A DNA stretch of 19,309 nt, from the IMG/VR virus record IMGVR_UViG_3300029725_000137, positions 1 through 19,309 of that record; one strand, written 5' to 3'. Source of the DNA: a virus. This document shows, in pieces, positions 1 to 19,309 of the stretch. How positions within the stretch are numbered: position 1 is the first letter of the stretch; each line of letters opens with the position of its first letter. Both the position numbers and the translations under genes were made by a program. Under the pieces are notes generated by a model. That model did no database searches. It saw only the letters and a program-made list of their open reading frames with translations, and had not been told where the DNA came from.

Positions 1-2058
1 TCAGGGTAACTGGTTGATTTCCACGACAGCGGTCTGGGCATAGTGGTGGCCGACAAAAACCCACACTTGCCGGGGTTGCCCGGTCGTGTTGGGGGCAAGC
101 GTCAGGGTGATTTGGCCGCCGCCGGCTGGTATCTGCTCCGCGGATTGGCTGCACCATACGGCGGCGGGGTCATGCCCGCACATGGTATCGTTCAGCACAT
201 AGATAGCTTCGGAGAGGACGGAAGACGCCGTCAATGTCACGTCGCCGCCAGAGGCCGGCACTTCATGCGCAGAAGCCGTTACTTCCGGAACCGGTTTAGG
301 AGTCACACCCTCCATTACCGTGTCCTTCATGAGGACCCAGGAGTTGGTTATGCCCAGTGAGGGTGCATTGTCTATCCTTATCCCTCCCATACGGAGGCCC
401 GCCTGATAAGTCCCGCTGACTTCGTGTGCCTTGAATTTGGTTGTAAGGCATGCTGTGTTGCCGGCGCCCCAAAAGGAGGAAGCCATATCCATTACATATT
501 GCTTGTCCACAAACAAGGCCCAGCGATTGTAAATCTCCTGGTCATCGGGGTTGGGTGGCGTCATGGCCGCGGAGACGTAGGTAAAAGCCGGAGCCAATGC
601 CCAAACATAATGGGAATCTACCTTGAGGGGTCCGTAAAACGTCCCCCTTATCAAGGCCGACTTATTGCTTCCCAGATACCCCATAGGGTAGGTAGTGATC
701 TGATACGCCGGCACATTGTCGCCCCCTCTCGCTCCATTGACTGTATTGTTTTGCGGATACCTGTAATTTGCATTATCCCAGGCATAATCCACCCAGTGCA
801 CAGGATGTGAATAGCAGGACGCCAGCGGATCGGTAGTCGTAGCGTACCCCTGGGCAGTGCTGCCCAAGAGAACCGACACCTTGTCGGAGCCAAGTATCCG
901 CCAGACGCAAGCGGCAGCATATTCGTTATTTCTATTGTTGCCCATGTAATTGGCAAATTTCCATGATCCCGTGGATTTGCCGATAACAGAAACACCCCCT
1001 GCCGCCGTCATGGTTAATACCATATCGCACAAGTCGTTATTAAATACTCCCTTCTTTAGAGAGGCGTTAGCGGTAGCAATTGTGTAGCTTGTGTTCAACG
1101 ACTGGGCTTCCACCAAGGCGGTCACCCATGACGGAATGACGGATTCCAGAAAATAGTTGGCGCGGCTCCATTGGCCGGCAGCCGTCATGGTTATCATTCC
1201 CTCATAGGAAATGGCATTCTGCCCTGTGGCGGGCAGCGGCACACGGACTCCTTCGATTGCGGTGATCGTGGCGTCGTAGGTCTGCGGCTGCGTCCAGTTA
1301 TAAGACCCGTCCGGATTAACATCCCCGGTATCTCCTTTCTCGCCACGGGGCCCTTGGGGACCCTCCGGCCCCTCGGGTCCTTGCGGGCCGGCAGGACCCT
1401 GCGGTCCGGTTTCTCCAATGTCGCCTTTTGGTCCCTGCTCTCCGGTAGCTCCCTGAGGACCTTGAGGCCCTGCGTCACCCCTGGGACCCTGAGGGCCTTC
1501 GGGGCCGGTTTCGCCCGGTTCCCCCTGCGGGCCTGGTGGGCCTTCGGGACCGGCGTCTCCTTTGGGGATGGTAAACGACAACAGATAAGAGCCCGCTTCC
1601 GAGCCTTTCACGGCTTCCGCTGCGGCAGGAGTGCCAGGCTCGCCGGTAGTGACCCGGTCCACCGAAAGATTGAAATTCTCGGCGTACTTCTTGGCCTGCT
1701 CCGCGTACCAGGCGGCGCTTGACGCATTATCAAGCACGACTTGCACGCATCCGCTTTCTTCCGGCAGCTGCACGACGACCGCACCCGCTACCGCCTGCTG
1801 CTCGTCCGGCAAGTCCGGCGTCACCCGGCCCGAAGAAACAAAGCATCCGTAGAGAAGCGGGCTTTCCTCGTTGCCGTCATCCATGAAGACATCGTAGGAC
1901 CACATGCCCGCGGGCACCGAGGCCCACGAAATCACGCCGTTGCCCTCGTCGTCACGGGAAAAGCCGAACTCGGCAATACCCGTCTTGAGGCGAACGGCTC
2001 CGCGCAGGGTGACGCCGCCCATATCGACGGGATCTCCCTGGAAATCCACCACGCGCAC
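1..2058 (-). CDS. Collagen-like tail fibre / receptor-binding protein with a C-terminal BACON/Ig-like beta-sandwich
   Basis: 685-aa ORF with GTG at 2058..2056 and TGA at 3..1. It has a long uninterrupted G-X-Y run ([37 protein letters not shown]...GEKGDTG). The last ~90 aa (..[57 protein letters not shown]) resemble a BACON-type domain. The frame stays open upstream and has an in-frame AGG at 2118..2116, a possible alternative start. Confidence 0.8.
1324..1560 (-). repeat. Collagen-like Gly-X-Y triplet repeat region inside the fibre gene
   Basis: About 26 consecutive GXY triplets in the translated product. At the DNA level this shows as a GC-rich ggn-ccn periodicity. Confidence 0.9.
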
Positions 2059-2125
2059 GACCAGTGACTGGTTGAGTCCCGTGACGGTCCGTATATCATA
2101 TTTGCCTGCCTGTTGCCTGAAGCGG

Positions 2126-2158
2126 AAGAAAAAGGGTTGCGGGGCGCTTTTGCGCCCC
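2126..2158 (-). terminator. Candidate intrinsic terminator after the 2172..2783 gene
   Basis: Perfect hairpin GGGGCGC-TTTT-GCGCCCC (2141-2147 / 2152-2158). On the minus strand it is followed by GCAACCC and then TTTTTCTT. The U-run is displaced 7 nt from the stem, so this is a weak or leaky terminator at best. Confidence 0.4.
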
Positions 2159-2171
2159 TTGGGTTGGTATG

Positions 2172-2783
2172 TCAGGAAGCGGGCGTCGTCGTCACATCCT
2201 GAATATTGGACGGCGTGGCCTGGTACTGACCCTTGTAATCCATCTCAAATTCAAACTGTGCGGACGCCACCGCGGTTGTGTGTTCCGGATCCTGCAGGAG
2301 ACGCAAGGCGCCATGCCCGATGTAGGTAAGGAATATCTCGCCAATATCGTTCTGATACCACAGTTGCAGGTAGCCTTCTATTTTATTGTCGCCGCCGTGC
2401 CCGATGGCGACGGCTTCCTTGCCGTTGGCCGGGGCTGCGCCCAGCGCAAAAGAGAGCTGGAAGTATTCCGGGGACATATCCGGCGTCGTGAAGGTCATGC
2501 GCTTGCCGGTAGTGGTGTTTTTGCGCTGAACACGGTAGCCTAGAGCTCCACCGTAGAAGCGCGTCACTTCTCCTTCCACCTGCGTAGCTACGGATTGGAA
2601 GGCTCCCAGCAAGCCAAAGCTCACCCAGGGAAATTCGGGGCCAGCCGTCGGATCGACGGGGGGCGCGGTAGGAGGCTCCGGGAACTGATAGGGTCCGGTA
2701 ACGTAGGAGGCGCCGCCTTCCTCGGTCACCTTGATGCCGTCAGGGAGAAAAATCGCCAGGACGCCCGTAATCTGCGGAGTCAC
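2172..2783 (-). CDS. Phage structural protein of unknown role; position suggests tail or baseplate
   Basis: 203-aa ORF with GTG at 2783 and TGA at 2174..2172. It has a Pro-rich segment ([19 protein letters not shown]) and is followed by a hairpin. An in-frame AGG at 2822..2820, five codons after the upstream gene's TAA, is an alternative start. Confidence 0.6.
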
Positions 2784-2837
2784 ATTGCGATTGCTGTAAG
2801 TAGGGTCGTAAGTATTAGGCCTGATGCTTGAATGGGT

Positions 2838-3032
2838 TTAATAAACGATGGTTGCCTTGCCGTCGGCCTCCAGCTTTTCAGCTAAAGCCTTCGTAACAGA
2901 TATTCTGGCTTTTGGCAAGAATATGGAGTTTCCTACCCTGGTTTTTTTCAGGATAATGACGTTGGTGTCGATGACGGCGGCCTGCTCCGTCTTCTTGTCC
3001 GGTTCTGTGTTGGAGGTATTTGCTTTGCTCAT
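2838..3032 (-). CDS. Small phage protein, 64 aa
   Basis: ATG at 3032 forms an ATGA overlap with the stop of the upstream gene. Stop is TAA at 2840..2838. Strand and packing match the late operon. Confidence 0.55.
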   Translation of the reverse strand: MSKANTSNTEPDKKTEQAAVIDTNVIILKKTRVGNSIFLPKARISVTKALAEKLEADGKATIVY

Positions 3033-3226
3033 TTGAGTTCAACCAGGTTGAGGGTTTTCAGAGCTTCCGCGACGGGCGAGGGAAGTTCCAGGGTATCGGT
3101 TTTCATGAAGAGGCTGATGACCAGCCCTCCATCCAGTTCTGTTTTCGTGCTGACGACGCGGACGGTCACCTTGTCCTGGTGATCCCCCTGGTCTTTTTGC
3201 TGTTTATTTTTTGGCGTTCTGCTCAT
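3029..3226 (-). CDS. Small phage protein, 65 aa, with a basic N-terminus
   Basis: ATG at 3226 overlaps the 3' end of the upstream gene by 23 nt. It sits in the late operon. Confidence 0.55.
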   Translation of the reverse strand: MSRTPKNKQQKDQGDHQDKVTVRVVSTKTELDGGLVISLFMKTDTLELPSPVAEALKTLNLVELK

Positions 3227-3734
3227 GGAATTCCGTTTTGGTTCGTATGTTGATATTGATCGGGACGCGGTAGTCCACGGTCAAGACGTTCATTTGCCTC
3301 TTCTCTCCGTCGATAATCCCGGAAGAGGCAAAGCGCCCCTTGATCTTGGGCTTCATCATGGCGGGCGCGGGAAACGGAAGTGGATTCCAGTTCCACAGGG
3401 CATGCTCAATCACGTCGCCCACGGCGCGCAAATAGTAGGCCGGCGTCAGGCATTCCTCCGGGAACAGGGCAGCGTTGTGATAGATGGCTACAATAATGAA
3501 ATACTGCCTCCACATGGTAGGTTCCGCCGTCTGCCCGTGTCCGTCCTGGTATTCATCCGCATCCCCGGGACACACCAGCACCACGCCGTTATTCCCCATT
3601 GCAGACATGATGATGTCATTGGCGGCATACTCCGGATCAAAGGGCGCGTCAAAGATGTGGCAGCTCAATTCCTTGCTGCTTTTGAGCCGCTCAATGATGC
3701 GGCAGCTCATGGTCTGGTCAATGGAGGGGATCAT
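3204..3734 (-). CDS. Phage head/neck completion protein, function unassigned
   Basis: I start this gene at MIPSIDQT.. (ATG 3734..3732), which forms an ATGA overlap with the stop of 3731..4396. The longer track ORF (to 3839) would overlap the upstream gene. Confidence 0.65.
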   Translation of the reverse strand: MIPSIDQTMSCRIIERLKSSKELSCHIFDAPFDPEYAANDIIMSAMGNNGVVLVCPGDADEYQDGHGQTAEPTMWRQYFIIVAIYHNAALFPEECLTPAYYLRAVGDVIEHALWNWNPLPFPAPAMMKPKIKGRFASSGIIDGEKRQMNVLTVDYRVPININIRTKTEFHEQNAKK

Positions 3735-4396
3735 GATTCGTTTCCGATTTGGGTGAGGTATGTTTCCGCGGCGCGCTGCGCCATTTGGTCCATCGTCGGC
3801 AGGATGCCAGGAGTAGGAGCAATCGTTACTTCCCGGCACAGGATATAGAGGACGTCTCCTGTTTTCGTTCCTTTGCTGAAAAGCTTGCGGGCCGCTTTCT
3901 TCCCGGTGGAGGACTGGGCTGTCTTGAGAATCAGGACACCGGTTACATTTCCATTCCGTCCTCCATTTTTGGAGGGGATGAATTGCAAGTCCTCTTTGCG
4001 GAAGCCTGCGCTGTAAATGCTTCGGGTCCCTCCATGCCCTCGTGGCGCGTTGATGGTGGGGATGGCGAGGTTCTGAATCGGCTTGCCGGTGACTTCCGAA
4101 GTGCGTCCGGTGGGCCGCAGCGGGCCGCCCAGGTAGCCCTGCGTGCCTATCCAGTGCAGGCCGATGCCGCGCCAGGCAATGGAGACGCTGACGCCTTCGG
4201 CGGTTTCTTCCATGCTGGTGGCGTCCGCCGCGGCGTCGTAGTAGTCCTTGCCCTGCTGGCGCAAGGTTTGCTGAATCATCAGACTGAGGGCAACGCCCGC
4301 CTTGCGGATGGCGGTCTTGTGCAGGGCGGCGGACGGCGCCATGTCGGCAAACGCGCGGTTAATCGCGGATTGGTCGATGTGGACGGTTACAGCCAT
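3731..4396 (-). CDS. Phage virion morphogenesis-type protein, function uncertain
   Basis: I start this gene at MAVTVHIDQSAINRAF.. (ATG 4396..4394), 10 nt overlapping the upstream TAA (4389..4387). The Arg-rich N-terminal extension in the track ORF (to 4573) looks non-coding. Confidence 0.6.
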   Translation of the reverse strand: MAVTVHIDQSAINRAFADMAPSAALHKTAIRKAGVALSLMIQQTLRQQGKDYYDAAADATSMEETAEGVSVSIAWRGIGLHWIGTQGYLGGPLRPTGRTSEVTGKPIQNLAIPTINAPRGHGGTRSIYSAGFRKEDLQFIPSKNGGRNGNVTGVLILKTAQSSTGKKAARKLFSKGTKTGDVLYILCREVTIAPTPGILPTMDQMAQRAAETYLTQIGNES

Positions 4397-5523
4397 TTGA
4401 CGGGTAAAACGTAAGGGGTTGACAGTTCCACATTGAGGGCTCCGGCGACGTCTTCCACTTTCCTGACGTGCCCGGAGGTAATGGGATAGGTGAATTCCCC
4501 CTCTTCCTTTGGGGAAACGGGGATATACTGGCGGGAGGACGCGGCGGCCACGTCTGCGGGCCGGGCGTACCAATCACCTTCCGGCTCGGAAGCCAGACGG
4601 TCCAGCAGGCGGTCGAGGTAAAGTGATGCCAGCGTTCCGGCCACGGCTCCCCCGGCTGCCGCCAGACGGAACGCCTGGGCCTGGCGCAAGGGGATCTCTT
4701 CTGGGAAATCCCCGGACAGGACTTCCGCCAGTTCCGCGTCCGTGTAAGGGCGCGTCCCGTTCGGGTCGGTGTAGGTAAAGGTGGTATTGCGGTCGTTCTC
4801 GGTTTTAACACGCACGGCGTCTTTCAGGATGCGGCGGATCTTCTTTTTATTGGCGTTCGTGATACTTATAGTATTGCTTTCCAGAGTGGCGTTGAAGCTG
4901 GCGGGAGCGAGACGGACGCGGGAAACCTCCAGTCCGGCCGCGCGGGCTTCTTCGGCTCCCACGGGGGCAATGTTCATGCCGGAAAGGTAATCGAAGGGAG
5001 GATAAGGCGTTCCGAAGCGCGAGAGGCGAATCCAGATGTCGGAGGCCGCCAGGGCGTAGCCGACGGTTTCGCCGCGGATGAAACCAGAAGAAACTGCCTC
5101 CGTGGCCTCGTTCTCCAATCCGGTTCTGGCACGGTTCCAGCGTTCAGCCCAGTAGCGCGGGTCTTCCCGGCCCTGGGAACGGTAAAATTTAAAGGCGGCG
5201 GTGTCGTCGTCCTGTGTCCAGTTATACCAGTTCCGGTAGCCGTGCGCCATGGCCGCATTGGTTTCCATGACGACCTGGATACGAAGCCAGGATGACAAAT
5301 CCTGAATGCCGCCCTGCCCCGTTGCCGGCGGTCGGTAGCCCTGCTGGCGCAGGGTTTCGCGGATGGACTGCTGCGCCTCTTCATAGCTCAGGGCGCCGGA
5401 GGCGACCTTCCCCGCCTTTTCCTCAAAGTCGGACAGGATAACGCCGGGCTCCACGCCGGACACGAAAAAGGCGCGTTCGGCGTAGTCGTTGGCGATCATC
5501 TCCATCTGGGCGGCGGTCATCAT
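4387..5523 (-). CDS. Putative minor head / head-morphogenesis protein, weakly Mu F / SPP1 gp7-like
   Basis: 378 aa, with an ATGA overlap to the upstream gene at 5520-5523. The segment ..WLRIQVVMETNAAMAHGYRNWYNW.. resembles the (A)RTE..A...G motif of the Mu F family. That family assignment is from memory and low confidence. Confidence 0.55.
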   Translation of the reverse strand: MMTAAQMEMIANDYAERAFFVSGVEPGVILSDFEEKAGKVASGALSYEEAQQSIRETLRQQGYRPPATGQGGIQDLSSWLRIQVVMETNAAMAHGYRNWYNWTQDDDTAAFKFYRSQGREDPRYWAERWNRARTGLENEATEAVSSGFIRGETVGYALAASDIWIRLSRFGTPYPPFDYLSGMNIAPVGAEEARAAGLEVSRVRLAPASFNATLESNTISITNANKKKIRRILKDAVRVKTENDRNTTFTYTDPNGTRPYTDAELAEVLSGDFPEEIPLRQAQAFRLAAAGGAVAGTLASLYLDRLLDRLASEPEGDWYARPADVAAASSRQYIPVSPKEEGEFTYPITSGHVRKVEDVAGALNVELSTPYVLPVKWL

Positions 5524-5996
5524 CGGTAGGTGCTTCTCATGGGGTTGAACCAGGGGCGCTGAGTGAAGCGCGGCATCATGTAGGCGGGGTCCGCCGGGGC
5601 GGCGCCGTCTACGCTTTCCGGCAGCATTTCGCCTCGTGCATAGCGGGCCAGCATCTCATCGGCCGATTCAGCGGCTTTCTGGCGCGTTTCGGTCAGGTTG
5701 ATCTGGTAGCGCAGGTAAAGCTGCCGGATGATCAGCGGCCACGCCAGGGAGCGCATGCTCTGCGGGATGTCGTACATGCCGCTATTCTGGAGCGATTGCC
5801 GCAGGGCGAGGTTGTTGGCCAGCGCCCCGCGGATGGCCATGCAGACATCGTTGACCGCCTCCATCATGACGTCCCGGTAGTCCAGGCTGCGCAGCTCCCC
5901 GGCTTTCACCAGGGCGTCGCGCTCCGCAGTGTTGAGGCCGAGGAGTCGGTCGGCTTCATCCGTAGTGATGGTGGACCAGGCGGGAAAGGCGGACAT
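5520..5996 (-). CDS. Head-tail connector-position protein, DUF1320 / Mu gp36-like by position and size
   Basis: 158 aa, ATG at 5996, immediately downstream of the capsid gene. In Mu/B3-like head modules this is the usual place for gp36-like proteins. Confidence 0.5.
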   Translation of the reverse strand: MSAFPAWSTITTDEADRLLGLNTAERDALVKAGELRSLDYRDVMMEAVNDVCMAIRGALANNLALRQSLQNSGMYDIPQSMRSLAWPLIIRQLYLRYQINLTETRQKAAESADEMLARYARGEMLPESVDGAAPADPAYMMPRFTQRPWFNPMRSTYR

Positions 5997-6017
5997 GATG
6001 GAGGCGGGTTGGGTGGG

Positions 6018-6941
6018 TTAAGCCGTGGCCGTCGCGTCGATGCGGACGATGGCGGACGGGTTGGTCAGCTTGGTCAGCGAGTAGACGCGGTTGGTTACCA
6101 GCGTCAAAGCGGGCGTCGGCTTGTATTCCGTGATGACTTCGCGGCGGAGCTTGCCGGACAAACCAAACGTCTTGATGGCAGAGGCGTCGAACTGCGTCGG
6201 GGAGTCTTCCTTGTACAGGACATAGACTTCGTTCTCCATGATGGTCTTGGCGTCGCCGGAAGCGTCGCGGTAGGGCATGGCTGCGATGTAAATATCCCTG
6301 ATAGGCCGAATCAGCGCATTGCGGAGCAGGTCTTCGTTGAAGAGGCCGACACTGTTGAATGACACCACCTGTCTGGCAATGGGGTTGGCTCGCAGGAGCT
6401 GCCAGGCGTTGATGCCAAAGACGATGGTGTTAGGCATGTGTCCAGTCGCCGCATTGATGGACAGGATGGCATTATCCAGATCCGTCAGCGGATTCTTCTG
6501 TTCGTTGGCCCAGTCCCCGTAACCGGCTGCGGCAGGCAACTGGCTGGTGATGAGCTTGGCACGTTCATATTCATACGAGGTCACAAACTGTGATTCGATG
6601 AGCTTGTATTCCGCCAGGGTGATAGCCTGCGCCTTTTCGCGGTTGACGCCCAGCAAGGCGTCCGGAATCGGCAAGGTTAAGCCGTACCCCTGAAGGGTGT
6701 CGGTTTCGTTCCTGCCGCGCAGGACGGTCTGGCGGGGAGGTTCGCCCGGTCCCACCTGGATCGGCTGGACCGTAAAGGCAGATTCCGTGTCCCAGACCTT
6801 GTACTGGAAATTGAGGTCGTAAACCGGGACGATCGGCGCAATGCGGCTGATAATGGAGTTCTCTTCGGTGTTTCCGGAACCCGCAGAATAAGCGGTCAGA
6901 ACATCGGTGAACTGGACGGCTGAGCAAAATGGAGTAGCCCT
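6018..6941 (-). CDS. Major capsid protein, lambda gpE-like family, with proposed AGG start
   Basis: The track ORF is 6018..6755, starting at GTG. The same frame is open back to the TAA at 6965..6963. The upstream part reads [AGG]ATPFCSAVQFTDVLTAYSAGSGNTEENSIISRIAPIVPVYDLNFQYKVWDTESAFTVQPIQ.., which looks like genuine capsid N-terminal sequence. No in-frame ATG/GTG/TTG lies in 6756-6962, and there is an in-frame AGG at 6941..6939. This start gives 307 aa versus an implausible 245 aa. The gene sits after the protease and the decoration-position gene. Confidence 0.7.
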   Translation of the reverse strand, partial: RATPFCSAVQFTDVLTAYSAGSGNTEENSIISRIAPIVPVYDLNFQYKVWDTESAFTVQPIQVGPGEPPRQTVLRGRNETDTLQGYGLTLPIPDALLGVNREKAQAITLAEYKLIESQFVTSYEYERAKLITSQLPAAAGYGDWANEQKNPLTDLDNAILSINAATGHMPNTIVFGINAWQLLRANPIARQVVSFNSVGLFNEDLLRNALIRPIRDIYIAAMPYRDASGDAKTIMENEVYVLYKEDSPTQFDASAIKTFGLSGKLRREVITEYKPTPALTLVTNRVYSLTKLTNPSAIVRIDATATA

Positions 6942-6974
6942 TGTTCTTTGTCTTTCTATTGATTAGTGTTGATG

Positions 6975-7406
6975 CTACACAGCTGCGACCTGGTAGGAGG
7001 GGACGAATCCGATTTCCACCATGCCCTGTTCCCACTGGGCGTGGATCACGCGGGCATAGACAGTTTCTCCGCTGGCGGCGGCCTTCCATGCTCCGTTGGC
7101 CGTGATGGTGAGGGGCGTTCCGGCGTTGATCGTGCCCGGCGTGTCGGAAAGAGCTGCCTTGATCAGGCCTGCATACATGCCGACGAGAGCGGCGACGCAG
7201 GTTCCCTGGTTGGGCTGCCCTTGCAGGACTACGCCGAGCAGCTGTGTCTGCGTAGGGATGGTGGACAACGGCGTCCCGATAAACTCGGGGATGTCCGGGT
7301 TGGCGGTCAGCGCCACGACGGTTCCTTCCTGTCCGCACAGGTCAACACCCTCCGGGGTGTTGAAATAGACGATGGCGCTTTTCTGGGTTACATTGAGTGA
7401 TGGCAT
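6975..7406 (-). CDS. Head decoration-position protein, DUF2190-like
   Basis: 143 aa with ATG at 7406 and TAG at 6977..6975. It lies between protease/scaffold and major capsid, the position lambda D occupies. Confidence 0.55.
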   Translation of the reverse strand: MPSLNVTQKSAIVYFNTPEGVDLCGQEGTVVALTANPDIPEFIGTPLSTIPTQTQLLGVVLQGQPNQGTCVAALVGMYAGLIKAALSDTPGTINAGTPLTITANGAWKAAASGETVYARVIHAQWEQGMVEIGFVPSYQVAAV

Positions 7407-7426
7407 TGGTTTGTATCAGGTTGGGG

Positions 7427-8542
7427 TTATCGTTCGGAGGTTACAATGTAGCCTTCTTCGGTGGCTTTCTGGAAAGCGTCGTACCGCTTCATGCCGCCCT
7501 TCATCAATTCGTCCACGCGGTTCCGGAATCCGTCGATGGATTCCTTTTTGCGGAACGGATTGGGCGGCGCCTGGGTGGCACGGCGGTTCAAGGACGTTCT
7601 TCCAACTGGATTGCGGCGGCTTTCGTCAACAACGTCATGCGGCGGCTTTGACTTCGCGGACCGATTGAGAGCCTTGACAAAGGCGCCCAGTGCGGCGGGG
7701 CTTTCCCGGAGAGAGTTTTTCAGCTCTTCCCGGCGTTCTTCCGTAAACTCCTCGCGTTCTTCCTCGTCCAGTGCGTTTTCATACGTACTGACGGCTTCGT
7801 CCACTTCGGCGTTCACGGCATTCTTCTCTCTCTTTTCCAGATCGAGAAGTTCATCCACGCGGCGGAGGATTTCCCTGGACATGTCATCGGTTCCGTCAAA
7901 TTCGACGTCCAATTTATCGAGCAGGGAATCAAACAGAGCCCGCTGGGCTCGGTCCATTTCCTTCGCCGGGTATTCTTCGGCGTTTTCTTTCATCGTTTTG
8001 TCTTGGTTGGTTTCCCCCTCTTCGGGGCTTTTGTTTTCGCCCCCGTCCTTGTCGGGGGAAGTCTGTCTATTGATGAGCGGGCGCTTGCCCTTGATGCGCG
8101 GACGGTTGGTCAACGCGAATCCCGTCAGGCGAGTGGGAGTGTAAACGCCGTCCTCCAAGGTCATGCCGTCCATATACTCCGTAGACGATTGCGTGTACTC
8201 CTTGTCGATAAGCATTTGCAGTCCGCGTGGCGTCCAGTCGATAAAACCGTACAATTCCAGGCTGCCTGACGGATCCCGGTAGGTATCCAGTTTTTTCAGC
8301 CAGCCCAGGGCCCGCGTATCGCGGCTGACGTCATGGCTGAGGTGATCGCCGTCAATCAGCATGCCGGGGCCATCGAAAGTGCGGGAATTGAATTCATCCA
8401 CCATTCTTTGAATGACCTCTTCATCAATGCGAAGGAGCGCGGGTCCTTCCCCGTAGTCAACCTCGTGATCGCCGGATTTCTCGATGTGATACCATCCGTT
8501 CTTCGGATCGCTTAAATCATTGATTTGTTTTGTACTGATCAT
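7427..8542 (-). CDS. Mu-like prophage protein I family head protease fused to an acidic scaffold-like C-terminal half
   Basis: N-terminus ..NGWYHIEKSGDHEVDYGEG..LLRIDEEVIQRMVDEFNS..GMLIDGDHLSHD.. matches the Mu gpI protease family pattern as I recall it. The C-terminal ~190 aa is highly charged and coiled-coil-like (scaffold-like). ATG at 8542 overlaps the portal 3' end by 26 nt. Confidence 0.7.
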   Translation of the reverse strand: MISTKQINDLSDPKNGWYHIEKSGDHEVDYGEGPALLRIDEEVIQRMVDEFNSRTFDGPGMLIDGDHLSHDVSRDTRALGWLKKLDTYRDPSGSLELYGFIDWTPRGLQMLIDKEYTQSSTEYMDGMTLEDGVYTPTRLTGFALTNRPRIKGKRPLINRQTSPDKDGGENKSPEEGETNQDKTMKENAEEYPAKEMDRAQRALFDSLLDKLDVEFDGTDDMSREILRRVDELLDLEKREKNAVNAEVDEAVSTYENALDEEEREEFTEERREELKNSLRESPAALGAFVKALNRSAKSKPPHDVVDESRRNPVGRTSLNRRATQAPPNPFRKKESIDGFRNRVDELMKGGMKRYDAFQKATEEGYIVTSER

Positions 8543-9881
8543 CGTAAAACCCTTTCATCAGCGCATTGTTGATAAGCTCCCTCAATTGTTCAAAAGCGTC
8601 GGGCGGTATACCGTTATCTTCAGCTTCCCGGTTGGATGCTGCCACAGGAGGAGCGGCATCCCGGGTGTCCTCGACGGACATGCCGAGCTTCTCTTCAACT
8701 TCCGTCTTTTCCAACCGCACGCCTCCATCCGCAAGAGCGGCGATTTCTTCCGCCTTCTGCAGCGGCGTCTGGACGGTATCAAAGGTGATCTGGAGTCGGG
8801 CCAGCGGTTCTGCGTCTCCCAGCACAAGAGGATTAACGGCAGTATTAAAGGCTTCCGCCACTTTGCTGCACACAGCGGACACGACGGAATTCCAGCTATC
8901 TGTATGCGCTCCCCCGGCCAGGGTGCCGGATCCCGATTCGTTCAACACAGTCAGAGTGCCGGCCATCACAAAGCGTACCTGATCCTTGTCGGCAAGATTG
9001 ATACGCGAGAGGAAATAGTTTTCATTGATGGAGGATGCCTTGAGGGGTTCCGCCGTACATCCGGGAGGCAGGACGACGGATGCACCTGACTTGAGTTCTT
9101 CGCAGGCGCGCTCAAGTGCGTCCATGACAGCGGCGCTTGCTTCTTTGGGAGCCGTGATGATGACCGGGGCGGACCCGTAGCGGTCCATGTGGTTGTCCCA
9201 GACAATCTTGGCATGGTTGCGCTCAAAGGAGGCTCGGGAGGCAGGAAACAGGATGGGATAGGGATGCTCCATCACCACAAGCGTTTCCTCTTCCACGCTT
9301 TCTCCCGTATCCACGCCAATATGGCATTGTGGGTTAAACTGCCACTCGTTCAGCTCGCCCGGGCGCACCCAATAACGCTGCGGAATAAATTCAAACCTCC
9401 GGCCCCAGGCGTCCTCGATAAATTGCAAATGGGCGTAGCCGTAAAATACCGCGGAAGCGAGTTGCCCAAACGCCGGCTGAAGGCCGTTAATGGAGTTGTA
9501 GAATTCTTCCAGGGCGTTTTTCTGTCTCTGTGCTTCGGGGCTGTCATTGGCGGCGTCAATTTTCCATCCCTGCATGGACACGCTTTCAATCATCCGCGAA
9601 TAGAGCATGCCCAGCATGCCGTCCGAATAGATTACCTCGTCCCAAATGAGCATTTGCCGCGCAAAGGCTCCCCTTCTGGCCTCATTGCGGGCATCAATGA
9701 GGGTTTGCAGGCCCGCCCCCTGGAGAGGATCCCAGTATTCAAACCATTGGGGGCGGCCAGGAAGGCGGCTCCGGTCCGTTAAGGCGCGTCGGGCAAGGTC
9801 TGTCTCAAGCTCCTTGATTCTGGTCTCTTGTTGTGCGACCAGCTTGGGAGCGTTGATGATATTTTTGACGGCGTTTAACCT
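8517..9881 (-). CDS. Portal protein, Mu gp29 / DUF935-like, with proposed AGG start
   Basis: The track ORF is 8517..9653 (ATG). The frame continues open upstream and reads [AGG]LNAVKNIINAPKLVAQQETRIKELETDLARRALTDRSRLPGRPQWFEYWDPLQGAGLQTLIDARNEARRGAFARQ-MLIWDEVIYSDG.., with no in-frame ATG/GTG/TTG. An in-frame AGG lies at 9881..9879, 23 nt downstream of the tRNA 3' end. This start gives 454 aa, a typical portal size. Confidence 0.72.
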   Translation of the reverse strand, partial: RLNAVKNIINAPKLVAQQETRIKELETDLARRALTDRSRLPGRPQWFEYWDPLQGAGLQTLIDARNEARRGAFARQMLIWDEVIYSDGMLGMLYSRMIESVSMQGWKIDAANDSPEAQRQKNALEEFYNSINGLQPAFGQLASAVFYGYAHLQFIEDAWGRRFEFIPQRYWVRPGELNEWQFNPQCHIGVDTGESVEEETLVVMEHPYPILFPASRASFERNHAKIVWDNHMDRYGSAPVIITAPKEASAAVMDALERACEELKSGASVVLPPGCTAEPLKASSINENYFLSRINLADKDQVRFVMAGTLTVLNESGSGTLAGGAHTDSWNSVVSAVCSKVAEAFNTAVNPLVLGDAEPLARLQITFDTVQTPLQKAEEIAALADGGVRLEKTEVEEKLGMSVEDTRDAAPPVAASNREAEDNGIPPDAFEQLRELINNALMKGFYDDQYKTNQ

Positions 9882-9904
9882 GCGACTGAGACGGTGAGAA
9901 ATAT

Positions 9905-9978
9905 TGGTTGCAGGGGGAGGAGTTGAACCTCCGACACGGGGACAGGAACCCCGTATGATACCGTTTCACCACCCTGCG
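9905..9978 (-). tRNA. tRNA with anticodon CCU, formally tRNA-Arg(CCT), carrying initiator-tRNA-type acceptor and anticodon stems
   Basis: 74-nt cloverleaf folded by hand. Acceptor CGCAGGG/CCCTGCA has 6 Watson-Crick pairs plus a C1-A72 mismatch. Then U8 G9, D-stem GUGA/UCAU, D-loop AACGGUA, A26. Anticodon stem is CGGGG/CCCCG and the loop is UUCCUGU, with anticodon CCU corresponding to plus-strand agg at 9944-9946. Variable loop UGUC, T-stem GGAGG/CCUCC, T-loop UUCAACU, discriminator A73, and an encoded CCA. Confidence 0.9.
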
Positions 9979-9994
9979 ATTGAATATACATCAA

Positions 9995-10023
9995 TACATA
10001 TAGATATGTTGATATATTGTCAA
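9995..10023 (-). promoter_or_regulatory. Candidate sigma70-type promoter dedicated to the tRNA
   Basis: On the minus strand, TTGACA (10023..10018) is followed by a 17-nt spacer and TATGTA (10000..9995). This lies in a 47-bp AT-rich, partly palindromic spacer between the terL stop (10026) and the tRNA 5' end (9978). Confidence 0.45.
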
Positions 10024-10025
10024 CC

Positions 10026-11399
10026 CTAATACCTGCCGATGGAACGATTTCTTTTTGGTCTTGTGACATACCAGGCTCCAAGCTCCCTGACCAAGCCGCT
10101 GTGTTTTCGTGCATGCCACGCCATGACAAGAGCGTCGGCCCGGTCGGGAGAACGAACTCCACGCTTTGCCATGTCCTCCTTGCTCTCGATTTTGACACGC
10201 CCGATCGCGTCTGTCTGGACGCGCGGTGCGACCAGCTGTTCGATTGTGTCCTCGTCGATGTCGAGAATGAGCTCTTTTTCCTCGATCGCACGGGCGAGCG
10301 CTCTCCAGGCCTGGGCGCGCAGATTGACAAAGGCCTGCGTATCGTCGGACGGAAAGCCGCCCCGGTAGGAGTGTATCGGGAAGCCCTCGGCCCGGAAGTC
10401 GTCGATGATGGGGAGCCCGAGTCCATCACCGTCGGCAAAGATACTGTCGGCGGGAATGCCAAGCTCGGCGGCTTTGCGCCGGAACCGTCCGCGGGCTCCG
10501 ACGGTGTCGGGGGCTGACCAGTGGTCGGCAATGAAGAAGCGATTGCCCTGCCCGGCCGCAAAGACGTTTTCGTCGCCCCCGGCGGCGAAGTCAAAGCCGC
10601 CGCAGGTCTCCCCGGTGTCCAAAAAGGGAGGCGGGTTGTTGAGCAGCTCCATGATGGCGCGGCGGGAAATGACGGATTGCCCGTCAAGGTCCGTGAATTC
10701 GCCGAGGATGGCCGAGCGGTAGAAGGAGGACTGTTCGCCGTATTCTTTTTTCAGGCGTTCGGCCTTGCCTGGATCGTTGATTTCGATGTGCGGGCAATCC
10801 TCGTATTTAACGCGGATTTTGTAGTAGAGGGATGAATTTTTGTGGAAGCAGTCGTAAAAGGTTCCGGAATCGGCACCCGGCGACGAGGTGATGAACGCGT
10901 TGAAGAGCGTGCAGCGGGAAACAGCGGTGAAGATGGGGTCCGGGATGGTCTTGGCTTCATCGAGGACGTAAAAGACCGGGTCAACGTCGGGCGAGATTTT
11001 CGGGTGCCATCCTTCCGCGCGTCCGGCGTTGTCGGTGGAGAATCCCACGGCAAATCCTCCTTCCGGCGTGCGGATTTCGGTTTTGTTGAATGTCCAGCCG
11101 TCAAAGAAGGGGTTATCCATATAACGGCGAAGCGCGGGAAAGAGCTGTTTTTCTACCTGCATCCACGATGATGACGTGACTGGCACCTGACCCCGAGGAA
11201 AATAGGTAAGGAAACACAGGATTGCCGGCGCAATGGATAGGCTCGTCTTTCCCGATCCGTTCGGAGCAACCATGGCCACGCTTCGGCCTCCCAGCCTCAC
11301 CTTTCCGAGAAGCAACGCCTTGATGGCCTCGATTTGCCAGGGATAAGGATCGAGTCCGAGGATGTGACGGAGGAAGAAGCTGACGGGGAGATGATTCCT
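10026..11399 (-). CDS. terL: Terminase large subunit with proposed AGG start
   Basis: Walker A is APNGSGKT, Walker B-like is VFYVLDEA, and the C-terminal half looks like the nuclease domain (..DFAAGGDENV.., ..ADGDGLG.., ..SPDRADAL..). The track ORF starts at TTG 11315. The frame is open to the TAA at 11408..11406, and the upstream part reads [AGG]NHLPVSFFLRHILGLDPYPWQIEAIKA-LLLGKV... The PYPWQ motif, typical of TerL N-termini, lies upstream of the first canonical start. In-frame AGG at 11399..11397. Confidence 0.8.
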   Translation of the reverse strand, partial: RNHLPVSFFLRHILGLDPYPWQIEAIKALLLGKVRLGGRSVAMVAPNGSGKTSLSIAPAILCFLTYFPRGQVPVTSSSWMQVEKQLFPALRRYMDNPFFDGWTFNKTEIRTPEGGFAVGFSTDNAGRAEGWHPKISPDVDPVFYVLDEAKTIPDPIFTAVSRCTLFNAFITSSPGADSGTFYDCFHKNSSLYYKIRVKYEDCPHIEINDPGKAERLKKEYGEQSSFYRSAILGEFTDLDGQSVISRRAIMELLNNPPPFLDTGETCGGFDFAAGGDENVFAAGQGNRFFIADHWSAPDTVGARGRFRRKAAELGIPADSIFADGDGLGLPIIDDFRAEGFPIHSYRGGFPSDDTQAFVNLRAQAWRALARAIEEKELILDIDEDTIEQLVAPRVQTDAIGRVKIESKEDMAKRGVRSPDRADALVMAWHARKHSGLVRELGAWYVTRPKRNRSIGRY

Positions 11400-11405
11400 G
11401 CTCGG

Positions 11406-11921
11406 TTAAGGGTGGAGTTTGCCGGCAATGGTTTCCAGCGCGGTTTTCTCGTCTTCCTGCAGCTGGGCGAGCTGCTCGGGGTCCAGCGTGATTTTCCGTT
11501 CCAGCGGCGCCCCGGGAACGCCGGCGACGTCCTGGCGGACCCGGTCTCCAAATTTTTCGGGAGCGAAACGGGCAGCGACTTTCAGCCGGGTTTCAATGGC
11601 GAGCTTCTTGGCAGCGACGGAGGCGGATCCGCAGTCGGGGTCGAGGGCAACCTGGGCAGCGGCATCTGACAAAGACTGACACTCGTCGAGCATGGCTTCC
11701 GACTGCGCTTCCCGCGCGCGCTGAATGAGTTTACAAAACTCTTCCCGTTCGTGCCTCCATCTCCAGACAGTTAAAACCTCCGGCATGTGATCGTCCGAGC
11801 AAATGGACTTCATCGTTTCCCCGTTGGCTAAGCGAGAGGCTATCTCGGCAGCTAACGCCTCCGTATAGAGGCTGGGCCGTCCTATTTTCTTGTTGGTGGT
11901 AGGTGATTGCTTCTTTTTCCT
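11406..11921 (-). CDS. terS: Terminase small subunit with proposed AGG start
   Basis: The C-terminal part ..RAREAQSEAMLDE..AAKKLAIETRLKVAARFAPEKFGDRV.. matches a widespread TerS family pattern. The track ORF starts at ATG 11813. The frame is open to the TAG at 11930..11928 and reads [AGG]KKKQSPTTNKKIGRPSLYTEALAAEIASRLANGET-MKSICSDDHMPEVLTVWRW.., the classic HTH N-terminus (GRPS.YT.E.A..I..RLA.GES) of this family. No in-frame ATG/GTG/TTG is present, and there is an in-frame AGG at 11921..11919. Confidence 0.75.
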   Translation of the reverse strand, partial: RKKKQSPTTNKKIGRPSLYTEALAAEIASRLANGETMKSICSDDHMPEVLTVWRWRHEREEFCKLIQRAREAQSEAMLDECQSLSDAAAQVALDPDCGSASVAAKKLAIETRLKVAARFAPEKFGDRVRQDVAGVPGAPLERKITLDPEQLAQLQEDEKTALETIAGKLHP

Positions 11922-11929
11922 GCGGGTCT

Positions 11930-11959
11930 ACTCTAGAGGACAAGTGGCTAACAAATCAA
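11930..11959 (-). promoter_or_regulatory. Weak candidate late-operon promoter
   Basis: On the minus strand, TTGATT (11959..11954) is followed by an 18-nt spacer and TAGAGT (11935..11930). A transcription start there would fall 1-4 nt before the terS AGG, giving a near-leaderless mRNA. The match is weak. Confidence 0.25.
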
Positions 11960-11991
11960 GCACTCTGTTTGTTCATTCCTTTCTGGGGCCA

Positions 11992-12020
11992 TTGACAAAT
12001 CTGACCCTCTCACATATACA
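11992..12020 (+). promoter_or_regulatory. Candidate sigma70-type promoter for the plus-strand accessory block
   Basis: TTGACA (11992-11997), a 17-nt spacer, then TATACA (12015-12020). The GTG of the next ORF is at 12027, so the transcript would be leaderless or nearly so. Confidence 0.45.
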
Positions 12021-12026
12021 GATTTT

Positions 12027-12545
12027 GTGAAAAAGTGTCCTATATGCGGCAAGGATGTTCCGCCGCGCTACGGATCGCGGGAAAGAGTGTACTGCTCCCG
12101 CGCATGTCTCAAGGCACACTATGACGCCGCCTGGGAAACTATCACCTGCCCCGTGTGCGGAAAGGAATTCCGCGCTAAAAAACTCTTTCGGCGGAAACAT
12201 TGCTCTTATCCTTGCGCGAATGCAGCCCAGAAGGGGCGGAAAATCACGTCAGAAGCCTTTCAGGAGGCTTGCAAGCATCGGGGAGTTCCCGGCCCCAGGA
12301 AGCACCCCAGAACAGGGAAATTTGAGACAAATTGCCATGCAAAGATATGGCTGCTGGAATCCCCGGATGGAGAGAAAGTCACGGCTCGGAATCTCAAACT
12401 CTACATGATAGACCGGTACGGCGAAGAAAAGGGGAAAAAGGTCTATAAGCTCCTGGTTTGTGCTGCACAACGCTTCCGTAAATGCGGACATGGCGGCGGC
12501 GCCGGATGGCGGGTACTTGCCGCCCCTGCCGTCCCGAAGGAATAA
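12027..12545 (+). CDS. Tandem zinc-ribbon (FCS/TRASH-like) protein with a C-terminal phage DNA-binding-like tail
   Basis: 172 aa starting at GTG. It has two copies of CPxCGK-x(11-13)-(Y/H)CSxxC: CPICGKDVPPRYGSRERVYCSRAC and CPVCGKEFRAKKLFRRKHCSYPC. The C-terminal ..CHAKIWLLESPDGEKVTARNLKLYM...GWRV resembles tails seen on phage homing-endonuclease-like ORFs. That resemblance is from memory and low confidence. Confidence 0.6.
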   Translation: MKKCPICGKDVPPRYGSRERVYCSRACLKAHYDAAWETITCPVCGKEFRAKKLFRRKHCSYPCANAAQKGRKITSEAFQEACKHRGVPGPRKHPRTGKFETNCHAKIWLLESPDGEKVTARNLKLYMIDRYGEEKGKKVYKLLVCAAQRFRKCGHGGGAGWRVLAAPAVPKE

Positions 12546-12576
12546 AAAAGGGCAGCCCCGAAGAACCGCCCTTTTT
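12544..12576 (+). terminator. Candidate bidirectional-looking intrinsic terminator
   Basis: An A-run (12544-12549) precedes stem GGGCAG (12550-12555) / CCGCCC (12566-12571), which has one mismatch and a 10-nt loop. It is followed by TTTTT (12572-12576), directly after the stop of 12027..12545. Confidence 0.45.
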
Positions 12577-12746
12577 AAGGGAATGAGCGTTTCCGCTCGT
12601 GCTGATCTTGTGATCGTTTTAATCCACAGCCCCGGAGGGCTGACGTGTTCCTAGAAAGAACAAATTACTTCTCTCATATTTTGCGCCAGACCGCAAGCAA
12701 AAACGGAATGACAACTTTTTTCACCTTTTTTCATTTTTTCTCTTGC

Positions 12747-12769
12747 GTTACTATAAATTTTATAGTAAC
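12747..12769. promoter_or_regulatory. Perfect 23-bp palindrome, a candidate operator, in the AT-rich promoter region of the acidic-protein gene
   Basis: GTTACTATAAA-T-TTTATAGTAAC has 11-bp arms, all 11 positions complementary. It contains TATAAA/TATAGT -10-like hexamers and lies 75 bp upstream of ATG 12844. Confidence 0.5.
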
Positions 12770-12843
12770 TTAATTTTGTTGACGGGAGGTAAGGGACCGA
12801 ACGAAGACATAATCCAAACAACAAAACTAGAAAGAACAAGACA

Positions 12844-13167
12844 ATGAACGATAACAAAATCATCACCACGGAAGACGGAGAAGAAATCAACCTGACCGCT
12901 CTTGAACGTGAATTCGGCAGCTACGACTTTGAAGGCAAGACCTATTATGCAGCGCGCCAGATGGAATACACCAACAGGGTTTTCCCTGGCTCCTACGCGG
13001 ACAAATACGAGGACGGCAGCTACATGGAAGAATGGTCTGCTCCTGGCTATGATGCAGAAGGGAACAAGGTTGAAATCTTCATGGCCTTTGAACAAATGAC
13101 GGGCGAAGAAATTGACGGAGAAAACCTCAACTGGACGCAGGACGCTTCCCGCGTTGAAGCTCGCTAA
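12844..13167 (+). CDS. Small, strongly acidic protein (107 aa), function unknown
   Basis: ATG start. By my count there are about 25 D/E versus 9 K/R. It has its own AT-rich upstream region and a downstream hairpin. Confidence 0.65.
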   Translation: MNDNKIITTEDGEEINLTALEREFGSYDFEGKTYYAARQMEYTNRVFPGSYADKYEDGSYMEEWSAPGYDAEGNKVEIFMAFEQMTGEEIDGENLNWTQDASRVEAR

Positions 13168-13176
13168 ATAACCCCC

Positions 13177-13204
13177 AGGGGCGGCAAAGCCGCCCCTCCT
13201 TTCT
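13177..13204 (+). terminator. Candidate terminator or attenuating hairpin
   Basis: GGGGCGGC-AAA-GCCGCCCC (13177-13195) followed by TCCTTTCTC. The U-tract is poor, and the next ATG is only 5 nt further on, so it is probably leaky. Confidence 0.4.
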
Positions 13205-13208
13205 CACT

Positions 13209-14513
13209 ATGACCGCACAAGAATTTATCGACTGGCTTCAAACTGCCAACAATCTTCCAAATCCTACCCAAGCTGTAAAAAGGGCCGCGCAGATGATGCG
13301 GGTGACGGAAGATGTTATTTGGAAATGGTTAAATACTAAAAAACCATACCCCACGCCTGAATACATGCAATTACTCATGGATTTATTGCATGAGAAATAC
13401 CGAGAAAAGAGGTTTTACCGCATTCTTTCTCACGAACAGCGTGAAGAGATGCGGTCCATGTTGGGCAAAAAACCTGATCTGGAAATCGCCGAGCTACTCG
13501 GAATAGCGCGCGTCACGGTCCAGACTGAACGCTATAAATTAGGTATCAAAAAGTATTGCAGCCCTGAAGCAATCCGCATCCAACATGATGAAGAGCTTAT
13601 TGCAGTGCTCGGAAAAATTCCTGACTCGGAGTGTGCCAAGAAGTTTGGATACTCAAATTCCAGAGTAGCCTACCTTAGAAAGAAATTAGGGATTAAGTCA
13701 TATAAGGGGCCGCGTAAACCCCGTCAGCCACGAGACCCAAATAAACCACACAAGAAAAAAGAGTATCCCGAAGAGTTAATTAACATGCTTGGAAAGACCC
13801 CGGATGATGAAATTGCTAAAAAATTCGGTTATTCCAAGGCAGGAATTGCGCTTATTAGAAAAAAGATGGGCATTCCATCATTACCTGATACTAAATTCCC
13901 CAAAATGAAACGCGAAGAAATGCTATCTATGCTTGGAAAATTTCCTGATAGCGAAATTGCTGAAAAGTTTGGAATATCGCTTAATTTTGTAGCGCGGAAC
14001 CGTAGAAAATTAAAAATTGCTCAAGCTCCATACTCCCCCATTAAGGATGCGGACAAGGATATGATTCTTAATTTATTGGGAAGAGTATCAGATTTAAAAA
14101 TTTCAAAAAAAACAGGGTACAGCCCATATGTAATTAAAAAATTTAGAGAACAGAACAAAATTAAGCCTTTCAATAAAAGCATTTTAGAAAGATTTTCACC
14201 GGACCAACGTAAAAAACTCTTATCTATGCTTGGGAAAGTTTATGATAGAGTAATAGCCGAAAAATTTAATATTGATAACGAGGTAGTAAGAAGAATTAGA
14301 CAGAAATTGAATGTTCCGGCATTACGTGAGGAAAAAAGCTTGCAAGAAACAATAGAAAGGGACGAATACATTAAATCCCTGCTGGGCACAATGACTGATA
14401 AAGAAGTCGCTAATAAAACAGGCAAATCAATACAAGTTATCGGAAAAGCAAGGAGAAAATTAAATATCCCGGCGTTTGATACAAGGGGTCGGTCTACAAA
14501 GAAACAATCTTGA
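13209..14513 (+). CDS. Multi-HTH DNA-binding protein with an N-terminal HTH plus 7 tandem GerE / sigma-70-region-4-like repeats
   Basis: 434 aa with 7 repeats of the pattern (E/D)x(M/L)(L/I)xxLGKxPDxEIAxKFGxSxxxVxxxRRKLGI(P/K). Examples are LGKKPDLEIAELLGIARVTVQTERYKLGI, LGKIPDSECAKKFGYSNSRVAYLRKKLGI, LGKTPDDEIAKKFGYSKAGIALIRKKMGI, LGKFPDSEIAEKFGISLNFVARNRRKLKI, LGRVSDLKISKKTGYSPYVIKKFREQNKI, LGKVYDRVIAEKFNIDNEVVRRIRQKLNV and LGTMTDKEVANKTGKSIQVIGKARRKLNI. The period is 48-60 aa. The DNA is visibly AT-richer than the rest of the window. Confidence 0.8.
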   Translation: MTAQEFIDWLQTANNLPNPTQAVKRAAQMMRVTEDVIWKWLNTKKPYPTPEYMQLLMDLLHEKYREKRFYRILSHEQREEMRSMLGKKPDLEIAELLGIARVTVQTERYKLGIKKYCSPEAIRIQHDEELIAVLGKIPDSECAKKFGYSNSRVAYLRKKLGIKSYKGPRKPRQPRDPNKPHKKKEYPEELINMLGKTPDDEIAKKFGYSKAGIALIRKKMGIPSLPDTKFPKMKREEMLSMLGKFPDSEIAEKFGISLNFVARNRRKLKIAQAPYSPIKDADKDMILNLLGRVSDLKISKKTGYSPYVIKKFREQNKIKPFNKSILERFSPDQRKKLLSMLGKVYDRVIAEKFNIDNEVVRRIRQKLNVPALREEKSLQETIERDEYIKSLLGTMTDKEVANKTGKSIQVIGKARRKLNIPAFDTRGRSTKKQS

Positions 14514-14537
14514 TCTTTCCAAGATAAAAAGCGCCCC

Positions 14538-14632
14538 TATACGAGATTCCAGGGGGTATACGAGATTCCAGGGGGTATACGAGATTCCAGGGGGTATACG
14601 AGATTCCAGGGGGTATACGAGATTCCAAGGCT
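14538..14632. repeat. Head-to-tail tandem array of a 19-bp unit, 4 perfect copies plus 1 degenerate copy
   Basis: The unit TATACGAGATTCCAGGGGG occurs at 14538, 14557, 14576 and 14595. A degenerate copy TATACGAGATTCCAAGGCT is at 14614. The array fills the convergent gap between the multi-HTH gene stop (14513) and the loader stop (14631-14633). Confidence 0.95.
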
Positions 14633-15353
14633 ATTTCCTGGGATGGTAGTTGATCTCGCGGTAGGACTGCCACTCGCACGGGATGGCGCCGCCTGTCATG
14701 TGCATCCGGGAAGTAATGGAGGGACCAAGACTCGGCTCGACGTCTTCCCCGATGAGATTGGAAATGACCACAGTAATTTTTCCGTCCTGGTGACGGCTGT
14801 CGATAAGACGGTCAATGGAATATTGAGAAAAATCCGATCTCTTGAGCTCGTGGAATTCGTCAATAACCAAATAGGTAGGACGCTTGAACGCCCTGGCAAT
14901 ATCATTTTCCCGCTTGGACTCCCGCAAATCAAGGCAGTAGTCATACGCTTTGACGTATTTGACGGACCTTCCGAGCCGCACCAGGCCGCGGGCCAGGGAT
15001 GTTGCCATCACAGTTTTGCCAGTGCCGCAGGGCCCATGAAGCGCAATGATTGCTCCGGACTTCCGAGCAAAGTCCGCTAAACGGTCTCTGGCGGCTTTCC
15101 ACGGGCTTTCTGCATCGTTTACCCTATCCAGAGCTAAAACGGCCATTTTGGGGAAGCCAGAGGCCAGCAAGAGGTGAAATTCTTCCTGGGCCTGTTGCAT
15201 GGCTTCCCGCGTGAGCCGTTCCTGCTCCACTTTGGCGTCAAGTTCGGGGTCGTCCGATGCGAGGGCCGAAAGCCTGTCCAGCAGGGCGTCGATAGACCCG
15301 TCTCCAAACATATCCCGCACGTTGTGCAAATTCCGTGATGTGTTAATATCCAT
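14631..15353 (-). CDS. DnaC/IstB-like AAA+ ATPase, a replicative helicase loader
   Basis: Walker A is HGPCGTGKT and Walker B is YLVIDEF. I start the gene at MDINTSRNL (ATG 15353..15351), preceded by GGAG 5 nt upstream. It overlaps the upstream TAA (15345..15343). The track's N-terminal extension overlaps the upstream gene. Confidence 0.8.
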   Translation of the reverse strand: MDINTSRNLHNVRDMFGDGSIDALLDRLSALASDDPELDAKVEQERLTREAMQQAQEEFHLLLASGFPKMAVLALDRVNDAESPWKAARDRLADFARKSGAIIALHGPCGTGKTVMATSLARGLVRLGRSVKYVKAYDYCLDLRESKRENDIARAFKRPTYLVIDEFHELKRSDFSQYSIDRLIDSRHQDGKITVVISNLIGEDVEPSLGPSITSRMHMTGGAIPCEWQSYREINYHPRK

Positions 15354-16104
15354 AAGTTCTCCTTCCTGGTGTGGTTGTTGATGGTGAGGGCGTTCCTCTT
15401 CGGTTTTCGGCATAGCGCAAGGCGTAAGCCAATGCGGCGGCTTGCCAGTTGTTGATGGGGTTCCCCTTGGCATCCACCCATCCGCAAGCCTCTTTATCAG
15501 CGTAGAAAAGCATTGATAATTCGTTGATTTGAGATTCATTGAGAAGCAGACGGCCCCTCAATGCTTCGGCTTGGAGGTAGGCTTTCACTTTGTCGGAATC
15601 CTCCGGCAAAGCTCGTTGCCGGGAATAGGCTGTGTTTTCTCCAATATTATTATTCTCTTCTCTTCTCTTCTCTGGTCGGACATTGTGTCGGACAACGGTC
15701 GGACATGGTGTCGGACTTTTGTCGGACGCCATGTCGGAAACGTTGTCGGATTGGTCTTTCAGAGATCGCCGGATTCGTTTTGCTTCCGCTTCCAAGGCGC
15801 GGGCCTTGGAGGAATTGCCGTTGTGGCGGTCAAAGTTGGGGATTACAAGGGCGCCTTCACGGCCTTGCAACCAGCCAACGGAGACAAGGCCGCGGGCAAA
15901 TCCGGGACAATAAACAACCCGGTCGATGTGTGCATATTTCGTCTTAAGGATTCCGTCTTGAGTATTGGCATCGGCCCACGCCCAAAACCGCCACAGTTTC
16001 CCCAGCACAAAATCAGGGTCATCCATGTGCAGTATTTCCGCCAGCTTCACCACTTCGGGCTTGTCGGGTGTTGTGTGTTCAACTTTTATCCAGTCTCCGG
16101 CCAT
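15343..16104 (-). CDS. Phage replisome organizer / replication initiator-like protein
   Basis: I start the gene at MAGDWIKVEHTTPDKPEVVKLAEIL..GKLWRFWAWAD (ATG 16104..16102). This N-terminal pattern is typical of phage replication-organizer proteins. It lies directly upstream of the DnaC-like loader and contains an internal iteron array. Confidence 0.65.
   Translation of the reverse strand: MAGDWIKVEHTTPDKPEVVKLAEILHMDDPDFVLGKLWRFWAWADANTQDGILKTKYAHIDRVVYCPGFARGLVSVGWLQGREGALVIPNFDRHNGNSSKARALEAEAKRIRRSLKDQSDNVSDMASDKSPTPCPTVVRHNVRPEKRREENNNIGENTAYSRQRALPEDSDKVKAYLQAEALRGRLLLNESQINELSMLFYADKEACGWVDAKGNPINNWQAAALAYALRYAENRRGTPSPSTTTPGRRTYGY
15675..15751. repeat. Seven phased GTCGGA(C) iterons inside the replisome-organizer gene; candidate ori
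   Basis: (T/G)GTCGGAC begins at 15675, 15687, 15698, 15710, 15721, 15733 and 15745, a spacing of 11-12 bp. It is immediately flanked at 15643-15674 by the AT/pyrimidine-rich tract aatattattattctcttctcttctcttctct. Confidence 0.7.
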
Positions 16105-16135
16105 AATCAAAAAAGCGTCAGTTGGGGGTTGTAGT

Positions 16136-16738
16136 TCATAACCATTTGATGGTGCAGTTTCCGCGGTAGCTTTTAATCCAATGGAACCATGCGTATGCAA
16201 TCGCCCCACCTTCGGCCTTGGAAAAATCCCCGTTTTTGGCGCAGGTCCGCCGCTCGCTGAATACCCACACGTCGGAGGGGGGGGCAACGTCGAACAGCCG
16301 ACGACGGGCCTTGCCCTCTAAAAACTGAAGGCGCAGAAGCATCCAGACATTGGCTCCATCCTTGACGCAGGCAAGCGCACGCTCGACAAATTCAAGGGCT
16401 GTGGCGTAGGAAGGATTGGTCATAATATCCACGTCTCCTATCTCGCTACCGTCGAATTCCCACAAGAAATCTTGTACGCAGGAATCAGGACATCCACGGT
16501 CAACAATGTCGGTTGCACAGACTTCATGCCCCCGCTCCCGCAGGACATTGACGATATGACCAGCCCCGCAGGCCGGTTCCCATACACGTTTCCGGAGAGG
16601 AGCACCTGCGTTGAGCAAATCACGCACCATGTCAGGGTGTGTGGCGTAGTAGTCTTCCCGCGGGCGCTCGCCGGAGGCAAGGTAGGATGCGCCCAACGTG
16701 GCACCAAGAGTTCGGTTGTTACCTGTCCAGTCTTTCAT
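16136..16738 (-). CDS. Orphan DNA methyltransferase, N6-adenine or N4-cytosine class
   Basis: I start the gene at MKDWTGNN (ATG 16738..16736), preceded by AAAGGAGGGGGA. Motif I-like is VWEPACGAGH and motif IV-like is IMTNPSY, a variant of (D/N)PP(Y/F). No adjacent restriction enzyme gene is present. Confidence 0.65.
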   Translation of the reverse strand: MKDWTGNNRTLGATLGASYLASGERPREDYYATHPDMVRDLLNAGAPLRKRVWEPACGAGHIVNVLRERGHEVCATDIVDRGCPDSCVQDFLWEFDGSEIGDVDIMTNPSYATALEFVERALACVKDGANVWMLLRLQFLEGKARRRLFDVAPPSDVWVFSERRTCAKNGDFSKAEGGAIAYAWFHWIKSYRGNCTIKWL

Positions 16739-17082
16739 TCCCCCTCCTTTCTCGGCTCCCAGTTGATAGGGATGCCCTCGTTGATGCAGGGGAAACAAAA
16801 ATCTGGTACGGGAGTAATACCCTGATAAGTGCAATTGTGGCAATCGCGCCGTATTAAAGGCACCCACGCCCTGCATGCGGCCCGTCTTTCCCTGACTAGT
16901 TTGATAAAAAAATTAATCTCGGAATGCTTCCAGCAATCTTCCCGTTCTTTTCGTGTTAGTTCGCAGTAACTCTCTCCGTAGAATTGTCTTGCATAGCTAC
17001 GAGCTGCTTCGATTTTGTTGAAAAGAAATGCTTTGGCCGCGCCAAGCTCGTAAAAAGCCTTCTGTTCAGGCGTTTTCTTCAT
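16735..17082 (-). CDS. Cys-rich small protein, 115 aa
   Basis: I start the gene at MKKTPEQKAFYELG (ATG 17082..17080), preceded by GAGGAGG 6 nt upstream. It forms an ATGA overlap with the methyltransferase start. The C-terminus has CHNC...CFPC. Confidence 0.6.
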   Translation of the reverse strand: MKKTPEQKAFYELGAAKAFLFNKIEAARSYARQFYGESYCELTRKEREDCWKHSEINFFIKLVRERRAACRAWVPLIRRDCHNCTYQGITPVPDFCFPCINEGIPINWEPRKEGE

Positions 17083-17221
17083 CTTCGGCCTCCTCTTCTG
17101 GTTCAAAATCTTCACAAGCTTTTGTAGTTTCATCCACCTCTTCCGAATACAGGATGGATGTCGCTCCCCAGCAACATCCATCCTTTTGGTCCCTATAGAT
17201 ACAGTTAATACAGGTCTTCAT
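17066..17221 (-). CDS. Small Cys-rich acidic protein, 51 aa; absent from the ORF track because it is under 60 aa
   Basis: My translation is MKTCINCIYRDQKDGCCWGATSILYSEEVDETTKACEDFEPEEEAEDEENA*. ATG 17221..17219 forms an ATGA overlap with the ASCH gene stop. The TGA at 17068..17066 overlaps the next gene's start region. Confidence 0.45.
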   Translation of the reverse strand: MKTCINCIYRDQKDGCCWGATSILYSEEVDETTKACEDFEPEEEAEDEENA

Positions 17222-17637
17222 GCGAGCCTCCTTTCCAGTATCGCCGCTTGCTCGTCAGTGAGGTACTGCCAGCTTTGCGGCGGACGGGTCATGCCGATGG
17301 CCGAGAGCGGCACGGCGGCGGGGAGCCTCACGGGGTCCATGACTCCCCAGGCGTGGCAGGGGAGATAGGCGCGGATGTGCTCTTCCGTCACGCAGGCTTC
17401 TTTGATTAGCAAGTCCAAGGCATCCCCGAATGGCATGTGCCTCAACGGGATAATACACCACAACCGACACATGCCGATGATGGCCCGCTCCCCGTCTTTC
17501 CTGGACTCGTAGAGCCACAGAGTGACGTGCTCCCCGCGGGGGAGGAGCGGCGCATTCTTTCGCAGCTCCCACCCCTTTTCCCCGGACAAAATTTTTCCGG
17601 AGAAAGGCCGCCTGACGGATGCGAGGATGTTAATCAT
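17218..17637 (-). CDS. ASCH (PUA-like) domain protein
   Basis: 139 aa. N-terminus MINILASVRRPFSGKILSGEKGWELRKN...VTLWLYES....IIG fits the ASCH fold pattern common in phage early regions. AAGGAGG lies 7 nt upstream of the ATG. Confidence 0.6.
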   Translation of the reverse strand: MINILASVRRPFSGKILSGEKGWELRKNAPLLPRGEHVTLWLYESRKDGERAIIGMCRLWCIIPLRHMPFGDALDLLIKEACVTEEHIRAYLPCHAWGVMDPVRLPAAVPLSAIGMTRPPQSWQYLTDEQAAILERRLA

Positions 17638-17776
17638 TGCTGGCCTCCTTTTTGTGATTTAGAGCAGCAGAAACCGCTATACTCAATCCTTTCAATTTTC
17701 CTGCCTGATAAAGCAGATACCCAAAGCAAGCAATGTTAGCCAAAATAGATATAAGTTGTAAAATATTGTTAATCAT
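17630..17776 (-). CDS. Small hydrophobic, membrane-type protein, 48 aa; absent from the ORF track
   Basis: My translation is MINNILQLISILANIACFGYLLYQAGKLKGLSIAVSAALNHKKEASND*. AAGGAGG lies 7 nt upstream. It forms an ATGA overlap with the upstream gene stop (17773-17776), and its stop overlaps the ASCH start. Confidence 0.45.
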   Translation of the reverse strand: MINNILQLISILANIACFGYLLYQAGKLKGLSIAVSAALNHKKEASND

Positions 17777-18018
17777 TGCTGACCTCCTTTCTCAATTAAG
17801 GCTTTAAGTTCGGAACAGCAACGGAGCCGTGAAGCATTCTTTGCCGTGCAAATAAGGTGCTGCGCCCACCGTGCATGTCGTTTGGTGGCGTACCCCATGC
17901 GATGACGGCACGTGATGCCCTTGTATCGCACAATCGCTACCTGGACTTCGTATTCCCCGTCTTTGGTTCTCCTGCACGGGCAAACCTGCTGGACGATGAT
18001 GTGAGGGTTCCTTTTCAT
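17773..18018 (-). CDS. Basic Cys-rich small protein, 81 aa
   Basis: ATG at 18018 is preceded by GGAAAGGAGGGGAGG. The gene overlaps its upstream neighbour's 3' end by 4 nt and forms an ATGA overlap with the downstream small ORF. Confidence 0.6.
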   Translation of the reverse strand: MKRNPHIIVQQVCPCRRTKDGEYEVQVAIVRYKGITCRHRMGYATKRHARWAQHLICTAKNASRLRCCSELKALIEKGGQQ

Positions 18019-18401
18019 TGTTCCTCCCCTCCTTTCCGTTCAAGTTCCCACGGCCATTTATGAACATCTTTAGGTTCAATAATGTAGAGTTCACCTTCTG
18101 GAGTTTCTATTTGGATTTCACATGATTCCATGTCTTTGCGAACGACTGTTACAAAATCGCTTGTTCCGAAATACGTTAAACTATCTCCTACATTCAACCG
18201 CATGATGGGCGGGAACTTGGAAACAAGATCACGCCAGCGTTGCCATGTGTCTTCTTCGTTTGGACTGCAATTCCAGTCGCCCCAGGACGGAGCGGCGTAT
18301 AGTCCACATTTCGGACATCCGGCATATTCGCAGTGACCGTCTCCTTCTTCTAAAATGTATTCTGGATTTTCTCCGCACAGCGGGCATTTAATATCTTTCA
18401 T
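18015..18401 (-). CDS. Zinc-ribbon protein, 128 aa
   Basis: I start the gene at MKDIKCPLCGENPEY...CPKCG (ATG 18401..18399), just after the upstream stop at 18409. It has two CxxC pairs. Confidence 0.6.
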   Translation of the reverse strand: MKDIKCPLCGENPEYILEEGDGHCEYAGCPKCGLYAAPSWGDWNCSPNEEDTWQRWRDLVSKFPPIMRLNVGDSLTYFGTSDFVTVVRKDMESCEIQIETPEGELYIIEPKDVHKWPWELERKGGEEQ

Positions 18402-18408
18402 TTTAATT

Positions 18409-18873
18409 TTATCCTTTCTTGATTTTAAGTTTTCCGCTTGGCCCCATGGTCCAGCCGTCAAAAGTGACGGTGCCGGACAGATTGATCACGGGGTAGGCGT
18501 CATAGGGACGGCAGCCAAACTTGCCTTTATCGTTCTTCACCCGTAGCCATGCGCCCCATTTTGCACCGATAACGGTATATCTATGTCCTCTAACTATGAC
18601 TTGCTGACCGTGCCGGAAGCGGGTGCCGTAGATGGCGTTGAGGGCGTCCAGATCGACTTGAGCGGCGTTCCTCTCCGCCTTTTCCTTTTTCCGTCTCCTC
18701 TTCTCGCGGGCAGCCTCTTCGCGAGCCTTGCGTGCCTCGTTGGCCTGGTTGGCGCGGAGTATCTCCATAGACTCGCGCTCGGCTTGTTCCTGGCTCTTCG
18801 TGAGGCCCGCCTTCTTACGGAGATTGTACGCAATCATGACCTGCCGTTTTTTCTCTCTTTCTTCGGGACTCAT
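18409..18873 (-). CDS. Hypothetical protein with a charged coiled-coil N-terminal half, 154 aa
   Basis: I start the gene at MSPEEREKKRQ (ATG 18873..18871). It forms an ATGA overlap with the DUF1064 gene stop, and AAGGAG lies upstream. The track's longer N-terminus would overlap the upstream gene. Confidence 0.6.
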   Translation of the reverse strand: MSPEEREKKRQVMIAYNLRKKAGLTKSQEQAERESMEILRANQANEARKAREEAAREKRRRKKEKAERNAAQVDLDALNAIYGTRFRHGQQVIVRGHRYTVIGAKWGAWLRVKNDKGKFGCRPYDAYPVINLSGTVTFDGWTMGPSGKLKIKKG

Positions 18874-19214
18874 TCCGCTTCTCCTTCCTGGATTGTTTCG
18901 ATTTCCCAACCCGTTTTTGTCTGCTTGGCAGCGATAAAAACAAAGGGGAACTTGTCGGCGGCCGTCTTGATTTTTACCCTGGCATCGTCGCGCCAAAAGC
19001 CTTTCACTTCGTGGAATTCAAGAGTGCCGTCTGGGCGGACAACCATGAAATCCGGCGTGTATGAGCAGCGGTTCCCCAAGATCAGTTTGACGGCTTCAAA
19101 CTTAAATTCCCGTATTTCCCCCTTGTTTTGGAGGTCAGACAGGTAAAAGCCATAGGCGGCTTCCGTCTTGTTCATCACGCCGGGCCGATGGATAGCTCTT
19201 GCCCTGGCTCTCAT
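18870..19214 (-). CDS. DUF1064-type PD-(D/E)XK nuclease, phage Holliday-junction-resolvase-like
   Basis: ..NKTEAAYGFYLSDLQNKGEIREFKFEAVKLIL..SYTPDFMVVRPDGTLEFHEVKGFW..DARVKIK fits the DUF1064 pattern (DF...E.KG). GGGAGG lies upstream, and the start forms an ATGA overlap with the upstream ORF. Confidence 0.65.
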   Translation of the reverse strand: MRARARAIHRPGVMNKTEAAYGFYLSDLQNKGEIREFKFEAVKLILGNRCSYTPDFMVVRPDGTLEFHEVKGFWRDDARVKIKTAADKFPFVFIAAKQTKTGWEIETIQEGEAE

Positions 19215-19309
19215 GCCGCCCTCCCTTCTACGGCCGGGCGGATTGCCGGCATGATCCGAGTGTAAGCGTCAAGGTATTTTGGGCCGAATTCGTCCAGAGC
19301 CGCCTTAAT
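19211..19309 (-). CDS. 3' end of an upstream early gene, truncated by the window edge
   Basis: Open frame reading ..IKAALDEFGPKYLDAYTRIMPAIRPAVEGRAA*, ending in an ATGA overlap at 19211-19214. Confidence 0.5.
   Translation of the reverse strand: MKAALDEFGPKYLDAYTRIMPAIRPAVEGRAA

What the first reader, a model, noticed from the sequence alone, without database searches (positions are those of the whole stretch)
6018..11921. Four core morphogenesis genes lack canonical starts but have in-frame AGG where the start should be, possibly an AGG-initiation system coupled to the phage tRNA
The same pattern holds for terS, terL, portal and major capsid:
- The frame is open upstream of the first ATG/GTG/TTG.
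- The upstream translation is family-typical. terS has the GRPSLYTE..IASRLANGE HTH, terL has DPYPWQ, portal has ..IDARNEARRGAFARQ.., and the capsid has a 62-aa N-terminal extension.
- There is no ATG, GTG or TTG between the bounding stop and the first canonical start.
- An in-frame AGG sits just after the bounding stop or the preceding feature. terS has TAG-ACC-CGC-AGG (11921..11919). terL has TAA-CCG-AGC-AGG (11399..11397). The capsid AGG is the 8th codon after the TAA (6941..6939). The portal AGG is at 9881..9879, 23 nt after the tRNA.

None of these AGGs has a Shine-Dalgarno sequence. The only tRNA in the window reads AGG and looks like an initiator.

Inference: these genes initiate at AGG using the phage tRNA. 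This would make packaging and capsid protein synthesis conditional on the phage tRNA, a translational lock on late genes.

Precedent: in classical E. coli work, anticodon-mutant tRNAfMet initiates at the complementary non-AUG codon, for example the amber initiator.

Standard gene callers would truncate all four genes, for example leaving the capsid at 245 aa.
Basis: partly seen in the sequence, partly recalled or inferred. Interest (0 to 1): 0.95.

Follow-up and report, generated by a model that had tools for sequence, protein, structure and literature searches.

The report
Phage initiator tRNA makes AGG start
A gut-bacterium (Akkermansia) phage appears to carry its own initiator-type tRNA that reads AGG, and it uses AGG instead of ATG to start its main packaging, head and tail genes; no natural system of this kind turned up in the literature searched.

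Summary
The window is an Akkermansia muciniphila temperate phage. terS, terL, portal and major capsid have no ATG/GTG/TTG at their true N-termini but an in-frame AGG.

- **Conservation:** in 45+ independent relatives the start AGG is kept in 174 of 174 observations, while flanks, spacing and upstream frame vary. Internal AGG codons of the same genes are kept in only 25%.
- **Natural swap:** a tRNA-less relative (L052) has ATG or TTG at exactly the AGG-equivalent codon in four genes, and two codons away in the fifth.
- **The tRNA:** every AGG-using phage carries one tRNA(CCU) with bacterial initiator hallmarks (C1xA72, G2:C71, C3:G70, A73, three G:C pairs next to the anticodon loop). It is closer to E. 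coli tRNAfMet than to tRNA-Arg(CCU).
- **Precedent:** an engineered i-tRNA-CCU/AGG pair is the best orthogonal initiation pair reported in E. coli.

Best explanation: a natural phage-encoded orthogonal initiator makes AGG the start codon at the late operon's ribosome entry points. The amino acid carried, formylation and purpose are unproven. One divergent contig has a tRNAfMet-like tRNA with an 8-nt anticodon loop (CCCU) and starts offset by four bases.

The parts
11930..11959 (-). Promoter-like element in front of terS: -35 TTGATT (11959..11954), 18-nt spacer, -10 TAGAGT (11935..11930). The -10 ends 8 nt before the AGG.
   Evidence: All 16 distinct upstream contexts among relatives, several unrelated in sequence, have an 8-10/12 sigma-70-like match whose -10 ends 6 or 8 nt before the AGG. 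No such match occurs at the other AGG sites. This suggests a leaderless or near-leaderless terS mRNA, which is an inference (no TSS data).
11406..11921 (-). terS (small terminase, Sf6-like), starting at AGG 11921..11919.
   Evidence: The Pfam Sf6_terminase profile starts upstream of the first ATG. The AGG is invariant in 37-38 relatives with 17 different contexts. No in-frame ATG/GTG/TTG lies near it.
10026..11399 (-). terL (large terminase), starting at AGG 11399..11397, 6 nt after the terS stop.
   Evidence: The AGG is kept in 41 of 42 relatives with 21 contexts. In 7 loci the spacing to the terS stop is 5 nt, so the AGG is out of frame with terS. L044, L054 and L052 have ATG within 1-2 codons of this position.
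9983..10023 (-). Promoter-like TTGACA (10023..10018) with palindromic repeats and -10-like TATATT (9988..9983), directly upstream of the tRNA.
   Evidence: TTGACA is present in all but one (L044, TTTACA) of the main-clade relatives and L054. The same TTGACA-17-TATGTT element persists in the tRNA-less L052 in front of its portal gene. Function not tested.
9905..9978 (-). tRNA with anticodon CCU and initiator-type architecture: C1xA72, G2:C71, C3:G70, A73, encoded CCA, anticodon stem CGGGG/CCCCG, loop UUCCUGU.
   Evidence: ARAGORN. Rfam tRNA at 54 bits, with the 1:72 pair flagged as non-standard. 15 variants from 46 loci all keep C1xA72, A73, CCA and CCT. 67-76% identity to E. coli tRNAfMet against 48-58% to E. 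coli argW tRNA-Arg(CCU).
8517..9881 (-). Portal (Portal_Mu/DUF935), starting at AGG 9881..9879, 23 nt after the tRNA.
   Evidence: The AGG is invariant in 46-47 relatives while the tRNA-to-AGG spacer is 15, 16, 20, 22 or 23 nt. The L052 TTG start aligns to it with offset 0. L054 also has AGG at the same codon.
6018..6941 (-). Major capsid protein (307 aa), starting at AGG 6941..6939.
   Evidence: The AGG is invariant in 43-47 relatives, with a frame-breaking 1-nt indel upstream in 8 of them. The L052 capsid is also 307 aa and its ATG aligns with offset 0. Distant homologues are collinear from residue about 3-8.
2172..2822 (-). Major tail protein, starting at AGG 2822..2820.
   Evidence: The AGG is invariant in 33-35 relatives with 18 contexts. 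The L052 ATG aligns with offset 0, and the GTG corresponds to a conserved internal Val ([10 protein letters not shown]).
1..2118 (-). Collagen-repeat tail fibre, starting at AGG 2118..2116. It follows a hairpin plus T-run at about 2157..2125.
   Evidence: 'C AGG CAR CAG GCA GGC AAA TAT' is conserved in L001, L056 and L057. The L052 ATG aligns with offset 0.

Best explanation
The window is the late (packaging, head, tail) operon of a temperate Akkermansia muciniphila phage. The phage encodes one tRNA built like a bacterial initiator tRNA but with anticodon CCU. Six genes in the window start at an AGG codon that this tRNA pairs with in the ribosomal P site: terS, terL, portal, major capsid, major tail and tail fibre. 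A seventh candidate lies further downstream in complete genomes.

The AGG sites are the places where ribosomes must enter the operon afresh: the first gene, the gene after the tRNA, and genes after intergenic gaps. Most ATG-started late genes overlap the stop of the gene before them. Synthesis of the late module would therefore depend largely on the phage's own initiator.

Shown here:
- AGG marks the true N-terminal codon.
- It is conserved as AGG, not as arginine.
- It co-occurs with the tRNA.
- The tRNA has the sequence hallmarks of an initiator.

Inferred:
- The tRNA is charged, probably with arginine through C35/U36.
- It is formylated through C1xA72, G2:C71 and C3:G70, and delivered by IF2.
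- The arrangement serves as a gate or threshold on late-protein synthesis.
For: 1. **AGG conservation.** The AGG is invariant at the start sites (174/174 observations) while flanks, spacer lengths and upstream frame change. 13 internal AGG codons in the same genes are AGG in only 136/547 observations and are mostly replaced by CGN or AGA.
2. **Natural swaps.** L052/L053 lack the tRNA in the 13 kb and 9 kb held. They have TTG or ATG aligned with offset 0 to the AGG of portal, capsid, major tail and fibre, and with offset -2 for terL. L044 and L054, which do carry the tRNA, have ATG 1 codon from the terL AGG position.
3. **Homology crosses the first canonical start**.
4. **The tRNA.** It is present at the same position in 45 relatives plus L054, pJ30893 and phage DTMo-2021a, one per genome. 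C1xA72 is kept even where the acceptor stem covaries (CGCGGGA/UCCCGCA; CGCGGAU/AUCCGCA). Three G:C pairs, or the au/GC/GC variant known from natural initiators, lie next to the anticodon loop (PMC5389676). It is more similar to E. coli tRNAfMet than to E. coli tRNA-Arg(CCU), which has G1:C72 and A37.
5. **Not codon supplementation.** AGG is rare inside late genes, 18 of 3886 codons.
6. **Whole-genome pattern.** In the complete genome pJ30893, the five non-ATG CDS calls made by NCBI's genome annotation pipeline (PGAP), the truncated capsid call and the unannotated terS are exactly the AGG genes. All other genes start with ATG.
[quoted passage not shown] With only the native tRNAfMet, AGG is a start signal that IF3 rejects (PMC6868393).
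8. **Phylogeny.** The portal tree places the tRNA-less L052 inside the tRNA-bearing lineages, which fits a loss of the tRNA with coordinated reversion of the starts.
Against: - There is no experimental evidence of any kind: no N-terminal peptides, ribosome profiling, tRNA charging or formylation data.
- The tRNA lacks the A11:U24 pair of E. coli-type initiators. It has U11:A24.
- By my numbering it has U at position 20, where ArgRS of E. coli uses A20 (my knowledge). It has G37 rather than A37. So what it carries is unclear.
- Most relatives have an odd T-loop (UCCAACU, C at position 55).
- Ten loci have only two G:C pairs plus an A:U pair in the anticodon stem.
- Only one independent tRNA-less lineage was found, and 11.5 kb of its contig could not be read.
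- 20 relatives have an in-frame TTG nine codons after the terL AGG. L054 has a GTG two codons after the terS AGG. Some genes in some phages may therefore have a fallback start.
- The gate function is not demonstrated. The tRNA sits inside the operon it would control and has its own promoter-like element of unknown regulation.
Confidence: 0.8

Rival explanations
1. The tRNA is an ordinary elongator tRNA-Arg(CCU) that supplements a rare codon. The AGG starts are read weakly by the host tRNAfMet as a near-cognate codon.
For: ARAGORN labels it tRNA-Arg from the anticodon. AGG is a rare codon, and phages often carry tRNAs for rare codons. Low-level initiation at AGG by the native initiator is measurable in E. 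coli reporters (PMC6868393).
Against: - Only 18 internal AGG codons occur in 3886 late codons, so there is little to supplement.
- The tRNA has a conserved C1xA72 mismatch, which bacterial elongators lack, and G37 instead of A37. It is closer to tRNAfMet than to argW.
- IF3 specifically suppresses AGG starts read by tRNAfMet. That is implausible for a major capsid protein.
- It does not explain why the tRNA-less relative switched every AGG to ATG or TTG.
Confidence: 0.05
2. The genes really start at the downstream ATG/GTG/TTG, giving truncated proteins as gene callers predict. The upstream open frames are conserved for another reason.
For: Gene callers and NCBI's PGAP pipeline make these calls. 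Some relatives have an in-frame TTG, GTG or ATG not far downstream.
Against: - Truncation would remove the terS HTH (profile positions 1-18), the terL region before and including DPYPWQ, 76 conserved portal residues and 62 capsid residues. These align to full-length homologues.
- Differences between the window and L001 in the extensions fall mainly at third codon positions.
- The L052 proteins start at the AGG-equivalent codon.
Confidence: 0.03
3. Ribosomes reach these ORFs without a start codon of their own, by stop-codon readthrough, frameshifting or termination-reinitiation from the upstream gene.
For: terL lies in the same frame as terS, 6 nt after its TAA, in the window. The bounding stops are close to the AGGs.
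Against: - In 7 relatives the terS stop-to-AGG spacing is 5 nt, so the frames differ.
- terS is the first gene after a divergent intergenic region.
- The portal follows a tRNA gene, with a spacer of 15-23 nt.
- Spacing and frame relative to the upstream stop vary at the capsid and tail sites.
- None of this explains the invariance of AGG itself.
Confidence: 0.04
4. The conserved (C)AGG is an RNA-level signal, such as a processing or cleavage site or a protein-binding site, that happens to coincide with gene starts. Initiation uses some other unknown mechanism.
For: CGCAGG also forms the 5' end of the tRNA itself. The base at -1 is C at 6 of 7 sites.
Against: - The motif is only 3-4 nt long and lies exactly at the codon that aligns with ATG or TTG in L052.
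- Its complement is the anticodon of a co-inherited initiator-like tRNA.
- No other start candidate exists at these sites.
Confidence: 0.04

Closest known systems
Engineered orthogonal initiation: E. coli initiator tRNA with a mutated anticodon (amber i-tRNA-CUA, i-tRNA-AAC, i-tRNA-CCU) paired with a complementary non-AUG start codon
   Same: An initiator-type tRNA body (1:72 mismatch, three G:C pairs) carries a non-CAU anticodon and starts translation at the complementary codon. The very pair found here, CCU/AGG, is the best-performing engineered pair (bioRxiv 10.64898/2026.04.16.719103). The CUA variant is used routinely (PMC5389676).
   Different: Those systems are laboratory constructs made from E. 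coli metY. This one is natural, virus-encoded, conserved across a phage clade and wired to specific structural genes. Its body is not a simple point mutant of tRNAfMet: it has a 7-nt D loop, a 4-nt variable region, U11:A24 and G37.
Phage stop-codon recoding with phage-encoded suppressor tRNAs (crAss-like, Lak and other gut phages)
   Same: A phage-encoded tRNA changes how the phage's own late or structural genes are decoded, so standard gene callers mis-annotate them. A role in timing lytic-gene expression is proposed (PMC10879173, PMC11210395).
   Different: Those systems act at elongation and termination, reassigning a stop codon to an amino acid. Here a sense codon is used for initiation. 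There are no in-frame stops in the 14 late ORFs, and the tRNA is initiator-type, not a suppressor.
Natural non-AUG starts (GUG, UUG, AUU, CUG and others) read by the ordinary tRNAfMet(CAU)
   Same: The start codon is not AUG.
   Different: Those codons differ from AUG at one wobble-tolerated position and use the host initiator. Here a dedicated complementary initiator is supplied.
Quadruplet-decoding tRNAs with 8-nt anticodon loops (frameshift suppressors such as sufD; engineered AGGN decoders). From my own knowledge.
   Same: The L063 tRNA has an 8-nt anticodon loop, AUCCCUUA. The candidate start sites AGGT, AGGG and TGGG keep the frame only if four bases are taken.
   Different: Known cases act in elongation. 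A quadruplet-reading initiator has not been described. The evidence here is one 6.8-kb contig with no relatives found.

Membership tests
Bacterial initiator tRNA (tRNAfMet class) | [quoted passage not shown] | tested here: met
   cmscan flags the 1:72 pair as non-standard. It is invariant in 15 variants from 46 loci, in L054 and in L063, including where the stem covaries. Feature definition from PMC5389676.
Bacterial initiator tRNA (tRNAfMet class) | G2:C71 and C3:G70 (formyltransferase determinants) and A73 | tested here: met
   All variants but one (L031, G2:U71) begin CGC and end GCAACCA.
Bacterial initiator tRNA (tRNAfMet class) | Three consecutive G:C pairs at 29:41, 30:40 and 31:39 | tested here: met
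   The window has CGGGG/CCCCG. Ten loci have A29:U41 (the au/GC/GC type known from natural initiators, PMC5389676). The L017 group and L027 have U31:G39.
Bacterial initiator tRNA (tRNAfMet class) | A11:U24 in the D stem | tested here: not met
   The window and the main clade have U11:A24 (GUGA/UCAY). L063 has the tRNAfMet-like GAGC/GCUC with A11:U24.
Bacterial initiator tRNA (tRNAfMet class) | CAU anticodon and methionine identity | tested here: not met
   The anticodon is CCU in every locus. It is therefore not a tRNAfMet in the strict sense. It works like an initiator but is not a member by anticodon.
Bacterial initiator tRNA (tRNAfMet class) | Formylation by Fmt, IF2 binding and direct P-site entry | not testable with these tools
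   Needs biochemistry.
Elongator tRNA-Arg(CCU) | Anticodon CCU | tested here: met
Elongator tRNA-Arg(CCU) | Watson-Crick 1:72 pair (needed by EF-Tu), A37, and A20 as ArgRS identity element (the identity rules are my own knowledge) | tested here: not met
   The phage tRNA has C1xA72, G37 and U at position 20. E. coli argW, fetched for comparison, has G1:C72, A37 and an A-containing D loop. Identity to argW is 48-58%.
Elongator tRNA-Arg(CCU) | Phage genes rich in the cognate codon (the supplementation rationale) | tested here: not met
   18 AGG in 3886 internal late-gene codons.
Phage genetic-code switch by suppressor tRNA | In-frame stop codons in late genes plus a suppressor anticodon (CUA, UCA or UUA) | tested here: not met
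   Each of the 14 late ORFs has only its terminal stop. The anticodon is CCU.
Orthogonal initiator/start-codon pair (engineered i-tRNA-CCU with an AGG start) | Initiator-type tRNA with anticodon complementary to a non-canonical codon placed at ORF starts | tested here: met
.
Orthogonal initiator/start-codon pair (engineered i-tRNA-CCU with an AGG start) | Expression from the codon depends on the tRNA | not testable with these tools
   The only support is co-occurrence and loss: tRNA-bearing loci have AGG, and the tRNA-less L052 has ATG or TTG.
Leaderless mRNA (terS only) | Transcription start at or within a few nt of the start codon | tested here: inconclusive
   The promoter-like -10 ends 6 or 8 nt before the AGG in all 16 upstream variants. 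No TSS data are available, and known leaderless mRNAs begin with AUG.
Quadruplet-decoding tRNA (L063 relative only) | 8-nt anticodon loop, and a reading frame that continues after four bases | tested here: inconclusive
   The 8-nt loop AUCCCUUA is in the sequence. The three candidate starts fit a 4-nt step. However, a GTG 17 codons downstream (portal), an in-frame ATT (terL) and in-frame CTGs (capsid) are not excluded. It is a single contig.

The most novel reading that the evidence does not exclude
A clade of Akkermansia phages has evolved a private initiation code. A virus-encoded initiator tRNA with anticodon CCU turns AGG into the start codon of every independent ribosome entry point of the late operon, including a probably leaderless AGG-terS mRNA. 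It thereby acts as a master switch for virion production. A sister lineage (L063) has gone further, with an 8-nt anticodon loop (CCCU) that initiates on four-base starts (AGGN/NGGG). That would be the first natural quadruplet start codon.
Probability: 0.25. Interest if true: 0.97.

Novelty: categorically new. Interest (0 to 1): 0.93.

Why it matters
- **Start-codon identity.** If confirmed, this would be the first natural case I could find in which a sense codon outside the AUG family is made a start codon by a dedicated initiator tRNA, and the first virus-encoded orthogonal initiation system. It would show that start-codon identity, long treated as fixed by tRNAfMet(CAU), can be reassigned in nature, as stop codons are in recoded phages.
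- **Annotation.** Gene callers truncate, over-extend or miss the terminase, portal, capsid and tail genes of a common human-gut phage group. In pJ30893 the portal CDS is annotated as starting inside the tRNA gene, and terS is not annotated.
- **Synthetic biology.** It offers a naturally optimised i-tRNA-CCU/AGG pair.
- **Phage biology.** It suggests a new layer of control over lysis-lysogeny or late-gene expression in Akkermansia, a species of medical interest.

Tried and rejected
- **Readthrough or terS-terL fusion.** Rejected: spacing and frame vary upstream of the AGG.
- **Near-canonical alternative starts (ATT, ATC, ATA, CTG) next to the AGGs.** None is conserved. For example, the in-frame ATC in terL is GTC in L001.
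- **Decaying pseudogenes or assembly error.** Rejected: 45+ independent assemblies, substitutions between the window and L001 that fall mainly at third codon positions in the extensions, a complete circular element and a deposited phage genome.
- **Rare-codon supplementation.** Rejected: AGG is scarce in late genes.
- **tRNA as an attachment-site remnant.** Rejected: it is full length, in the middle of the late operon, and far from the integrase in pJ30893.
- **Pairing of tRNA position 37 with mRNA position -1 (precedent PMC10018350).** G37 with C at -1 fits 6 of 7 sites. U37 with A at -1 fits the L054 portal. But the capsid site has A at -1, and the A37 tRNA group still has C at -1. I left this as suggestive only.
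- **More tRNA-less or intermediate relatives.** IMG/VR scans with the L052 and L054 portals added nothing new.
- **Relatives of L063.** None found in IMG/VR, the protein database, or with tRNA pattern scans of viral and metagenome contigs.
- **General pattern for CGCGG-type initiator-like CCU tRNAs in IMG/VR.** No hits.
- **Literature.** Eight literature searches were run; the five aimed at natural phage or cellular non-CAU initiator tRNAs or AGG starts found only engineered systems. Searches covered Akkermansia prophages, initiator-tRNA features and stop-codon recoding.
- **Helper genes.** Pfam found no aaRS, formyltransferase or initiation-factor genes among the ten other window ORFs scanned.

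Full report
**What the window is.** The minus strand from about 11.96 kb to 1 is the late operon of a temperate Akkermansia muciniphila phage. It is 87% identical over 13 kb to a prophage in an A. muciniphila metagenome-assembled genome (L001). It is 82% identical to the circular 32.8-kb 'plasmid' pJ30893 of strain JCM 30893, which carries a tyrosine integrase, and to Akkermansia phage DTMo-2021a. Pfam identifies an Sf6-like small terminase and a Mu-type portal. The rest of the window holds a replication module and other early genes, many with ordinary ATG starts.

**Checking the observation.**
- The first ATG/GTG/TTG lies 38 codons (terS), 30 codons (terL), 104 codons (portal) and 69 codons (capsid) into the stop-to-stop ORFs.
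- In-frame AGGs sit at 11921, 11399, 9881 and 6941 (first base, minus strand).
- The upstream translations belong to the proteins. The terS Pfam profile begins 18 residues upstream of the ATG. More than 40 distant capsid homologues of about 300-320 aa align their residues 3-15 to residues 3-15 of the AGG-started capsid, not to residue 63 where the GTG lies.
- The only tRNA (9978..9905) has anticodon CCT.

**Comparative test 1: is the AGG special?** I collected 45 related loci (L001, L008-L051; portal 82-90% identical) and extracted the four sites.
- The AGG is present in all of them, except that L044 has an ATG one codon downstream of the terL position.
- The flanks diverge strongly. terS has 17 different upstream contexts, several unrelated to each other. 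The spacer between the tRNA and the portal AGG is 15, 16, 20, 22 or 23 nt. The terS stop-to-terL AGG distance is 5, 6 or 9 nt. Eight loci have a 1-nt insertion just upstream of the capsid AGG. The sequence upstream of the AGG is therefore non-coding, and stop-codon readthrough from the upstream gene is excluded.
- As a control I followed the 13 internal AGG codons of the same late genes through the same relatives. They are AGG in only 136 of 547 observations, none is invariant, and they are mostly replaced by CGN or AGA. The start AGGs are AGG in 174 of 174 observations. What is conserved is the triplet AGG, not an arginine.

**Comparative test 2: what do relatives without the tRNA have?** A protein search with the portal found a 62%-identical relative (P0037) on two Logan contigs, L052 and L053.
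- ARAGORN finds no tRNA in them. The terL-portal spacer is 94 nt and keeps only the promoter-like TTGACA element.
- All their late genes have canonical starts.
- Global alignments with free ends place the L052 start codon at offset 0 from the window's AGG for portal (TTG) and capsid (ATG; both capsids are 307 aa).
The offset is -2 codons for terL.
- With AGG at 0.46% of late-gene codons, four exact coincidences have a chance probability of about 10^-9.
- A second divergent relative, L054 (portal 64%), does carry the tRNA. It has AGG at the same portal codon, an ATG for terL, and AGG followed two codons later by GTG for terS.
- A neighbour-joining tree of portals, without bootstrap, places the tRNA-less L052 inside the tRNA-bearing lineages. 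This suggests loss of the tRNA with reversion of at least five starts.

**The tRNA.**
- It is present, once per genome, between terL and portal in all 45 relatives, L054, pJ30893 and DTMo-2021a.
- Among 15 sequence variants, C1xA72, A73, the encoded CCA and the CCT anticodon never change. All variants but L031 (G2:U71) also keep G2:C71 and C3:G70. This holds even where the acceptor stem covaries (CGCGGGA/UCCCGCA, CGCGGAU/AUCCGCA).
- The anticodon stem carries three G:C pairs next to the loop in most variants. It carries A:U/G:C/G:C in ten loci.
[quoted passage not shown] It also notes the au/GC/GC variant in natural initiators.
- The phage tRNAs are 67-76% identical to E. coli tRNAfMet. I verified that sequence as the four-copy tRNA-Met gene. 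They are only 48-58% identical to E. coli argW tRNA-Arg(CCU), which has G1:C72 and A37.
- Departures from the E. coli initiator: U11:A24, a 7-nt D loop, a 4-nt variable region, G37, and C at position 55 of the T loop in most relatives (the window itself has UUCAACU).

**Feasibility.**
- With the native tRNAfMet, AGG is a poor start that IF3 suppresses (PMC6868393).
- With a complementary initiator it works very well. [quoted passage not shown] It exceeded AUG in Nissle 1917.
- That paper mentions no natural counterpart. Five literature searches aimed at a natural counterpart found none.

**How it probably works.**
- Shown: six genes in the window start at an AGG complementary to a co-inherited initiator-type tRNA. 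A seventh candidate in pJ30893 ('GC AGG AAC', conserved in DTMo-2021a) lies 9 codons upstream of the TTG called for CDS 7819..9975.
- Whole-genome pattern: in pJ30893 the five non-ATG CDS calls made by NCBI's annotation pipeline (PGAP), the truncated capsid and the unannotated terS are exactly these seven genes. Every other gene starts with ATG.
- Inferred: the tRNA is charged, probably by ArgRS through C35/U36, although A20 is missing. It is then formylated and placed in the P site on the AGG.
- Position in the operon: the AGG genes all follow a positive intergenic gap or open the operon (gaps of 6, 23 after the tRNA, 33, 15 and 53 nt). Six of the eight ATG late genes overlap the preceding stop. 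The AGGs therefore mark the de novo ribosome entry points, and translation of the whole module would hinge on the tRNA.
- No aaRS, formyltransferase or initiation-factor gene is present in the window ORFs scanned.

**Additional anatomy.**
- In all 16 distinct terS upstream contexts, a sigma-70-like promoter (8-10 of 12 matches) ends its -10 hexamer 6 or 8 nt before the AGG. Nothing comparable exists at the other sites. The terS mRNA may therefore be leaderless, beginning at or next to the AGG. From memory, leaderless translation in E. coli was reported to need AUG itself, so this needs TSS mapping.
- A TTGACA conserved in all but one locus, followed by palindromic repeats, precedes the tRNA.
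- The base at -1 is C at six of seven sites, and the tRNA has G37. This recalls the position 37 to -1 pairing shown for tRNAfMet (PMC10018350). The capsid site and the A37 tRNA group do not fit, so I treat it as suggestive only.

**A lead beyond the finding.** A capsid homologue at 40% identity led to contig L063.
- Between terL and portal it carries a tRNA that is even more tRNAfMet-like: C1xA72, D stem GAGC/GCUC with A11:U24, variable loop AGGAC, anticodon stem CCGGG/CCCGG, and 76% identity to E. coli tRNAfMet. It has an 8-nt anticodon loop, AUCCCUUA, which ARAGORN reads as anticodon 'ccct'.
- terL and capsid again lack canonical starts at their N-termini.
- At the expected places stand C-AGGT-AAC (terL), C-AGGG-TCA (18 nt after the tRNA) and C-TGGG-ACA (capsid). 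The reading frame continues after four bases. The AGG itself is one base out of frame, and the in-frame triplet is GGT or GGG.
- Either a four-base start is read by CCCU, or GGN is read by CCC.
- Alternatives are not excluded: a GTG 17 codons downstream for the portal, an in-frame ATT for terL, and in-frame CTGs for the capsid.
- The lineage is a singleton in every collection searched.

**Verdict.** The interpretation that these genes initiate at AGG through the phage's initiator-like tRNA(CCU) is strongly supported by conservation, natural start-codon swaps, co-occurrence and loss, tRNA architecture and an engineered precedent. It still lacks any direct experimental proof. The biological purpose (gate, threshold, or protection of late translation) is open. 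I found no natural precedent, so I rate it categorically new and of very high interest.

Noticed in passing
L063 2035..2110 (tRNA); 593..596, 2128..2131, 5038..5041 (candidate starts): A divergent relative (capsid 40%, portal about 42-52% identical) carries a tRNAfMet-like tRNA with an 8-nt anticodon loop AUCCCUUA (anticodon 'CCCU'). Its candidate start sites AGGT, AGGG and TGGG keep the reading frame only if four bases are taken. This may be a quadruplet-reading initiator. It is a single contig with no relatives found.
   Followed up: partly
window 11930..11959 and the equivalent positions in 37 loci: Every distinct terS upstream context has a sigma-70-like promoter whose -10 ends 6 or 8 nt before the AGG. 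The terS mRNA may therefore be leaderless and begin with AGG.
   Followed up: partly
L056 (pJ30893) 7819..10002, minus strand; the same site in L057: A seventh candidate AGG start ('ttttacaagcagc AGG aac cac gac') lies 9 codons upstream of the TTG that NCBI's PGAP pipeline called for a 718-aa protein. It is conserved in phage DTMo-2021a and lies beyond the end of the window.
   Followed up: partly
window 9983..10023; L052 1595..1625: A TTGACA, present in all tRNA-bearing loci except L044 (TTTACA), plus palindromic ATATCAA/TTGATAT-type repeats lies between the terL stop and the tRNA. The same TTGACA-17-TATGTT element remains in the tRNA-less L052 in front of its portal, as if the tRNA had been cleanly deleted.
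   Followed up: partly
The portal CDS starts at a CTG inside the tRNA gene. terS is not annotated. terL, major tail and fibre are truncated to GTG, and the capsid is truncated to an internal ATG. The 'plasmid' pJ30893 is the circular genome of this phage (integrase, terminase, portal, amidase).
   Followed up: yes
tRNA T-loop in L001, L008-L051 (window 9925..9919 equivalent): Most relatives have the T-loop UCCAACU or UCCAAUU, with C where the near-universal U55 should be. The window, L030, L044 and L054 have the usual UUC. Three singleton variants also change G19 in the D loop.
   Followed up: no
window 14538..14627 and 15675..15750: There are 4.7 perfect tandem copies of the 19-nt unit TATACGAGATTCCAGGGGG just downstream of the IstB/DnaC-like ATPase gene (15539..14631, minus strand). 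A second, imperfect 11/35-nt array lies inside the next gene. Both look like iterons or origin repeats.
   Followed up: no
window 13209..14513 (+): This is a low-GC region (38-45% against 55-60% elsewhere). It encodes a 434-aa protein with several helix-turn-helix domains, on the opposite strand from the phage operons. It may be a recently acquired regulator or moron.
   Followed up: no
window 2125..2157 (-); L001, L056, L057 equivalents: A G+C-rich hairpin (GGGGCGC-AAAA-GCGCCCC) followed after 7 nt by a T-run lies immediately upstream of the fibre AGG. It is conserved in structure but not in sequence. It could be a terminator or attenuator, or a structure that positions the start.
   Followed up: no
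window 17637..17660, 19214..19235 and other early-gene starts: Early genes use ATG, and several have AGGAGG/GGAGG-type Shine-Dalgarno sequences. Late genes, whether AGG- or ATG-started, have none. Internal AGG is 3.5 times more frequent in early genes (1.6%) than in late genes (0.46%).
   Followed up: partly
L052 1..27: The contig end carries a Nextera transposase adapter sequence (AGATGTGTATAAGAGACAG), so the first bases of that Logan contig are not biological.
   Followed up: no

Follow-up and report, generated by a model that had tools for sequence, protein, structure and literature searches.

How is translation of the major capsid gene begun when its reading frame runs open for some distance ahead of its first canonical start codon? 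The question arises in the late region of a temperate phage of Akkermansia muciniphila, a major bacterium of the human gut, analyzed here as a window of 19,309 nucleotides (positions 1 to 19,309 of the IMG/VR record IMGVR_UViG_3300029725_000137). On the minus strand, the capsid frame opens at 6962, directly past an in-frame TAA at 6965-6963. A preliminary description of this DNA had placed the earliest ATG, GTG or TTG of the frame at GTG 6755, which gives a 245-aa ORF (6018..6755), and the ORF list confirms this. It had also pointed out that the frame stays open for 69 more codons, with one AGG (6941), an ATA (6959) and a single CTG as the only near-start candidates, which is borne out by the sequence; the open stretch translates as ..FTDVLTAYSAGSGNTEENSIISRIAPIVPVYDLNFQYKVWDTESAF.. 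From the evidence presented below, which is drawn from sequence and predicted structure, we conclude that translation very probably starts at AGG by means of an initiator tRNA with the anticodon CCU that the phage itself encodes.

AGG 6941 lies on the start position of capsid homologues

A search of 5.8 billion proteins returned capsid relatives that were all Akkermansia-associated. At ~307 aa, P0001, P0005 and P0047 are homologues of full length, and they begin MPNNFCTAVQFTDVL / MANLFYSAVQFTDVL. At the same position, the capsid of the window reads R-ATPFCSAVQFTDVL, and AGG 6941 falls on the Met column of all three. This supports the earlier proposal of a non-canonical start upstream of GTG 6755, for which this AGG was the first candidate. 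The slot is ATG in the loci encoding P0001 (L006, L007 and L016) and P0005 (L011 and L018). In the clade of the window, the DNA at the slot reads ACA AGG GCT ACT CCA TTT TGC, and in a second clade, at 70% identity, ACA AGG GCT AAT CTA TTT TAT; CP048438.1, a closed genome, and the element AP021899.1 belong to this second AGG clade. The wider family is consistent with this placement. Column 1 of a 79-sequence family alignment, which matches the AGG of the window, is Met in at least 90%, and an exhaustive profile search found ~500 distant capsid homologues of 300-320 aa, each with ~30 residues before an INRIAP motif. Many close capsid relatives, meanwhile, are annotated by gene callers as 245/246 or 278 aa, a first sign that the missing canonical start is shared among them and is not an error. 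Judged by these alignments, AGG 6941 is the start-equivalent codon of the gene, and the predicted capsid protein has 307 residues.

Both other near-start codons were considered and rejected. ATA 6959 is unconserved, being ACA or TTA in relatives. CTG 6899 is conserved only in the AGG clades, and it is conserved because it encodes the nearly invariant Leu15 of the family. Upstream of the slot, the region TAGAAAGAC, which holds an AGAAAGA motif, is conserved in the AGG clades and in the ATG-bearing locus L018 alike, and the motif is a putative ribosome-binding element.

Table 1. Location of the features discussed, with the evidence for each (numbering of the window; L016 is a relative without the tRNA)
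Feature	Position	Strand	Evidence
Tail fibre gene, 705 aa, collagen repeats; AGG 2118-2116	1..2118	-	Aligned to the ATG of L016 9432
Tail-module gene, 216 aa; AGG 2822-2820	2172..2822	-	Aligned to the ATG of L016 8744 (MATTLSPDY)
Major capsid gene, HK97 fold, 307 codons from AGG	6018..6941	-	phrog_1005, AlphaFold2, Foldseek
Capsid codons 2-62, no canonical start; N-arm helix and strands 37-49	6756..6938	-	Purifying selection, predicted structure
AGG at the start slot of the major capsid gene	6939..6941	-	Aligned to homologue ATG; sole AGG of the open stretch
AGAAAGA motif, 9-10 nt ahead of the capsid slot	6951..6957	-	Conserved; possible ribosome-binding element
Portal gene (Mu-type, PF06074); AGG 9881-9879, 23 nt past the tRNA 3' CCA	8517..9881	-	Alignment to L016
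Phage tRNA, anticodon CCU, initiator-type	9905..9978	-	ARAGORN; Rfam tRNA, 54.2 bits
Promoter-like spacer, terL stop to tRNA; TTGACA -35, ATATCAA repeats	9979..10025	-	Conservation, consensus scan
Large terminase gene, terL (phrog_2); AGG 11399-11397, 6 nt past the terS stop	10026..11399	-	Alignment to L016

Codons upstream of GTG 6755 are constrained and predicted to encode part of the HK97 fold

Between the AGG and the GTG, the window and locus L019 differ by 17 synonymous changes and 1 non-synonymous change, which corresponds to an omega of 0.013; the value against L024 is 0.11. These codons are also free of stops and indels, in agreement with the earlier reading of the gene as intact, with no frame break. 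The phrog_1005 profile (major head protein) aligns, from its position 13 onward, with residues 19-271 of the open frame, which is 314 codons long (E=4e-19). A Pfam search of the capsid gave no match, and a profile search of PDB sequences gave a weak match to 3bjq only (E=0.03).

An AlphaFold2 model of the capsid, built on an alignment of 79 distant homologues, has a pLDDT of 90.3 overall and of ~96 for residues 31-50. It predicts a helix over residues 9-18, two strands (37-40 and 44-49) and a spine helix that spans 101-134. Compared with the PDB by Foldseek, the model matches 3bjq over its full length (E=3e-18, TM 0.67-0.71), with lambda gpE (8k39) and the YSD1 and Chi capsids as further matches. 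The profile match and the modelled fold together identify an HK97-fold major capsid protein of the PF03864 / phrog_1005 type, a class characterized by an N-arm, E-loop, spine helix and A domain. The preliminary description had suggested checking whether the N-arm is encoded upstream of 6755; the predicted structure places the N-arm and the first strands there, and a product begun at GTG 6755 would lack these parts of the fold.

In other respects the locus follows a familiar plan. The fold is that of the HK97 capsids of lambda gpE and Bordetella BB3626 (3bjq), with their Mu-like portal and protease module, and the gene order is the ordinary one of such modules: terS, terL, portal, gpI-like protease, small head protein and capsid. 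Set beside these capsids, the protein of the window is itself ordinary and its start codon alone is unusual.

AGG occupies the start slots of five late genes

To place start codons in the other late genes, we used L016, a relative that lacks the tRNA, as the ruler and defined each start slot as the codon aligned to an L016 start codon. In the window, AGG occupies this slot in five genes, namely terL, portal, capsid, the 216-aa tail gene and the tail fibre gene. The earliest canonical start of each lies further inside the frame: 28 codons later in terL (TTG 11315), 76 in the portal (ATG 9653), 62 in the capsid, 13 in the 216-aa tail gene and 20 in the tail fibre (GTG 2058). The homology to L016 TerL extends from codon 2 of the terL open frame, and the portal AGG aligns with a TTG start in L016. 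The extension of the tail fibre differs between the window and L024 by 7 synonymous and 0 non-synonymous changes. Among relatives, the spacer between the tRNA and the portal AGG measures 16, 22 or 23 nt, a variability which implies that no conserved frame exists upstream of the portal AGG.

Exactly one AGG is found in four of the five open N-terminal stretches. At the internal AGG frequency of 0.0047, five chance coincidences at start slots would have a p of ~2e-12. Within the window, the protease gene and the 143-aa, 158-aa, 378-aa, 221-aa and 176-aa genes keep ATG.

The phage encodes an initiator-like tRNA complementary to AGG

ARAGORN detected a single tRNA in the window (9978-9905), encoded on the same strand as the late genes, and its anticodon, CCU, complements AGG. 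The gene sits between those of the terminase and the portal, 3 kb upstream of the capsid gene, and has the sequence CGCAGGGUGGUGAAACGGUAUCAUACGGGGUUCCUGUCCCCGUGUCGGAGGUUCAACUCCUCCCCCUGCAACCA. It carries C1xA72, G2:C71, C3:G70, A73 and an encoded CCA; the Rfam match flags the 1:72 pair as non-canonical. Its anticodon stem is closed by four G:C pairs (G28-G31 : C39-C42).

We collected 73 copies of this tRNA from relatives, representing 15 sequence variants. The anticodon is CCU in 73/73 copies, where a standard initiator has CAU and Met. A 1:72 mismatch is the main formylase determinant as well as an anti-determinant for EF-Tu, and C1xA72 is present in 15/15 variants. The three G:C pairs characteristic of initiators (29:41, 30:40 and 31:39) are complete in the window and in 11/15 variants; the other four retain two of them, with A29:U41 in two and U31.G39 in two. 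All 20 stem pairs are always paired across the 15 variants, and compensatory double changes are seen in eight, among them the acceptor-stem pairs 4:69 and 7:66. Besides the reduced G:C pairs of those four variants, the tRNA departs from the E. coli initiator at G37, at C55 of the T loop (12/15 variants) and at 11:24, where all variants have U11:A24 in place of the initiator pair A11:U24. Yet U11:A24 also occurs in a genuine CAU initiator from IMG/VR (L146/L191), so A11:U24 is not universal. Position 37 of the tRNA, which is G except for an A in one variant, showed no covariation with the base at -1 of the start site; that base is C in both the AGG and the ATG forms.

In overall sequence, tRNA(CCU) shares 70-78% identity with real tRNAfMet(CAU) genes, compared with 55% for E. 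coli tRNA-Arg(CCU). The phage tRNAfMet(CAU) of L146/L191 has 78% identity to it, and both are 74 nt long. Their acceptor stems (CGCGGGA/UCCCGCA, C1xA72) and anticodon stems (GGGG/CCCC) agree, as do the 7-nt D loop and U11:A24; they differ in that the L146/L191 tRNA has the anticodon CAU for the normal start codon, whereas that of the window has CCU. CCU and CAU are one base apart (position 35), and AGG and AUG differ by the complementary base. By these features the tRNA is classed as a probable functional initiator, and not as tRNAfMet.

The spacer preceding the tRNA gene is conserved as well. TTGACA is retained in all but one of 25 spacer variants, the ATATCAA repeats are conserved, and a promoter consensus scan found 2 sites against 0.3 expected. 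This suggests that tRNA(CCU) has a putative promoter of its own, which is possibly regulated.

AGG starts accompany the tRNA across related loci

The survey covered 53 loci from IMG/VR, Logan, NCBI and JGI, of which 50 have tRNA(CCU). Among the tRNA-bearing loci, AGG occupies the portal slot in 50/50, the capsid slot in 49/50, the terL slot in 48/49, the slot of the 216-aa tail gene in 40/40 and that of the tail fibre in 39/39. The sole exception is L018, which has the tRNA and carries ATG at capsid and terL but AGG at the portal and both tail genes. Conversely, L016 and L017 have no tRNA within 15.5 kb and 9.4 kb, respectively, and have ATG or TTG at every slot; these tRNA-less loci represent one lineage only, of lower G+C, and the co-occurrence is phylogenetically confounded to that extent. 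Another locus, L101, has an AGG capsid start on a contig that stops short of the tRNA position.

The endolysin gene of relatives alternates between the two codons. Its slot, 8 nt behind AAAGGAG, is AGG in 12 loci and ATG in 10, in contexts with an identical Shine-Dalgarno sequence (AAAGGAGAATAATC AGG AAAATAGCC versus AAAGGAGAATACTC ATG AAAATAGCC). Of all the slots compared at the sequence level, this alternation makes the clearest single case for AGG as a putative start.

AGG starts are present in the closed isolate genomes CP048438.1, AP021899.1 and CP084202.1. The last of these, deposited in GenBank as 'Akkermansia phage DTMo-2021a' and unannotated, shares both the tRNA and the AGG starts. 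The element pJ30893 (AP021899), which is locus L008 of our survey, is a closed 32.8-kb circle present at ~3 copies per chromosome in pure culture (PMC7019068). This multicopy circle and the CP084202.1 phage argue against a decaying prophage and in favor of a family that replicates.

When IMG/VR was scanned by pattern, the CCU initiator-like tRNA proved confined to this Akkermansia phage family, three other matches being attributable to chance. Over 12 kb of late genes, no pattern of AAG starts accompanied a tRNA(CUU) with G1xA72 from low-G+C phages in the same collection. Separately, a tRNA(CUC) with a 1:72 mismatch in IMG/VR was seen to adjoin an SD-GAG ORF.

Alternative explanations

The alternative that survives best, although we regard it as improbable, is that the host tRNAfMet reads AGG inefficiently as a near-cognate codon, while tRNA(CCU) is merely an elongator for a rare Arg codon. 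It is common for phages to carry tRNAs that serve rare codons, bacteria do use near-cognate initiation, and ARAGORN labels this tRNA as Arg from its anticodon. However, a mismatch at the second codon position is the least tolerated (PMC10158994), and native tRNAfMet at AGG is rejected by IF3, which removes initiation at this codon (PMC6868393). Moreover, the genes concerned, the major capsid gene included, are those that need the highest output, and in the surveyed loci AGG starts are found only together with the tRNA. The Watson-Crick 1:72 pair that EF-Tu requires of an elongator is never formed in tRNA(CCU); its opposite, C1xA72, is conserved amid compensatory changes elsewhere in the stems. 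In bacteria, A20 is a major ArgRS identity element together with C35 and U36; the tRNA has the latter two, but its D loop reads AACGGUA, with U at position 20. Nor are the phage genes enriched in AGG. Internal AGG makes up 18 of 3850 late-gene codons (4.7 per 1000, or 8% of Arg codons) and is rare enough that an elongator supplement would be unneeded.

Slightly less probable still is some other form of recoding: readthrough from the upstream gene or coupling to it, initiation at the out-of-frame ATT or TTG (6930/6927) followed by a frameshift, or RNA editing of the start codon. In favor of it, the upstream 143-aa gene lies in the capsid frame within the window, and ATT 6930 is conserved. Yet the shared frame of the two genes is lost in L001-L005 through a 1-nt insertion, and two stops lie between them; readthrough from the 143-aa gene was rejected on these grounds. 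Readthrough from terS into terL was likewise rejected, since the spacer from terS to the AGG is 5 or 6 nt depending on the relative. As for a frameshift, ATT is part of conserved Phe-Cys/Tyr codons and lies at least 17 nt from the upstream motif, while TTG 6927 is TTA in the other clade; with TTG unconserved and no shift site found, this route was also discarded. The endolysin slot, behind its canonical Shine-Dalgarno sequence, needs no such device. We know of no bacterial editing that converts AGG to AUG.

It is very unlikely that the capsid truly begins at GTG 6755 (245 aa), or at an internal ATG in the 278-aa clade, with the upstream frame left untranslated. GTG is a legal start, and gene callers do give products of 245, 246 and 278 aa. 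But the internal start differs by clade (GTG at codon 63 versus ATG at codon 30), whereas AGG is common to both. The low omega of the upstream codons (0.01-0.11), the ~30 residues that all distant homologues have before INRIAP, and the predicted absence from a truncated product of two HK97-fold elements, the N-arm and strands 37-49, also speak against it. Finally, a sequencing or assembly error, or a pseudogenised prophage without start codons, is scarcely credible: a single T-to-G change would convert ATG to AGG, but the same AGG recurs in dozens of independent assemblies, the three closed isolate genomes among them, five genes are altered alike with their coding constraint intact, and an extrachromosomal multicopy form exists.

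Discussion

The position of AGG on an ATG/TTG column, its co-occurrence with the tRNA, the constraint on the codons that follow and the invariant C1xA72 together point to an initiator tRNA(CCU) that reads AGG. From the same features we infer the following route, including the charging, formylation, P-site use and biological purpose of the tRNA. The tRNA would be transcribed, possibly from its own conserved promoter, and then processed. It would next be charged, with Arg the likeliest amino acid given the ArgRS identity elements C35 and U36, the missing A20 being a counterpoint; MetRS should reject a CCU anticodon. Formylation is possible, since C1xA72, G2:C71 and C3:G70 are formylase determinants. 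On entering the P site of the 30S subunit, the tRNA would form Watson-Crick pairs with AGG and so pass IF3 proofreading, and capsid translation would begin at 6941. The same AGG start would also be used by the endolysin gene of many relatives. Initiation of this kind is supported in vitro, where an initiator tRNA given any one of the 64 anticodons starts at the codon that complements it if positions 1 and 2 form Watson-Crick pairs, and where codons beginning with A or G are the most effective for initiator anticodon variants (PMC10158994).

We consider it likely, with slightly less confidence than the AGG start itself, that the phage has a natural orthogonal initiation system, in which the AGG-started packaging, head, tail and some lysis proteins would be made only with the phage tRNA and would probably have a non-Met N-terminus (formyl-Arg or Arg). 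A possible purpose is to make late-protein output dependent on the phage tRNA, which might give a sharper lysis switch or isolate the module. Other speculative possibilities are insulation from competitors and independence from the host initiator. As terL begins with AGG yet lies upstream of the tRNA, a simple temporal gate in which the tRNA comes first is not implied by the gene order.

Three kinds of known systems invite comparison. The RajBhandary laboratory reportedly engineered an amber initiator, tRNAfMet(CUA). Other engineered initiators with altered anticodons include i-tRNA-AAC (bioRxiv 10.64898/2025.12.21.695813), those of the 64-anticodon survey (PMC10158994) and those of PMC11744186. 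In these, as proposed for the phage, a non-CAU initiator body starts at the complementary non-AUG codon and provides a private start for a set of genes. However, the engineered initiators are laboratory constructs that function in E. coli or in vitro, whereas the CCU/AGG pair would be natural, virus-encoded, spread across diverged lineages and used by five or six essential late genes.

The second comparison is with crAss-like and Lak phages, whose suppressor tRNAs recode stop codons (genetic codes 4 and 15). There too, a codon is given a new meaning by a phage tRNA, chiefly in late or structural genes, and gene callers are misled. The recoded codon in those phages is a stop, read during elongation, whereas AGG is a sense codon (Arg) that would gain a second meaning at initiation only. 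The late genes of the window contain no in-frame stops, and its sole tRNA reads a sense codon, which sets it apart from stop recoding.

Third, natural non-AUG starts are served by the ordinary tRNAfMet, as with GUG, UUG, the AUU of infC and the GTC of sigR (PMC5472188). These cases, too, have a start other than AUG and an expression level governed by the initiation machinery. But they exploit tolerance of a mismatch, and nearly all keep U at position 2; at AGG position 2 is broken, the codon is normally rejected, and the phage would supply a matching tRNA instead. In the full-text literature that we searched, which covers few subscription journals, we found no natural non-CAU initiator tRNA and no natural AGG starts; the matches were limited to engineered initiators with changed anticodons and to near-cognate initiation by the normal initiator.

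The AGG start, as proposed, explains the wrong public annotations of these common Akkermansia phages, in which the capsid is given as 245-278 aa and the portal is begun inside the tRNA gene. Wherever such tRNAs exist, gene finders limited to ATG, GTG and TTG would truncate genes or miss them. The finding raises the questions of what the starting amino acid is, how the N-terminus is processed, and whether the system acts as a lysis gate, as insulation from competitors or as a bypass of host attacks on tRNAfMet. If confirmed, the CCU/AGG pair would offer synthetic biology a ready-made orthogonal pair of initiator and start codon. It would also be, within the literature searched, the first natural redefinition of a start codon by a dedicated initiator tRNA, previously achieved only by engineering. 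The near-universal rule that initiation uses a CAU initiator would then be breakable in nature, and initiation would join the steps at which viruses rewrite the genetic code.

Promoter-like spacer and tRNA elbow

Between the terL stop and the tRNA(CCU) gene lies a spacer that carries a perfect TTGACA together with a -10-like box (TATATG/TATGTA), as well as repeated ATATCAA/GATAT motifs. It may act as promoter and operator in regulated expression of the tRNA and of the head genes downstream. In alignment A4, the T loop reads UCCAAYU in 12 of the 15 phage tRNA variants, placing C55 where U55 is near-universal, and G18 or G19 is changed in three variants; the window copy has the canonical T loop UUCAACU. 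These substitutions imply that the elbow would be unusual for a functional tRNA.

Features in the window and in loci with other odd tRNAs
Feature	Position	Strand	Remark
terL stop-tRNA spacer	window 9979-10025	minus	strong conservation across relatives
tRNA T-loop segment	alignment A4 columns 52-58 = window 9921-9927	minus	15 tRNA variants compared
Low-G+C island	window 13000-15000		43-45% vs about 57%
434-aa protein ORF	window 13209-14513	plus (opposite strand)	phrog_323, D5-like transcriptional regulator
Replication-initiator ORF	window 15346-16287	minus	called from TTG 16287
tRNA called Glu(CUC), 75 nt, in L149 with the ORF after it	L149 1931-2200; L169 3826-3900		IMG/VR 3300029875_000266, 3300045988_123901
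tRNA called Lys(CUU), 74 nt	L273, L280, L281 (2651-2724), L288		just upstream of terS, low-G+C phages

Base preceding the AGG starts

The base at -1 is C before four of the five AGG starts of the window (C at 11400, 9882, 2823 and 2119), likewise in relatives, and A before the capsid start. Pairing of such a C with tRNA position G37 is conceivable, but a C also precedes most endolysin ATG alleles, and no corresponding -1 change was found for the A37 tRNA variant.

Other odd tRNAs

The tRNA(CUC) of two loci, L149 and L169, shows a G1xA72 mismatch and three G:C anticodon-stem pairs, and it ends in CCCGCAACCA. Downstream of it in L149 come GGAGG and, 8 nt further on, a GAG at the head of a membrane-protein-like ORF of 60 codons, in which the first canonical start lies 28 codons in. 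The D stem is poor and L169 departs from L149 directly beyond the tRNA, so that the arrangement could instead be an integration junction. The tRNA(CUU) of low-G+C phages ends in GCAACCA and combines G1xA72 with A11:U24 and three G:C pairs. No AAG-start pattern was found in the 12 kb of L281 late genes examined, because all of them use SD and ATG.

Regulator island and replication initiator

The 434-aa protein of the low-G+C island contains several helix-turn-helix domains; it could have a regulatory role or be a moron of foreign origin. The replication-initiator ORF may start further downstream than called, as its PHROG profile match begins only at residue 62.

Public annotation of the family

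Two public records belong to the phage family of the window, namely pJ30893 (AP021899.1), described as a 'plasmid' of A. muciniphila JCM 30893, and the unannotated GenBank 'Akkermansia phage DTMo-2021a' (CP084202.1), and both carry the tRNA and AGG starts. In public gene calls the portal begins either within the tRNA gene, at a length of 484 aa, or at an internal ATG, at 378/397 aa, and the capsid has 245, 246 or 278 aa, the 278-aa form being labelled 'major capsid protein' by NCBI. The public annotations of these phages are systematically wrong, as seen at window 8517-9978 and in loci L019, L024 and L026.

Follow-up and report, generated by a model that had tools for sequence, protein, structure and literature searches.

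The window, by which we mean the whole stretch of 19,309 nt that was analysed (positions 1 to 19,309 of the IMG/VR record IMGVR_UViG_3300029725_000137), is an Akkermansia prophage. All features given below as coordinate ranges are on its minus strand. Read along that strand, a gene for a phage portal protein (8517..9881, stop codon included; 454 aa) is preceded by a non-coding spacer (9882..9904), a tRNA gene with a CCU anticodon (9905..9978), an intergenic block (9979..10025) and the two terminase genes. The portal is of the DUF935 / Mu gp29 type; it matched Pfam PF06074 with E = 2e-32 (113 bits over the core domain, cutoff 23.9), as well as PHROG 113 (portal) and the PDB portal 9khx.

Started at its first ATG, the portal ORF would span 8517..9653 (378 aa). 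The frame stays open 5′ of this ATG up to a TGA within the tRNA gene (104 codons in total), and no ATG, GTG or TTG lies between that TGA and ATG 9653. An earlier reading made from the letters of the sequence alone (the sequence-only reading) had counted 76 sense codons free of ATG, GTG and TTG from AGG 9881..9879 to ATG 9653 (segment 9654..9881) and had quoted the encoded peptide, ..LIDARNEARRGAFARQ-MLIWDEVIYSDGML..; the count is exact and the peptide agrees. With in-frame start-triplet frequencies of 0.053-0.077 a run of this length has P of about 0.002-0.02; start-free runs of 70-149 codons are also present within other genes. The length of the run is thus only mildly unusual, and its significance lies in its place at a conserved N-terminus.

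We saw that this segment has the substitution pattern of protein-coding sequence: dN/dS for codons 2-76 was 0.12 (pS 0.36), against 0.094 for the remainder of the portal gene. Counted from the AGG, relatives have 453-454 codons. Portal relatives with 45-87% identity, and P0043 with 27%, align along the entire extension; the PHROG 113 profile starts 15 residues N-terminal to the Met of ATG 9653; the solved portal 9khx spans the ATG position (query residues 67-163 correspond to chain residues 51-147). It had been suggested earlier that the extension is the conserved N-terminal region of such portals and runs across the ATG, with a check set beforehand: homologues aligning only from MLIWDE onward would speak against it. 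The alignments extend further upstream, in agreement with the suggestion. The Pfam Portal_Mu core model does begin at MLIWDE; we dropped this boundary as evidence on the N-terminus because the model covers the protein core only, while PHROG 113, the homologues and 9khx extend upstream of it. Judging from the substitution pattern and these alignments, the 76-codon extension is translated.

The start codon that we assign to the extended gene is AGG 9879..9881. Of 38 distinct portal sequences, 37 have AGG in this column; the remaining one (L046, where the tRNA is still present) has ATG. Two divergent lineages, L045 and L240, have TTG and AGG, respectively, at the aligned position. The column thus exchanges with canonical start codons only. 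All 20 internal invariant-Arg columns of the portal switch between synonymous codons, and AGG 9881 is therefore held at the nucleotide level rather than as an Arg residue.

The spacer (23 nt, pyrimidine-rich) contains neither a Shine-Dalgarno sequence nor an AGG in any frame; AGG 9881 is, as had been stated, the first AGG past the tRNA 3′ end. Among 44 loci the spacer measures 15, 16, 20, 22 or 23 nt; its sequence varies and the length differences include non-multiples of three. Three loci have an in-frame TAG in the spacer, four codons 5′ of the AGG. The spacer region is predicted to be unstructured (MFE -1.6 kcal/mol). No canonical start was found between tRNA and AGG in the loci compared; the next canonical start of the portal lies 33, 57 or 76 codons 3′ of the AGG, depending on the locus. 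A portal start at AGG 9881, as put forward by the sequence-only reading, is supported by the nucleotide invariance, by the AGG/ATG/TTG exchange and by the adjoining tRNA with its initiator-type body. The same reading had named a second in-frame AGG, 9674..9672, as a less likely start; we rejected it, since the relatives have CGT (15), CGG (15), CGC (6) or AGG (2) in this column, which is not conserved. Altogether, the portal almost certainly begins at AGG 9881 and bypasses the first ATG.

The tRNA gene encodes its CCA end. ARAGORN labels it Arg (CCU); Rfam RF00005 matches it with 54 bits and marks its 1:72 pair as non-standard. Its body is of the initiator type, with C1xA72, A73, G2:C71, C3:G70 and G29-31:C39-41 in the window. 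The cloverleaf is 100% paired and compensatory changes are seen in 8 of 20 pairs (16 distinct family sequences), which indicates that the tRNA is under selection. C1, A72, A73 and CCT do not vary among the 16 sequences, and each of the 89 copies of the family tRNA has CCU as its anticodon. The determinants for the formylase are nearly uniform: G2:C71 in 15 of 16 (one G:U), C3:G70 and A73 in 16 of 16. The G:C pairs of the anticodon stem (29:41, 30:40, 31:39) are all present in 12 of 16. G30:C40 never varies; 29:41 reads A:U in two variants, and 31:39 reads U-G in two. A Watson-Crick 1:72 pair permits EF-Tu binding by elongator tRNAs; the CCU tRNA has C1xA72 instead.

Some positions depart from the initiator pattern. 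A11:U24 is a minor initiator determinant in E. coli; the CCU tRNA has U11:A24 in 16 of 16 sequences. The T loop has C55 in most family members and G19 is variable, features unusual for any tRNA. In E. coli, ArgRS recognises its tRNAs chiefly by A20 in the D loop; here the D loop reads AACGGUA, the base after G18G19 is U in 16 of 16 and A20 is absent. C35 and U36, as in an elongator tRNA-Arg(CCU), are present with the invariant anticodon, and from these identity elements charging with Arg is possible; with CCU as anticodon the tRNA should be a poor MetRS substrate. As the anticodon is CCU and not CAU, we class this molecule with the initiator-type tRNAs, its anticodon being reassigned, and not with tRNAfMet.

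Reference tRNAs for comparison were E. coli tRNAfMet and the tRNAs of control viral contigs. C1xA72 was present in 110 of 138 control tRNAs with a CAU anticodon versus 1 of 402 other control tRNAs; this single case, too, has an initiator body, with CCU as its anticodon. The 12 nearest neighbours of the CCU tRNA (544 tRNAs compared) are all initiator-like CAU tRNAs, with no more than 78% identity. Among 2.9 million viral contigs, the initiator-body pattern combined with CCT matched none outside this phage family; of 185,579 genomes, 2 matched; the same body pattern with CAT matched at least 120 viral contigs.

The intergenic block that separates the tRNA gene from the stop codon of the large terminase is also conserved across loci. 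TTGACA (10023..10018) lies in it, as does the inverted repeat ACATATC/GATATGT, and a consensus scan placed a promoter-like site at 10012..9983; the block is probably a promoter or operator of the tRNA gene.

Considering the other genes of the window, we found conserved AGG starts in six late genes: those for the small and large terminase subunits, portal and major head protein, the gene starting at 2822 and the tail-fibre-like gene starting at 2118. The sequence-only reading, which concerned the portal, thus understated the scope; the portal is one among six. The small terminase subunit (11406..11921) starts at AGG 11921..11919 with a conserved AGG AAA AAG, upstream of which the sequences are unrelated between loci. 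Pfam Sf6_terminase covers its residues 19-130 (profile positions 1-105), so that the first ATG, at codon 37, would truncate the domain. The large subunit (10026..11399; PHROG 2) starts at AGG 11399..11397, six bases past the small-subunit stop; AGG is present in 30 of 33 distinct sequences, and ATG is found one codon downstream in L078 and two codons upstream in L045. The same two lineages have ATG in the start column of the major head protein (6018..6941; AGG 6941..6939), where 30 distinct sequences have AGG; residues 13-264 of this protein align to positions 14-274 of PHROG 1005.

The remaining two genes lie further along. All 29 distinct sequences of a late gene for a 216-aa protein (2172..2822) have its AGG (2822..2820), which lies five codons past a stop; the first canonical start comes 13 codons after the AGG and is not conserved. 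The tail-fibre-like gene (1..2118), matched by PHROG tail-fibre families and continuing beyond the window end, has AGG 2118..2116 in 30 of 31 distinct sequences, and the upstream sequence is variable with indels. The ORFs at 4396, 3734, 5523, 5996, 7406, 8542 and 3032 have conserved ATG starts. We also considered AGG starts for early-region ORFs (12212, 12572/12527, 13200, 16317, 17184 and others) and rejected them; these have no conserved N-terminal AGG. Shine-Dalgarno sequences are absent before both the AGG and the ATG genes of the window and thus do not discriminate between the two kinds of start.

Divergent lineages were compared for start codon and tRNA. In L045, a single contig with a portal 62% identical and the sole tRNA-lacking lineage compared, the tRNA is absent from the 7 kb seen; its starts, TTG for the portal and ATG for the head protein, are exactly at the AGG columns. 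L240 (also a single contig, of a 64%-identity lineage) has tRNA(CCU), spacer, AGG and portal N-terminus in this order. A third contig, L241, the only one of its kind, has an anticodon loop of 8 nt (CCCU), and its large terminase and head start columns read AGGT and TGGG, with no in-frame AGG. These features hint that anticodon loop and start sites may go on changing together, perhaps towards four-base or GGN starts. Further members of the L241 lineage were not found by a metagenome protein scan, and a viral scan gave 0; the matches listed for a 16-nt DNA pattern of L241 were chance matches alone, and a protein search found the query itself only.

We infer that the CCU tRNA is the decoder of the AGG starts. 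At the P site of the ribosome, AGG 9881 would be read by the tRNA whose gene lies 23 nt before it, a bacterial initiator body in which CCU would have replaced CAU. The phage would then carry an orthogonal initiation pair, initiator tRNA(CCU) and AGG start codons, used by the six late genes while their neighbours keep ATG. With Shine-Dalgarno sequences absent, the choice of start would depend on the unstructured leader and on codon-anticodon pairing. A likely consequence is a translational lock on late genes: packaging and virion proteins would be made only after expression of the phage tRNA. That the portal starts at AGG 9881, read by the phage initiator-type tRNA(CCU), and that the same pair serves all six late genes, we consider very likely from the comparative evidence. 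Somewhat less firmly, we see in this temperate phage family a probable case of natural orthogonal initiation as a whole, with six AGG-start genes, the tRNA as a translational master switch and a first residue that is probably not Met.

Some observations were counted against the proposal. Both terminase genes are located upstream of the tRNA gene on which they would depend. Counted likewise were U11:A24, the A29:U41 and U31-G39 variants, C55 together with the variable G19, and the missing A20 together with the poor recognition by MetRS expected of CCU.

Other explanations of the AGG column can be offered. Host tRNAfMet(CAU) could read AGG 9881 inefficiently, as a near-cognate codon, with the phage tRNA being an elongator tRNA-Arg that supplies AGG codons. 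The ARAGORN label fits such a tRNA, and bioRxiv 10.64898/2026.04.16.719103 cites low-level E. coli initiation at many non-AUG codons including AGG. However, a second-position mismatch leaves initiation at about 0.1-1% or less, according to PMC11744186; at this level abundant proteins, e.g. the major head protein, could hardly rely on near-cognate reading. An elongator is also at odds with C1xA72, exclusive to initiator-type bodies among the 540 control tRNAs, with the missing A20 and with the absence of any ordinary tRNA-Arg(CCU) fitting the initiator-body pattern in 185,579 genomes. Furthermore, AGG accounts for only 18 of the 219 Arg codons (8%) within the late genes, a scarcity that argues against a role in codon supply. 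We therefore regard near-cognate reading as improbable. We give slightly less credit still to a start at another non-canonical codon within the extension, such as ATC/ATT of codon 8-9 or CTG of codon 14, made by the host initiator, with the AGG serving otherwise. AUU, AUC and CUG are weak bacterial start codons, codon 8 is an Ile codon in all sequences (ATC, ATT or ATA) and a CTG is also present; yet codons 2-7 (LNAVKN) show the synonymous and conservative changes of coding sequence, it is the AGG column itself in which ATG (L046) or TTG (L045) is found instead, and the five further genes share the AGG signature without a common near-cognate codon downstream.

The gene-caller annotation, with the portal started at ATG 9653 (378 aa) and the 228 bases upstream untranslated and conserved for an RNA or DNA function, is very improbable. 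A 378-aa protein does stand in several databases (P0015, P0024), and Pfam Portal_Mu begins at that very Met. Against this, the low dN/dS is the mark of protein-coding sequence, distant portals and a solved one have homologous N-terminal residues, and most relatives have an earlier in-frame canonical start, a TTG at codon 33 or 57. Gene callers have also produced database proteins of 474-493 aa (P0001-P0013), as would be expected if translation entered the extension from a canonical start within the tRNA gene, or came out of the large terminase gene through read-through or a frameshift. Only some loci have such a start, though, and the window has none in the 28 open codons upstream of the AGG; the spacer length changes the frame from locus to locus, and the TAG four codons 5′ of the AGG would stop such translation in three of them. 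We see hardly any chance for this route.

With initiation at AGG by the tRNA(CCU) as the preferred reading, the AGG starts would explain why gene callers gave five or more portal lengths (378-493 aa) and shortened terminase and head proteins. Cultures exist of a related phage, DTMo-2021a, and of its Akkermansia host, so that the proposal can be put to a direct test. In the literature we did not find a natural initiator tRNA with an anticodon other than CAU, nor a description of start codons in Akkermansia phages; as far as could be found, natural start-codon reassignment of this kind is without a published description. If confirmed, this would be, within the same limits, the first natural reassignment of a sense codon to a start by a dedicated initiator tRNA. 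The near-universal rule of bacterial initiation at AUG, GUG and UUG would then be bypassed in nature, and a ready-made orthogonal initiation part would be at hand.

The gene itself has well-known kin. By membership (E = 2e-32) and by its homologous N-terminal region the protein belongs with the Mu gp29 / DUF935 portals (PF06074; solved as 9khx/9knu); outside the tRNA-bearing lineages these start at ATG, GTG or TTG, whereas here the start is AGG. The tRNA resembles bacterial tRNAfMet (E. coli metZWV/metY) in C1xA72, A73, G2:C71, C3:G70, the anticodon-stem G:C pairs and the 3′ end ..GCAACCA; it differs in having CCU rather than CAU, U11:A24 rather than A11:U24, a short D loop and mostly C55.

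Engineered E. coli initiators, i-tRNA(CCU)/AGG, amber tRNA(CUA) and i-tRNA(AAC), likewise combine an initiator body and a changed anticodon with a complementary non-AUG start. Among 12 pairs tested, the initiator tRNA(CCU) and an AGG start were the most effective, activation being 35- to 402-fold (bioRxiv 10.64898/2026.04.16.719103); the amber initiator tRNA(CUA) carries formyl-Gln, as stated in PMC11744186. These initiators were made in the laboratory from E. coli tRNAfMet, whereas the phage tRNA is natural and compact (74 nt, with U11:A24 and G37) and, unlike them, would have evolved together with the AGG starts of six genes. If the proposal is true, nature uses the synthetic biologists' trick, and with the codon pair that works best in E. 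coli.

Finally, there is a likeness to phages that recode stop codons. The crAss-like and Lak phages, for example, practise such recoding with phage-encoded suppressor tRNAs. In both cases a codon of late or structural genes would take on a new meaning through a phage tRNA, which those genes then need; the recoding phages reassign stops during elongation, whereas here a sense codon would become a start at initiation. If so, the AGG pair would be a new control principle for phage late genes, parallel to stop-codon recoding.

The minus strand of the window carries its late genes. Among them is the portal gene (DUF935, Mu gp29-type), whose ATG ORF, as called, spans 8517..9653 (-) and encodes 378 aa. 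Upstream of this ATG the frame remains open for 104 further codons, none of them ATG, GTG or TTG, and is ended by a TGA within a tRNA gene located on the same strand (9978..9905; Arg with anticodon CCT according to ARAGORN; Rfam tRNA, 54 bits). A 23-nt spacer with no second AGG separates the tRNA from AGG 9881..9879, which lies exactly 76 codons ahead of the portal ATG. The frame count and the tRNA coordinates thus agree with the sequence-only reading, in which the portal was proposed to begin 76 start-free codons before its ATG, at the first AGG after the tRNA. The length of this start-free run is unremarkable (P ∼0.002–0.02; runs of 70–149 codons are present inside other genes of the window); its location is what counts.

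A protein search placed the window among Akkermansia muciniphila prophages. The portal relatives found in this search varied from 378 to 493 aa, indicating that gene callers disagree on the start. In relatives with 45–87% identity the alignment was conserved from ..FNA(V/L)KNI(L/I)NAPKLVAQQETRIKELETDL.. onward, and the W..W.PL motif of the N-terminal region was still recognisable at 27% identity. For 38 distinct sequences (from 44 IMG/VR contigs, the window and one further relative, L046) we determined pS of 0.36, pN of 0.056 and dN/dS of 0.12 in codons 2–76; dN/dS in the remaining gene was 0.094. The PHROG 113 alignment begins 15 residues ahead of the portal Met, at profile position 58, and residues 51–147 of the solved portal 9khx align with query residues 67–163, i.e. 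across M77; the sole profile beginning at MLIWDE, the residues that follow from ATG 9653, was the Pfam core model. Homology therefore extends upstream of MLIWDE in the relatives, in PHROG 113 and in 9khx, and these patterns show, on comparative grounds, that the 76 codons are translated.

Public calls for the portal (36 database proteins) are 378, 397, 414, 421, 454, 474, 478, 482, 484 and 493 aa long; the tRNA gene is translated as part of the long calls, and the short calls begin at internal codons. Database proteins for the terminase and the head protein are likewise truncated (429 versus 457 aa; 245 versus 307 aa).

The codon aligned with position 9881 is AGG in 44 of 44 viral contigs. The spacer that follows the tRNA 3′-end (..GCAACCA) differs in sequence from locus to locus and has a length of 15, 16, 20, 22 or 23 nt, so the frame upstream of the AGG is not the same in all of them; in three of these loci a TAG stands in frame four codons before the AGG. 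Canonical in-frame starts upstream exist in some loci only, all within the tRNA gene, and the next one downstream is 33, 57 or 76 codons off, depending on the locus. In the 38 sequences, each of the 20 portal columns with invariant Arg is encoded by at least two synonymous codons. Column 1 reads AGG in 37 of them, and the exception, L046, has ATG rather than another Arg codon. A relative with 62% identity (L045), lacking the tRNA in the 7 kb examined, has a portal TTG start exactly at the AGG column. A 64%-identity lineage (L240) keeps the order of tRNA(CCU), 26-nt spacer, AGG and portal N-terminus, its database portal protein being called from an internal ATG. With a single codon kept at column 1 and only ATG or TTG replacing it, the AGG is constrained at the nucleotide level and exchanges solely with canonical starts; together with the coding extension downstream, this identifies AGG 9881 as the portal start on comparative grounds.

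The signature is wider in scope than the sequence-only reading had claimed. We scanned stop-to-stop frames of the window against 45 longer loci for a conserved AGG a few codons past a stop, variable upstream and with coding conservation from the next codon. Five more late genes, all on the minus strand, had this signature: small terminase (AGG 11921), large terminase (AGG 11399), major head protein (AGG 6941), a late gene without assigned function (AGG 2822) and a tail-fibre-like gene (AGG 2118). By this comparison the portal is one of six AGG-start late genes. Residues 13–264 of the head protein align with family profile positions 14–274; small terminase residues 19–130 match positions 1–105 of the Pfam Sf6_terminase profile, its first ATG being codon 37. 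The head protein column has ATG in L045 and in another relative, L078, and the large terminase has an ATG no more than 1–2 codons from the AGG column in L078, L045 and L240. An isolated phage, DTMo-2021a (CP084202, unannotated), carries the AGG in each of the six. In the neighbouring late genes (8542, 7406, 5996, 5523, 4396, 3734 and 3032) ATG is conserved. No Shine–Dalgarno sequence was found before either AGG-start or ATG-start late genes; weak structure was predicted for the AGG start regions. Internal AGG is rare in the late genes (18 of 219 Arg codons).

Past the window end, a 730-codon ORF of DTMo-2021a (CP084202.1, 28884..31076), with AGG at codon 7 and the first canonical start at codon 16, may be a seventh such gene. 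Before the small terminase AGG (11922..11960, -; likewise in the compared loci L001–L044) every lineage has TTGAYT/TTGACN, ∼17 nt and a TAnnnT-like hexamer ending 6–8 nt short of the AGG, in surroundings otherwise unrelated between lineages. As this hexamer pair lies so close, the late transcript may begin on the AGG itself or only a few bases away from it and could be leaderless or nearly so. The tRNA is separated from the stop codon of the large terminase by a conserved 45-nt block (9979..10025, -), which has TTGACA and the inverted repeat ACATATC...GATATGT and may be a regulated promoter/operator of the tRNA and hence of the whole AGG regulon. Ahead of the tail-fibre-like AGG (2119..2165, -), a G+C-rich hairpin, GGGGCGC-AAAA-GCGCCCC, is followed by GCAACC-CTTTTTCTTCCGCTTC, which resembles the tRNA 3′-end and T-rich spacer of related loci (GCAACCA-CCATTTTCTTTCGCTTCC...); the element may act ahead of AGG starts as a common terminator or a processing signal. 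The sole long plus-strand ORF (13209..14513; 434 aa; several helix-turn-helix matches, all weak: HTH_23, HTH_28) sits in a low-GC island (0.43–0.45 versus ∼0.57 elsewhere) and is probably an acquired regulator or moron gene.

The tRNA (CGCAGGGUGGUGAAACGGUAUCAUACGGGGUUCCUGUCCCCGUGUCGGAGGUUCAACUCCUCCCCCUGCAACCA) occurs in 16 distinct family versions, whose cloverleaf has 100% paired cells; compensatory changes in 8 of 20 pairs indicate, along with the full pairing, that it is under selection. Features typical of bacterial initiator tRNAs recur in the family. C1 facing A72, A73 and the anticodon CCU do not vary; C3:G70 is paired throughout and G2:C71 in 15 of 16; G30:C40 is likewise constant, and 12 of 16 have the whole G29–G31:C39–C41 block. 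Among 540 tRNAs of control viral contigs, C1×A72 was seen in 110 of 138 CAU tRNAs and in 1 of 402 others, this one having an initiator body too. The 12 nearest neighbours are all initiator-like CAU tRNAs, some of which are compact (74 nt), share the D arm of the phage tRNA and have 78% identity. A pattern combining initiator body and CCT anticodon matched 28 viral contigs, all of this phage family, and 2 of 185,579 species genomes, where both matches resemble ordinary tRNAfMet genes with A35C; normal tRNA-Arg(CCU) genes therefore never fit it. Its CAT version matched at least 120 viral contigs, and three patterns covering all remaining single-base anticodon variants gave no further match. Judged by its sequence, the phage tRNA is thus of the initiator type, and its anticodon has been altered.

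The two cellular tRNAfMet-like genes with CCT replacing CAT (CGGGCTCCTAACCCG) are in a Parcubacteria MAG (JABMPZ010000105.1, 41..115) and in Neobacillus piezotolerans (NZ_QNQT01000019.1, 73..148), the latter within a tRNA cluster and adjoining tRNA-Asp; each may be a genuine variant, a pseudogene or an error of sequencing.

A distant relative with 45% identity, the single Logan contig L241, has an initiator-like tRNA (CGCAGGG...CCCUGCAACCA) with an 8-nt anticodon loop, AUCCCUUA, for which ARAGORN gives a four-base anticodon, CCCU. For the portal, the probable start is a canonical GTG in alignment with the start column of the family. The large terminase and head genes lack both an in-frame canonical start and an in-frame AGG; the sequences at the aligned column are cAGGTaac and cTGGGaca, whose in-frame codons are GGT and GGG. 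The tRNA and the start sites occupy 2035..2110, 593..596, 5038..5041 and 2128..2131 of the contig. In this one contig the columns fit GGN starts or four-base starts, either of which, if true, would mean covariation of anticodon and start site. A search for a second contig of the lineage found none.

Where else could translation begin? A portal start at ATG 9653 is contradicted both by dN/dS and by homology. Initiation inside the tRNA gene conflicts with the change of frame between loci and with the intervening stop codons, while another non-canonical start within the extension is at odds with codons 2–7 evolving in coding fashion and with the ATG/TTG exchange falling at column 1. One could also suppose that AGG is read as a near-cognate codon by host tRNAfMet, the phage tRNA being an elongator; however, this is hard to reconcile with the initiator-type body, with the rarity of AGG and with the abundance required of the major head protein. 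The sequence-only reading of the portal start is thus supported; the evidence is strong, though all of it is comparative.

We infer that the tRNA, putatively charged and, since the acceptor-stem determinants are present, probably formylated, would be kept off EF-Tu by C1×A72 and placed on AGG in the P site, starting six proteins. Speculatively, the tRNA might also act as a translational lock, a plausible role: until it accumulates, no terminase, portal, head protein or tail fibre would be made. In the literature we searched, neither a natural initiator tRNA whose anticodon is other than CAU nor AGG start codons in Akkermansia phages had been described.

The ends of the phage tRNA (CGCAGGG...CCCUGCAACCA) are almost identical to those of E. 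coli tRNAfMet, for which our reference sequence had 100% identity in 5,426 of 5,426 E. coli genomes. It differs from tRNAfMet, however, in U11:A24 and G37, and most family members have C55 (GGTCCAA) in the T loop in place of the near-universal U55, although TTC, the normal form, is found in the window copy; G19, where the D-loop GG ends, varies too and is replaced by A, T or C in three of the variants, so the D-loop/T-loop elbow of the family looks atypical. A20, the main determinant for E. coli ArgRS, is lacking as well. In E. coli, initiator tRNAs engineered to carry other anticodons start translation in the same manner; CCU/AGG was the strongest of 12 pairs (35- to 402-fold), exceeding AUG in one strain (bioRxiv 10.64898/2026.04.16.719103), and an amber initiator tRNA functions with formyl-Gln (PMC11744186).

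What the first reader, a model, noticed from the sequence alone, without database searches (positions are those of the whole stretch)
9905..9978. Phage tRNA with a CCU (AGG-reading) anticodon on an initiator-tRNA body
Seen in sequence:
- The acceptor stem is CGCAGGG/CCCTGCA, with an unpaired C1-A72, then A73 and an encoded CCA.
- The anticodon stem is CGGGG/CCCCG, so G29:C41, G30:C40 and G31:C39 are all G:C.
- The anticodon loop is UUCCUGU.

Established knowledge:
- A C1-A72 mismatch is a defining feature of bacterial initiator tRNAfMet. It is the formylase determinant and an EF-Tu / peptidyl-tRNA-hydrolase anti-determinant.
- Three consecutive G:C pairs next to the anticodon loop target the tRNA to the 30S P-site.
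- From memory, the acceptor stem differs from E. coli tRNAfMet (CGCGGGG/CCCCGCA, A73) at a single pair.

Not everything is initiator-like. 11:24 is U:A rather than A:U, and position 37 is G. The aminoacylation identity (Arg, Met or other) cannot be deduced.

An initiator scaffold with anticodon CCU would pair with AGG in the P-site. Automated tools would simply label this tRNA-Arg(CCT), a routine codon-supplement tRNA. I am not aware of a described natural example.
Basis: partly seen in the sequence, partly recalled or inferred. Interest (0 to 1): 0.95.

Follow-up and report, generated by a model that had tools for sequence, protein, structure and literature searches.

The report
Phage initiator tRNA for AGG starts
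A temperate Akkermansia phage carries its own initiator-type tRNA with the anticodon CCU, and at least six of its essential late genes begin with AGG instead of ATG, which would be the first natural case I know of where a virus brings a private start codon together with the tRNA to read it.

Summary
Window 9905-9978 (minus strand) is a real tRNA with a C1xA72 mismatch, A73-CCA, a GGG/CCC anticodon stem and loop UUCCUGU.

It lies between the terminase and portal genes of a temperate Akkermansia muciniphila phage. Its nearest relatives outside this phage group are phage initiator-type tRNA-Met(CAU) genes. CAU to CCU is a single base change.

The key new finding is that six late genes have no conserved ATG, GTG or TTG start: small terminase, large terminase, portal, major capsid, a 216-aa protein and the tail fibre. 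In up to 26 distinct relatives per site, coding-type conservation begins at an invariant in-frame AGG that follows a variable, indel-rich spacer. Internal AGG codons are kept in only 9% of relatives.

A related phage without the tRNA has ATG or TTG at or within two codons of those positions in all five genes that could be compared. Two tRNA-bearing variants have changed single sites to ATG. Family profiles match further toward the N-terminus when translation starts at AGG.

Codon supplementation is not supported, because late genes use internal AGG less than the host does.

Still untested: the amino acid carried, formylation, and the host's own tRNAs. I found no natural precedent, only engineered ones.

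The parts
9905..9978 (-). Initiator-type tRNA with anticodon CCU: C1xA72, G2:C71, C3:G70, A73, encoded CCA, anticodon stem CGGGG/CCCCG, loop UUCCUGU
   Evidence: ARAGORN; Rfam 54.2 bits; covariation with an invariant 1x72 mismatch in 16 variants; nearest relatives are phage initiator-type tRNA-Met
9983..10023 (-). Promoter-like elements directly after the TerL stop and before the tRNA: TTGACA-17-TATGTA at 10023-9995, and TCAACA-18-TATATT at 10012-9983
   Evidence: Consensus scan; coordinates; TTGACA is conserved in phage DTMo, and a TTGACA-17-TATGTT sits in the same gap in the tRNA-less relative. Function is inferred.
9882..9904 (-). Pyrimidine-rich spacer between the tRNA's CCA and the portal start codon. 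Its length is 15, 16, 20, 22 or 23 nt in relatives, so nothing upstream stays in a conserved frame
8517..9881 (-). Portal gene, 454 aa, starting at AGG 9881-9879. The previously callable start is ATG 9653, 76 codons downstream
   Evidence: AGG in 25/26 distinct relatives, the exception being ATG. Coding signature begins at the first codon after AGG. The tRNA-less relative starts at the same aligned position
10026..11399 (-). Large terminase gene, 457 aa, starting at AGG 11399-11397, 6 nt after the TerS stop
   Evidence: AGG in 26/26. The spacer contains a 1-nt indel, which excludes read-through. The relative L192 has TerL of 459 aa with ATG two codons upstream of the aligned position. L068 has ATG one codon downstream
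11406..11921 (-). Small terminase gene, 171 aa, starting at AGG 11921-11919
   Evidence: AGG in 23/23. A frame-preserving 6-nt indel and the GRPSLYTE helix-turn-helix lie upstream of the first ATG. The Pfam Sf6_terminase match extends from profile 20-105 to 1-105
11930..11959 (-). Promoter-like TTGATT-18-TAGAGT (TATAAT or TATGAT in relatives) ending 8 nt before the TerS AGG. If real, the TerS mRNA is leaderless or nearly so
   Evidence: Alignment; coordinates. It falls below the threshold of the consensus scan. Inferred.
6018..6941 (-). Major capsid gene, 307 aa, starting at AGG 6941-6939, with an in-frame TAA at 6965-6963 upstream
   Evidence: AGG in 18/18 and 30/31 in the full-gene set, the exception being ATG in L068. 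L192 MCP is also 307 aa, with M aligned to R at position 1. The phrog_1005 match extends from 144-274 to 14-274
2172..2822 (-). Late gene of unknown function, 216 aa, starting at AGG 2822-2820
   Evidence: AGG in 11/11. The first GTG in the window is GTA, GTT or GTC in relatives. The L192 homologue starts with ATG at the aligned position
1..2118 (-). Tail fibre gene with collagen-like repeats, 705 aa, starting at AGG 2118-2116. It follows a terminator-like hairpin (2158-2141), a U-run and a spacer containing indels
   Evidence: AGG in 7/7; alignment; the L192 homologue starts with ATG at the aligned position; Collagen Pfam match

Best explanation
The tRNA is a phage-encoded second initiator tRNA. 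It derives from the initiator-type tRNA-Met genes that many phages carry, and a change at position 35 has turned its anticodon from CAU to CCU. It is transcribed inside the late operon, as the first element of the transcript that continues into the portal gene. After processing and charging it enters the ribosomal P site and pairs with AGG. At least six late genes use AGG as their start codon: small terminase, large terminase, portal, major capsid, a 216-aa protein and the tail fibre. Shown here: the tRNA's conserved initiator features, the conserved AGG at the exact onset of coding in those genes, and the co-occurrence of AGG starts with the tRNA. Inferred, not shown: P-site use, the amino acid attached (most likely arginine, because C35 and U36 dominate arginyl-tRNA synthetase recognition while methionyl-tRNA synthetase needs CAU), formylation, a possible fourth base pair between G37 and the C that precedes five of the six AGGs, and the biological purpose. 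My best guess for the purpose is that it makes late-protein synthesis depend on a phage product, or keeps it independent of the host initiator tRNA.
For: tRNA side. C1xA72 is present in 16/16 distinct variants, while pairs 4:69, 7:66, 27:43, 29:41, 31:39, 50:64, 51:63 and 52:62 change compensatorily. G2:C71, C3:G70 and A73 match the formylase determinants described in PMC5389676. The family varies only at the first and third of the three anticodon-stem pairs and never at 30:40; natural initiators depart from the G:C rule at those same two positions. The closest non-Akkermansia relatives are phage tRNA-Met(CAU) genes with 1x72 mismatches. On the shared D-arm scaffold, mismatches occur in 11/13 CAU and 13/13 CCU tRNAs but in only 1/26 others. 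Across 310 unique phage tRNAs the figures are 17/32 CAU against 8/266 others.

Gene side. At six genes an invariant in-frame AGG marks the point where a divergent spacer, with indels that break the frame, gives way to third-position-dominated variation. AGG is kept in 23/23, 26/26, 25/26, 18/18, 11/11 and 7/7 distinct relatives. Ten internal AGG codons are kept in 9% of relatives on average. No canonical start is conserved downstream; the window has none for 76 codons in the portal gene.

Natural experiments. The tRNA-less relative L192/L193 has ATG or TTG aligned to the AGG in the portal, MCP, gp216 and fibre genes, and two codons upstream of it in TerL. L191 has ATG in place of the portal AGG. 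L068 has ATG at the MCP site and next to the TerL site.

Profiles. Family profiles extend toward the N-terminus when translation begins at AGG.

Precedent for the mechanism. Engineered initiator tRNAs with altered anticodons initiate at the complementary codon (10.1101/2021.05.25.445580; PMC11744186). Complementarity between mRNA position -1 and tRNA position 37 raises initiation (PMC10018350).
Against: Everything here is comparative sequence analysis. There are no protein N-termini, ribosome footprints or charging data. U11:A24 is elongator-like. U20 replaces A20, the second bacterial arginine identity element, so charging may be weak or may involve another amino acid. Arginine, like lysine, may be a poor substrate for the formylase (from memory of the E. 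coli literature). The tRNA gene lies inside the operon it would license, which weakens a simple timing-switch model. Phages whose tRNA has A37 (the L032 group) still have C at -1, so the G37:C(-1) idea lacks covariation support. The capsid site has A at -1. The related tRNA in L187 sits among ordinary SD+ATG genes.
Confidence: 0.85

Rival explanations
1. It is an ordinary elongator tRNA-Arg(CCU) that the phage carries to boost decoding of AGG codons, and its initiator-like features are leftovers of ancestry or neutral drift.
For: ARAGORN labels it tRNA-Arg(cct). U11:A24 is elongator-like. AGG is used as a sense codon in the phage, at 15.1 per 1000 in the early genes.
Against: AGG is not rare in the host sample, at 10.2 per 1000 and 15% of Arg codons. 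The late genes around the tRNA use it less, at 4.5 per 1000. The 1x72 mismatch could be repaired by one mutation, yet it is kept in 16/16 variants while other pairs covary. Established E. coli work identifies that mismatch as an anti-determinant for EF-Tu. A20 and A37 are both missing. This reading also leaves six conserved start-less genes unexplained.
Confidence: 0.04
2. The AGG codons are real start codons but are read, inefficiently, by the host's normal initiator tRNA as near-cognates (one mismatch to AUG). The phage tRNA has some other job, such as replacing a host tRNA destroyed by an anticodon nuclease.
For: AGG differs from AUG at one position. Phage tRNAs with altered anticodon loops have been proposed to evade tRNA-targeting defences (PMC10264068, listed). 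The loop here is unusual, with U32, G37 and U38.
Against: The relative without the tRNA has no AGG starts in any of the five homologous genes available, so AGG starts and the tRNA co-occur. A weak near-cognate start would be an odd choice for the major capsid protein. According to PMC11744186, IF3 blocks near-cognate start codons and tolerates only Watson-Crick pairs at the first two codon positions.
Confidence: 0.05
3. The genes really start at the first downstream ATG, GTG or TTG as gene callers predict. The conserved upstream stretches are untranslated regulatory RNA or DNA.
For: Public gene calls use these downstream starts, for example portal at 378 aa.
Against: The upstream stretches vary mainly at third codon positions and contain a frame-preserving 6-nt indel. 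They match the N-terminal parts of family profiles. They align residue for residue with the N-termini of ATG-started homologues. The downstream 'starts' are lineage-specific internal Leu or Val codons.
Confidence: 0.02

Closest known systems
Bacterial initiator tRNAfMet, including the initiator-type tRNA-Met(CAU) genes carried by many phages (e.g. Citrobacter phage Ci1, Mesorhizobium phage vB_MseS-P1, Streptomyces phage CeilingFan)
   Same: 1x72 mismatch, G2:C71, C3:G70, A73-CCA, and a G:C-rich lower anticodon stem with an invariant 30:40 pair. It shares the compact 7-nt D-loop and 4-nt variable loop with the phage versions.
   Different: The anticodon is CCU instead of CAU, so it cannot read AUG and is very unlikely to be charged with methionine. 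The loop is U32/G37/U38 instead of C32/A37/A38, and 11:24 is U:A.
Engineered orthogonal initiator tRNAs (amber initiator CUA; i-tRNA-AAC for GUU; anticodon panels for mRNA display)
   Same: The principle is the same: an initiator body with a changed anticodon starts translation at the complementary non-AUG codon and usually carries the amino acid specified by the new anticodon.
   Different: Those are laboratory constructs in E. coli or in vitro. This one is natural, conserved across dozens of phage genomes, and serves several essential genes.
Stop-codon recoding in phages by phage-encoded suppressor tRNAs (from memory: reported for crAss-like and other gut phages as a way to restrict late-gene translation)
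   Same: A phage-encoded tRNA gives a codon a role it does not have for the uninfected host, and the affected genes are late structural genes.
   Different: That system acts on stop codons during elongation. This one acts on the start codon during initiation. Not tested here; the comparison rests on memory.
Elongator tRNA-Arg(CCU) (argW type)
   Same: The CCU anticodon, and the label that automated tools give it.
   Different: It lacks a paired 1:72, A20 and A37. Internal AGG usage does not call for a supplementary tRNA.

Membership tests
Bacterial initiator tRNA | [quoted passage not shown] | tested here: met
   C1xA72 in the window and in 16/16 distinct family variants, while other acceptor pairs covary. 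It is rare in non-CAU phage tRNAs, at 8/266.
Bacterial initiator tRNA | Three consecutive G:C pairs at 29:41, 30:40 and 31:39 | tested here: met
   Met in the window. Across the family 30:40 is invariant, 29:41 is A:U in two variant groups, and 31:39 is U.G in two. Natural initiators depart from the rule at the same two positions (au/GC/GC, GC/GC/gu; PMC5389676), although here the third pair is U31.G39, the reverse orientation.
Bacterial initiator tRNA | Formylase determinants G2:C71 and C3:G70 together with the 1:72 mismatch | tested here: met
   G2:C71 in 15/16 (G.U in one) and C3:G70 in 16/16; A73 invariant. Actual formylation cannot be tested here.
Bacterial initiator tRNA | Anticodon CAU, charged with methionine | tested here: not met
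   The anticodon is CCU in every member. The amino acid carried is unknown.
Bacterial initiator tRNA | A11:U24 in the D-stem (E. coli paradigm, from memory) | tested here: not met
   U11:A24 in 16/16.
Bacterial initiator tRNA | Decodes the start codon of genes in the P site | tested here: inconclusive
   Strong indirect support: six conserved AGG starts that co-occur with the tRNA. There is no direct biochemical evidence.
Elongator tRNA-Arg(CCU) | Watson-Crick or G.U pair at 1:72, needed for EF-Tu use | tested here: not met
   C.A in 16/16.
Elongator tRNA-Arg(CCU) | A20 in the D-loop (bacterial arginine identity element, from memory) and A37 next to an anticodon that reads an A-starting codon | tested here: not met
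   The D-loop is AACGGUA, which puts U at position 20. Position 37 is G in 15 of 16 variants.
Elongator tRNA-Arg(CCU) | Supplies a codon that the phage uses more than the host does | tested here: not met
   AGG per 1000 codons: host flank 10.2, phage late genes 4.5, phage early genes 15.1. The host sample is small, 7 genes and 2651 codons.
Elongator tRNA-Arg(CCU) | Resembles the host's own tRNA-Arg(CCU) | not tested

The most novel reading that the evidence does not exclude
A family of temperate Akkermansia phages runs a natural orthogonal translation-initiation system. A phage-encoded initiator tRNA with anticodon CCU makes AGG a start codon for the packaging, capsid and tail-fibre genes. These proteins would then begin with a residue other than methionine, probably arginine, and cannot be made without the phage's own tRNA. 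That would act as a translational licence for virion production, and possibly as a way to keep initiating when the host initiator tRNA is attacked or limiting.
Probability: 0.8. Interest if true: 0.97.

Novelty: categorically new. Interest (0 to 1): 0.95.

Why it matters
Start codons in bacteria and their viruses are taken to be AUG, GUG or UUG, with rare AUU or CUG, all read by a single initiator tRNA with anticodon CAU. If this finding holds, there are four consequences.

1. A second, virus-supplied initiator tRNA can add a new start codon in nature. So far this has been achieved only by engineering.

2. Gene finders mis-call the most important genes of such phages. Public databases already hold portal 'proteins' of seven or more different lengths, and some of them begin with a translation of the tRNA gene itself.

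3. It suggests a new layer of phage gene control or defence evasion acting at initiation, parallel to stop-codon recoding.

4. It offers a ready-made natural orthogonal initiator and start-codon pair for synthetic biology, in a bacterium of medical interest.

It is directly testable with an available lysogen, A. muciniphila NBRC 114322 carrying phage DTMo-2021a.

Tried and rejected
- **att-site artefact.** I considered that the tRNA might be a hybrid created at an integration site. It lies mid-genome between TerL and portal, and the real attB is tRNA-Ser(GGA) next to the integrase. Rejected.
- **First genome-contig scan.** A 30-mer that included the variable T-stem found nothing. The second scan, with the integrase, returned one A. 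muciniphila locus. That gave host flank for codon usage but no host tRNAfMet or tRNA-Arg. I found no other route to the host tRNAs.
- **E. coli genomes.** No match to the tRNA.
- **The D-arm as an initiator signature.** The D-arm GTGAAACGGTATCA also occurs on phage Gln, Lys, Asn and Thr tRNAs. Only the 1x72 mismatch separates the classes. Rejected.
- **An in-frame ATT seven codons upstream of the portal AGG as the start.** Spacer indels put it out of frame in many relatives. Rejected.
- **Read-through from TerS into TerL.** A 1-nt indel in the spacer excludes it. Rejected.
- **L187 as an independent second case.** All visible genes there have SD+ATG. Uninformative.
- **Six-frame protein comparison of the window against phage DTMo.** Noisy, because all frames are similar at 78% nucleotide identity. 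I used only the rows for real genes.
- **First full-gene AGG count for TerS.** It was distorted by alignment-edge effects and was redone with flanking sequence.
- **G37:C(-1) covariation.** Phages whose tRNA has A37 keep C at -1, so the four-base-pair idea stays a hypothesis.

Full report
**1. The observation**

ARAGORN finds a single tRNA in the window, at 9905-9978 on the minus strand, anticodon cct. Rfam's tRNA model scores it at 54.2 bits, E=2.2e-9. Read 5'-3' it folds as a standard cloverleaf:

- acceptor stem CGCAGGG/CCCUGCA, with C1 opposite A72
- A73 and an encoded CCA
- D-stem GUGA/UCAU with a 7-nt loop AACGGUA
- anticodon stem CGGGG/CCCCG and loop UUCCUGU
- a 4-nt variable loop
- T-arm GGAGG-UUCAACU-CCUCC

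**2. Context**

The window is part of a temperate phage. Pfam and PHROG searches identify these genes, all on the minus strand:

- small terminase
- large terminase (10026-11315 as callable)
- the tRNA
- a Mu-type portal
- a Mu-like protease/scaffold
- major capsid
- a collagen-repeat tail fibre

Replication genes lie further along. The closest GenBank phage is Akkermansia phage DTMo-2021a, at 78% identity, host A. muciniphila NBRC 114322. It carries a tyrosine integrase. In an A. muciniphila genome the prophage sits next to tRNA-Ser(GGA). The tRNA of interest lies mid-genome and is not an att-site hybrid.

**3. The tRNA family**

About 45 IMG/VR contigs and the GenBank phage carry the tRNA at the same position. 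There are 16 distinct sequences. Counting pairs on the cloverleaf:

- 20 of 21 pairs are paired in every sequence.
- 8 pairs show compensatory double changes. In none of 500 shuffles were the paired-cell percentage, the double-change counts or the covariation score reached.
- The only position that never pairs is 1:72, which is C.A in 16/16.
- The CCU anticodon, G2, C3 and A73-CCA are invariant.
- The three G:C pairs are not all invariant. 29:41 is A:U in two variant groups, 31:39 is U.G in two, and 30:40 never changes.

Natural initiator tRNAs depart from the rule at those same two positions, as au/GC/GC and GC/GC/gu, while keeping the middle pair (PMC5389676).

**4. Ancestry**

A BLAST search against phage genomes shows that the nearest sequences outside the Akkermansia group are annotated or detectable tRNA-Met(CAU) genes. 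Inspected by eye:

| Phage tRNA-Met(CAU) | 1:72 | Resemblance to the window tRNA |
|---|---|---|
| Mesorhizobium phage vB_MseS-P1 | A1xA72 | Acceptor positions 2-7 identical |
| Citrobacter phage Ci1 | U1xC72 | UCAUACGGGGUUCAUAACCC against UCAUACGGGGUUCCUGUCCC here; 4-nt variable loop |
| Streptomyces phage CeilingFan gene 178 | U1xC72 | Identical D-arm |

The D-arm GTGAAACGGTATCA is itself generic among phage tRNAs. Within that scaffold, however, a 1x72 mismatch is found in 11/13 CAU and 13/13 CCU tRNAs and in only 1/26 Gln, Lys, Asn or Thr tRNAs. Across 310 unique tRNAs from unrelated phage contigs the figures are 17/32 for CAU and 8/266 for other anticodons. The body is therefore a phage initiator-type tRNA, and CAU to CCU is a single substitution at position 35.

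**5. The decisive finding: AGG start codons**

Scanning stop-to-stop frames showed that the portal frame is open for 104 codons upstream of its first ATG, with no ATG, GTG or TTG. Aligning 29 distinct relatives gave this layout after the tRNA's CCA:

- a pyrimidine-rich spacer of 15, 16, 20, 22 or 23 nt, so no upstream frame is conserved
- an invariant C-AGG
- exactly 76 sense codons to the conserved ATG, in every sequence

Diversity by codon position over codons 0-14 is 1.13/0.40/2.56, and over codons 15-29 it is 0.59/0.26/3.30. That is a coding signature beginning immediately after the AGG. No canonical start is conserved in between, and the window, L046 and L051 have none at all.

The same anatomy recurs at five further genes:

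| Gene | AGG (window) | What precedes the AGG |
|---|---|---|
| TerL | 11399-11397 | 5-6 nt variable spacer after the TerS stop, containing a 1-nt indel |
| MCP | 6941-6939 | In-frame TAA and an indel-containing spacer |
| TerS | 11921-11919 | Promoter-like element ending 8 nt upstream; the small-terminase helix-turn-helix GRPSLYTE lies upstream of the first ATG |
| gp216 | 2822-2820 | Spacer containing an indel |
| Tail fibre | 2118-2116 | Terminator-like hairpin, U-run and indel-containing spacer |

With flanks included, AGG is present in 23/23, 26/26, 25/26, 18/18, 11/11 and 7/7 distinct sequences for TerS, TerL, portal, MCP, gp216 and fibre respectively. As a control, ten internal AGG codons in the same genes are retained in 9% of relatives on average, and none is invariant. 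Other late genes (protease at 8542, and genes at 7406, 5996 and 5523) have conserved ATG starts.

**6. Natural experiments**

Searching with the AGG-extended portal returned gene calls of 378, 397, 414, 421 and 454-493 aa for what is essentially the same protein. The longest begin MVKRYHAGFLSP, which is the tRNA gene translated.

- **P0013 (locus L191).** This phage keeps the tRNA and has AGG at TerS, TerL, gp203 and fibre, but its portal codon is ATG at exactly the AGG position.
- **P0037 (loci L192/L193; portal 62% identical, DNA 43.5% G+C).** This related phage has no tRNA. All five comparable genes start canonically. In global alignments MCP is 307 aa in both with M opposite R at position 1. 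Portal, gp216 and fibre also align at position 1. TerL is offset by two residues (459 against 457 aa).
- **L068.** This is the most divergent tRNA-bearing member. It has AGG at portal, ATG at the MCP site, and ATG one codon from the TerL site.

AGG and ATG therefore interchange at these exact positions, and multi-gene AGG use is seen only where the tRNA is present.

**7. Profile test**

Translated from AGG, TerS matches Pfam Sf6_terminase positions 1-105 of 106 at 99 bits. From the ATG it matches 20-105 at 77 bits. MCP matches phrog_1005 positions 14-274 at 70 bits, against 144-274 at 42 bits from the GTG. TerS matches phrog_1482 positions 3-124, against 34-124. The segments between the AGG and the first canonical codon are genuine N-terminal protein sequence.

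**8. Codon supplementation is not supported**

In seven Pfam-confirmed host genes flanking the prophage, AGG is 15% of Arg codons (10.2 per 1000). In the phage late genes it is 8% (4.5 per 1000), and in early genes 18% (15.1 per 1000). The host sample is small.

**9. Mechanism, with shown and inferred steps kept apart**

Shown:
- a conserved initiator-type tRNA with anticodon CCU
- six conserved AGG codons at the onset of coding
- co-occurrence of the two

Inferred from established knowledge: engineered initiator tRNAs with changed anticodons initiate at the complementary codon and usually carry the amino acid dictated by the new anticodon. By that logic this tRNA should read AGG in the P site.

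Charging is most likely by arginyl-tRNA synthetase. C35 and U36 are present, and methionyl-tRNA synthetase needs CAU (from memory of the identity literature). The lack of A20 leaves this uncertain. Formylation is also uncertain, because the acceptor determinants are present but basic amino acids are, from memory, poor formylase substrates.

Five of the six AGGs are preceded by C, which could pair with the unusual G37. Complementarity between position -1 and position 37 measurably raises initiation in E. coli (PMC10018350). However, phages whose tRNA has A37 keep C at -1, so this idea has no covariation support.

Promoter-like elements precede the tRNA, and a similar one occupies the TerL-portal gap of the tRNA-less relative. 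The tRNA is probably the first element of the portal transcript, and its 3' processing would leave a 15-23-nt U/C-rich leader. The TerS promoter-like element would give a nearly leaderless mRNA. None of the six sites has a Shine-Dalgarno sequence, but neither do several ATG-start late genes or the starts in L192.

The biological purpose is open. Possibilities are licensing of virion genes, independence from a host initiator tRNA that defence toxins can target, or linkage that penalises gene exchange.

**10. Novelty**

Six full-text searches returned only engineered non-AUG initiator tRNAs, the proposal that phage tRNA loop changes evade nucleases, and work on canonical initiators. I found no natural initiator tRNA with a non-CAU anticodon and no AGG start codon system. 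The library covers open-access papers and bioRxiv only, so an account in a subscription journal cannot be excluded.

**11. Limits**

No host tRNA sequences were obtained. All inference is comparative. The TerS homologue of the tRNA-less relative lies off the end of its contig. Fibre and gp216 rest on 7 and 11 distinct sequences. Early genes were not analysed across relatives.

Noticed in passing
window 13209-14513 (+ strand): A 434-aa protein with several helix-turn-helix motifs is encoded on the opposite strand to nearly everything else. It sits in a low-G+C island (0.38-0.47 against about 0.55 elsewhere) and looks like a recently acquired insert.
   Followed up: no
tRNA positions 19 and 55 (window 9961 and 9926; alignment A1 columns 18 and 53): Most family members have C55 instead of the near-universal U55, and G19 is A, U or C in three variants. 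The usual D-loop/T-loop elbow contacts are therefore not conserved. IF3 is reported to contact the initiator elbow (PMC9723500, listed), so this could matter for start-codon proofreading.
   Followed up: no
proteins P0001 and P0007, e.g. 'AKMU_P330' of A. muciniphila: Public portal protein entries of 482-493 aa begin MVKRYHAGFLSP, which is the tRNA gene translated. The same protein is deposited at seven or more different lengths.
   Followed up: yes
L187 4055-4126 (IMGVR_UViG_3300034375_000708): An unrelated short phage contig carries another CCU tRNA with G37 and a U1xC72 mismatch but no encoded CCA. All visible neighbouring genes have ordinary SD+ATG starts.
   Followed up: partly
L076 3000-3074 (Mesorhizobium phage vB_MseS-P1, PP232116.1 6210-6284): An initiator-type tRNA-Met (A1xA72, U29:A41) is not annotated in the record. 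It lies inside a CDS annotated as 'transcriptional repressor'.
   Followed up: no
window late genes against L190 1-9770: Internal AGG is less than half as frequent in the late genes (4.5 per 1000) as in the host sample (10.2) or the phage early genes (15.1). This could reflect selection against internal initiation once AGG is a start codon.
   Followed up: no
window 3204-4358 and 3731-4573 (minus strand): A 384-codon open frame with no canonical start for 173 codons overlaps the neighbouring gene in another frame. This could be a programmed frameshift or simply overlapping calls.
   Followed up: no
window 9983-10023: The AT-rich stretch between the TerL stop and the tRNA is a near-palindrome (ATATATCAACATATCTATATGTATTGATGTATAT) overlapping the promoter-like hexamers. 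It may be an operator.
   Followed up: no
L149, L175, L186: Three unrelated phage contigs carry tRNA-Gln(UUG) genes with an apparent U1xU72 mismatch.
   Followed up: no
L190 9775-9864: The prophage integration site in an A. muciniphila genome is tRNA-Ser(GGA), immediately upstream of the integrase.
   Followed up: partly

Follow-up and report, generated by a model that had tools for sequence, protein, structure and literature searches.

The terS/terL junction

The DNA analysed here (the window; 19,309 nt, IMG/VR virus record IMGVR_UViG_3300029725_000137) is the late-gene region of a temperate phage of Akkermansia muciniphila. Its minus strand carries the small and large terminase genes (terS and terL), followed by a tRNA gene and by portal, major capsid and tail genes (Table 1).

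Read on the minus strand, the terS stop TAA (11408-11406) is followed by CCG AGC AGG AAT CAT CTC CCC GTC, and the terL frame runs P S R(AGG) N H L P V S F F L R H I L G L D P Y P W Q I E A I K A, then L (TTG, 11315-11313), ending at TAG 10028-10026. This translation bears out what a first-pass annotation of the same DNA had claimed, namely that terS and terL share one frame with a single TAA between them, that an AGG lies two codons past this stop (it is codon 3 after the TAA), that the TTG at 11315 is 28 codons downstream of the AGG (codon 31 after the TAA), and that the conserved TerL motif, Y-P-W-Q, precedes this first canonical start. We found no ATG, GTG or TTG in the terL frame between AGG 11399 and TTG 11315. 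One distance has to be corrected: the Walker A motif, placed in that annotation 14 residues past the TTG, starts 16 residues after the TTG-encoded Leu.

Table 1. Position of the features discussed in the text (numbering of the window).
Feature	Position	Strand	Details	Basis
terS (small terminase)	11406..11921	-	candidate AGG start 11921-11919; TAA 11408-11406	
Spacer, terS stop to terL AGG	11400..11405	-	6 nt, CCGAGC	
Candidate AGG start codon of terL	11397..11399	-		conservation and homologue alignment
terL (large terminase)	10026..11399	-	457 aa from AGG	PHROG phrog_2; AlphaFold; fold match
Y-P-W-Q motif of TerL ATPase	11334..11345	-	upstream of Walker A	
TTG, first canonical start in terL frame	11313..11315	-	3' of Y-P-W-Q motif	
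Walker A of TerL	11244..11267	-	APNGSGKT	translation
Promoter-like element	9995..10023	-	TTGACA-17 nt-TATGTA, directly 5' of tRNA	function inferred
Initiator-type tRNA	9905..9978	-	anticodon CCU (complement of AGG); templated CCA	ARAGORN, Rfam
Portal	8517..9881	-	candidate AGG start 9881-9879, 21 nt past tRNA 3' end	
Major capsid	6018..6941	-	307 aa; candidate AGG start 6941-6939	PHROG major head protein
Late structural gene, tail region (g2822)	2172..2822	-	candidate AGG start 2822-2820	
Tail fibre-like gene (g2118)	1..2118	-	candidate AGG start 2118-2116; extends past window edge	

The N-terminus of TerL

Translated from the AGG, the protein has the features of a large terminase, with an N-terminal ATPase containing a Q-type motif and a Walker A, and a C-terminal RNase-H-like nuclease. 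The PHROG phrog_2 (TerL) match begins at residue 19 of this extended protein (E = 1e-24). Its AlphaFold model has a pLDDT of 87, and the best fold matches are the TerL proteins Sf6 gp2, HK97 and T4 gp17, Sf6 gp2 being the best in the PDB (E = 2e-20); a sequence search against PDB chains matched the nuclease domain only, which made the fold search necessary. Alignment with TerL homologues and structures, proposed as a check in the first-pass annotation, reveals a conserved N-terminus upstream of the TTG: homologues, 450-470 aa long, have their first residue 0-5 positions away from the AGG. Among 25 of them, Y21 is invariant and Q24 nearly so, and in Walker A the columns A47, N49, G50, G52, K53 and T54 are invariant and S51 nearly. 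The AGG aligns with Met1 of one homologue (P0005), the only Met in that column.

These data bear on the possibility that TerL is truncated, starting at TTG 11315 or at a later GTG/ATG, or that terL belongs to a defective prophage and is decaying. Automatic gene callers do pick such starts (in P0006 and P0008, and in the ORF list of the window). However, truncation would remove helix 8-15, the invariant Y and the nearly invariant Q; in the model, helix 22-37 has Y-P-W-Q at its N-terminal edge, and the block-mean pLDDT of residues 11-40 is 94-96. Moreover, the protein encoded by the 27 codons from AGG to TTG is conserved in many loci, whereas the first canonical start has no fixed place, being TTG at +9, GTG at +22 or TTG at +28 codons depending on the locus. 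In 20 of 66 loci the TTG lies 9 codons past the AGG and before Y-P-W-Q, so a canonical terL start is possible there. Decay is difficult to reconcile with the abundance of this phage type, for which independent assemblies yield at least 70 loci and a complete genome has been deposited. We consider truncation or decay very improbable, and TTG 11315 is judged from the sequence not to be the true terL start.

The first-pass annotation had put forward another alternative, read-through of the TAA to give a TerS-TerL fusion, in which case terL would have no start codon of its own. The arrangement would allow it, as the window and 54 of 66 loci have the two genes in one frame with a single stop plus two codons between them, the gap from terS stop to AGG being 6 nt. 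In the remaining 12, however, the gap is 5 nt, with three distinct junction sequences that all retain the AGG; there the terS and terL frames differ, which contradicts this proposal and rules out read-through as a conserved mechanism. The terS stop, either TAA or TAG, lacks a conserved read-through context, and the two codons after it vary freely, whereas the sequence is conserved from the AGG onwards. Furthermore, terL is a separate gene in L073, L074 and L195; in L074 its ATG start and the terS stop overlap, and in L073 and L195 its called start coincides with the terS end. Finally, the AGGs of portal (located after a tRNA), capsid and tail genes have no in-frame upstream ORF. Read-through is a highly improbable explanation, and the common frame of terS and terL is incidental.

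Candidate AGG starts in other late genes

We found that six late genes of the window (terS, terL, portal, major capsid and two tail genes) have no canonical start at their conserved N-terminus and present an in-frame AGG there instead. In terL, terS, portal and capsid, conserved protein extends upstream of the first canonical start. Concerning terS, which matches Pfam Sf6_terminase and the PHROG terS, the first ATG (11813) is 36 codons past the AGG; a start at this ATG (listed ORF 11813..11406) would lose the conserved N-terminal GRPSLYTEALAAEIASRLANGE region, and the AGG is kept at or next to the same position in related loci. In portal, 76 codons separate the AGG from the next canonical start, and changes in the intervening codons are mostly synonymous (26-30 against 9-12 non-synonymous). 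The stretch downstream of the capsid AGG has 16 synonymous changes and 1 non-synonymous change with respect to locus L003, and the N-terminal stretch of the tail fibre-like gene has 5-7 and 0, respectively. The AGG of g2822 is kept in L003, L157, L171, L177 and L205.

A related phage, L072, has no such tRNA and canonical starts only. These match the AGGs of the window exactly in four genes: the TTG of portal, the ATG of capsid (likewise 307 aa), and the ATGs of the genes at 18555-19196 (g2822) and 19243-21126 (g2118, with PHROG tail fibre matches). For terL, the AGG falls on residue 3 of the L072 protein, that is two codons off its Met, and this inexact match counts against an AGG start. Six further late genes start with ATG in L072 as well as in the window. 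By chance, AGG would occupy 4 or more of the 11 aligned start positions with a probability between 1e-7 and 2e-5. Between the early proteins of L072 and the early region of the window, no similarity was found.

We extended the comparison to a census of about 70 related Akkermansia phage loci. The terL AGG does not vary across 73 loci, where it is preceded by 14 different upstream contexts, and the AGGs of portal and capsid are found in 68 and 58 loci, respectively, with many differing flanks; late genes with ATG starts remain ATG across related loci. The complete phage genome CP084202.1 (Akkermansia phage DTMo-2021a, carried by A. muciniphila NBRC 114322) has the same arrangement: seven of its late genes have an AGG start, and its early ORFs open with canonical codons close to the beginning of their frames. 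A sequencing artefact could be ruled out, as the same AGGs are present in NCBI, ENA, Logan, IMG/VR and JGI assemblies.

The conserved AGG might also be a ribosome-binding element, with the normal initiator using another rare start such as ATC (Ile15, 11363-11361). Table 11 accepts both ATC and ATT as rare starts, and in the window AGG AAT gives AGGA, which resembles a Shine-Dalgarno core. AGGA is nevertheless not conserved, since the base 3' of the start AGG varies (A, C, G or T) across genes and loci, and no Shine-Dalgarno sequence was found in any late gene of the window, whether ATG-start or AGG-start. In addition, protein conservation extends to residues 4-14, upstream of Ile15, and an ATC start would leave unexplained the exact AGG-to-ATG (in portal, AGG-to-TTG) alignments of four other genes. 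We regard this possibility as scarcely credible.

A phage tRNA(CCU) with initiator-like features

The tRNA gene lies 48 nt downstream of terL. Its score against the Rfam tRNA model is 54.2 bits, and Rfam marks pair 1:72 as non-standard. Its cloverleaf is backed by nine covarying pairs, including the acceptor pairs 4:69, 6:67 and 7:66. Concerning the promoter-like element upstream, TTGACA and the spacing are kept in all close relatives, and a consensus scan gave an overlapping TCAACA-18-TATATT rather than TTGACA-17-TATGTA. An exact 14-mer search of IMG/VR with the tRNA D arm was unspecific, many phage tRNAs having the same D arm; after filtering, it gave 12 CCU-tRNA loci (11 with the acceptor stem of the window type plus a variant, L085), as well as a useful set of controls.

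In bacteria, a 1:72 mismatch is the mark of initiator tRNAs and disfavours binding to EF-Tu. The window tRNA has C1 and A72 unpaired, as does each of the 18 distinct 74-nt variants (69 copies), among which C1, A72, G2, C3 and the CCU anticodon are identical. Among 318 tRNAs predicted in 205 control loci, C1xA72 is restricted to CAU initiator-type tRNAs and the CCU/CCCU tRNAs described here. The tRNA also has G2:C71, C3:G70 and A73, with G2, C3, G70 and A73 invariant and C71 replaced by U (G-U) in one variant, and the three G:C pairs 29:41, 30:40 and 31:39 (window stem CGGGG/CCCCG), of which the middle one is invariant, 29:41 being A:U in two of eight aligned variants and 31:39 U-G in one. These elements, together with the templated CCA, are common to bacterial tRNAfMet, where they serve formyltransferase and P-site selection. 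C1-A72 is the major formyltransferase determinant and A73, G2-C71, C3-G70 and G4-C69 are minor ones, and formylation is independent of the attached amino acid (PMC9976931).

The phage tRNA differs from tRNAfMet in its anticodon, which is CCU in all copies and not CAU, in its D loop, which is short (7 nt), in its 4-nt variable loop, and in being encoded within a phage late operon. Its D stem (GUGA/UCAU) has the elongator-like U11:A24 rather than A11:U24 in all CCU variants, which argues against the initiator reading. The variants in which just two of the three anticodon-stem pairs are G:C count against it too, as do C55 in the T loop of most variants and a variable position 37 (G, A or U), the last two being unusual for a functioning tRNA.

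An alternative reading is that the AGG starts are recognized weakly by the host initiator tRNA(CAU), and that tRNA(CCU) is merely an elongator for a rare Arg codon. Phages often carry tRNAs for rare codons, and ARAGORN labels this one tRNA-Arg(CCU). Some promiscuous activity of the native initiator tRNA on AGG has also been reported (bioRxiv 10.64898/2026.04.16.719103). However, each of the 18 variants keeps 1:72 unpaired although nearby pairs of the acceptor stem covary, and internal AGGs are just 17 of 3757 late-gene codons (0.45%), a rarity that implies little elongation demand. As for arginine identity, C35 and U36 are present, whereas position 20 is a U, the D loop being AACGGUA without A20; in E. 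coli A20 is the main ArgRS determinant, and C35 and U36 are also Arg identity elements (PMC9976931). Finally, the capsid needs high expression, which would not be expected from near-cognate initiation. We hold this reading to be very improbable.

We also considered two changes of the code acting in elongation. Reassignment of AGG is not supported, its internal occurrences being rare and, in TerL, located in variable alignment columns. A stop reassignment does not fit either, as late genes are uninterrupted open frames and the sole tRNA is CCU.

AGG as a probable additional start codon

The tRNA(CCU) and an AGG-start terL are both present in 64 of the 64 loci that span the terL-portal junction, and relatives without this tRNA (L072, L073) have ATG. 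On the basis of sequence comparison, we propose that AGG functions as an additional start codon in this A. muciniphila temperate phage through the phage-encoded initiator-type tRNA(CCU), a reading to which we assign a probability of roughly 0.8. The tRNA would have kept an initiator body (C1xA72, G2:C71, C3:G70, A73 and the G:C pairs adjoining the anticodon loop), its anticodon changing from CAU to CCU by a single A35-to-C substitution, and AGG likewise differs from ATG by a single T-to-G. The tRNA(CCU) would be expressed, aminoacylated, formylated and used in initiation, entering the ribosomal P site and pairing with the AGG start; we infer this use from its co-occurrence with AGG-start genes and from an engineered precedent (see below). 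The lack of A20, and the fact that MetRS normally requires a CAU anticodon, weigh against efficient charging; the amino acid carried may be either Arg or Met. Such a system might serve to make late-protein synthesis dependent on a phage factor.

The AGG initiation of terL proposed in the first-pass annotation is strongly supported by these sequence features, namely the comparative data, five further AGG-start late genes and the adjoining initiator-type tRNA(CCU). Given an AGG-start system of this kind, TerL would start at AGG 11399 and include Y-P-W-Q. The tRNA and the other AGG-start genes, both absent from that annotation, turn what would be a single-gene curiosity into a system. It also appears likely that this Akkermansia (Verrucomicrobia) phage family has a naturally extended initiation code, in which an initiator tRNA(CCU) makes AGG a start codon of late genes.

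Comparison with known systems

To our knowledge, natural translation always starts with a CAU initiator tRNA, non-AUG starts being near-cognate exceptions, and initiator tRNAs with other anticodons are known to us as laboratory constructs only. In the literature that we searched, largely without subscription journals, we found neither a naturally occurring initiator tRNA whose anticodon is other than CAU nor a description of AGG starts in Akkermansia phages.

The closest precedent is engineered: an E. coli i-tRNA(CCU) with an AGG start was the best of 12 engineered pairs in all strains tested, with 35- to 402-fold induction, above AUG in Nissle 1917 (bioRxiv 10.64898/2026.04.16.719103). This construct, the amber initiator tRNA(CUA) and the initiators of PMC11744186 follow the same principle of an initiator body with a new anticodon, but they are laboratory constructs, whereas the phage tRNA(CCU) is natural, conserved and tied to essential late genes. 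Stop-codon recoding by suppressor tRNAs in gut phages (PMC10879173) likewise involves a phage tRNA that alters codon reading in late and structural genes; it acts in elongation and on stops, whereas here a sense codon (AGG, Arg) would be affected in initiation only, and internal AGG codons, which remain rare, could keep their normal Arg reading. Non-AUG gene starts are also known in GUG, UUG, the AUU of infC and the GTC of sigR (PMC5472188), but these are near-cognate to CAU, read by the host initiator and often weak or regulatory, in contrast to an AGG with a perfectly matching dedicated tRNA.

Initiator-type tRNAs with a CAU anticodon and the same C1xA72 acceptor end are found in other phages and prophages (L181, L158, L014, L037). 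Those of L181 and L158 also have the D arm of the phage tRNA(CCU) (GUGA-AACGGUA-UCA), and L014 and L037 are related Verrucomicrobia prophages where the tRNA lies downstream of terL. As they keep CAU, these tRNAs are expected to read ordinary ATG starts.

If confirmed, the use of AGG would represent a new variation of the genetic code, at initiation rather than at stop codons, and an orthogonal initiation channel tying virion protein synthesis to a phage factor. This would add a layer of late-gene control, possibly bypassing host interference with initiation. AGG starts would explain why these genomes are mis-annotated, gene callers truncating terS, terL, portal and capsid or running portal through the tRNA. 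Such a pair would also provide synthetic biology with a ready orthogonal initiation system in a therapeutically relevant gut bacterium, and would make testable how freely start-codon identity evolves, a long-standing question.

In this respect, a sister lineage (L194) may have gone further, and start-codon identity may be evolvable in this clade. We searched for further loci of this type and found none relevant. The initiator tRNA of L194 has an 8-nt anticodon loop (CCCU) and A11:U24, and its genes present GGG/GGU, or a four-base AGGN, where starts are expected.

The terS-terL junction and the N-terminus of TerL

Downstream of the terS stop codon, and in the same frame, the DNA reads CCG AGC AGG AAT CAT CTC and stays open for 459 codons, to a TAG at 10028-10026. 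The first ATG, GTG or TTG in the terL frame is the TTG at 11315, 28 codons past the AGG at 11399-11397. Translation bears out the first-pass annotation, which had placed a same-frame AGG two codons after the terS TAA and the TTG 28 codons farther on; its description of the junction was correct overall, save that it put Walker A at a slightly wrong distance.

The stretch between AGG and TTG translates to NHLPVSFFLRHILGLDPYPWQIEAIKA and belongs to TerL. Alignment to the PHROG profile for TerL begins at residue 19 of the extended protein, the best 120 homologues are about 450-470 aa long with N-termini no more than a few residues from where the AGG falls, and among 25 homologues Y21 is invariant and Q24 nearly so. 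An AlphaFold model of TerL (pLDDT 87) has helices at 8-15 and 22-37, with block-mean pLDDT of 94-96 over residues 11-40, and its closest counterpart in the PDB is Sf6 gp2, a large terminase. In the model, a TTG start would fall inside helix 22-37 and remove the conserved motif. Moreover, the first canonical terL codon is not conserved in position among related loci (+9, +22 or +28 codons), which also argues against initiation at a downstream canonical codon; such a start is possible at the 20 loci where a TTG stands at +9.

The shared frame could also be read as producing a TerS-TerL fusion by read-through of the TAA. This is highly improbable: the distance from the terS stop (TAA or TAG) to the AGG is 5 nt, not 6, in 12 of 66 loci, where the two frames differ, so that the common frame seen in the window is incidental, probably a legacy of an ancestral junction at which a stop was followed by a start.

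AGG at the starts of other late genes

A stop-to-stop frame survey of the window's late genes, searching canonical starts and in-frame AGG, identified several with long conserved open stretches that lack a canonical start and have an in-frame AGG near the top.

Coordinates of the tRNA, the terS stop and the proposed AGG starts in the window
Feature	Position	Strand	Codons to next canonical start	Remarks
terS, proposed start AGG	11921	minus	36	next canonical start would cut helix-turn-helix region
terS, stop TAA	11408-11406	minus		Pfam Sf6_terminase, E 1e-21; PHROG terS
tRNA-Arg(CCU) by label	9978-9905	minus		ARAGORN; same strand as terL; sole tRNA found in window
Portal, proposed start AGG	9881	minus	76	
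Major capsid, proposed start AGG	6941	minus	62	
g2822, proposed start AGG	2822	minus	13	
Tail fibre-like gene (g2118), proposed start AGG	2118	minus	20	

We aligned to the window the proteins of L072, a related phage (TerL identity 67%) that has no tRNA and uses canonical starts throughout. Its start codons coincide exactly with the window AGG in portal, capsid, g2822 and g2118, the capsid being 307 aa long in both phages, and its terL starts two codons upstream of the window AGG; six further late genes begin with ATG in both. With AGG making up 0.45% of internal codons, the probability that 11 aligned starts give four exact coincidences by chance is 1e-7 to 2e-5.

No Shine-Dalgarno sequence was found upstream of any window late gene, AGG- or ATG-start, and the leaders of both classes are C/A-rich and G-poor (12-15% G; e.g. 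8543-8582 and 6942-6981), which suggests that initiation in the host is Shine-Dalgarno-independent. AGG as a ribosome-binding element was considered and rejected, as the base that follows AGG is variable and no start lies at a suitable distance downstream.

Conservation of AGG starts among relatives

Relatives were gathered from Logan and ENA contigs, GTDB genomes, IMG/VR, GenBank and 60 human-gut metagenome contigs. The closest GTDB relative is an A. muciniphila MAG, and the GenBank relative is Akkermansia phage DTMo-2021a (CP084202.1; host A. muciniphila NBRC 114322). The AGG start is invariant in terL, portal and capsid (73, 68 and 58 loci, respectively), with 14 different upstream contexts for terL and 13 for portal, and late genes that start with ATG keep it across relatives. 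From the AGG to the first canonical start, sequence change is mainly synonymous. The tRNA(CCU) is present in all 64 AGG-start-terL loci that span the terL-portal junction, the other nine ending before it; L072 and a second related locus, L073, lack the tRNA and have ATG starts. In L074 (TerL identity 73%, tRNA present) the terL ATG overlaps the terS stop while the portal starts at AGG, so that, judged from the sequences, start codons switch gene by gene.

The complete 31.9-kb CP084202.1 has seven late genes with AGG starts, and canonical starts near the top of the frames of its early genes; the GenBank record carries no annotation. Public gene calls mishandle these late genes (2781-4229 in L001 and 2817-3800 in L002, two related loci, and 687-1976 in the sister locus L194), with the portal begun at a GTG within the tRNA and TerL shortened to 327 or 429 aa.

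A phage tRNA(CCU) with initiator features

The tRNA lies 48 nt past the terL stop and 21 nt ahead of the portal reading frame, and its anticodon, CCU, is the complement of AGG. It reads CGCAGGG-UG-GUGA-AACGGUA-UCAU-A-CGGGG-UUCCUGU-CCCCG-UGUC-GGAGG-UUCAACU-CCUCC-CCCUGCA-A-CCA, with C1xA72 unpaired, G2:C71, C3:G70, A73, a templated CCA, and three G:C pairs adjoining the anticodon loop. Its Rfam tRNA score is 54 bits (threshold 29 bits), pair 1:72 being flagged as non-standard. The acceptor end and anticodon stem are those of E. coli tRNAfMet. The molecule is predicted to act as bacterial initiator tRNAs do, but departs from them in two features, the CAU anticodon and the hallmark A11:U24, in place of which the D stem has U11:A24.

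C1-A72 is the major determinant for methionyl-tRNA formyltransferase, with A73, G2-C71, C3-G70 and G4-C69 as minor ones, and formylation is independent of the amino acid attached (PMC9976931). Nor is the phage tRNA a normal tRNA-Arg: from the bacterial ArgRS identity elements A20, C35, U/G36 and A/G73 (PMC9976931) it has C35, U36 and A73, with U at position 20. E. coli MetRS is reported to mis-methionylate tRNAArg(CCU) (PMC9976931).

The element TTGACA-17 nt-TATRTR is conserved directly upstream of the tRNA in close relatives (TTGACA-17-TATGTA in the window, 10023-9995, minus strand, right after the terL stop), which suggests that the tRNA has its own promoter, possibly dedicated to the tRNA and the downstream portal operon.

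Selection on the tRNA and its possible origin

We collected 18 distinct 74-nt variants (69 copies) and applied a covariation test to the first eight. Nine cloverleaf pairs have changes on both sides, and none of 500 shuffles attained the observed values. The acceptor pairs 4:69, 6:67 and 7:66 covary, and 1:72 stays CxA in all variants; no variant departs from G2, C3, U33 or the CCU anticodon. In a set of 318 predicted tRNAs from 205 loci, CxA at 1:72 occurs only in initiator-loop CAU tRNAs and in CCU/CCCU tRNAs. In a register-fixed comparison, tRNAs with the same D arm and other anticodons have 1:72 paired, mostly U:A and once A:U, the exceptions being those of locus L150 (U-U) and of locus L192, whose listed columns are probably shifted by one base. 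By these comparisons, tRNA(CCU) appears to be under selection as an initiator. Its arginine label might imply an elongator serving a rare codon instead, but the 1:72 mismatch is conserved, A20 is missing and internal AGG is almost absent, all of which contradict this reading.

U is nearly universal at tRNA T-loop position 55; most variants have C (UCCAACU; L001, L003, L085, L126 and others), and the window copy has U. Position 37 is G, A or U among variants. Both C55 and a variable position 37 are unusual for an elongation tRNA. In the window, the base at -1 is C in five of six AGG starts (11922, 11400, 9882, 2823, 2119) versus two of six ATG starts (P about 0.03, a weak, post hoc trend), and G37 of the tRNA could pair with it; the L074 tRNA carries U37, and there the base before the portal AGG is A.

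In L014 and L037, Verrucomicrobia prophages that share the TerL family but are more distantly related, a CAU tRNA with C1xA72 (14787-14861 in L014, 11781-11857 in L037) lies downstream of terL. Its presence suggests that the ancestor of the group already had a phage-borne initiator tRNA, and that a single base change in it produced the CCU form.

Known systems

The nearest functional analogue is engineered. A comparison of 12 E. coli initiator tRNA/start codon pairs across several strains ranked AGG with i-tRNA(CCU) first for expression in every strain, at 35- to 402-fold relative to the repressed state, and above AUG in Nissle 1917 (2026 preprint, bioRxiv 10.64898/2026.04.16.719103). A CCU/AGG pair of the kind proposed here thus functions in bacterial initiation. 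The nearest natural analogues, in spirit, are phage suppressor tRNAs that recode stop codons. In the full-text literature, of which coverage is incomplete, we found neither a natural initiator tRNA with a non-CAU anticodon nor a description of AGG starts with tRNA(CCU) in Akkermansia phages; with caution, a natural initiator tRNA(CCU) with AGG starts would be categorically new. Speculatively, such a system would lock late-protein synthesis to a phage factor.

The sister locus and an accessory block

L194, a single 6.8-kb contig with 64% TerL identity and the sole one of its type found, has a tRNA (2035-2110) at the same position as that of the window, with C1xA72, A11:U24 and the three G:C pairs. 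The loop that holds its anticodon is 8 nt long, AUCCCUUA, and ARAGORN gives a four-base anticodon, CCCU. Its terL (start region 593-599) has no canonical start ahead of the Q motif, and GGT, preceded by A (AGGT), is aligned with the window AGG; its capsid (start region 5036-5044) also lacks a canonical start and shows GGG (TGGG) at most two codons from where extrapolation places the start; its portal region (2128-2134) has AGGG, possibly without a canonical start. It may be that the start codon changed a second time, to GGG/GGU read by CCC, or that this one contig has four-base start codons.

In the window, the plus-strand region 12027-14513, between terS and the replication genes and on the opposite strand, has a G+C content of 43-50% versus 55-63% elsewhere. 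Two proteins are encoded there, one zinc-finger/HNH-like and the other 434 aa long, made up of repeated helix-turn-helix-like units and matched weakly in PHROG to families of D5-like regulators and homing endonucleases. The region looks like an inserted accessory module.

Follow-up and report, generated by a model that had tools for sequence, protein, structure and literature searches.

Candidate AGG start codons and a phage-encoded initiator-like tRNA(CCU) in the late genes of Akkermansia phages

In this study, we analyzed a 19,309-nucleotide stretch of viral DNA (IMG/VR record IMGVR_UViG_3300029725_000137; hereafter, the window). It corresponds to the late region of a temperate Akkermansia phage, with the genes for packaging, head, and tail. 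Of these late genes, at least six very probably begin with AGG, decoded as a start codon by an initiator-type tRNA that the phage itself encodes. The broader reading is also probable, namely that the phage carries a natural, virus-encoded orthogonal initiation system in which the sense codon AGG is reassigned, a matching initiator tRNA is carried, and late synthesis is gated by that tRNA independently of the host initiator. Gene anatomy, conservation, selection, and the tRNA features with their covariation were observed directly in the window and in a comparison set of 44 related IMG/VR contigs, Akkermansia genomes (isolates and MAGs), and GenBank entry CP084202.1, a separate complete phage sequence deposited beside the chromosome of a cultured strain (NBRC 114322).

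AGG codons at the proposed starts of six late genes

All features described below lie on the minus strand. The small terminase gene (TerS, Sf6 gp1 type; 11406-11921) comprises 171 codons from AGG at 11921-11919 to TAA at 11408-11406. The strand reads TAG (11930-11928), ACC, CGC, AGG (11921-11919), KKKQSPTTNKKIGRPSLYTEALAAEIASRLANGET, and ATG (11813), and the 36 codons from AGG up to this first ATG (11814-11921) encode the HTH N-terminus of the protein. This reading agrees with the original prediction, which had placed the HTH upstream of the first ATG, behind a TAG boundary and with AGG as the third codon after the stop; as it had also stated, the number of in-frame ATG, GTG, and TTG codons between 11927 and 11814 is zero. 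Pfam family PF20901 (Sf6_terminase) matches TerS at 1.6e-28 with 99.3 bits (cut-off 27), and profile positions 1-105 of 106 are aligned with residues 19-130 counted from AGG. ATG 11813 corresponds to residue 37, and a protein starting there would lose approximately 18 PF20901 positions and, as had been claimed, lack the HTH. In comparison with Sf6 gp1 (PF20901; PDB 3HEF and 4DYC), residues 8-141 of TerS, including the HTH, align with residues 5-131 of the solved structure 3HEF; apart from its start codon, TerS is a typical representative of this family. Conceptual translation from AGG gives the N-terminal residues KKKQSPTTNK...GRPSLYTEALAAEIASR. TerS homologs do possess the N-terminal segment, a point on which the original prediction depended; the motif GRPS.Y...LA..I..RLA.GE is also present in those with ordinary starts.

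Among 21 distinct DNA variants of the 23-codon HTH, the numbers of variable sites at codon positions 1/2/3 are 7/5/21, which indicates that the segment is translated and under purifying selection. The corresponding numbers for the whole AGG-to-ATG segment are 12/7/24. The AGG is found in 41/41 related assemblies covering the site, which answers the concern that a sequencing error masks an ATG. The sequence 5' of the AGG is unrelated between relatives, and homology begins at the AGG. The in-frame TAG (11928-11930), whose T is the last base of a putative -10 element, is not conserved among relatives and is incidental. In four TerS loci, an in-frame ATG is located 17-19 codons upstream of AGG, which counts against the AGG-start reading.

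The large terminase gene (TerL, 10026-11399; phrog_2 at 1.4e-24) opens with AGG at 11399-11397, two codons past the TerS TAA, and its first canonical start, TTG 11315, lies past the PYPWQ motif. This AGG is kept in 42/43 loci; only L037 departs from it, with AAG at the position and an ATG two codons further on. The Mu-type portal gene (8517-9881; PF06074 at 2.3e-32) has AGG at 9881-9879 in all 44 loci and its first ATG 76 codons downstream, and tblastn alignments span residues 1-454 in every locus. The major capsid gene (6018-6941) has AGG at 6941-6939, with the first canonical start 62 codons downstream; residue 13 of the protein, which reads [X]ATPFCSAVQFTDVLTAYSAGSGNTEENSIISR at its N-terminus in conceptual translation, corresponds to position 14 of the phrog_1005 profile. 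Its AGG is found in 43/44 loci, and L037 has ATG at exactly that codon. The putative tail tube gene (2172-2822), named from gene position only and without a family match in profile searches, has AGG at 2822-2820 in 34/34 loci; its conceptual N-terminus is [X]PNTYDPTYSNR, and homology to relatives starts just upstream of AGG. The collagen-repeat tail fibre gene (1-2118; PF01391) has AGG at 2118-2116, conserved in all 13 loci that reach the gene.

An excess of variable sites at third codon positions characterizes the N-termini of all six genes (4/0/11 in TerL, 25/14/65 in the portal, 15/14/52 in the capsid, and 3/2/15 in the fibre), and matches to family profiles extend to a few residues from AGG. 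In total, the start AGG is retained in 204 of 206 aligned starts of TerS, TerL, portal, capsid, and tube, in addition to the 13/13 of the fibre, and is never exchanged for the synonymous Arg codons AGA or CGN in relatives. Internal AGGs are kept in only 126 of 526 cases, and synonyms replace them freely. The two natural swaps to ATG, exact in the capsid and two codons downstream in TerL, both occur in L037, the most divergent relative. A seventh AGG-start candidate gene is present in a complete relative.

The tRNA(CCU) gene between TerL and the portal

The only tRNA gene in the window (9905-9978) lies 24 nt upstream of the portal AGG and has the anticodon CCU and an encoded CCA. Neither this gene, nor the five further AGG-start genes, nor the incidental nature of the TAG was part of the original prediction. 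ARAGORN labels it tRNA-Arg, and Rfam RF00005 matches it at 54.2 bits but marks the 1:72 pair as non-standard. The gene is present in every relative, with the anticodon CCU in all copies. It encodes C1xA72, G2:C71, C3:G70, A73, and G29-G31:C39-C41, within an anticodon stem of CGGGG/CCCCG. C1xA72, G2:C71, C3:G70, and A73 are determinants for formylation and EF-Tu exclusion, and the G:C pairs 29-31/39-41 are determinants for P-site and IF3 acceptance.

In 18 distinct tRNA variants, 1:72 is CxA in 18/18, and every other pair is 100% paired, with compensatory changes at nine pairs compared with 2.6 +/- 1.0 in shuffles (0/500 reach the observed number). C3:G70 is found in 18/18, A73 is invariant, and G2:C71 is found in 16/18 (G:U in two). 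In the anticodon stem, 30:40 is G:C in 18/18, 29:41 in 16/18 (A:U in two), and 31:39 in 16/18 (U:G in two). Some variants retain only two of the three anticodon-stem G:C pairs, an observation that speaks against the initiator reading.

The bacterial tRNAfMet (E. coli metZ/metY) shares C1xA72, G2:C71, C3:G70, A73, and the consecutive G:C pairs 29-31/39-41 with tRNA(CCU), and the 5' acceptor strand is CGCAGGG in the phage tRNA (CGCGGGA in one variant) versus CGCGGGG in E. coli. However, the phage-encoded molecule has CCU rather than CAU, so that it cannot read AUG and charging by MetRS is unlikely; it also differs in U11:A24 instead of A11:U24 and in loop residues U32, G37, and U38 instead of C32, A37, and A38, position 37 being A in a minority of variants. 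Because all copies have the anticodon CCU, we class the tRNA as a putative initiator-like molecule, not as a tRNAfMet. Phage tRNA-Met(CAU) genes (e.g., L099, L111, L148, L186, and L201) have a near-identical acceptor stem (CGCRGGT...ACCYGCAACCA), C1xA72, A73, and an identical D arm. This initiator-type tRNA is likely the ancestral type of tRNA(CCU); its members keep CAU and read AUG, have different anticodon and T arms, and belong to unrelated AT-rich phages.

We gathered 337 distinct phage tRNAs from IMG/VR via a 15-nt D-arm pattern, which is itself unspecific and common to many phage tRNAs (Gln, Met, Lys, and others). The combination of C1xA72 and A73 occurs in this set only in CAU initiator-type tRNAs and in tRNA(CCU) of the Akkermansia phage group. 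A combined acceptor and D-arm pattern retrieved from IMG/VR only the Akkermansia phage group (CCU) and six CAU tRNAs, and from the GTDB species genomes a single tRNA, in an Akkermansia muciniphila MAG, along with five coding-sequence coincidences. Scans for an E. coli-type initiator with CCU gave no tRNA among the matches listed for TCGGGNTCCTNNCCCGA and no tRNA for CGCGGGG...GGGNTCCTNNCCC; in these searches, the system was therefore seen only in the Akkermansia phage group.

An alternative that we consider unlikely is that tRNA(CCU) is an ordinary elongator tRNA-Arg supplementing a rare codon, and that the AGG starts are read weakly by host fMet-tRNA. The ARAGORN label and U11:A24, an elongator-type pair present in 18/18 variants in place of the initiator A11:U24, are in line with this explanation, and phages often carry tRNA-Arg(CCU). 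However, such ordinary phage tRNAs, exemplified by L131 and L133, share the CCU anticodon but have G1:C72, while C1xA72 in the Akkermansia phages is invariant as other acceptor pairs covary. Elongators need a Watson-Crick 1:72 pair for use by EF-Tu, and tRNA(CCU) has none. Internal AGG, which lacks conservation, amounts to 18 of 3,886 codons and accounts for 8% of Arg codons; with AGG this rare, codon supplementation is a poor motive for carrying the tRNA. The AGG trinucleotide is not depleted on the coding strand (observed/expected, 1.13), which counts against the AGG-start model. Weak reading by the host initiator would also leave an odd coincidence, six essential genes with one very poor start that matches the only tRNA of the genome. 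Moreover, the normal fMet-tRNA is non-cognate to AGG as a start, and IF3 represses initiation at this codon (PMC6868393); nor does IF3 tolerate the second-position mismatch of AGG with CAU (PMC10158994; PMC6868393).

Alternative N-termini and the proposed initiation pathway

It is improbable that the real starts are downstream canonical codons, such as ATG 11813 of TerS, or that the genes belong to a decaying prophage that has lost its starts. Gene callers do give a 135-aa TerS from the ATG (P0004 and P0006, in clusters with hundreds of members), and the Pfam domain of the portal begins after its first ATG. Alone, 36 codons without a canonical start are not rare (p ~0.14 at the 5.2% frequency of in-frame ATG, GTG, and TTG in the window). 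What goes beyond chance is that the TerS stretch is demonstrably coding and that five more late genes are alike, each with an invariant in-frame AGG (joint p ~3e-6 for these five). Against this explanation, purifying selection acts on the N-terminal segment of each of the six genes, and family profiles match the TerS HTH, the PYPWQ motif of TerL, and the N-terminus of the capsid. More than 50 copies are free of frameshifts and in-frame stops, and the relative CP084202.1 was deposited as a complete phage sequence.

Still less probable are other routes to the N-termini: readthrough or recoding of the TAG from GTG 11963, an ATA start at 11885, or a TerS-TerL readthrough fusion. GTG 11963 and TTG 11954 are in frame upstream of the TAG, the NCBI annotation of relative P0002 gives TerS an ATA start, and TerS and TerL share a frame in the window. 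However, the comparative data contradict these routes: neither the upstream sequence nor the TAG is conserved, the ATA codon is CCG in most relatives, and the TerS-TerL frame relation varies by locus (e.g., TAG + 5 nt + AGG); all three routes leave the portal, capsid, tube, and fibre unexplained. Stop recoding of the code 15 or code 4 type was rejected, as the late ORFs are all open under table 11 with no in-frame stop needing readthrough in the window, the only tRNA is CCU, and the TAG is not conserved. The possibility that AGGA serves as a Shine-Dalgarno sequence was likewise rejected, with no canonical start at the proper distance in any ORF-joining frame.

A sequencing or assembly artefact that turned ATG into AGG, such as a miscalled modified base, can be virtually dismissed: a single T-to-G change would be enough and five of the six sites read CAGG, but identical AGGs were recovered from many samples (44 IMG/VR contigs), from assemblies of Akkermansia isolates and MAGs, and from a polished long-read assembly, and miscalling at methylated CATG sites disagrees with CATG reading normally elsewhere in the window, with ACAAGG at the capsid site, and with the agreement of independent assemblies.

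Returning to AGG initiation, a putative late promoter precedes TerS (11930-11959), with a -35 element TTGATT (11959-11954), an 18-nt spacer, and a -10 element TAGAGT (11935-11930) that ends 8 nt before AGG. The candidate -10 had been proposed in the original prediction, and it appears to be part of a geometry conserved across unrelated upstream sequences: nearly all variants have a TTGAYY -35, a 17-18 nt spacer, and a TAnnnT -10 ending 8 (sometimes 6) nt before AGG, as in TTGAAT-18-TATAAT-8-AGG. With this, all claims of the original prediction are supported. The conserved geometry predicts that the TerS mRNA is probably leaderless or has a leader of 1-2 nt, with AGG at its 5' end. Leaderless mRNA in E. 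coli needed AUG itself rather than codon-anticodon complementarity, according to Van Etten and Janssen (1998) as cited in PMC9031893 (ref. 24), and this need is an argument against a leaderless TerS mRNA. The other five genes have leaders that are pyrimidine- or A-rich and free of Shine-Dalgarno sequences, and these genes would be initiated internally.

A TTGACA hexamer (10018-10023) lies 3 nt past the TerL stop, with 39 nt between it and the 5' end of the tRNA downstream. Relatives retain this hexamer, which probably belongs to a promoter of the tRNA's own, with an indistinct -10 element. No perfect palindrome was found in the tRNA promoter in the window. Two of the client genes, TerS and TerL, are located upstream of the tRNA gene, which counts against the model.

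We propose a pathway in which AGG is the initiation codon of TerS, TerL, the portal, the major capsid, the tail tube, and the fibre. The tRNA(CCU) would be made from its own TTGACA promoter or excised from the late transcript, and then charged, most likely by ArgRS through C35/U36. The charged tRNA would enter the 30S or 70S P site and pair perfectly with AGG, a codon that host fMet-tRNA cannot use. With such a private start codon, the production of key packaging and virion proteins would depend on the phage tRNA. We infer the charging, formylation, P-site use, N-terminal residue, and purpose of tRNA(CCU); the purpose may be to set when or how tightly late genes are expressed, or to free the phage from reliance on a host initiator tRNA that defence systems attack. 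A20 is a major determinant for E. coli ArgRS, to which C35 and U36 also contribute as determinants, and MetRS needs CAU. The D loop of the phage tRNA (AACGGUA) has U20, and with neither CAU nor A20, its charging is uncertain. A37 next to U36 is a further feature of elongator tRNA-Arg(CCU), and here the window tRNA has G. The E. coli formylase acts poorly on basic aminoacyl-tRNAs, which also counts against the model. Position 37 of the tRNA and the -1 base of the mRNA showed no covariation, the latter staying C in the loci with A37.

Relation to known systems and significance

Few features of the genetic code are as invariant as initiation on AUG or its U-centred near-cognates by one CAU initiator tRNA. 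Our search of full-text literature found no earlier description of a natural AGG/CCU initiator or private start codon, and the known analogues are engineered. Anticodon-changed initiator tRNAs start on matching non-AUG codons if the first two codon positions are Watson-Crick pairs, and the NGG/CCN set was among those tested (PMC10158994). Such engineered initiators, which include amber CUA, i-tRNA(AAC) (bioRxiv 10.1101/2021.05.25.445580), and in vitro reprogrammed initiators (PMC10158994, PMC11744186), share the principle that a changed anticodon gives a non-AUG start orthogonal to the host initiator. A design for engineered phage biocontainment places an amber initiator tRNA in the host (bioRxiv 10.1101/2024.07.29.605542). 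In contrast, the Akkermansia phage system would be natural and use a sense codon, with the tRNA and client genes both borne by the phage. Stop recoding by suppressor tRNAs in gut phages (code 15/code 4; PMC9523058, PMC10879173) also involves a phage tRNA that alters the meaning of a codon concentrated in late or structural genes. Both probably tie late expression to the phage's own tRNA; stop recoding acts on stop codons in elongation and the AGG system on a sense codon at initiation.

If the model is correct, it would represent the first natural reassignment of a start codon by an anticodon-changed initiator tRNA. Start-codon identity would then be reassignable in evolution, and initiation would join the ways in which phages recode late genes. 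It would also account for the shortening or omission of these genes by gene callers, as in the 135-aa TerS and the ATA start at NCBI. The pair would offer a ready-made orthogonal initiator and codon for synthetic biology and phage containment. The model also bears on prophages of Akkermansia muciniphila, a gut species of medical relevance, and would raise questions on how charging, formylation, and proofreading by IF3 operate in Verrucomicrobia, and on the evasion of defences that target initiator tRNA.

The N-terminus of the small terminase

Read on the minus strand, the sequence runs TAG (11930-11928), ACC, CGC and AGG (11921-11919), and the codons from after this AGG up to the first ATG (11813) encode KKKQSPTTNKKIGRPSLYTEALAAEIASRLANGET. 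The original prediction was correct that an AGG is the third codon after a bounding TAG and that no in-frame ATG, GTG or TTG lies between 11927 and 11814. Translated from the AGG, the small terminase (TerS) gives a full-length match to Pfam PF20901 (Sf6_terminase) that includes the N-terminal HTH (profile positions 1-105 of 106, residues 19-130), and its residues 8-141 align to residues 5-131 of Sf6 gp1, whose structure has been solved (3HEF). The internal ATG is residue 37 counted from the AGG. The GRPS.Y..LA..I..RLA.GE segment also occurs in TerS homologues with ordinary starts, as the prediction required. Among 21 distinct DNA variants, the 23 HTH codons have 7, 5 and 21 variable sites at codon positions 1, 2 and 3, indicating that they are translated and under selection. 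Judged from these comparisons, the segment upstream of ATG 11813 is part of the TerS protein. A sequencing artefact masking an ATG is excluded because independent assemblies carry the AGG. The observation is thus confirmed, and its interpretation is supported and extended below.

Public annotations place these starts elsewhere. P0004 and P0006, the closest database relatives of TerS (clusters with 78 and 460 member sequences), are called by metagenome gene callers as 135 aa from the internal ATG, and the portal and capsid are shortened to 285-397 and 212-221 aa. NCBI starts an Akkermansia TerS (P0002; contigs L045-L047, 10001-10492) at an ATA translated as M. This ATA start, readthrough of the TAG into TerS and a TerS-TerL fusion were all rejected, as none is conserved in relatives.

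AGG codons at the predicted starts of late genes

A stop-to-stop scan and three-frame translation of the minus strand revealed five further late genes with conserved N-termini 5' of any canonical start, each with an in-frame AGG at the expected start: the large terminase TerL (AGG 11399, two codons past the TerS TAA and before a PYPWQ motif), the Mu-type portal (9881), the major capsid protein (6941), the putative tail tube (2822) and a collagen-repeat fibre (2118). Residue 13 of the capsid protein aligns to position 14 of phrog_1005, and its AGG therefore lies within one residue of the family N-terminus. Eight other late genes have ordinary ATG starts (8542, 7406, 5996, 5523, 4396, 3734, 3226 and 3032). 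Taken singly, 36 codons in a row lacking a canonical start are not unusual (p about 0.14); the six start-free stretches have a joint chance probability of about 3e-6. TerS and TerL share a reading frame, with only the TAA (11406-11408) and two codons before the TerL AGG (11397-11399); they do not form a readthrough fusion, since in some relatives the spacing is not divisible by three.

We compared 44 related IMG/VR contigs, retrieved by portal protein (82-90% identity, all alignments from residue 1); source names and genome records identify the host as Akkermansia. At the positions aligned with the AGGs of the window, AGG stood in 41/41 loci for TerS, 42/43 for TerL (one AAG), 44/44 for the portal, 43/44 for the capsid (one ATG), 34/34 for the tube and 13/13 for the fibre, and every ATG-start gene kept its ATG. 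Both exceptions belong to L037, the most divergent relative, in which the capsid gene has ATG exactly at the AGG position (MANLFYSAVQ versus [AGG]ANLFYSAVQ) and TerL has an ATG two codons past the aligned position. AGA or CGN never replaced a start-position AGG among the aligned relatives. For 13 AGG codons inside these genes, only 126 of 526 aligned positions still read AGG, and most of the others had changed to synonymous Arg codons. At least five unrelated sequence contexts precede the TerS AGG, homology starts at the AGG, and the upstream TAG is not conserved among the relatives.

That the late proteins are truncated to canonical starts, or that the element is a decaying prophage, is contradicted by the intact state of the genes in over 50 copies and by selection on the N-termini: in the stretch from the AGG to the earliest canonical start, variable sites at codon positions 1/2/3 number 12/7/24 in TerS, 4/0/11 in TerL, 25/14/65 in the portal, 15/14/52 in the capsid, 2/4/9 in the tube and 3/2/15 in the fibre, a third-position excess in all six genes. 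The same six AGG starts, with ATG in early genes, occur in Akkermansia phage DTMo-2021a (CP084202.1; 31,946 bp, unannotated), a separate complete sequence deposited beside a cultured strain's chromosome. This genome also holds a seventh candidate, a 730-codon tail-region ORF (28884-31076; 'agc AGG aac cac' at 28905) in which a TTG 9 codons past the AGG is the earliest canonical start and the first ATG lies 105 codons past the same AGG. In one subgroup of relatives (L019, L020 and P0001), an in-frame ATG lies 17-19 codons 5' of the still-present TerS AGG, and gene callers give a 186-aa TerS; the extended frame may be open by chance, or this subgroup may have partly reverted to a canonical start.

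Upstream of TerS, TTGATT (11959-11954) and TAGAGT (11935-11930) are separated by 18 nt, with TAGAGT ending 8 nt before the AGG. Nearly all of the otherwise unrelated upstream variants have a TTGAYY -35, a 17-18-nt spacer and a TAnnnT -10 ending 8 (in some 6) nt before the AGG; one reads TTGAAT-18-TATAAT-8-AGG. This conserved geometry supports the suggestion that the TerS mRNA would be nearly leaderless, a state we infer from promoter position. Leaderless translation in E. coli requires AUG itself, not codon-anticodon complementarity (Van Etten and Janssen 1998, as cited in PMC9031893). Leaders of the other AGG genes lack a Shine-Dalgarno sequence and are pyrimidine- or A-rich. The minus-strand stretch that separates the tube stop from the fibre AGG (2119-2163) contains a G+C-rich hairpin kept in relatives (GGGGCGC-AAAA-GCGCCCC, about 2158-2141) and then a T run, which together look like an intrinsic terminator or attenuator. 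Divergent from TerS, with about 96 bp between starts, a GTG-start gene (12027-12545, plus strand) encodes a 172-aa zinc-ribbon protein with a weak HNH-endonuclease PHROG match; an HNH protein beside terminase genes is a common packaging arrangement. A plus-strand ORF (13209-14513), divergent from the late operon in a low-GC island (13000-14500; 0.38-0.45 against 0.55-0.60 around), encodes a 434-aa protein with about eight repeated HTH modules (LGK.PD.EIAKKFG.S...) and weak HTH_23, HTH_28 and Sigma70_r4 matches, and could regulate late or tRNA promoters.

The phage tRNA(CCU)

ARAGORN found one tRNA in the window (9978-9905, minus strand), with anticodon CCU and the sequence CGCAGGG UG GUGA AACGGUA UCAU A CGGGG UUCCUGU CCCCG UGUC GGAGG UUCAACU CCUCC CCCUGCA A CCA; Rfam scored it at 54.2 bits and flagged the 1:72 pair as non-standard. 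Its acceptor features are C1xA72, G2:C71, C3:G70 and A73, and its anticodon stem has G29:C41, G30:C40 and G31:C39. In E. coli tRNAfMet, the same acceptor features determine formylation, EF-Tu exclusion and peptidyl-tRNA hydrolase resistance, and G:C pairs at 29:41, 30:40 and 31:39 determine P-site and IF3 acceptance. The gene is present in every relative, 16-24 nt 5' of the portal AGG, with a conserved TTGACA hexamer 39 nt upstream. Its 18 distinct variants show compensatory changes in 9 pairs, compared with 2.6 +/- 1.0 in shuffles (0/500 reach 9). Pairing is complete (100%) everywhere but at 1:72, where 18/18 variants have CxA, including a divergent one changed at 4:69 and 7:66 (CGCGGGA...UCCCGCA). 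Non-initiator features are U11:A24 (18/18), U32, G37 and U38 in the anticodon loop, U20 in the D loop, and just two of the three G:C pairs in two variant groups.

Among 337 distinct phage tRNAs sampled, C1xA72 with A73 occurred only in CAU (initiator-type Met) tRNAs and the Akkermansia-phage tRNA(CCU) family; the acceptor stem is shared by six of these CAU tRNAs, whose D arm is identical to that of tRNA(CCU). G1:C72 is present in two ordinary tRNA-Arg(CCU) genes from phages. In pattern scans, CCU forms of the scaffold came only from Akkermansia (pro)phages and CAU forms from a small number of unrelated phages; two scans for CCU initiators of the E. coli type gave no tRNAs among the matches listed. 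An ordinary elongator tRNA, combined with near-cognate initiation on AGG, is contradicted by the invariant 1:72 mismatch, by the second-position mismatch of AGG with CAU, and by the poor conservation of internal AGG and its low frequency in late genes (18 of 3,886 codons, 8% of Arg codons).

In three contigs (L048, 8480-20459; L049; L050), an integrative element lies directly 3' of tRNA(CCU), at the portal's expected place. It encodes a tyrosine integrase, a second Sf6-type TerS (P0012/P0016), and primase-like and ERCC4-like proteins, and also occurs in L203-L205 (8357-20429). The copy 3' of tRNA(CCU) brings along a further tRNA(CCU) that has C1xA72, a G2:U71 pair and a TTGACA promoter. A related element in A. 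massiliensis genomes lies 3' of host tRNA-Tyr, where no CCU tRNA was seen within 20 kb; the T arms of both target tRNAs are similar. The element may be a satellite or second phage targeting its helper's initiator tRNA gene.

Proposed initiation on AGG

The evidence best supports a model in which tRNA(CCU) is an anticodon-changed initiator that makes AGG the start codon of the six late genes. Gene anatomy, conservation, selection, and tRNA features and covariation were observed; aminoacylation and formylation of the tRNA, its use in the P site and the identity of the first residue are inferred. Without CAU, charging by MetRS is unlikely, and ArgRS, via C35/U36, would be the most likely route; A20, a major ArgRS determinant in E. 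coli, is absent. In a survey that included an NGG/CCN set, initiator tRNAs with altered anticodons started at their matching codons as long as codon positions 1 and 2 formed Watson-Crick pairs (PMC10158994); for normal fMet-tRNA, AGG is non-cognate as a start and is suppressed by IF3 (PMC6868393). Given this work, AGG initiation by tRNA(CCU) appears feasible. The base preceding the AGG is C at 11922, 11400, 9882, 2823 and 2119 and A at 6942 (capsid), as in nearly all relatives; ATG starts have no such preference. This C could pair with G37 as a fourth base pair. Position 37 and the -1 base do not covary; loci with an A37 tRNA still have C at -1.

Compared with tRNAfMet, tRNA(CCU) lacks two defining features, the CAU anticodon and A11:U24, and is therefore not assigned to that class; compared with elongator tRNA-Arg, it lacks three expected features, the 1:72 pair, A20 and A37. 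That it works like an initiator is the best reading of this combination. The nearest functional parallels are engineered: initiators with mutant anticodons (bioRxiv 10.1101/2021.05.25.445580) and a phage containment scheme with an amber initiator tRNA (bioRxiv 10.1101/2024.07.29.605542). The closest natural system, stop-codon recoding by phage suppressor tRNAs (PMC9523058, PMC10879173), acts in elongation, whereas tRNA(CCU) is proposed to act at initiation. Full-text literature searches turned up no natural AGG/CCU initiator.

Speculatively, such a system might serve as a translational gate on late proteins, as feed-forward from the tRNA-carrying late transcript, or to confer independence from a host initiator tRNA open to defence nucleases, comparable to the anticodon-loop escape idea as outlined in PMC10264068. 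Comparative support for the system is strong, and it is most aptly described as a predicted natural reassignment of the start codon that the phage itself encodes.

What the first reader, a model, noticed from the sequence alone, without database searches (positions are those of the whole stretch)
13209..14513. 434-aa protein built from seven tandem sigma-r4/GerE-like HTH repeats
There are seven diverged copies of ..LGKxPDxEIAxKFGxSxxxVxxxRRKLGI.. with a period of 48-60 aa, plus an N-terminal HTH-like segment. A single polypeptide carrying about 8 HTH units is an unusual architecture. Such HTHs normally occur once per chain and act as dimers. The gene is AT-richer than its surroundings, is transcribed against both flanking operons, and ends 24 bp before a 19-bp tandem DNA array. 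It could be a modular reader of repeated DNA, acting as a regulator, roadblock or centromere binder.
Basis: partly seen in the sequence, partly recalled or inferred. Interest (0 to 1): 0.7.

Follow-up and report, generated by a model that had tools for sequence, protein, structure and literature searches.

The report
Phage protein: string of eight HTH modules
An Akkermansia prophage gene encodes a very basic protein made of a Cro-like domain followed by seven small DNA-binding (helix-turn-helix) modules; it is a real member of a large, barely studied class related to phage T5 protein D5 and to homing-endonuclease DNA-binding tails, and the neighbouring DNA repeats are not tied to it.

Summary
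ORF 13209-14513 (+) encodes a 434-aa, pI 10 protein with seven diverged 43-aa repeats (period 48-60 aa) after an N-terminal 4-helix HTH-like domain. AlphaFold gives each repeat as a three-helix HTH bundle (single unit pLDDT 91) joined by flexible linkers.

The architecture is not rare. 2,386 protein clusters in the 1.84-billion-protein library match at E<=1e-3, and the relatives I fetched carry 1-19 units. The same unit forms the DNA-binding tail of GIY-YIG homing endonucleases in Vibrio phages. The protein also matches PHROG 323, the family of phage T5 D5, annotated in GenBank as a DNA-binding regulator.

The gene is the last of a mobile, AT-rich three-gene cassette (zinc-ribbon protein, acidic protein, this protein) in Akkermansia prophages, and it is under purifying selection (dN/dS about 0.25).

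The proposed link to repeated DNA fails. The 19-bp array has 0-6 copies in relatives, regardless of whether the repeat domain is present. The GTCGGA iterons travel with the replication initiator gene.

At this locus the N-terminal domain is the constant part. Its recognition helix co-varies with a 23-bp palindrome in the cassette promoter, which suggests autoregulation.

Best reading: a D5-like, multivalent DNA-binding regulator whose target is unknown.

The parts
13209..14513 (+). Gene for the 434-aa multi-HTH protein (pI 9.97, 94 K+R against 54 D+E)
   Evidence: Full-length homologues at 48-95% identity. dN/dS 0.22-0.32 against five orthologues.
13209..13433 (+). N-terminal domain (aa 1-75): four helices, Cro/Xre-like HTH (helices 19-30 and 34-41), with an invariant LLMxLLHEKY helix. 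This is the constant part of the gene at this locus.
   Evidence: AlphaFold. Invariant columns. Occurs as a free-standing 66-aa protein, as four tandem copies, or fused to an acidic domain in related phages. Its recognition helix co-varies with the operator type.
13434..13562 (+). HTH unit 1 (aa 76-118)
   Evidence: three helices
13581..13709 (+). HTH unit 2 (aa 125-167)
13710..13760 (+). Long basic proline-rich linker PRKPRQPRDPNKPHKKK (aa 168-184, net charge +7); predicted disordered and variable in length among homologues
13761..13889 (+). HTH unit 3 (aa 185-227)
13905..14033 (+). HTH unit 4 (aa 233-275); lies in the zone where relatives gain or lose whole units
14049..14177 (+). HTH unit 5 (aa 281-323); the most diverged unit (…FREQNKI instead of …R..LGI)
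14202..14330 (+). HTH unit 6 (aa 332-374)
14355..14483 (+). HTH unit 7 (aa 383-425); the best conserved unit across the family (LLGTMTD…RRKLNIP.F)
12844..13167 (+). Conserved upstream partner gene: acidic 107-aa protein (pI 4.1; 196 aa in some relatives). No family match.
   Evidence: Lies immediately upstream of the multi-HTH gene in all window-type and cI-type relatives examined.
12027..12545 (+). First gene of the cassette: 172-aa basic protein with two CxxC zinc ribbons and a C-terminal part resembling the non-catalytic region of phage HNH endonucleases (phrog_1271 positions 178-248). No nuclease domain matched.
12747..12769 (.). Perfect 11+1+11 palindrome GTTACTATAAA-T-TTTATAGTAAC in front of the acidic gene; candidate operator of the cassette
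   Evidence: A second palindrome type sits at the same place in relatives and tracks the N-domain recognition helix.
13177..13197 (+). Strong terminator-like hairpin ending 11 nt before the ATG of the multi-HTH gene (-19.2 kcal/mol, z -3.5). Conserved with a different stem/loop sequence plus a T-run in L001.
14538..14630 (.). 19-bp tandem array (TATACGAGATTCCAGGGGG x4.7) between the two convergent stop codons. Adjacent to the repeat domain but not coupled to it; function unexplained.
   Evidence: No better RNA folding than shuffles. No Rfam match.

Best explanation
This is a functional Akkermansia-prophage gene for a 'beads-on-a-string' DNA-binding protein. It has a Cro/Xre-like N-terminal HTH domain followed by seven different 43-aa three-helix HTH modules, joined by short flexible, often basic linkers. 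The modules are of the type found in phage T5 protein D5 and in the DNA-binding tails of GIY-YIG homing endonucleases.

Shown here: the repeat anatomy, the fold, purifying selection, the homology relations, the modular gain and loss of units, and the cassette context.

Inferred:
(1) Each module places its variable third helix in a DNA major groove. Structural positions (L12, G13, D17, A21, G25, V31, R35, L38, G39, I40) are fixed, while helix-3 positions 28-30, 32-34 and 36-37 are highly variable. One chain would therefore contact a long stretch of DNA of composite rather than repetitive sequence, by my estimate roughly 30-70 bp.
(2) The N-terminal domain binds the 23-bp palindrome in the cassette promoter and autoregulates the operon, in the manner of Cro or Aca proteins.
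(3) The biological role is D5-like modulation of transcription or replication on phage, host or competitor DNA. It is delivered from a mobile, AT-rich accessory cassette together with an acidic partner protein.

The DNA target of the seven modules is unknown. It is not the neighbouring 19-bp array or the origin iterons.
For: Repeats are real and highly significant. AlphaFold gives three helices per unit and disordered linkers for the whole protein (pLDDT 74, pTM 0.26) and pLDDT 91.3 for a single unit with 120 aligned units. Structural neighbours of the unit are all DNA-binding HTH domains: FapR (TM 0.66, rmsd 2.0), Z-alpha, GerE/LuxR-type and DeoR.

Pfam HTH_23 (33.2 against 24.6) and HTH_28 (31.5 against 25) pass their cut-offs. 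phrog_323 'transcriptional regulator, D5-like' matches at 9.7e-24 in three stretches. T5 D5 itself is a phrog_323 member at 1.2e-71 and aligns in register over three units by BLASTP (E 1e-4). The GenBank record describes D5 as a DNA-binding protein required for replication and late transcription, and a 2026 preprint reports that its HTH binds retron msDNA (PMC13405049).

The same units form the C-terminal part of GIY-YIG homing endonucleases in Vibrio phages. The unit profile's best solved relative is the sigma-54 RpoN-box DNA-reading helix (E 3e-4).

The protein has pI 9.97 and net charge +40. dN/dS is 0.22-0.28 in the units against four diverged orthologues. Orthologous units are far more alike (up to 98%) than paralogous ones (21-56%), so each position has kept its own identity. 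The pattern of scaffold against variable positions comes from 596 units.

The operator palindrome is conserved upstream of the acidic gene in both phage backbones. The alternative palindrome type goes with the alternative recognition helix (WKWL against WQWL), including in the two recombinant cases L046 and L062.
Against: No DNA-binding experiment exists for this family, and no target sequence could be predicted. All Foldseek matches to solved structures are statistically weak (E > 0.1) because the domain is small. hhalign of the unit profile against D5 alone is weak (probability 7.5%), so the D5 link rests on the PHROG profile and on BLASTP.

The operator/N-domain covariation involves only two operator types and closely linked DNA, so another regulator could bind the palindrome. 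The hairpin directly upstream of the ATG leaves it unclear how, and how strongly, the gene is expressed. Expression timing (lysogen or lytic cycle) is unknown.
Confidence: 0.55

Rival explanations
1. The seven HTH units read the adjacent repeated DNA (the 19-bp array at 14538-14630 or the seven GTCGGA iterons at 15675-15750), one unit per repeat, acting as a centromere binder, roadblock or origin regulator.
For: The gene ends 24 nt before the array. The window has seven GTCGGA iterons at 11-12 bp spacing and seven HTH units. In window-type phages the array always directly follows the gene at this locus.
Against: Array copy number is 1, 2, 3, 4.7 or 6 in relatives and does not track unit number. 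Twelve relatives with a 95%-identical 7-unit protein have 2 copies. The 9-unit protein has 1 copy. Phages with the 66-aa N-domain-only protein still have 1-2 copies. L005-L007, with 7-8 units, have none and carry a plain terminator instead.

Iterons number 7, 6, 6 and 0 for 7, 9, 0 and 7 units, and they lie inside the initiator gene in the manner of a lambda O-type origin. The seven recognition helices all differ, whereas the DNA repeats are identical.
Confidence: 0.06
2. A nuclease-less derivative of a homing endonuclease. The HTH string is a homing-site recognition tail that has lost its GIY-YIG/HNH domain. It is either a decaying selfish remnant or a targeting subunit that guides a nuclease supplied in trans (for example with the zinc-ribbon protein of the same cassette).
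For: Among isolated phages, the only sequence matches are GIY-YIG homing endonucleases whose C-terminal part consists of 5 such units. P0037 combines GIY-YIG with units. There are phrog_7168, phrog_59 and PADLOC 'HEase' matches. The first cassette gene resembles the non-catalytic part of HNH endonucleases. The cassette is AT-rich and has moved between two phage backbones.
Against: No nuclease domain is present in the protein or in the cassette. Purifying selection and intact reading frames in all relatives argue against decay. Most of the fetched and scanned relatives have no nuclease domain, and two distant ones sit in ordinary chromosomal contexts. The gene occupies one fixed locus as part of an operon with a conserved operator, rather than interrupting or abutting a conserved target gene.
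Confidence: 0.12
3. A conflict ('moron') pair. The basic multi-HTH protein coats or silences DNA non-specifically, for host takeover, superinfection exclusion or xenogeneic silencing. The acidic upstream protein acts as its DNA-mimic antidote or chaperone, or is itself an anti-defence effector whose operon the HTH protein merely regulates.
For: An acidic (pI 4.1) protein and a basic (pI 10) protein are always adjacent. In some relatives an acidic domain is fused directly to the N-domain. In L005-L007 the cassette lies downstream of, and co-oriented with, the S24 cI-type repressor, a position typical of lysogen-expressed accessory genes. The locus is hypervariable in domain content. T5 D5 is mildly toxic when expressed alone (PMC13405049).
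Against: There are no matches to known defence or anti-defence families except a weak 'HEase' hit. Position-specific conservation of seven different recognition helices suggests sequence reading rather than non-specific coating. The acidic partner has no detectable relatives in Pfam, PHROGs, NCBIfam or the PDB, so its role is pure inference.
Confidence: 0.2
4. The HTH-like units are protein- or RNA-binding modules rather than DNA readers, for example binding RNA polymerase as sigma domains do.
For: The best sequence match to a solved structure is a sigma-54 domain. Sigma factors appear among the whole-model fold matches. No DNA target was found.
Against: The matched sigma-54 segment is the DNA-reading RpoN box. 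The strong positive charge is concentrated in helix 3 and the linkers. The same units are used in homing endonucleases, which must bind DNA. D5 is annotated as a DNA-binding protein.
Confidence: 0.05

Closest known systems
Bacteriophage T5 protein D5 (T5.118, 255 aa; PHROG 323 'transcriptional regulator, D5-like')
   Same: Built from tandem HTH-like units with the same …(W/F)TxEE..L…(T/S)..EIA…G.S…V…R.. pattern, read from the sequence. Both match phrog_323 (window 9.7e-24, D5 1.2e-71). BLASTP aligns three consecutive units in register (E 1e-4). D5 is phage-encoded, has no enzymatic domain, and is annotated as DNA-binding.
   Different: D5 has about four units and no Cro-like N-terminal domain, and it belongs to a virulent phage's early replication operon. 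The window protein has seven units plus the N-domain and sits in an accessory cassette of a temperate phage with an acidic partner. Identity is only about 25%, and the unit-profile comparison with D5 alone is weak.
DNA-binding tails of free-standing GIY-YIG homing endonucleases of Vibrio phages (e.g. NC_021067 VPBG_00263, phrog_7168)
   Same: The same 43-48-aa unit (…LLGT..D..IA…G.S…V…R…GI.PF) in five tandem copies. This supports a modular reader of long DNA targets on one polypeptide chain.
   Different: Those proteins carry an N-terminal GIY-YIG nuclease and sit next to terL. The window protein has no nuclease domain and has an N-terminal Cro-like domain instead.
Sigma-54 C-terminal RpoN-box domain (PDB 2o8k, 2ahq)
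   Same: Best sequence match of the unit profile among solved structures. Recognition helix plus tail: …G..v.r.TV.kyRe.LGIPss.eR (E 3e-4).
   Different: Only 26 residues align. There is no Pfam Sigma54_DBD match, and sigma-54 has a single copy in a quite different protein.
   Same: Same general tri-helical HTH geometry. GerE, RhlR, CviR and LiaR appear among the structural neighbours of the unit (TM 0.49-0.55, 26-35% identity).
   Different: Below the Pfam cut-offs. The unit has three helices, not the four of GerE. FapR/DeoR-type HTHs are closer in structure.
Eukaryotic multi-repeat HTH readers (Myb R1R2R3, Reb1, SNAP190, Pipsqueak), from my own knowledge
   Same: Tandem three-helix HTH repeats of about 50 aa on one chain, reading adjacent DNA segments. 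Reb1 and SNAPc appear among weak whole-model fold matches. One BFVD hit is a 'psq-type HTH' protein.
   Different: The unit lacks the three regularly spaced tryptophans.
Cro / Aca-type small HTH autoregulators (N-terminal domain only), from my own knowledge
   Same: A small HTH domain encoded at the end of an accessory operon whose promoter carries a perfect palindrome. Operator type and recognition helix co-vary. It occurs as a free-standing 66-aa protein in relatives.
   Different: There are no significant family matches (YdaS_toxin E 0.06). Binding is untested. Here the domain is fused to seven further HTH modules.

Membership tests
Sigma-70 region 4 / GerE (LuxR) HTH | Match to Pfam Sigma70_r4 / Sigma70_r4_2 / GerE at or above the gathering score | tested here: not met
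   Sigma70_r4_2 20.2 bits against a cut-off of 25.7. GerE 12.8 against 23.5. NCBIfam sigma70-ECF 17.6 against 42.9.
Sigma-70 region 4 / GerE (LuxR) HTH | Four-helix GerE-type bundle / closest structural neighbours | tested here: inconclusive
   The unit has three helices. GerE-family chains are among the neighbours (TM 0.49-0.55) but rank below FapR (0.66) and Z-alpha. All E > 0.5.
Generic tri-helical HTH (Pfam HTH_23 / HTH_28, homeodomain-like clan) | Whole-protein score above the Pfam gathering cut-off | tested here: met
   HTH_23 33.2 against 24.6. HTH_28 31.5 against 25.
T5 D5-like phage DNA-binding regulators (PHROG 323) | Significant match to the family profile over several units | tested here: met
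   phrog_323 E 9.7e-24, three stretches. D5 itself 1.2e-71. BLASTP to D5 E 1e-4 over 157 aa.
T5 D5-like phage DNA-binding regulators (PHROG 323) | Double-stranded DNA binding and control of replication / late transcription | not testable with these tools
   Known for D5 only from the GenBank note and PMC13405049. No experiment exists for the window protein.
GIY-YIG / HNH homing endonuclease | Catalytic nuclease domain (GIY-YIG PF01541 or HNH) | tested here: not met
   No nuclease family appears in the Pfam scan even at E up to 10. Relatives P0037 and VPBG_00263 do have GIY-YIG.
GIY-YIG / HNH homing endonuclease | Modular tandem DNA-binding tail of the same unit type | tested here: met
   phrog_7168 3.9e-10 and phrog_59 2.5e-7. 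tblastn hits only to such endonucleases among isolated phages.
Sigma-54 RpoN domain | Match to the RpoN-box DNA-binding domain | tested here: inconclusive
   Unit profile against the PDB: 2o8k E 3e-4, but only 26 aligned residues. No Sigma54_DBD Pfam hit.
Myb/SANT repeats | Profile similarity to Myb R2R3 | tested here: not met
   hhalign probability 0.5%.
ParB/centromere-binding or iteron-binding protein of the neighbouring repeats | Co-occurrence and co-variation of the protein repeat domain with the DNA repeats | tested here: not met
   The array is present without the repeat domain and absent with it. Iteron number and presence are unrelated to unit number. No ParB or ParA gene appears in the window's PHROG scans.
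Known anti-phage defence proteins (PADLOC) | Match to a defence-system model | tested here: not met
   Only 'HEase' at 6.5e-4 and sub-threshold AbiEi/Csa3 for the target; nothing for the two cassette partners.
Cro/Aca-like autoregulator (N-terminal domain) | HTH protein whose own operon promoter carries a matching palindromic operator | tested here: inconclusive
   A unique perfect palindrome at 12747-12769, conserved in relatives. The alternative palindrome pairs with the alternative recognition helix, including in recombinants L046 and L062. Binding is not testable here.

The most novel reading that the evidence does not exclude
The 43-aa unit is a bacterial/phage counterpart of zinc-finger or TALE modules. 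It would be a fixed three-helix scaffold whose few hypervariable helix-3 residues each specify a short DNA subsite. Strings of 5-19 units, which evolve by in-register gain, loss and recombination of whole units, would then spell out long asymmetric DNA addresses on a single chain. If so, a recognition code might be derived and the scaffold might be programmable. The N-domain/operator pair would be an anchor, and the variable string would retarget the protein between phage lineages.
Probability: 0.12. Interest if true: 0.8.

Novelty: new variant of a known kind. Interest (0 to 1): 0.45.

Why it matters
Single chains carrying many HTH modules turn out to be common in bacteria and phages: more than 2,000 clusters at 50% identity, with up to 19 units among the relatives examined. 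Yet no dedicated Pfam or NCBIfam model matched them here. One characterised relative turned up in my searches, T5 D5, which a recent preprint also reports as a retron trigger.

This Akkermansia case offers a tidy natural series at one locus: N-domain alone, four N-domains, an acidic domain fused to the N-domain, and the N-domain plus 5-9 units. That series could be used to work out what adding an HTH string does to a small regulator. It could also test whether the units read DNA in a modular, predictable way.

The case also concerns prophages of an abundant and medically studied gut bacterium. For the scan itself, the useful result is negative: the neighbouring DNA repeats are not this protein's partner.

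Tried and rejected
(1) Myb/SANT homology. It was suggested by the W-T-x-E-E…R consensus of distant units, but hhalign gave probability 0.5%.

(2) Foldseek of the whole 434-aa model against the PDB. It gave only weak, non-specific HTH matches (E > 0.1) because of the flexible string. The single-unit model gave better geometry but still non-significant E-values.

(3) phmmer of the whole protein against the PDB gave only a spurious KaiA match at E 0.09.

(4) megablast of the region against isolated phages gave a single 39-bp match to an Akkermansia phage and nothing else.

(5) A scan of GTDB species-representative genomes with the family alignment found no relative.

(6) PADLOC, NCBIfam, Pfam, PHROGs and the PDB were searched for the acidic partner; none matched.

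(7) The 19-bp array as a structured RNA or terminator: it folds no better than shuffles on either strand (z +1.4 and +2.7), and there is no Rfam family.

(8) The array as a genome-wide repeat: in representative genomes it occurs only in one Akkermansia MAG prophage, plus six single hits in unrelated organisms. I judge those six to be chance, given the size of the collection.

(9) Coupling of unit number to iteron or array copy number: rejected.

(10) Sigma-70-type promoter scan of the cassette: nothing above background. Verrucomicrobial promoter rules are not covered by the tool.

(11) Literature searches for 'tandem HTH', 'HTH repeats' and similar terms found no description of this family.
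Full report
OBSERVATION. The ORF at 13209-14513 (+) is real: ATG start, 434 codons, no other long ORF competing for the region. It contains seven copies of a roughly 43-aa unit at aa 76-118, 125-167, 185-227, 233-275, 281-323, 332-374 and 383-425. The copies are 21-56% identical to one another (mean 35%). One half of the repeat region aligns to the other half with a Smith-Waterman score of 141, against 32.6 +/- 5.4 in 200 shuffles. A unit HMM recovers all seven at E 1e-18 to 1e-23. The gene has GC 0.39, falling to 0.35 in its 3' half, against 0.55 for the window. It stops 24 nt before a perfect 19-bp tandem array. All descriptive statements of the finding are therefore confirmed. The one correction is that the gene is the last of three + strand genes (12027-12545, 12844-13167, 13209-14513) rather than a lone gene.

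WHERE IT SITS. The window is a tailed-phage genome. On the - strand it carries a tail fibre, major capsid protein, protease, portal, large and small terminase. The + strand block follows. Back on the - strand come a DnaC-like loader, a replication initiator with internal iterons, and a methyltransferase. Close relatives are metagenomic and viral contigs of the same phage type, with integrase, RecT/YqaJ/RuvC and SieB. One homologue is an NCBI protein of Akkermansia massiliensis. An Akkermansia muciniphila MAG carries a prophage of this type.

The three + strand genes form a cassette that is shared at 80-90% nucleotide identity with a different phage backbone (L005-L007). There it lies downstream of, and co-oriented with, an S24 cI-type repressor and converges on the endolysin gene. 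In the window-type backbone the cassette stays at the same place even when the replication module next to it is exchanged, for example DnaC-like against DnaB. The cassette therefore behaves as a mobile accessory module.

WHAT THE REPEATS ARE. AlphaFold2 with 17 family members gives a beads-on-a-string model. The N-terminal domain has four helices. Seven three-helix bundles follow, each at about pLDDT 80-88, separated by low-confidence linkers (overall pLDDT 74, pTM 0.26). A single unit modelled with 120 diverse units reaches pLDDT 91.3, with helices at positions 2-11, 17-24 and 28-38, i.e. helix, then helix-turn-helix. Its structural neighbours among solved structures are all DNA-binding HTH domains: FapR (TM 0.66, rmsd 2.0), Z-alpha, GerE/LuxR-type, DeoR, Lrp and the Mos1 transposase HTH. 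E-values are not significant, as expected for 45 residues.

By sequence, Pfam HTH_23 and HTH_28 pass their cut-offs, whereas Sigma70_r4_2 and GerE do not. A profile of 120 units finds the sigma-54 RpoN-box helix as its best solved relative (E 3e-4, 26 residues). A suspected Myb relationship was tested and rejected.

The unit consensus, taken from 596 units, is ..WTxEExxLLGkxsDxEiAxxfGiSxxxVxxxRxxLGIPxF. L12, G13, D17, A21, G25, V31, R35, L38, G39 and I40 are conserved. Helix-3 positions 28-30, 32-34 and 36-37 are highly variable. That is the pattern of a fixed scaffold carrying variable reading residues. The protein is strongly basic (pI 9.97, net +40), with charge concentrated in helix 3, in the 17-aa PRKPRQPRDPNKPHKKK linker and in the C-terminal tail.

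HOW COMMON IT IS. The architecture is not exceptional. An exhaustive phmmer search of 1.84 billion representative proteins finds 2,386 clusters at E<=1e-3 and 768 at E<=1e-10. In the 183 relatives I fetched, the unit HMM counts 1-19 units per protein (median 7), with a very regular period (median 48 aa), and units cover about 76% of protein length. Named members are 'hypothetical protein' from Pseudomonas guariconensis (19 units) and a Thermoanaerobaculia MAG, plus one automatic 'CsgD family' label. Two distant members lie in ordinary chromosomal contexts. Ten distant members scanned against Pfam show only generic HTH families, apart from one with a GIY-YIG domain. Foldseek against predicted viral structures finds 22 proteins at E<=1e-3. 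These include 447- and 462-aa unnamed proteins, proteins of Bacillus, Caulobacter and Mycobacterium phages, two 'endonucleases', and a 'D5 protein' of a Vibrio phage.

CLOSEST CHARACTERISED RELATIVES. The best PHROG is 323, 'transcriptional regulator, D5-like' (9.7e-24 in three stretches). I fetched phage T5 gene D5. Its product is a phrog_323 member (1.2e-71) and, from its sequence, consists of about four units of the same pattern. It aligns with the window protein in register across three units (BLASTP E 1e-4, 25% identity), although the unit profile alone against D5 is weak. The T5 GenBank record describes D5 as a DNA-binding protein required for DNA replication and late transcription and involved in shut-off of earlier genes. 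A 2026 preprint reports that the D5 HTH binds the msDNA of a type IX retron, triggers that retron, and is mildly toxic by itself (PMC13405049).

Independently, the only tblastn matches among 50,697 isolated phage genomes are free-standing GIY-YIG homing endonucleases of Vibrio and Pseudoalteromonas phages. In Vibrio phage helene the 346-aa protein is GIY-YIG plus five of these units and sits next to terL. So the unit is used where a single chain must recognise a long DNA site.

EVOLUTION WITHIN THE FAMILY. Family members have 5-9 units. Orthologous units are much more alike than paralogous ones: up to 98% for unit 7, against 21-56% within the protein. Each position has therefore kept its own identity. 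Whole units are gained, lost, duplicated (P0006) or recombined in register (P0010 has a hybrid of units 4 and 5) in the middle of the string. dN/dS against five orthologues is 0.22-0.32 overall and 0.23-0.28 in the units for the four diverged pairs. The string is functional, not a decaying remnant.

THE DNA REPEATS ARE NOT ITS PARTNER. The 17-19-nt unit TATACGAGATTCCAGGG(GG) lies in the small gap between the convergent stop codons of this gene and of the DnaC-like gene. Twelve relatives with a 95%-identical seven-unit protein have 2 copies. L025 has 3, the window 4.7, L022/L023 (nine units) 1, and L030 has 6 at a 17-nt period. Phages whose gene at this locus lacks the repeat domain altogether still have 1-2 copies. 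L005-L007, which have 7-8 units, have none and show an ordinary GC-hairpin/T-run terminator instead. The array does not fold better than shuffled sequence on either strand and matches no Rfam family. It remains unexplained.

The GTCGGA iterons at 15675-15750 (seven copies, 11-12 bp apart) coincide in number with the seven units, but the coincidence does not hold up. Phages with nine units or with no units have six iterons, and the 95%-identical seven-unit relatives have none. The iterons lie inside the initiator gene, in the manner of a lambda O-type origin, which is my own comparison. Identical DNA repeats would also be an odd match for seven different recognition helices.

THE N-TERMINAL DOMAIN IS THE CONSTANT PART. 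At the same locus related phages encode five forms:
- a 66-aa protein that is just the N-terminal domain;
- a protein of roughly 310 aa made of four N-domain copies;
- a protein of roughly 200 aa in which an acidic domain is fused to the N-domain;
- the N-domain plus 5-9 units, as in the window;
- four N-domains plus eight units (P0006).

Upstream of the acidic gene there is a perfect 11+1+11 palindrome, unique in the window at 12747-12769. Relatives have either this type, GTTACTATAAA-T-TTTATAGTAAC, or a second type..ACTAAACA-T-TGTTTAGT.., in an otherwise conserved promoter region. The first type goes with N-domains whose second HTH helix reads …WKWL and the second with …VTEMAVWQWL. This holds in two informative cases, L046 and L062, whose N-domain is otherwise closer to the second group.

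I infer that the N-domain is a Cro/Aca-like autoregulator of the cassette. This rests on correlation over two operator types and linked DNA, and is not shown. A strong hairpin (13177-13197, -19.2 kcal/mol, z -3.5) sits 11 nt before the ATG. It is conserved with different stem and loop sequences, and with a T-run, in L001. This suggests the gene is expressed by attenuated read-through from the acidic gene.

MECHANISM.
Shown: a conserved, selected, strongly basic protein of eight HTH domains on flexible linkers, homologous at the unit level to a DNA-binding phage regulator and to homing-endonuclease DNA-binding tails.
Inferred: the N-domain anchors on the palindromic operator. The seven distinct modules each insert helix 3 into a major groove and together contact a long stretch of composite DNA (roughly 30-70 bp by my estimate, from analogy with other tandem HTH readers). 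The outcome would be D5-like modulation of transcription or replication on phage, host or competing DNA.
Unknown: the actual target, the expression timing, and the role of the acidic partner.

Rivals are a nuclease-less homing-endonuclease derivative, a conflict pair with the acidic protein, a reader of the adjacent repeats, and non-DNA binding. They are weighed in the structured fields.

NOVELTY AND SCORE. The kind of protein (tandem HTH strings in phage DNA-binding proteins: D5, homing-endonuclease tails) already exists in databases, and one member has been studied. The window protein is a new variant: more units, fused to an autoregulator-like domain, and carried in a temperate-phage accessory cassette with an acidic partner. 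The class as a whole is large and essentially uncharacterised, and its scaffold/variable-residue pattern and unit-wise evolution leave open a modular recognition code. I rate the finding moderately interesting (0.45).

Noticed in passing
window 14538-14630; L001-L004, L012-L019, L022-L025, L028-L054, L062: The unit TATACGAGATTCCAGGG(GG) behaves as a variable-number tandem repeat (1-6 copies, period 17 or 19) wedged between the two convergent stop codons in window-type Akkermansia phages. It is not a structured RNA or a clear terminator, and it is not coupled to the HTH repeat domain. Its function (protein-binding site, recombination junction between modules, or slippage-prone spacer) is unexplained.
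   Followed up: partly
window 12747-12769; same position in L001-L007, L012-L025, L030-L049, L062: A perfect 23-bp palindrome lies in the promoter region of the acidic gene. It comes in two types that track the recognition helix (WKWL against WQWL) of the N-terminal domain encoded at the end of the operon. This makes a candidate operator/autoregulator pair.
   Followed up: partly
L031, L033-L035, L042, L044-L049, L054, L062 (short form); L037, L046, L048 (4 x N-domain); L030, L039, L043 (acidic domain + N-domain): The locus is a hotspot of domain shuffling. The same small HTH domain occurs alone, in four tandem copies, fused to an acidic domain, or fused to 5-9 HTH units.
   Followed up: partly
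window 12844-13167 (+); L001 9364-9954: The conserved partner protein is strongly acidic (pI 4.1-4.3; 107 aa, or 196 aa with an extra N-terminal part). It has no match in Pfam, PHROGs, NCBIfam, PADLOC or the PDB. It could be a DNA mimic, an antidote or an anti-defence effector; this is untested.
   Followed up: partly
window 12027-12545 (+): The first cassette gene encodes a basic 172-aa protein with two CxxC…C..C zinc ribbons. Its C-terminal W.L.sP.GE…NL motif region resembles the non-catalytic part of phage HNH endonucleases (phrog_1271). No nuclease family matched in the Pfam or PHROG scans.
   Followed up: partly
window 15675-15750: Seven GTCGGA iterons at 11-12 bp spacing lie inside the replication-initiator gene (15343-16287, -), probably a lambda O-type origin. 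Relatives with the same initiator type have six. Relatives with another initiator have none.
   Followed up: partly
window 13177-13197: A stable terminator-like hairpin sits 11 nt upstream of the target gene's ATG, with no visible Shine-Dalgarno sequence. In L001 the stem and loop differ but the pairing is kept and a T-run follows. This is a possible attenuator setting a low expression level.
   Followed up: partly
window 9908-9978 (-): A tRNA gene (Rfam RF00005, 54 bits) lies between the portal and large-terminase genes of the phage.
   Followed up: no
window 12545-12576: A 14-bp-stem hairpin flanked by A-run and T-run (a bidirectional terminator shape) lies directly after the zinc-ribbon gene. 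It separates that gene transcriptionally from the acidic gene and the multi-HTH gene.
   Followed up: no
P0042 (WP_409286734.1, Pseudomonas guariconensis), P0048, P0041: Bacterial 'hypothetical proteins' of 735-934 aa consist of 15-19 tandem copies of the same HTH unit. These are the longest strings seen.
   Followed up: no
window 14631-15539 and 15343-16287 (-): The mechanical ORFs of the DnaC-like and initiator genes overlap by about 200 nt. Relatives are called with a 246-aa DnaC-like product, so the true start of the window's DnaC-like gene is probably downstream of the first in-frame ATG.
   Followed up: no

Follow-up and report, generated by a model that had tools for sequence, protein, structure and literature searches.

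The 19-bp tandem array of an Akkermansia phage is probably a recently expanded, conserved boundary element at a recombination joint

The perfect tandem array at positions 14538-14632 of the window, by which we denote the whole stretch of 19,309 nucleotides that was analysed (IMG/VR record IMGVR_UViG_3300029725_000137), is best explained as a recent VNTR expansion of a conserved 17-19-bp boundary element, here termed U, situated where the replication module and an accessory cassette have been joined by recombination; we assign this reading a probability of roughly 0.6. U consists of an invariant core, TATACGAGATTCCA, and a G-rich spacer, is usually present in one or two copies, and in a family of temperate Akkermansia phages lies immediately beyond the final stop codon of the replication operon, facing an accessory cassette of opposite orientation. 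We envisage U as a short island of identity through or beside which phage recombination functions could swap modules, with expansion proceeding by replication slippage or unequal crossing-over; the extra copies in the window may have arisen from out-of-register pairing of two-copy arrays during such an exchange, or from later slippage. The expanded array would have no array-specific function of its own, whilst U itself may be under selection as a sequence-specific site, given its invariant core amid variable spacers and flanks. The likeliest roles for U would be as a 3'-end or insulator site for the converging transcription units, or as a binding site for a host factor.

The window comes from a tailed, temperate Akkermansia phage. 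Over its structural half it has 81% identity to Akkermansia phage DTMo-2021a, the homologues found for its proteins carry Akkermansia labels, and related loci were found in bacterial contigs of 177-321 kb, on account of which these relatives are presumably integrated prophages. The gene order is mostly on the minus strand, where a tail fibre gene (1-2058), a gene with a weak match to major head protein families (6018-6755), a member of the Mu-like prophage protein I (Mu-like_Pro) family (7427-8542), a Mu-type portal gene (8517-9653) and the genes for TerL (10026-11315) and an Sf6-like TerS (11406-11813) lie to the left of the array. To its right, and also on the minus strand, are the genes for a DnaC-like helicase loader (14631-15353, with an ORF extending to 15539; PHROG 50, Pfam IstB), a replication initiator (15343-16287; PHROG 2509), a DNA methyltransferase (16136-16876) and a Holliday-junction resolvase (18870-19214). 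A plus-strand cassette of three genes (12027-14513) encodes a Zn-finger protein (12027-12545), an acidic 107-aa protein (12844-13167) for which no family match was found, and a 434-aa multi-HTH protein (13209-14513), the last recognised by Pfam/PHROG. Directly 3' of the Zn-finger gene, at 12545-12576, there is a strong bidirectional intrinsic terminator with a 14-bp stem and A5/T5 flanks, indicating that canonical terminators are in use by this phage. A T-rich ACTTTTTTC x3.4 repeat at 12714-12744, within AT-rich sequence preceding the 107-aa gene, may be promoter-associated.

Tandem Repeats Finder, when run on the window, reported 14538-14627 as a repeat with a period of 19, 4.7 copies, 100% matches and a score of 180. 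A pattern search located TATACGAGATTCCAGGGGG four times head-to-tail with zero mismatches at 14538-14613 (starts at 14538, 14557, 14576 and 14595), each perfect unit being composed of the 14-nt core and a G5 spacer. These two methods confirmed the perfect 19-bp x4.7 array of an earlier sequence-only reading, and likewise its decayed copy running into the stop codon of the DnaC-like gene: the fifth unit (14614-14632) retains an intact core at 14614-14627 and has three mismatches, every one of them inside the G-run, and its altered spacer, AGGCT, extends into the TAG stop (14631-14633, minus strand). Five unit matches were present in the window against 0.01 expected by chance, and none of 200 shuffles reached five. 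The flanking genes do converge, with the multi-HTH gene on the left and the DnaC-like gene on the right, and the gap between their stop codons (14514-14630) is mostly occupied by the array. The palindrome GTATAC, to which attention had been drawn, is indeed present at the four unit-to-unit junctions, but single-copy relatives read C-TATAC, which makes the palindrome a by-product of tandem joining.

A search for further U-like sites elsewhere in the window, including at any promoter, yielded none above chance, and an Rfam search of 14000-15200 at E<=10 returned as its sole match a 10-bit chance match away from the array. Readings of the unit as a sigma-70, sigma-54 or ECF promoter were rejected by eye, as the spacings misfit. 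The copy numbers given for the window and its relatives are those of the assemblies; an independent Logan contig encoding an identical multi-HTH protein ends within the array, as is expected with a repeated 31-mer.

Exact 19-mer and 17-mer scans of viral, metagenome and genome collections were combined with protein-based retrieval of relatives, in which the DnaC-like, small HTH and multi-HTH proteins served as queries. Approximately 60 non-chance loci with the unit were found, originating from viral contigs, metagenomes, Logan/ENA assemblies and one Akkermansia MAG. The position of the unit was constant in these loci: it lies 0-4 nt beyond the stop of the final replication gene, which is either a DnaC-like allele or, if there is no loader, a 331-336-aa initiator, and a plus-strand cassette always ends on its other side. 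Among 185,579 representative genomes the 19-mer had no match, and the 17-mer had one Akkermansia match, in a prophage, along with six chance matches in unrelated taxa; a host repeat or attB was rejected as the origin of the unit on these grounds. The unit is absent from the isolated Akkermansia phages DTMo-2021a and Chambord.

Two copies of the unit are the state of most loci, and a single copy was present in L003, L007, L021, L027, L028, L030, L035, L070 and L114/L115. Larger arrays with a 17-bp period were found in L033 (four copies) and L071 (6.0 copies, 100% matches), whilst the 4.7 copies of the window constitute the largest 19-bp array seen in the survey. Copy number, which ranges from 1 to 6 across the family, also differs between close relatives: those in which the left flank and multi-HTH gene are 97.2-97.4% identical to the window have two cores, one in a perfect and one in a variant copy, as against five in the window. 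Internally identical expansions were found to be independent of one another (19 bp x4.7, 17 bp x4 and 17 bp x6.0). Both the near-identical relatives and the expansions in L033 and L071 bear out the earlier suggestion that perfect identity reflects recent expansion. The comparison of copy number that had been proposed as a check found variation among near-identical phages, which, as far as copy number goes, is the outcome that the sequence-only reading had named as counting against its proposal. The array is akin to bacterial and phage VNTRs in its perfect head-to-tail repeats, in the 1-6 copies among close relatives, in its independent expansions and two periods, and in that short-read assemblies break at the repeat; it differs from them in that what is repeated is no anonymous sequence but a conserved element that keeps its genomic position throughout a phage family.

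The core was identical in 137 of 137 copies from 27 flank haplotypes, a count that exact-match scanning biases towards perfect units, whereas the 30-nt flanks on either side of it had a mean ungapped identity of 48-55%. Exact cores were also present in 15 of the 16 loci retrieved by protein, to which the bias of exact-match searching does not apply, and in second copies, which had not been selected by the search. At least six variants of the 3-5-nt spacer follow the core (GGG, GGGGG, GGGGC, GGGGT, AGGGT and GGACC), and the base or bases preceding it vary from CCCCC to GA. From this invariance amid drifting spacers we infer that the core is under purifying selection. A neutral linker alone offers no obvious account of an unmutated core beside mutating spacers. 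That both cores are invariant in two-copy arrays also weighs against an expansion devoid of array function, in that more than one copy is possibly useful, as in multivalent binding.

The array could on that basis be a multivalent site (an operator, a roadblock or a sponge) recognised by a protein that binds DNA or RNA, such as the Cro-like HTH domain of the gene just upstream or a host factor, with binding becoming stronger as copies are added. Several features would suit a site of this kind, namely a non-palindromic 14-nt core that is invariant in every copy, the second included, whilst spacers drift; a Cro-like HTH gene that in almost every locus lies to the left of U at a distance of no more than approximately 1 kb; and three independent expansions to 4-6 perfect copies. 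We nevertheless consider it quite improbable, as the putative partners and the element do not travel together: L062 and L092 have kept the small HTH gene (87% identity) without U, leaving a gap of just 7 nt, L109 has a multi-HTH gene without U, and L045 and L049 differ in U whilst their Rep and DnaC-like proteins are 97-98% identical. Most phages, multi-HTH-bearing ones included, have just 1-2 copies, none of the window promoters has a second U-like site, and the occurrence of both 17- and 19-bp periods implies that there is no helical phasing constraint.

The preferred reading, of U as a boundary element, draws on the comparison of the two flanks, which showed the window to be an apparent recombinant with its joint within the array. 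The left flank is 97.2-97.4% identical to L002, L006, L013, L014, L017 and L040, in which the DnaC/Rep alleles are different, whereas the right flank shares 87.9% identity across 1655 nt with L005, L032 and L037, in which the left gene is different; the first 53 nt right of the array are closest to L069 (94%). According to blastn, left-flank homology stops at 14573, and right-flank homology begins at 14595 or is confined to the first 53-90 nt, such that the breakpoints coincide with the element. The G5 spacer of the four perfect units is of the left-parent type, as in the first unit of multi-HTH-bearing relatives, and the last unit (CCAAGG-C TATTTCC) is of the right-parent type, as in L069, a locus of a rabbit Akkermansia MAG.

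Across the family, U is a short sequence common to dissimilar adjacent modules (137 identical cores), and the modules to its left and right reassort independently, with approximately seven left types found alongside four to five right types. All four combinations of the multi-HTH or small HTH gene with the two types of DnaC-like tail were found. Independent left joints all fall 0-3 nt from the core; they are formed by a truncated terminator arm in L110, L116 and the window, by an amidase-gene remnant in L114 and L070, by a 100-aa gene in L004 and by a 196-aa gene in L021, with another in L075. In one instance, IMG/VR contig 3300029428_000026, the unit is present at both ends (L001 and L010), with the multi-HTH gene to the left of one and the small HTH gene to the left of the other, which indicates that the ends of this contig were joined by assembly through the shared unit. 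The presence of both left variants on this contig also means that a single gut sample contained the two side by side. Recombination genes known in the family are those for a YqaJ exonuclease, PDDEXK and RusA, to which the window adds its Holliday-junction resolvase.

Phage mosaicism has been proposed to arise by way of short conserved boundary sequences, of which examples have been hard to find and are rarely documented (PMC3029335). Recombination systems of the Red/RecET type are able to recombine short or diverged homology (PMC2327257). U is similar to these boundary, or 'linker', sequences, which the modular-evolution hypothesis places at the mosaic junctions of temperate phages (PMC3029335, PMC2327257), in that it is short, conserved between dissimilar modules and located at gene boundaries, in that modules reassort around it, and in that the phage family encodes recombination functions. 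It is dissimilar in being tandemly amplified with a variable copy number and in having a core more conserved than simple hitch-hiking predicts, the joint being known here from sequence comparison. The family would thus provide a well-sampled case of such a boundary sequence at a mosaic joint, in the phages of a medically relevant gut commensal, with the invariant 14-nt core as a concrete candidate recognition site. In practical terms, the repeat is usable as a strain-typing marker for Akkermansia prophages and is a known cause of breaks in metagenome assemblies.

A stronger version of this proposal, which we hold to be rather doubtful, would have U as a dedicated exchange and insulator site bounding the replication module, its core being recognised by a putative host factor or Cro-like HTH factor. 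Were this true, the converging operons would be insulated by such recognition, and cassettes would be inserted or exchanged precisely at the edge of the core; U would be a phage analogue of integron attC sites or plasmid pdif modules, its strength set by the number of copies.

The left joint of the window falls at 14526-14537, where AAAAAGCGCCCC represents what is left of a bidirectional intrinsic terminator, namely the A-tract and the 5' arm of the stem, the loop and 3' arm having been lost. This terminator is intact in L109 and L107 (AAAAAAGCGCCCCC-loop-GGGCGCTTTTT, the loop in L109 being ATTTGAGA), whilst L110-L113, L116-L117 and the window have its A-tract and 5' arm fused straight to the units, which identifies 14526-14537 as half of a truncated terminator and, by the same comparison, apparently as the left recombination joint of the unit. 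L114 and L115 instead have the intact terminator and a 41-nt amidase-gene remnant ahead of a single unit. In keeping with the sequence-only reading, which had seen no terminator hairpin between the converging genes, a terminator scan of 14514-14630 found no canonical hairpin and T-run between the two stops. To the left of the joint, an AT-rich inverted repeat, ATCTTG/CAAGAT, at 14507-14525 spans the TGA stop of the multi-HTH gene (14511-14513); a hairpin is predicted for it on both strands, and on the plus strand it is followed by no U-run.

It is conceivable, though in our estimation unlikely, that U belongs to a 3'-end or insulator element serving the converging operons, in which the G-run and C-runs of the context form terminator-like hairpins; tandem copies would then be tolerated by-products, and the expansion would have no role. 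Like a bidirectional intrinsic terminator, U always sits between two converging stop codons, and relatives without U (L093, L107 and L109) have canonical intrinsic terminators in that slot, of which the window retains the 5' half. New plus-strand genes, moreover, have always been inserted upstream of U, as they would be for a retained terminator. Where the unit follows an initiator gene (the Rep-type context), G5 plus AT pairs with ATCCCCCC in the C-rich end of that gene and is followed by a U-rich tail, with folding z-scores of -1.7 and -2.9, and for loci with the multi-HTH gene the RNA of the minus strand has the form CCCC(C)-loop-GGGG(G)-CGC(G)-UUUUU. The negative terminator scan stands against this reading, as does the window array itself, which has no stable GC hairpin with a U-run and folds no better than shuffles (z-scores +0.12 and +1.65), and there is no conserved hairpin. 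The upstream C-run, furthermore, is not conserved (0 to 5 C), the first unit of L110 has GGACC in place of the G-run, and L114/L115 have kept U despite an intact bidirectional terminator 41 nt away. Fourteen invariant bases would also be needless for a terminator loop. A separate proposal, that U is an inverted partial copy of the DnaC-like tail forming a long hairpin with it, was rejected, since local alignments gave p values of 0.06-0.98 and MFE structures were inconsistent across 24 haplotypes.

The multi-HTH protein consists of a Cro-like N-terminal domain (aa 1-65) and seven tandem HTH repeats of approximately 50 aa each. Most relatives have, ahead of the unit, a free-standing gene for a 66-aa Cro-like HTH protein, to which this N-terminal domain is homologous. 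Family searches with this small protein gave weak matches of the Cro/YdaS/MqsA type, with N15 Cro at E=0.47 in PDB; assignment to the VC1465 Xer-activation family was rejected, the match of 15 bits being far under the cutoff and no dif-like sequence being present. Homologues of the multi-HTH protein range from 386 to 728 aa with a variable number of repeats; one of them (P0044) has a GIY-YIG nuclease domain, and in L103 the ORF is cut after 189 aa. The GC content of the multi-HTH gene is 36-44%, compared with approximately 55% for the phage.

The proposal that the array binds the adjacent multi-HTH protein does not hold up, as the unit is unchanged in many phages without the gene. Most loci have the unit with the 66-aa HTH gene or others in place of the multi-HTH gene, multi-HTH-bearing relatives have 1-2 copies, and in L109 a 728-aa homologue adjoins an amidase gene and an intact bidirectional terminator with no unit. 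The multi-HTH gene is a mobile accessory gene, inserted as low-GC DNA, and not a partner of the unit. Judging from the differing joints of L110-L113, L116-L117 and the window on the one hand and L114/L115 on the other, it was joined to a pre-existing unit at least twice. The 107-aa protein always precedes the HTH gene, in L109 too, where the position in the genome is different, and the two genes seem to form a mobile module. The protein-mediated roadblock also put forward for the array, or an insulator, may conceivably apply to the single unit, but no candidate binder tracks it.

Two further readings of the array as a replication or segregation cis-site, either a second set of iterons or origin for the initiator or a centromere-like partition site, were examined against the replication genes, and we judge them very improbable. 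Direct repeats of 17-19 bp are of typical iteron length, and the array lies directly downstream of the replication genes, where the origins of some dairy phages are located. Type II partition centromeres can be similarly built, with 20-bp repeats in the parC of pSK41, and the array resembles these and iteron arrays as a set of 17-20-bp tandem direct repeats adjoining replication genes. The unit differs from both in being single-copy in many relatives. Nor does it co-vary with the initiator: the Rep proteins of unit-bearing phages have 34-97% identity and different N-terminal domains, whilst the core is invariant, and L045, with the unit, and L049, without it, have Rep proteins that are 96.8% identical. 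Iteron-like GTCGGACA repeats with 11-12- and 23-bp periods are present inside the initiator gene at 15675-15750 and are probably the true origin; they have no sequence similarity to the 19-bp unit. A (TTCTC)x4.2 microsatellite lies directly before them at 15653-15673. With respect to a centromere, Pfam/PHROG scans of the window ORFs detected no partition families, and the relatives in 177-321 kb bacterial contigs are apparently integrated in the chromosome.

No more credible was the idea that the Sf6-like small terminase recognises the array as a packaging (pac/cos) site. Short repeats are frequent in small-terminase sites, and in relatives without a cassette (L049) the region following the replication genes is directly upstream of terS. 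In the window, by contrast, the unit is 2.7 kb from terS, and it does not co-vary with TerS, which is identical or near-identical with and without the unit (L061 versus L092; L021 versus DTMo-2021a and L049). The operator-array, iteron, centromere and pac readings are all left unsupported because no neighbouring protein tracks the unit, and U appears not to be a site for the multi-HTH protein, Rep or TerS. The function of the unit, whatever its nature, would seem to be dispensable, since relatives with the same genes lack U (L049, L062/L092). The effect is to remove the centromere, iteron-set and multi-HTH-operator readings with which the sequence-only reading had begun.

Both the DnaC-like and the initiator ORFs are longer than their homologues. 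The real start of the DnaC-like gene is probably M63 (15353), giving a loader of 240 aa, and that of the initiator is probably near 16104, which together would remove an apparent overlap of 197 nt. An exact look-up of the 302-aa DnaC-like ORF found nothing, as would be explained by the M63 start. The last approximately 18 codons of the DnaC-like gene (14633-14685) form a conserved block that is inherited with the unit, the first 53 nt right of the array being conserved across DnaC-like alleles. Unit-bearing alleles end in a YREINYxxRx tail, followed by the stop, that is inherited together with the unit and cassette. The DnaC-like proteins of L045 and L049, which are 97.9% identical, differ only in the last approximately eight codons ('..YREINYHPRE' versus '..FRELREEAEQGG', each ending at the stop), and this variation in the loader tail points to what may be very fine-scale mosaicism at the boundary. 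The alternative loader tail, 'LREEAEQGG', resembles the 'LREEMGLGG' end of initiators that have no loader.
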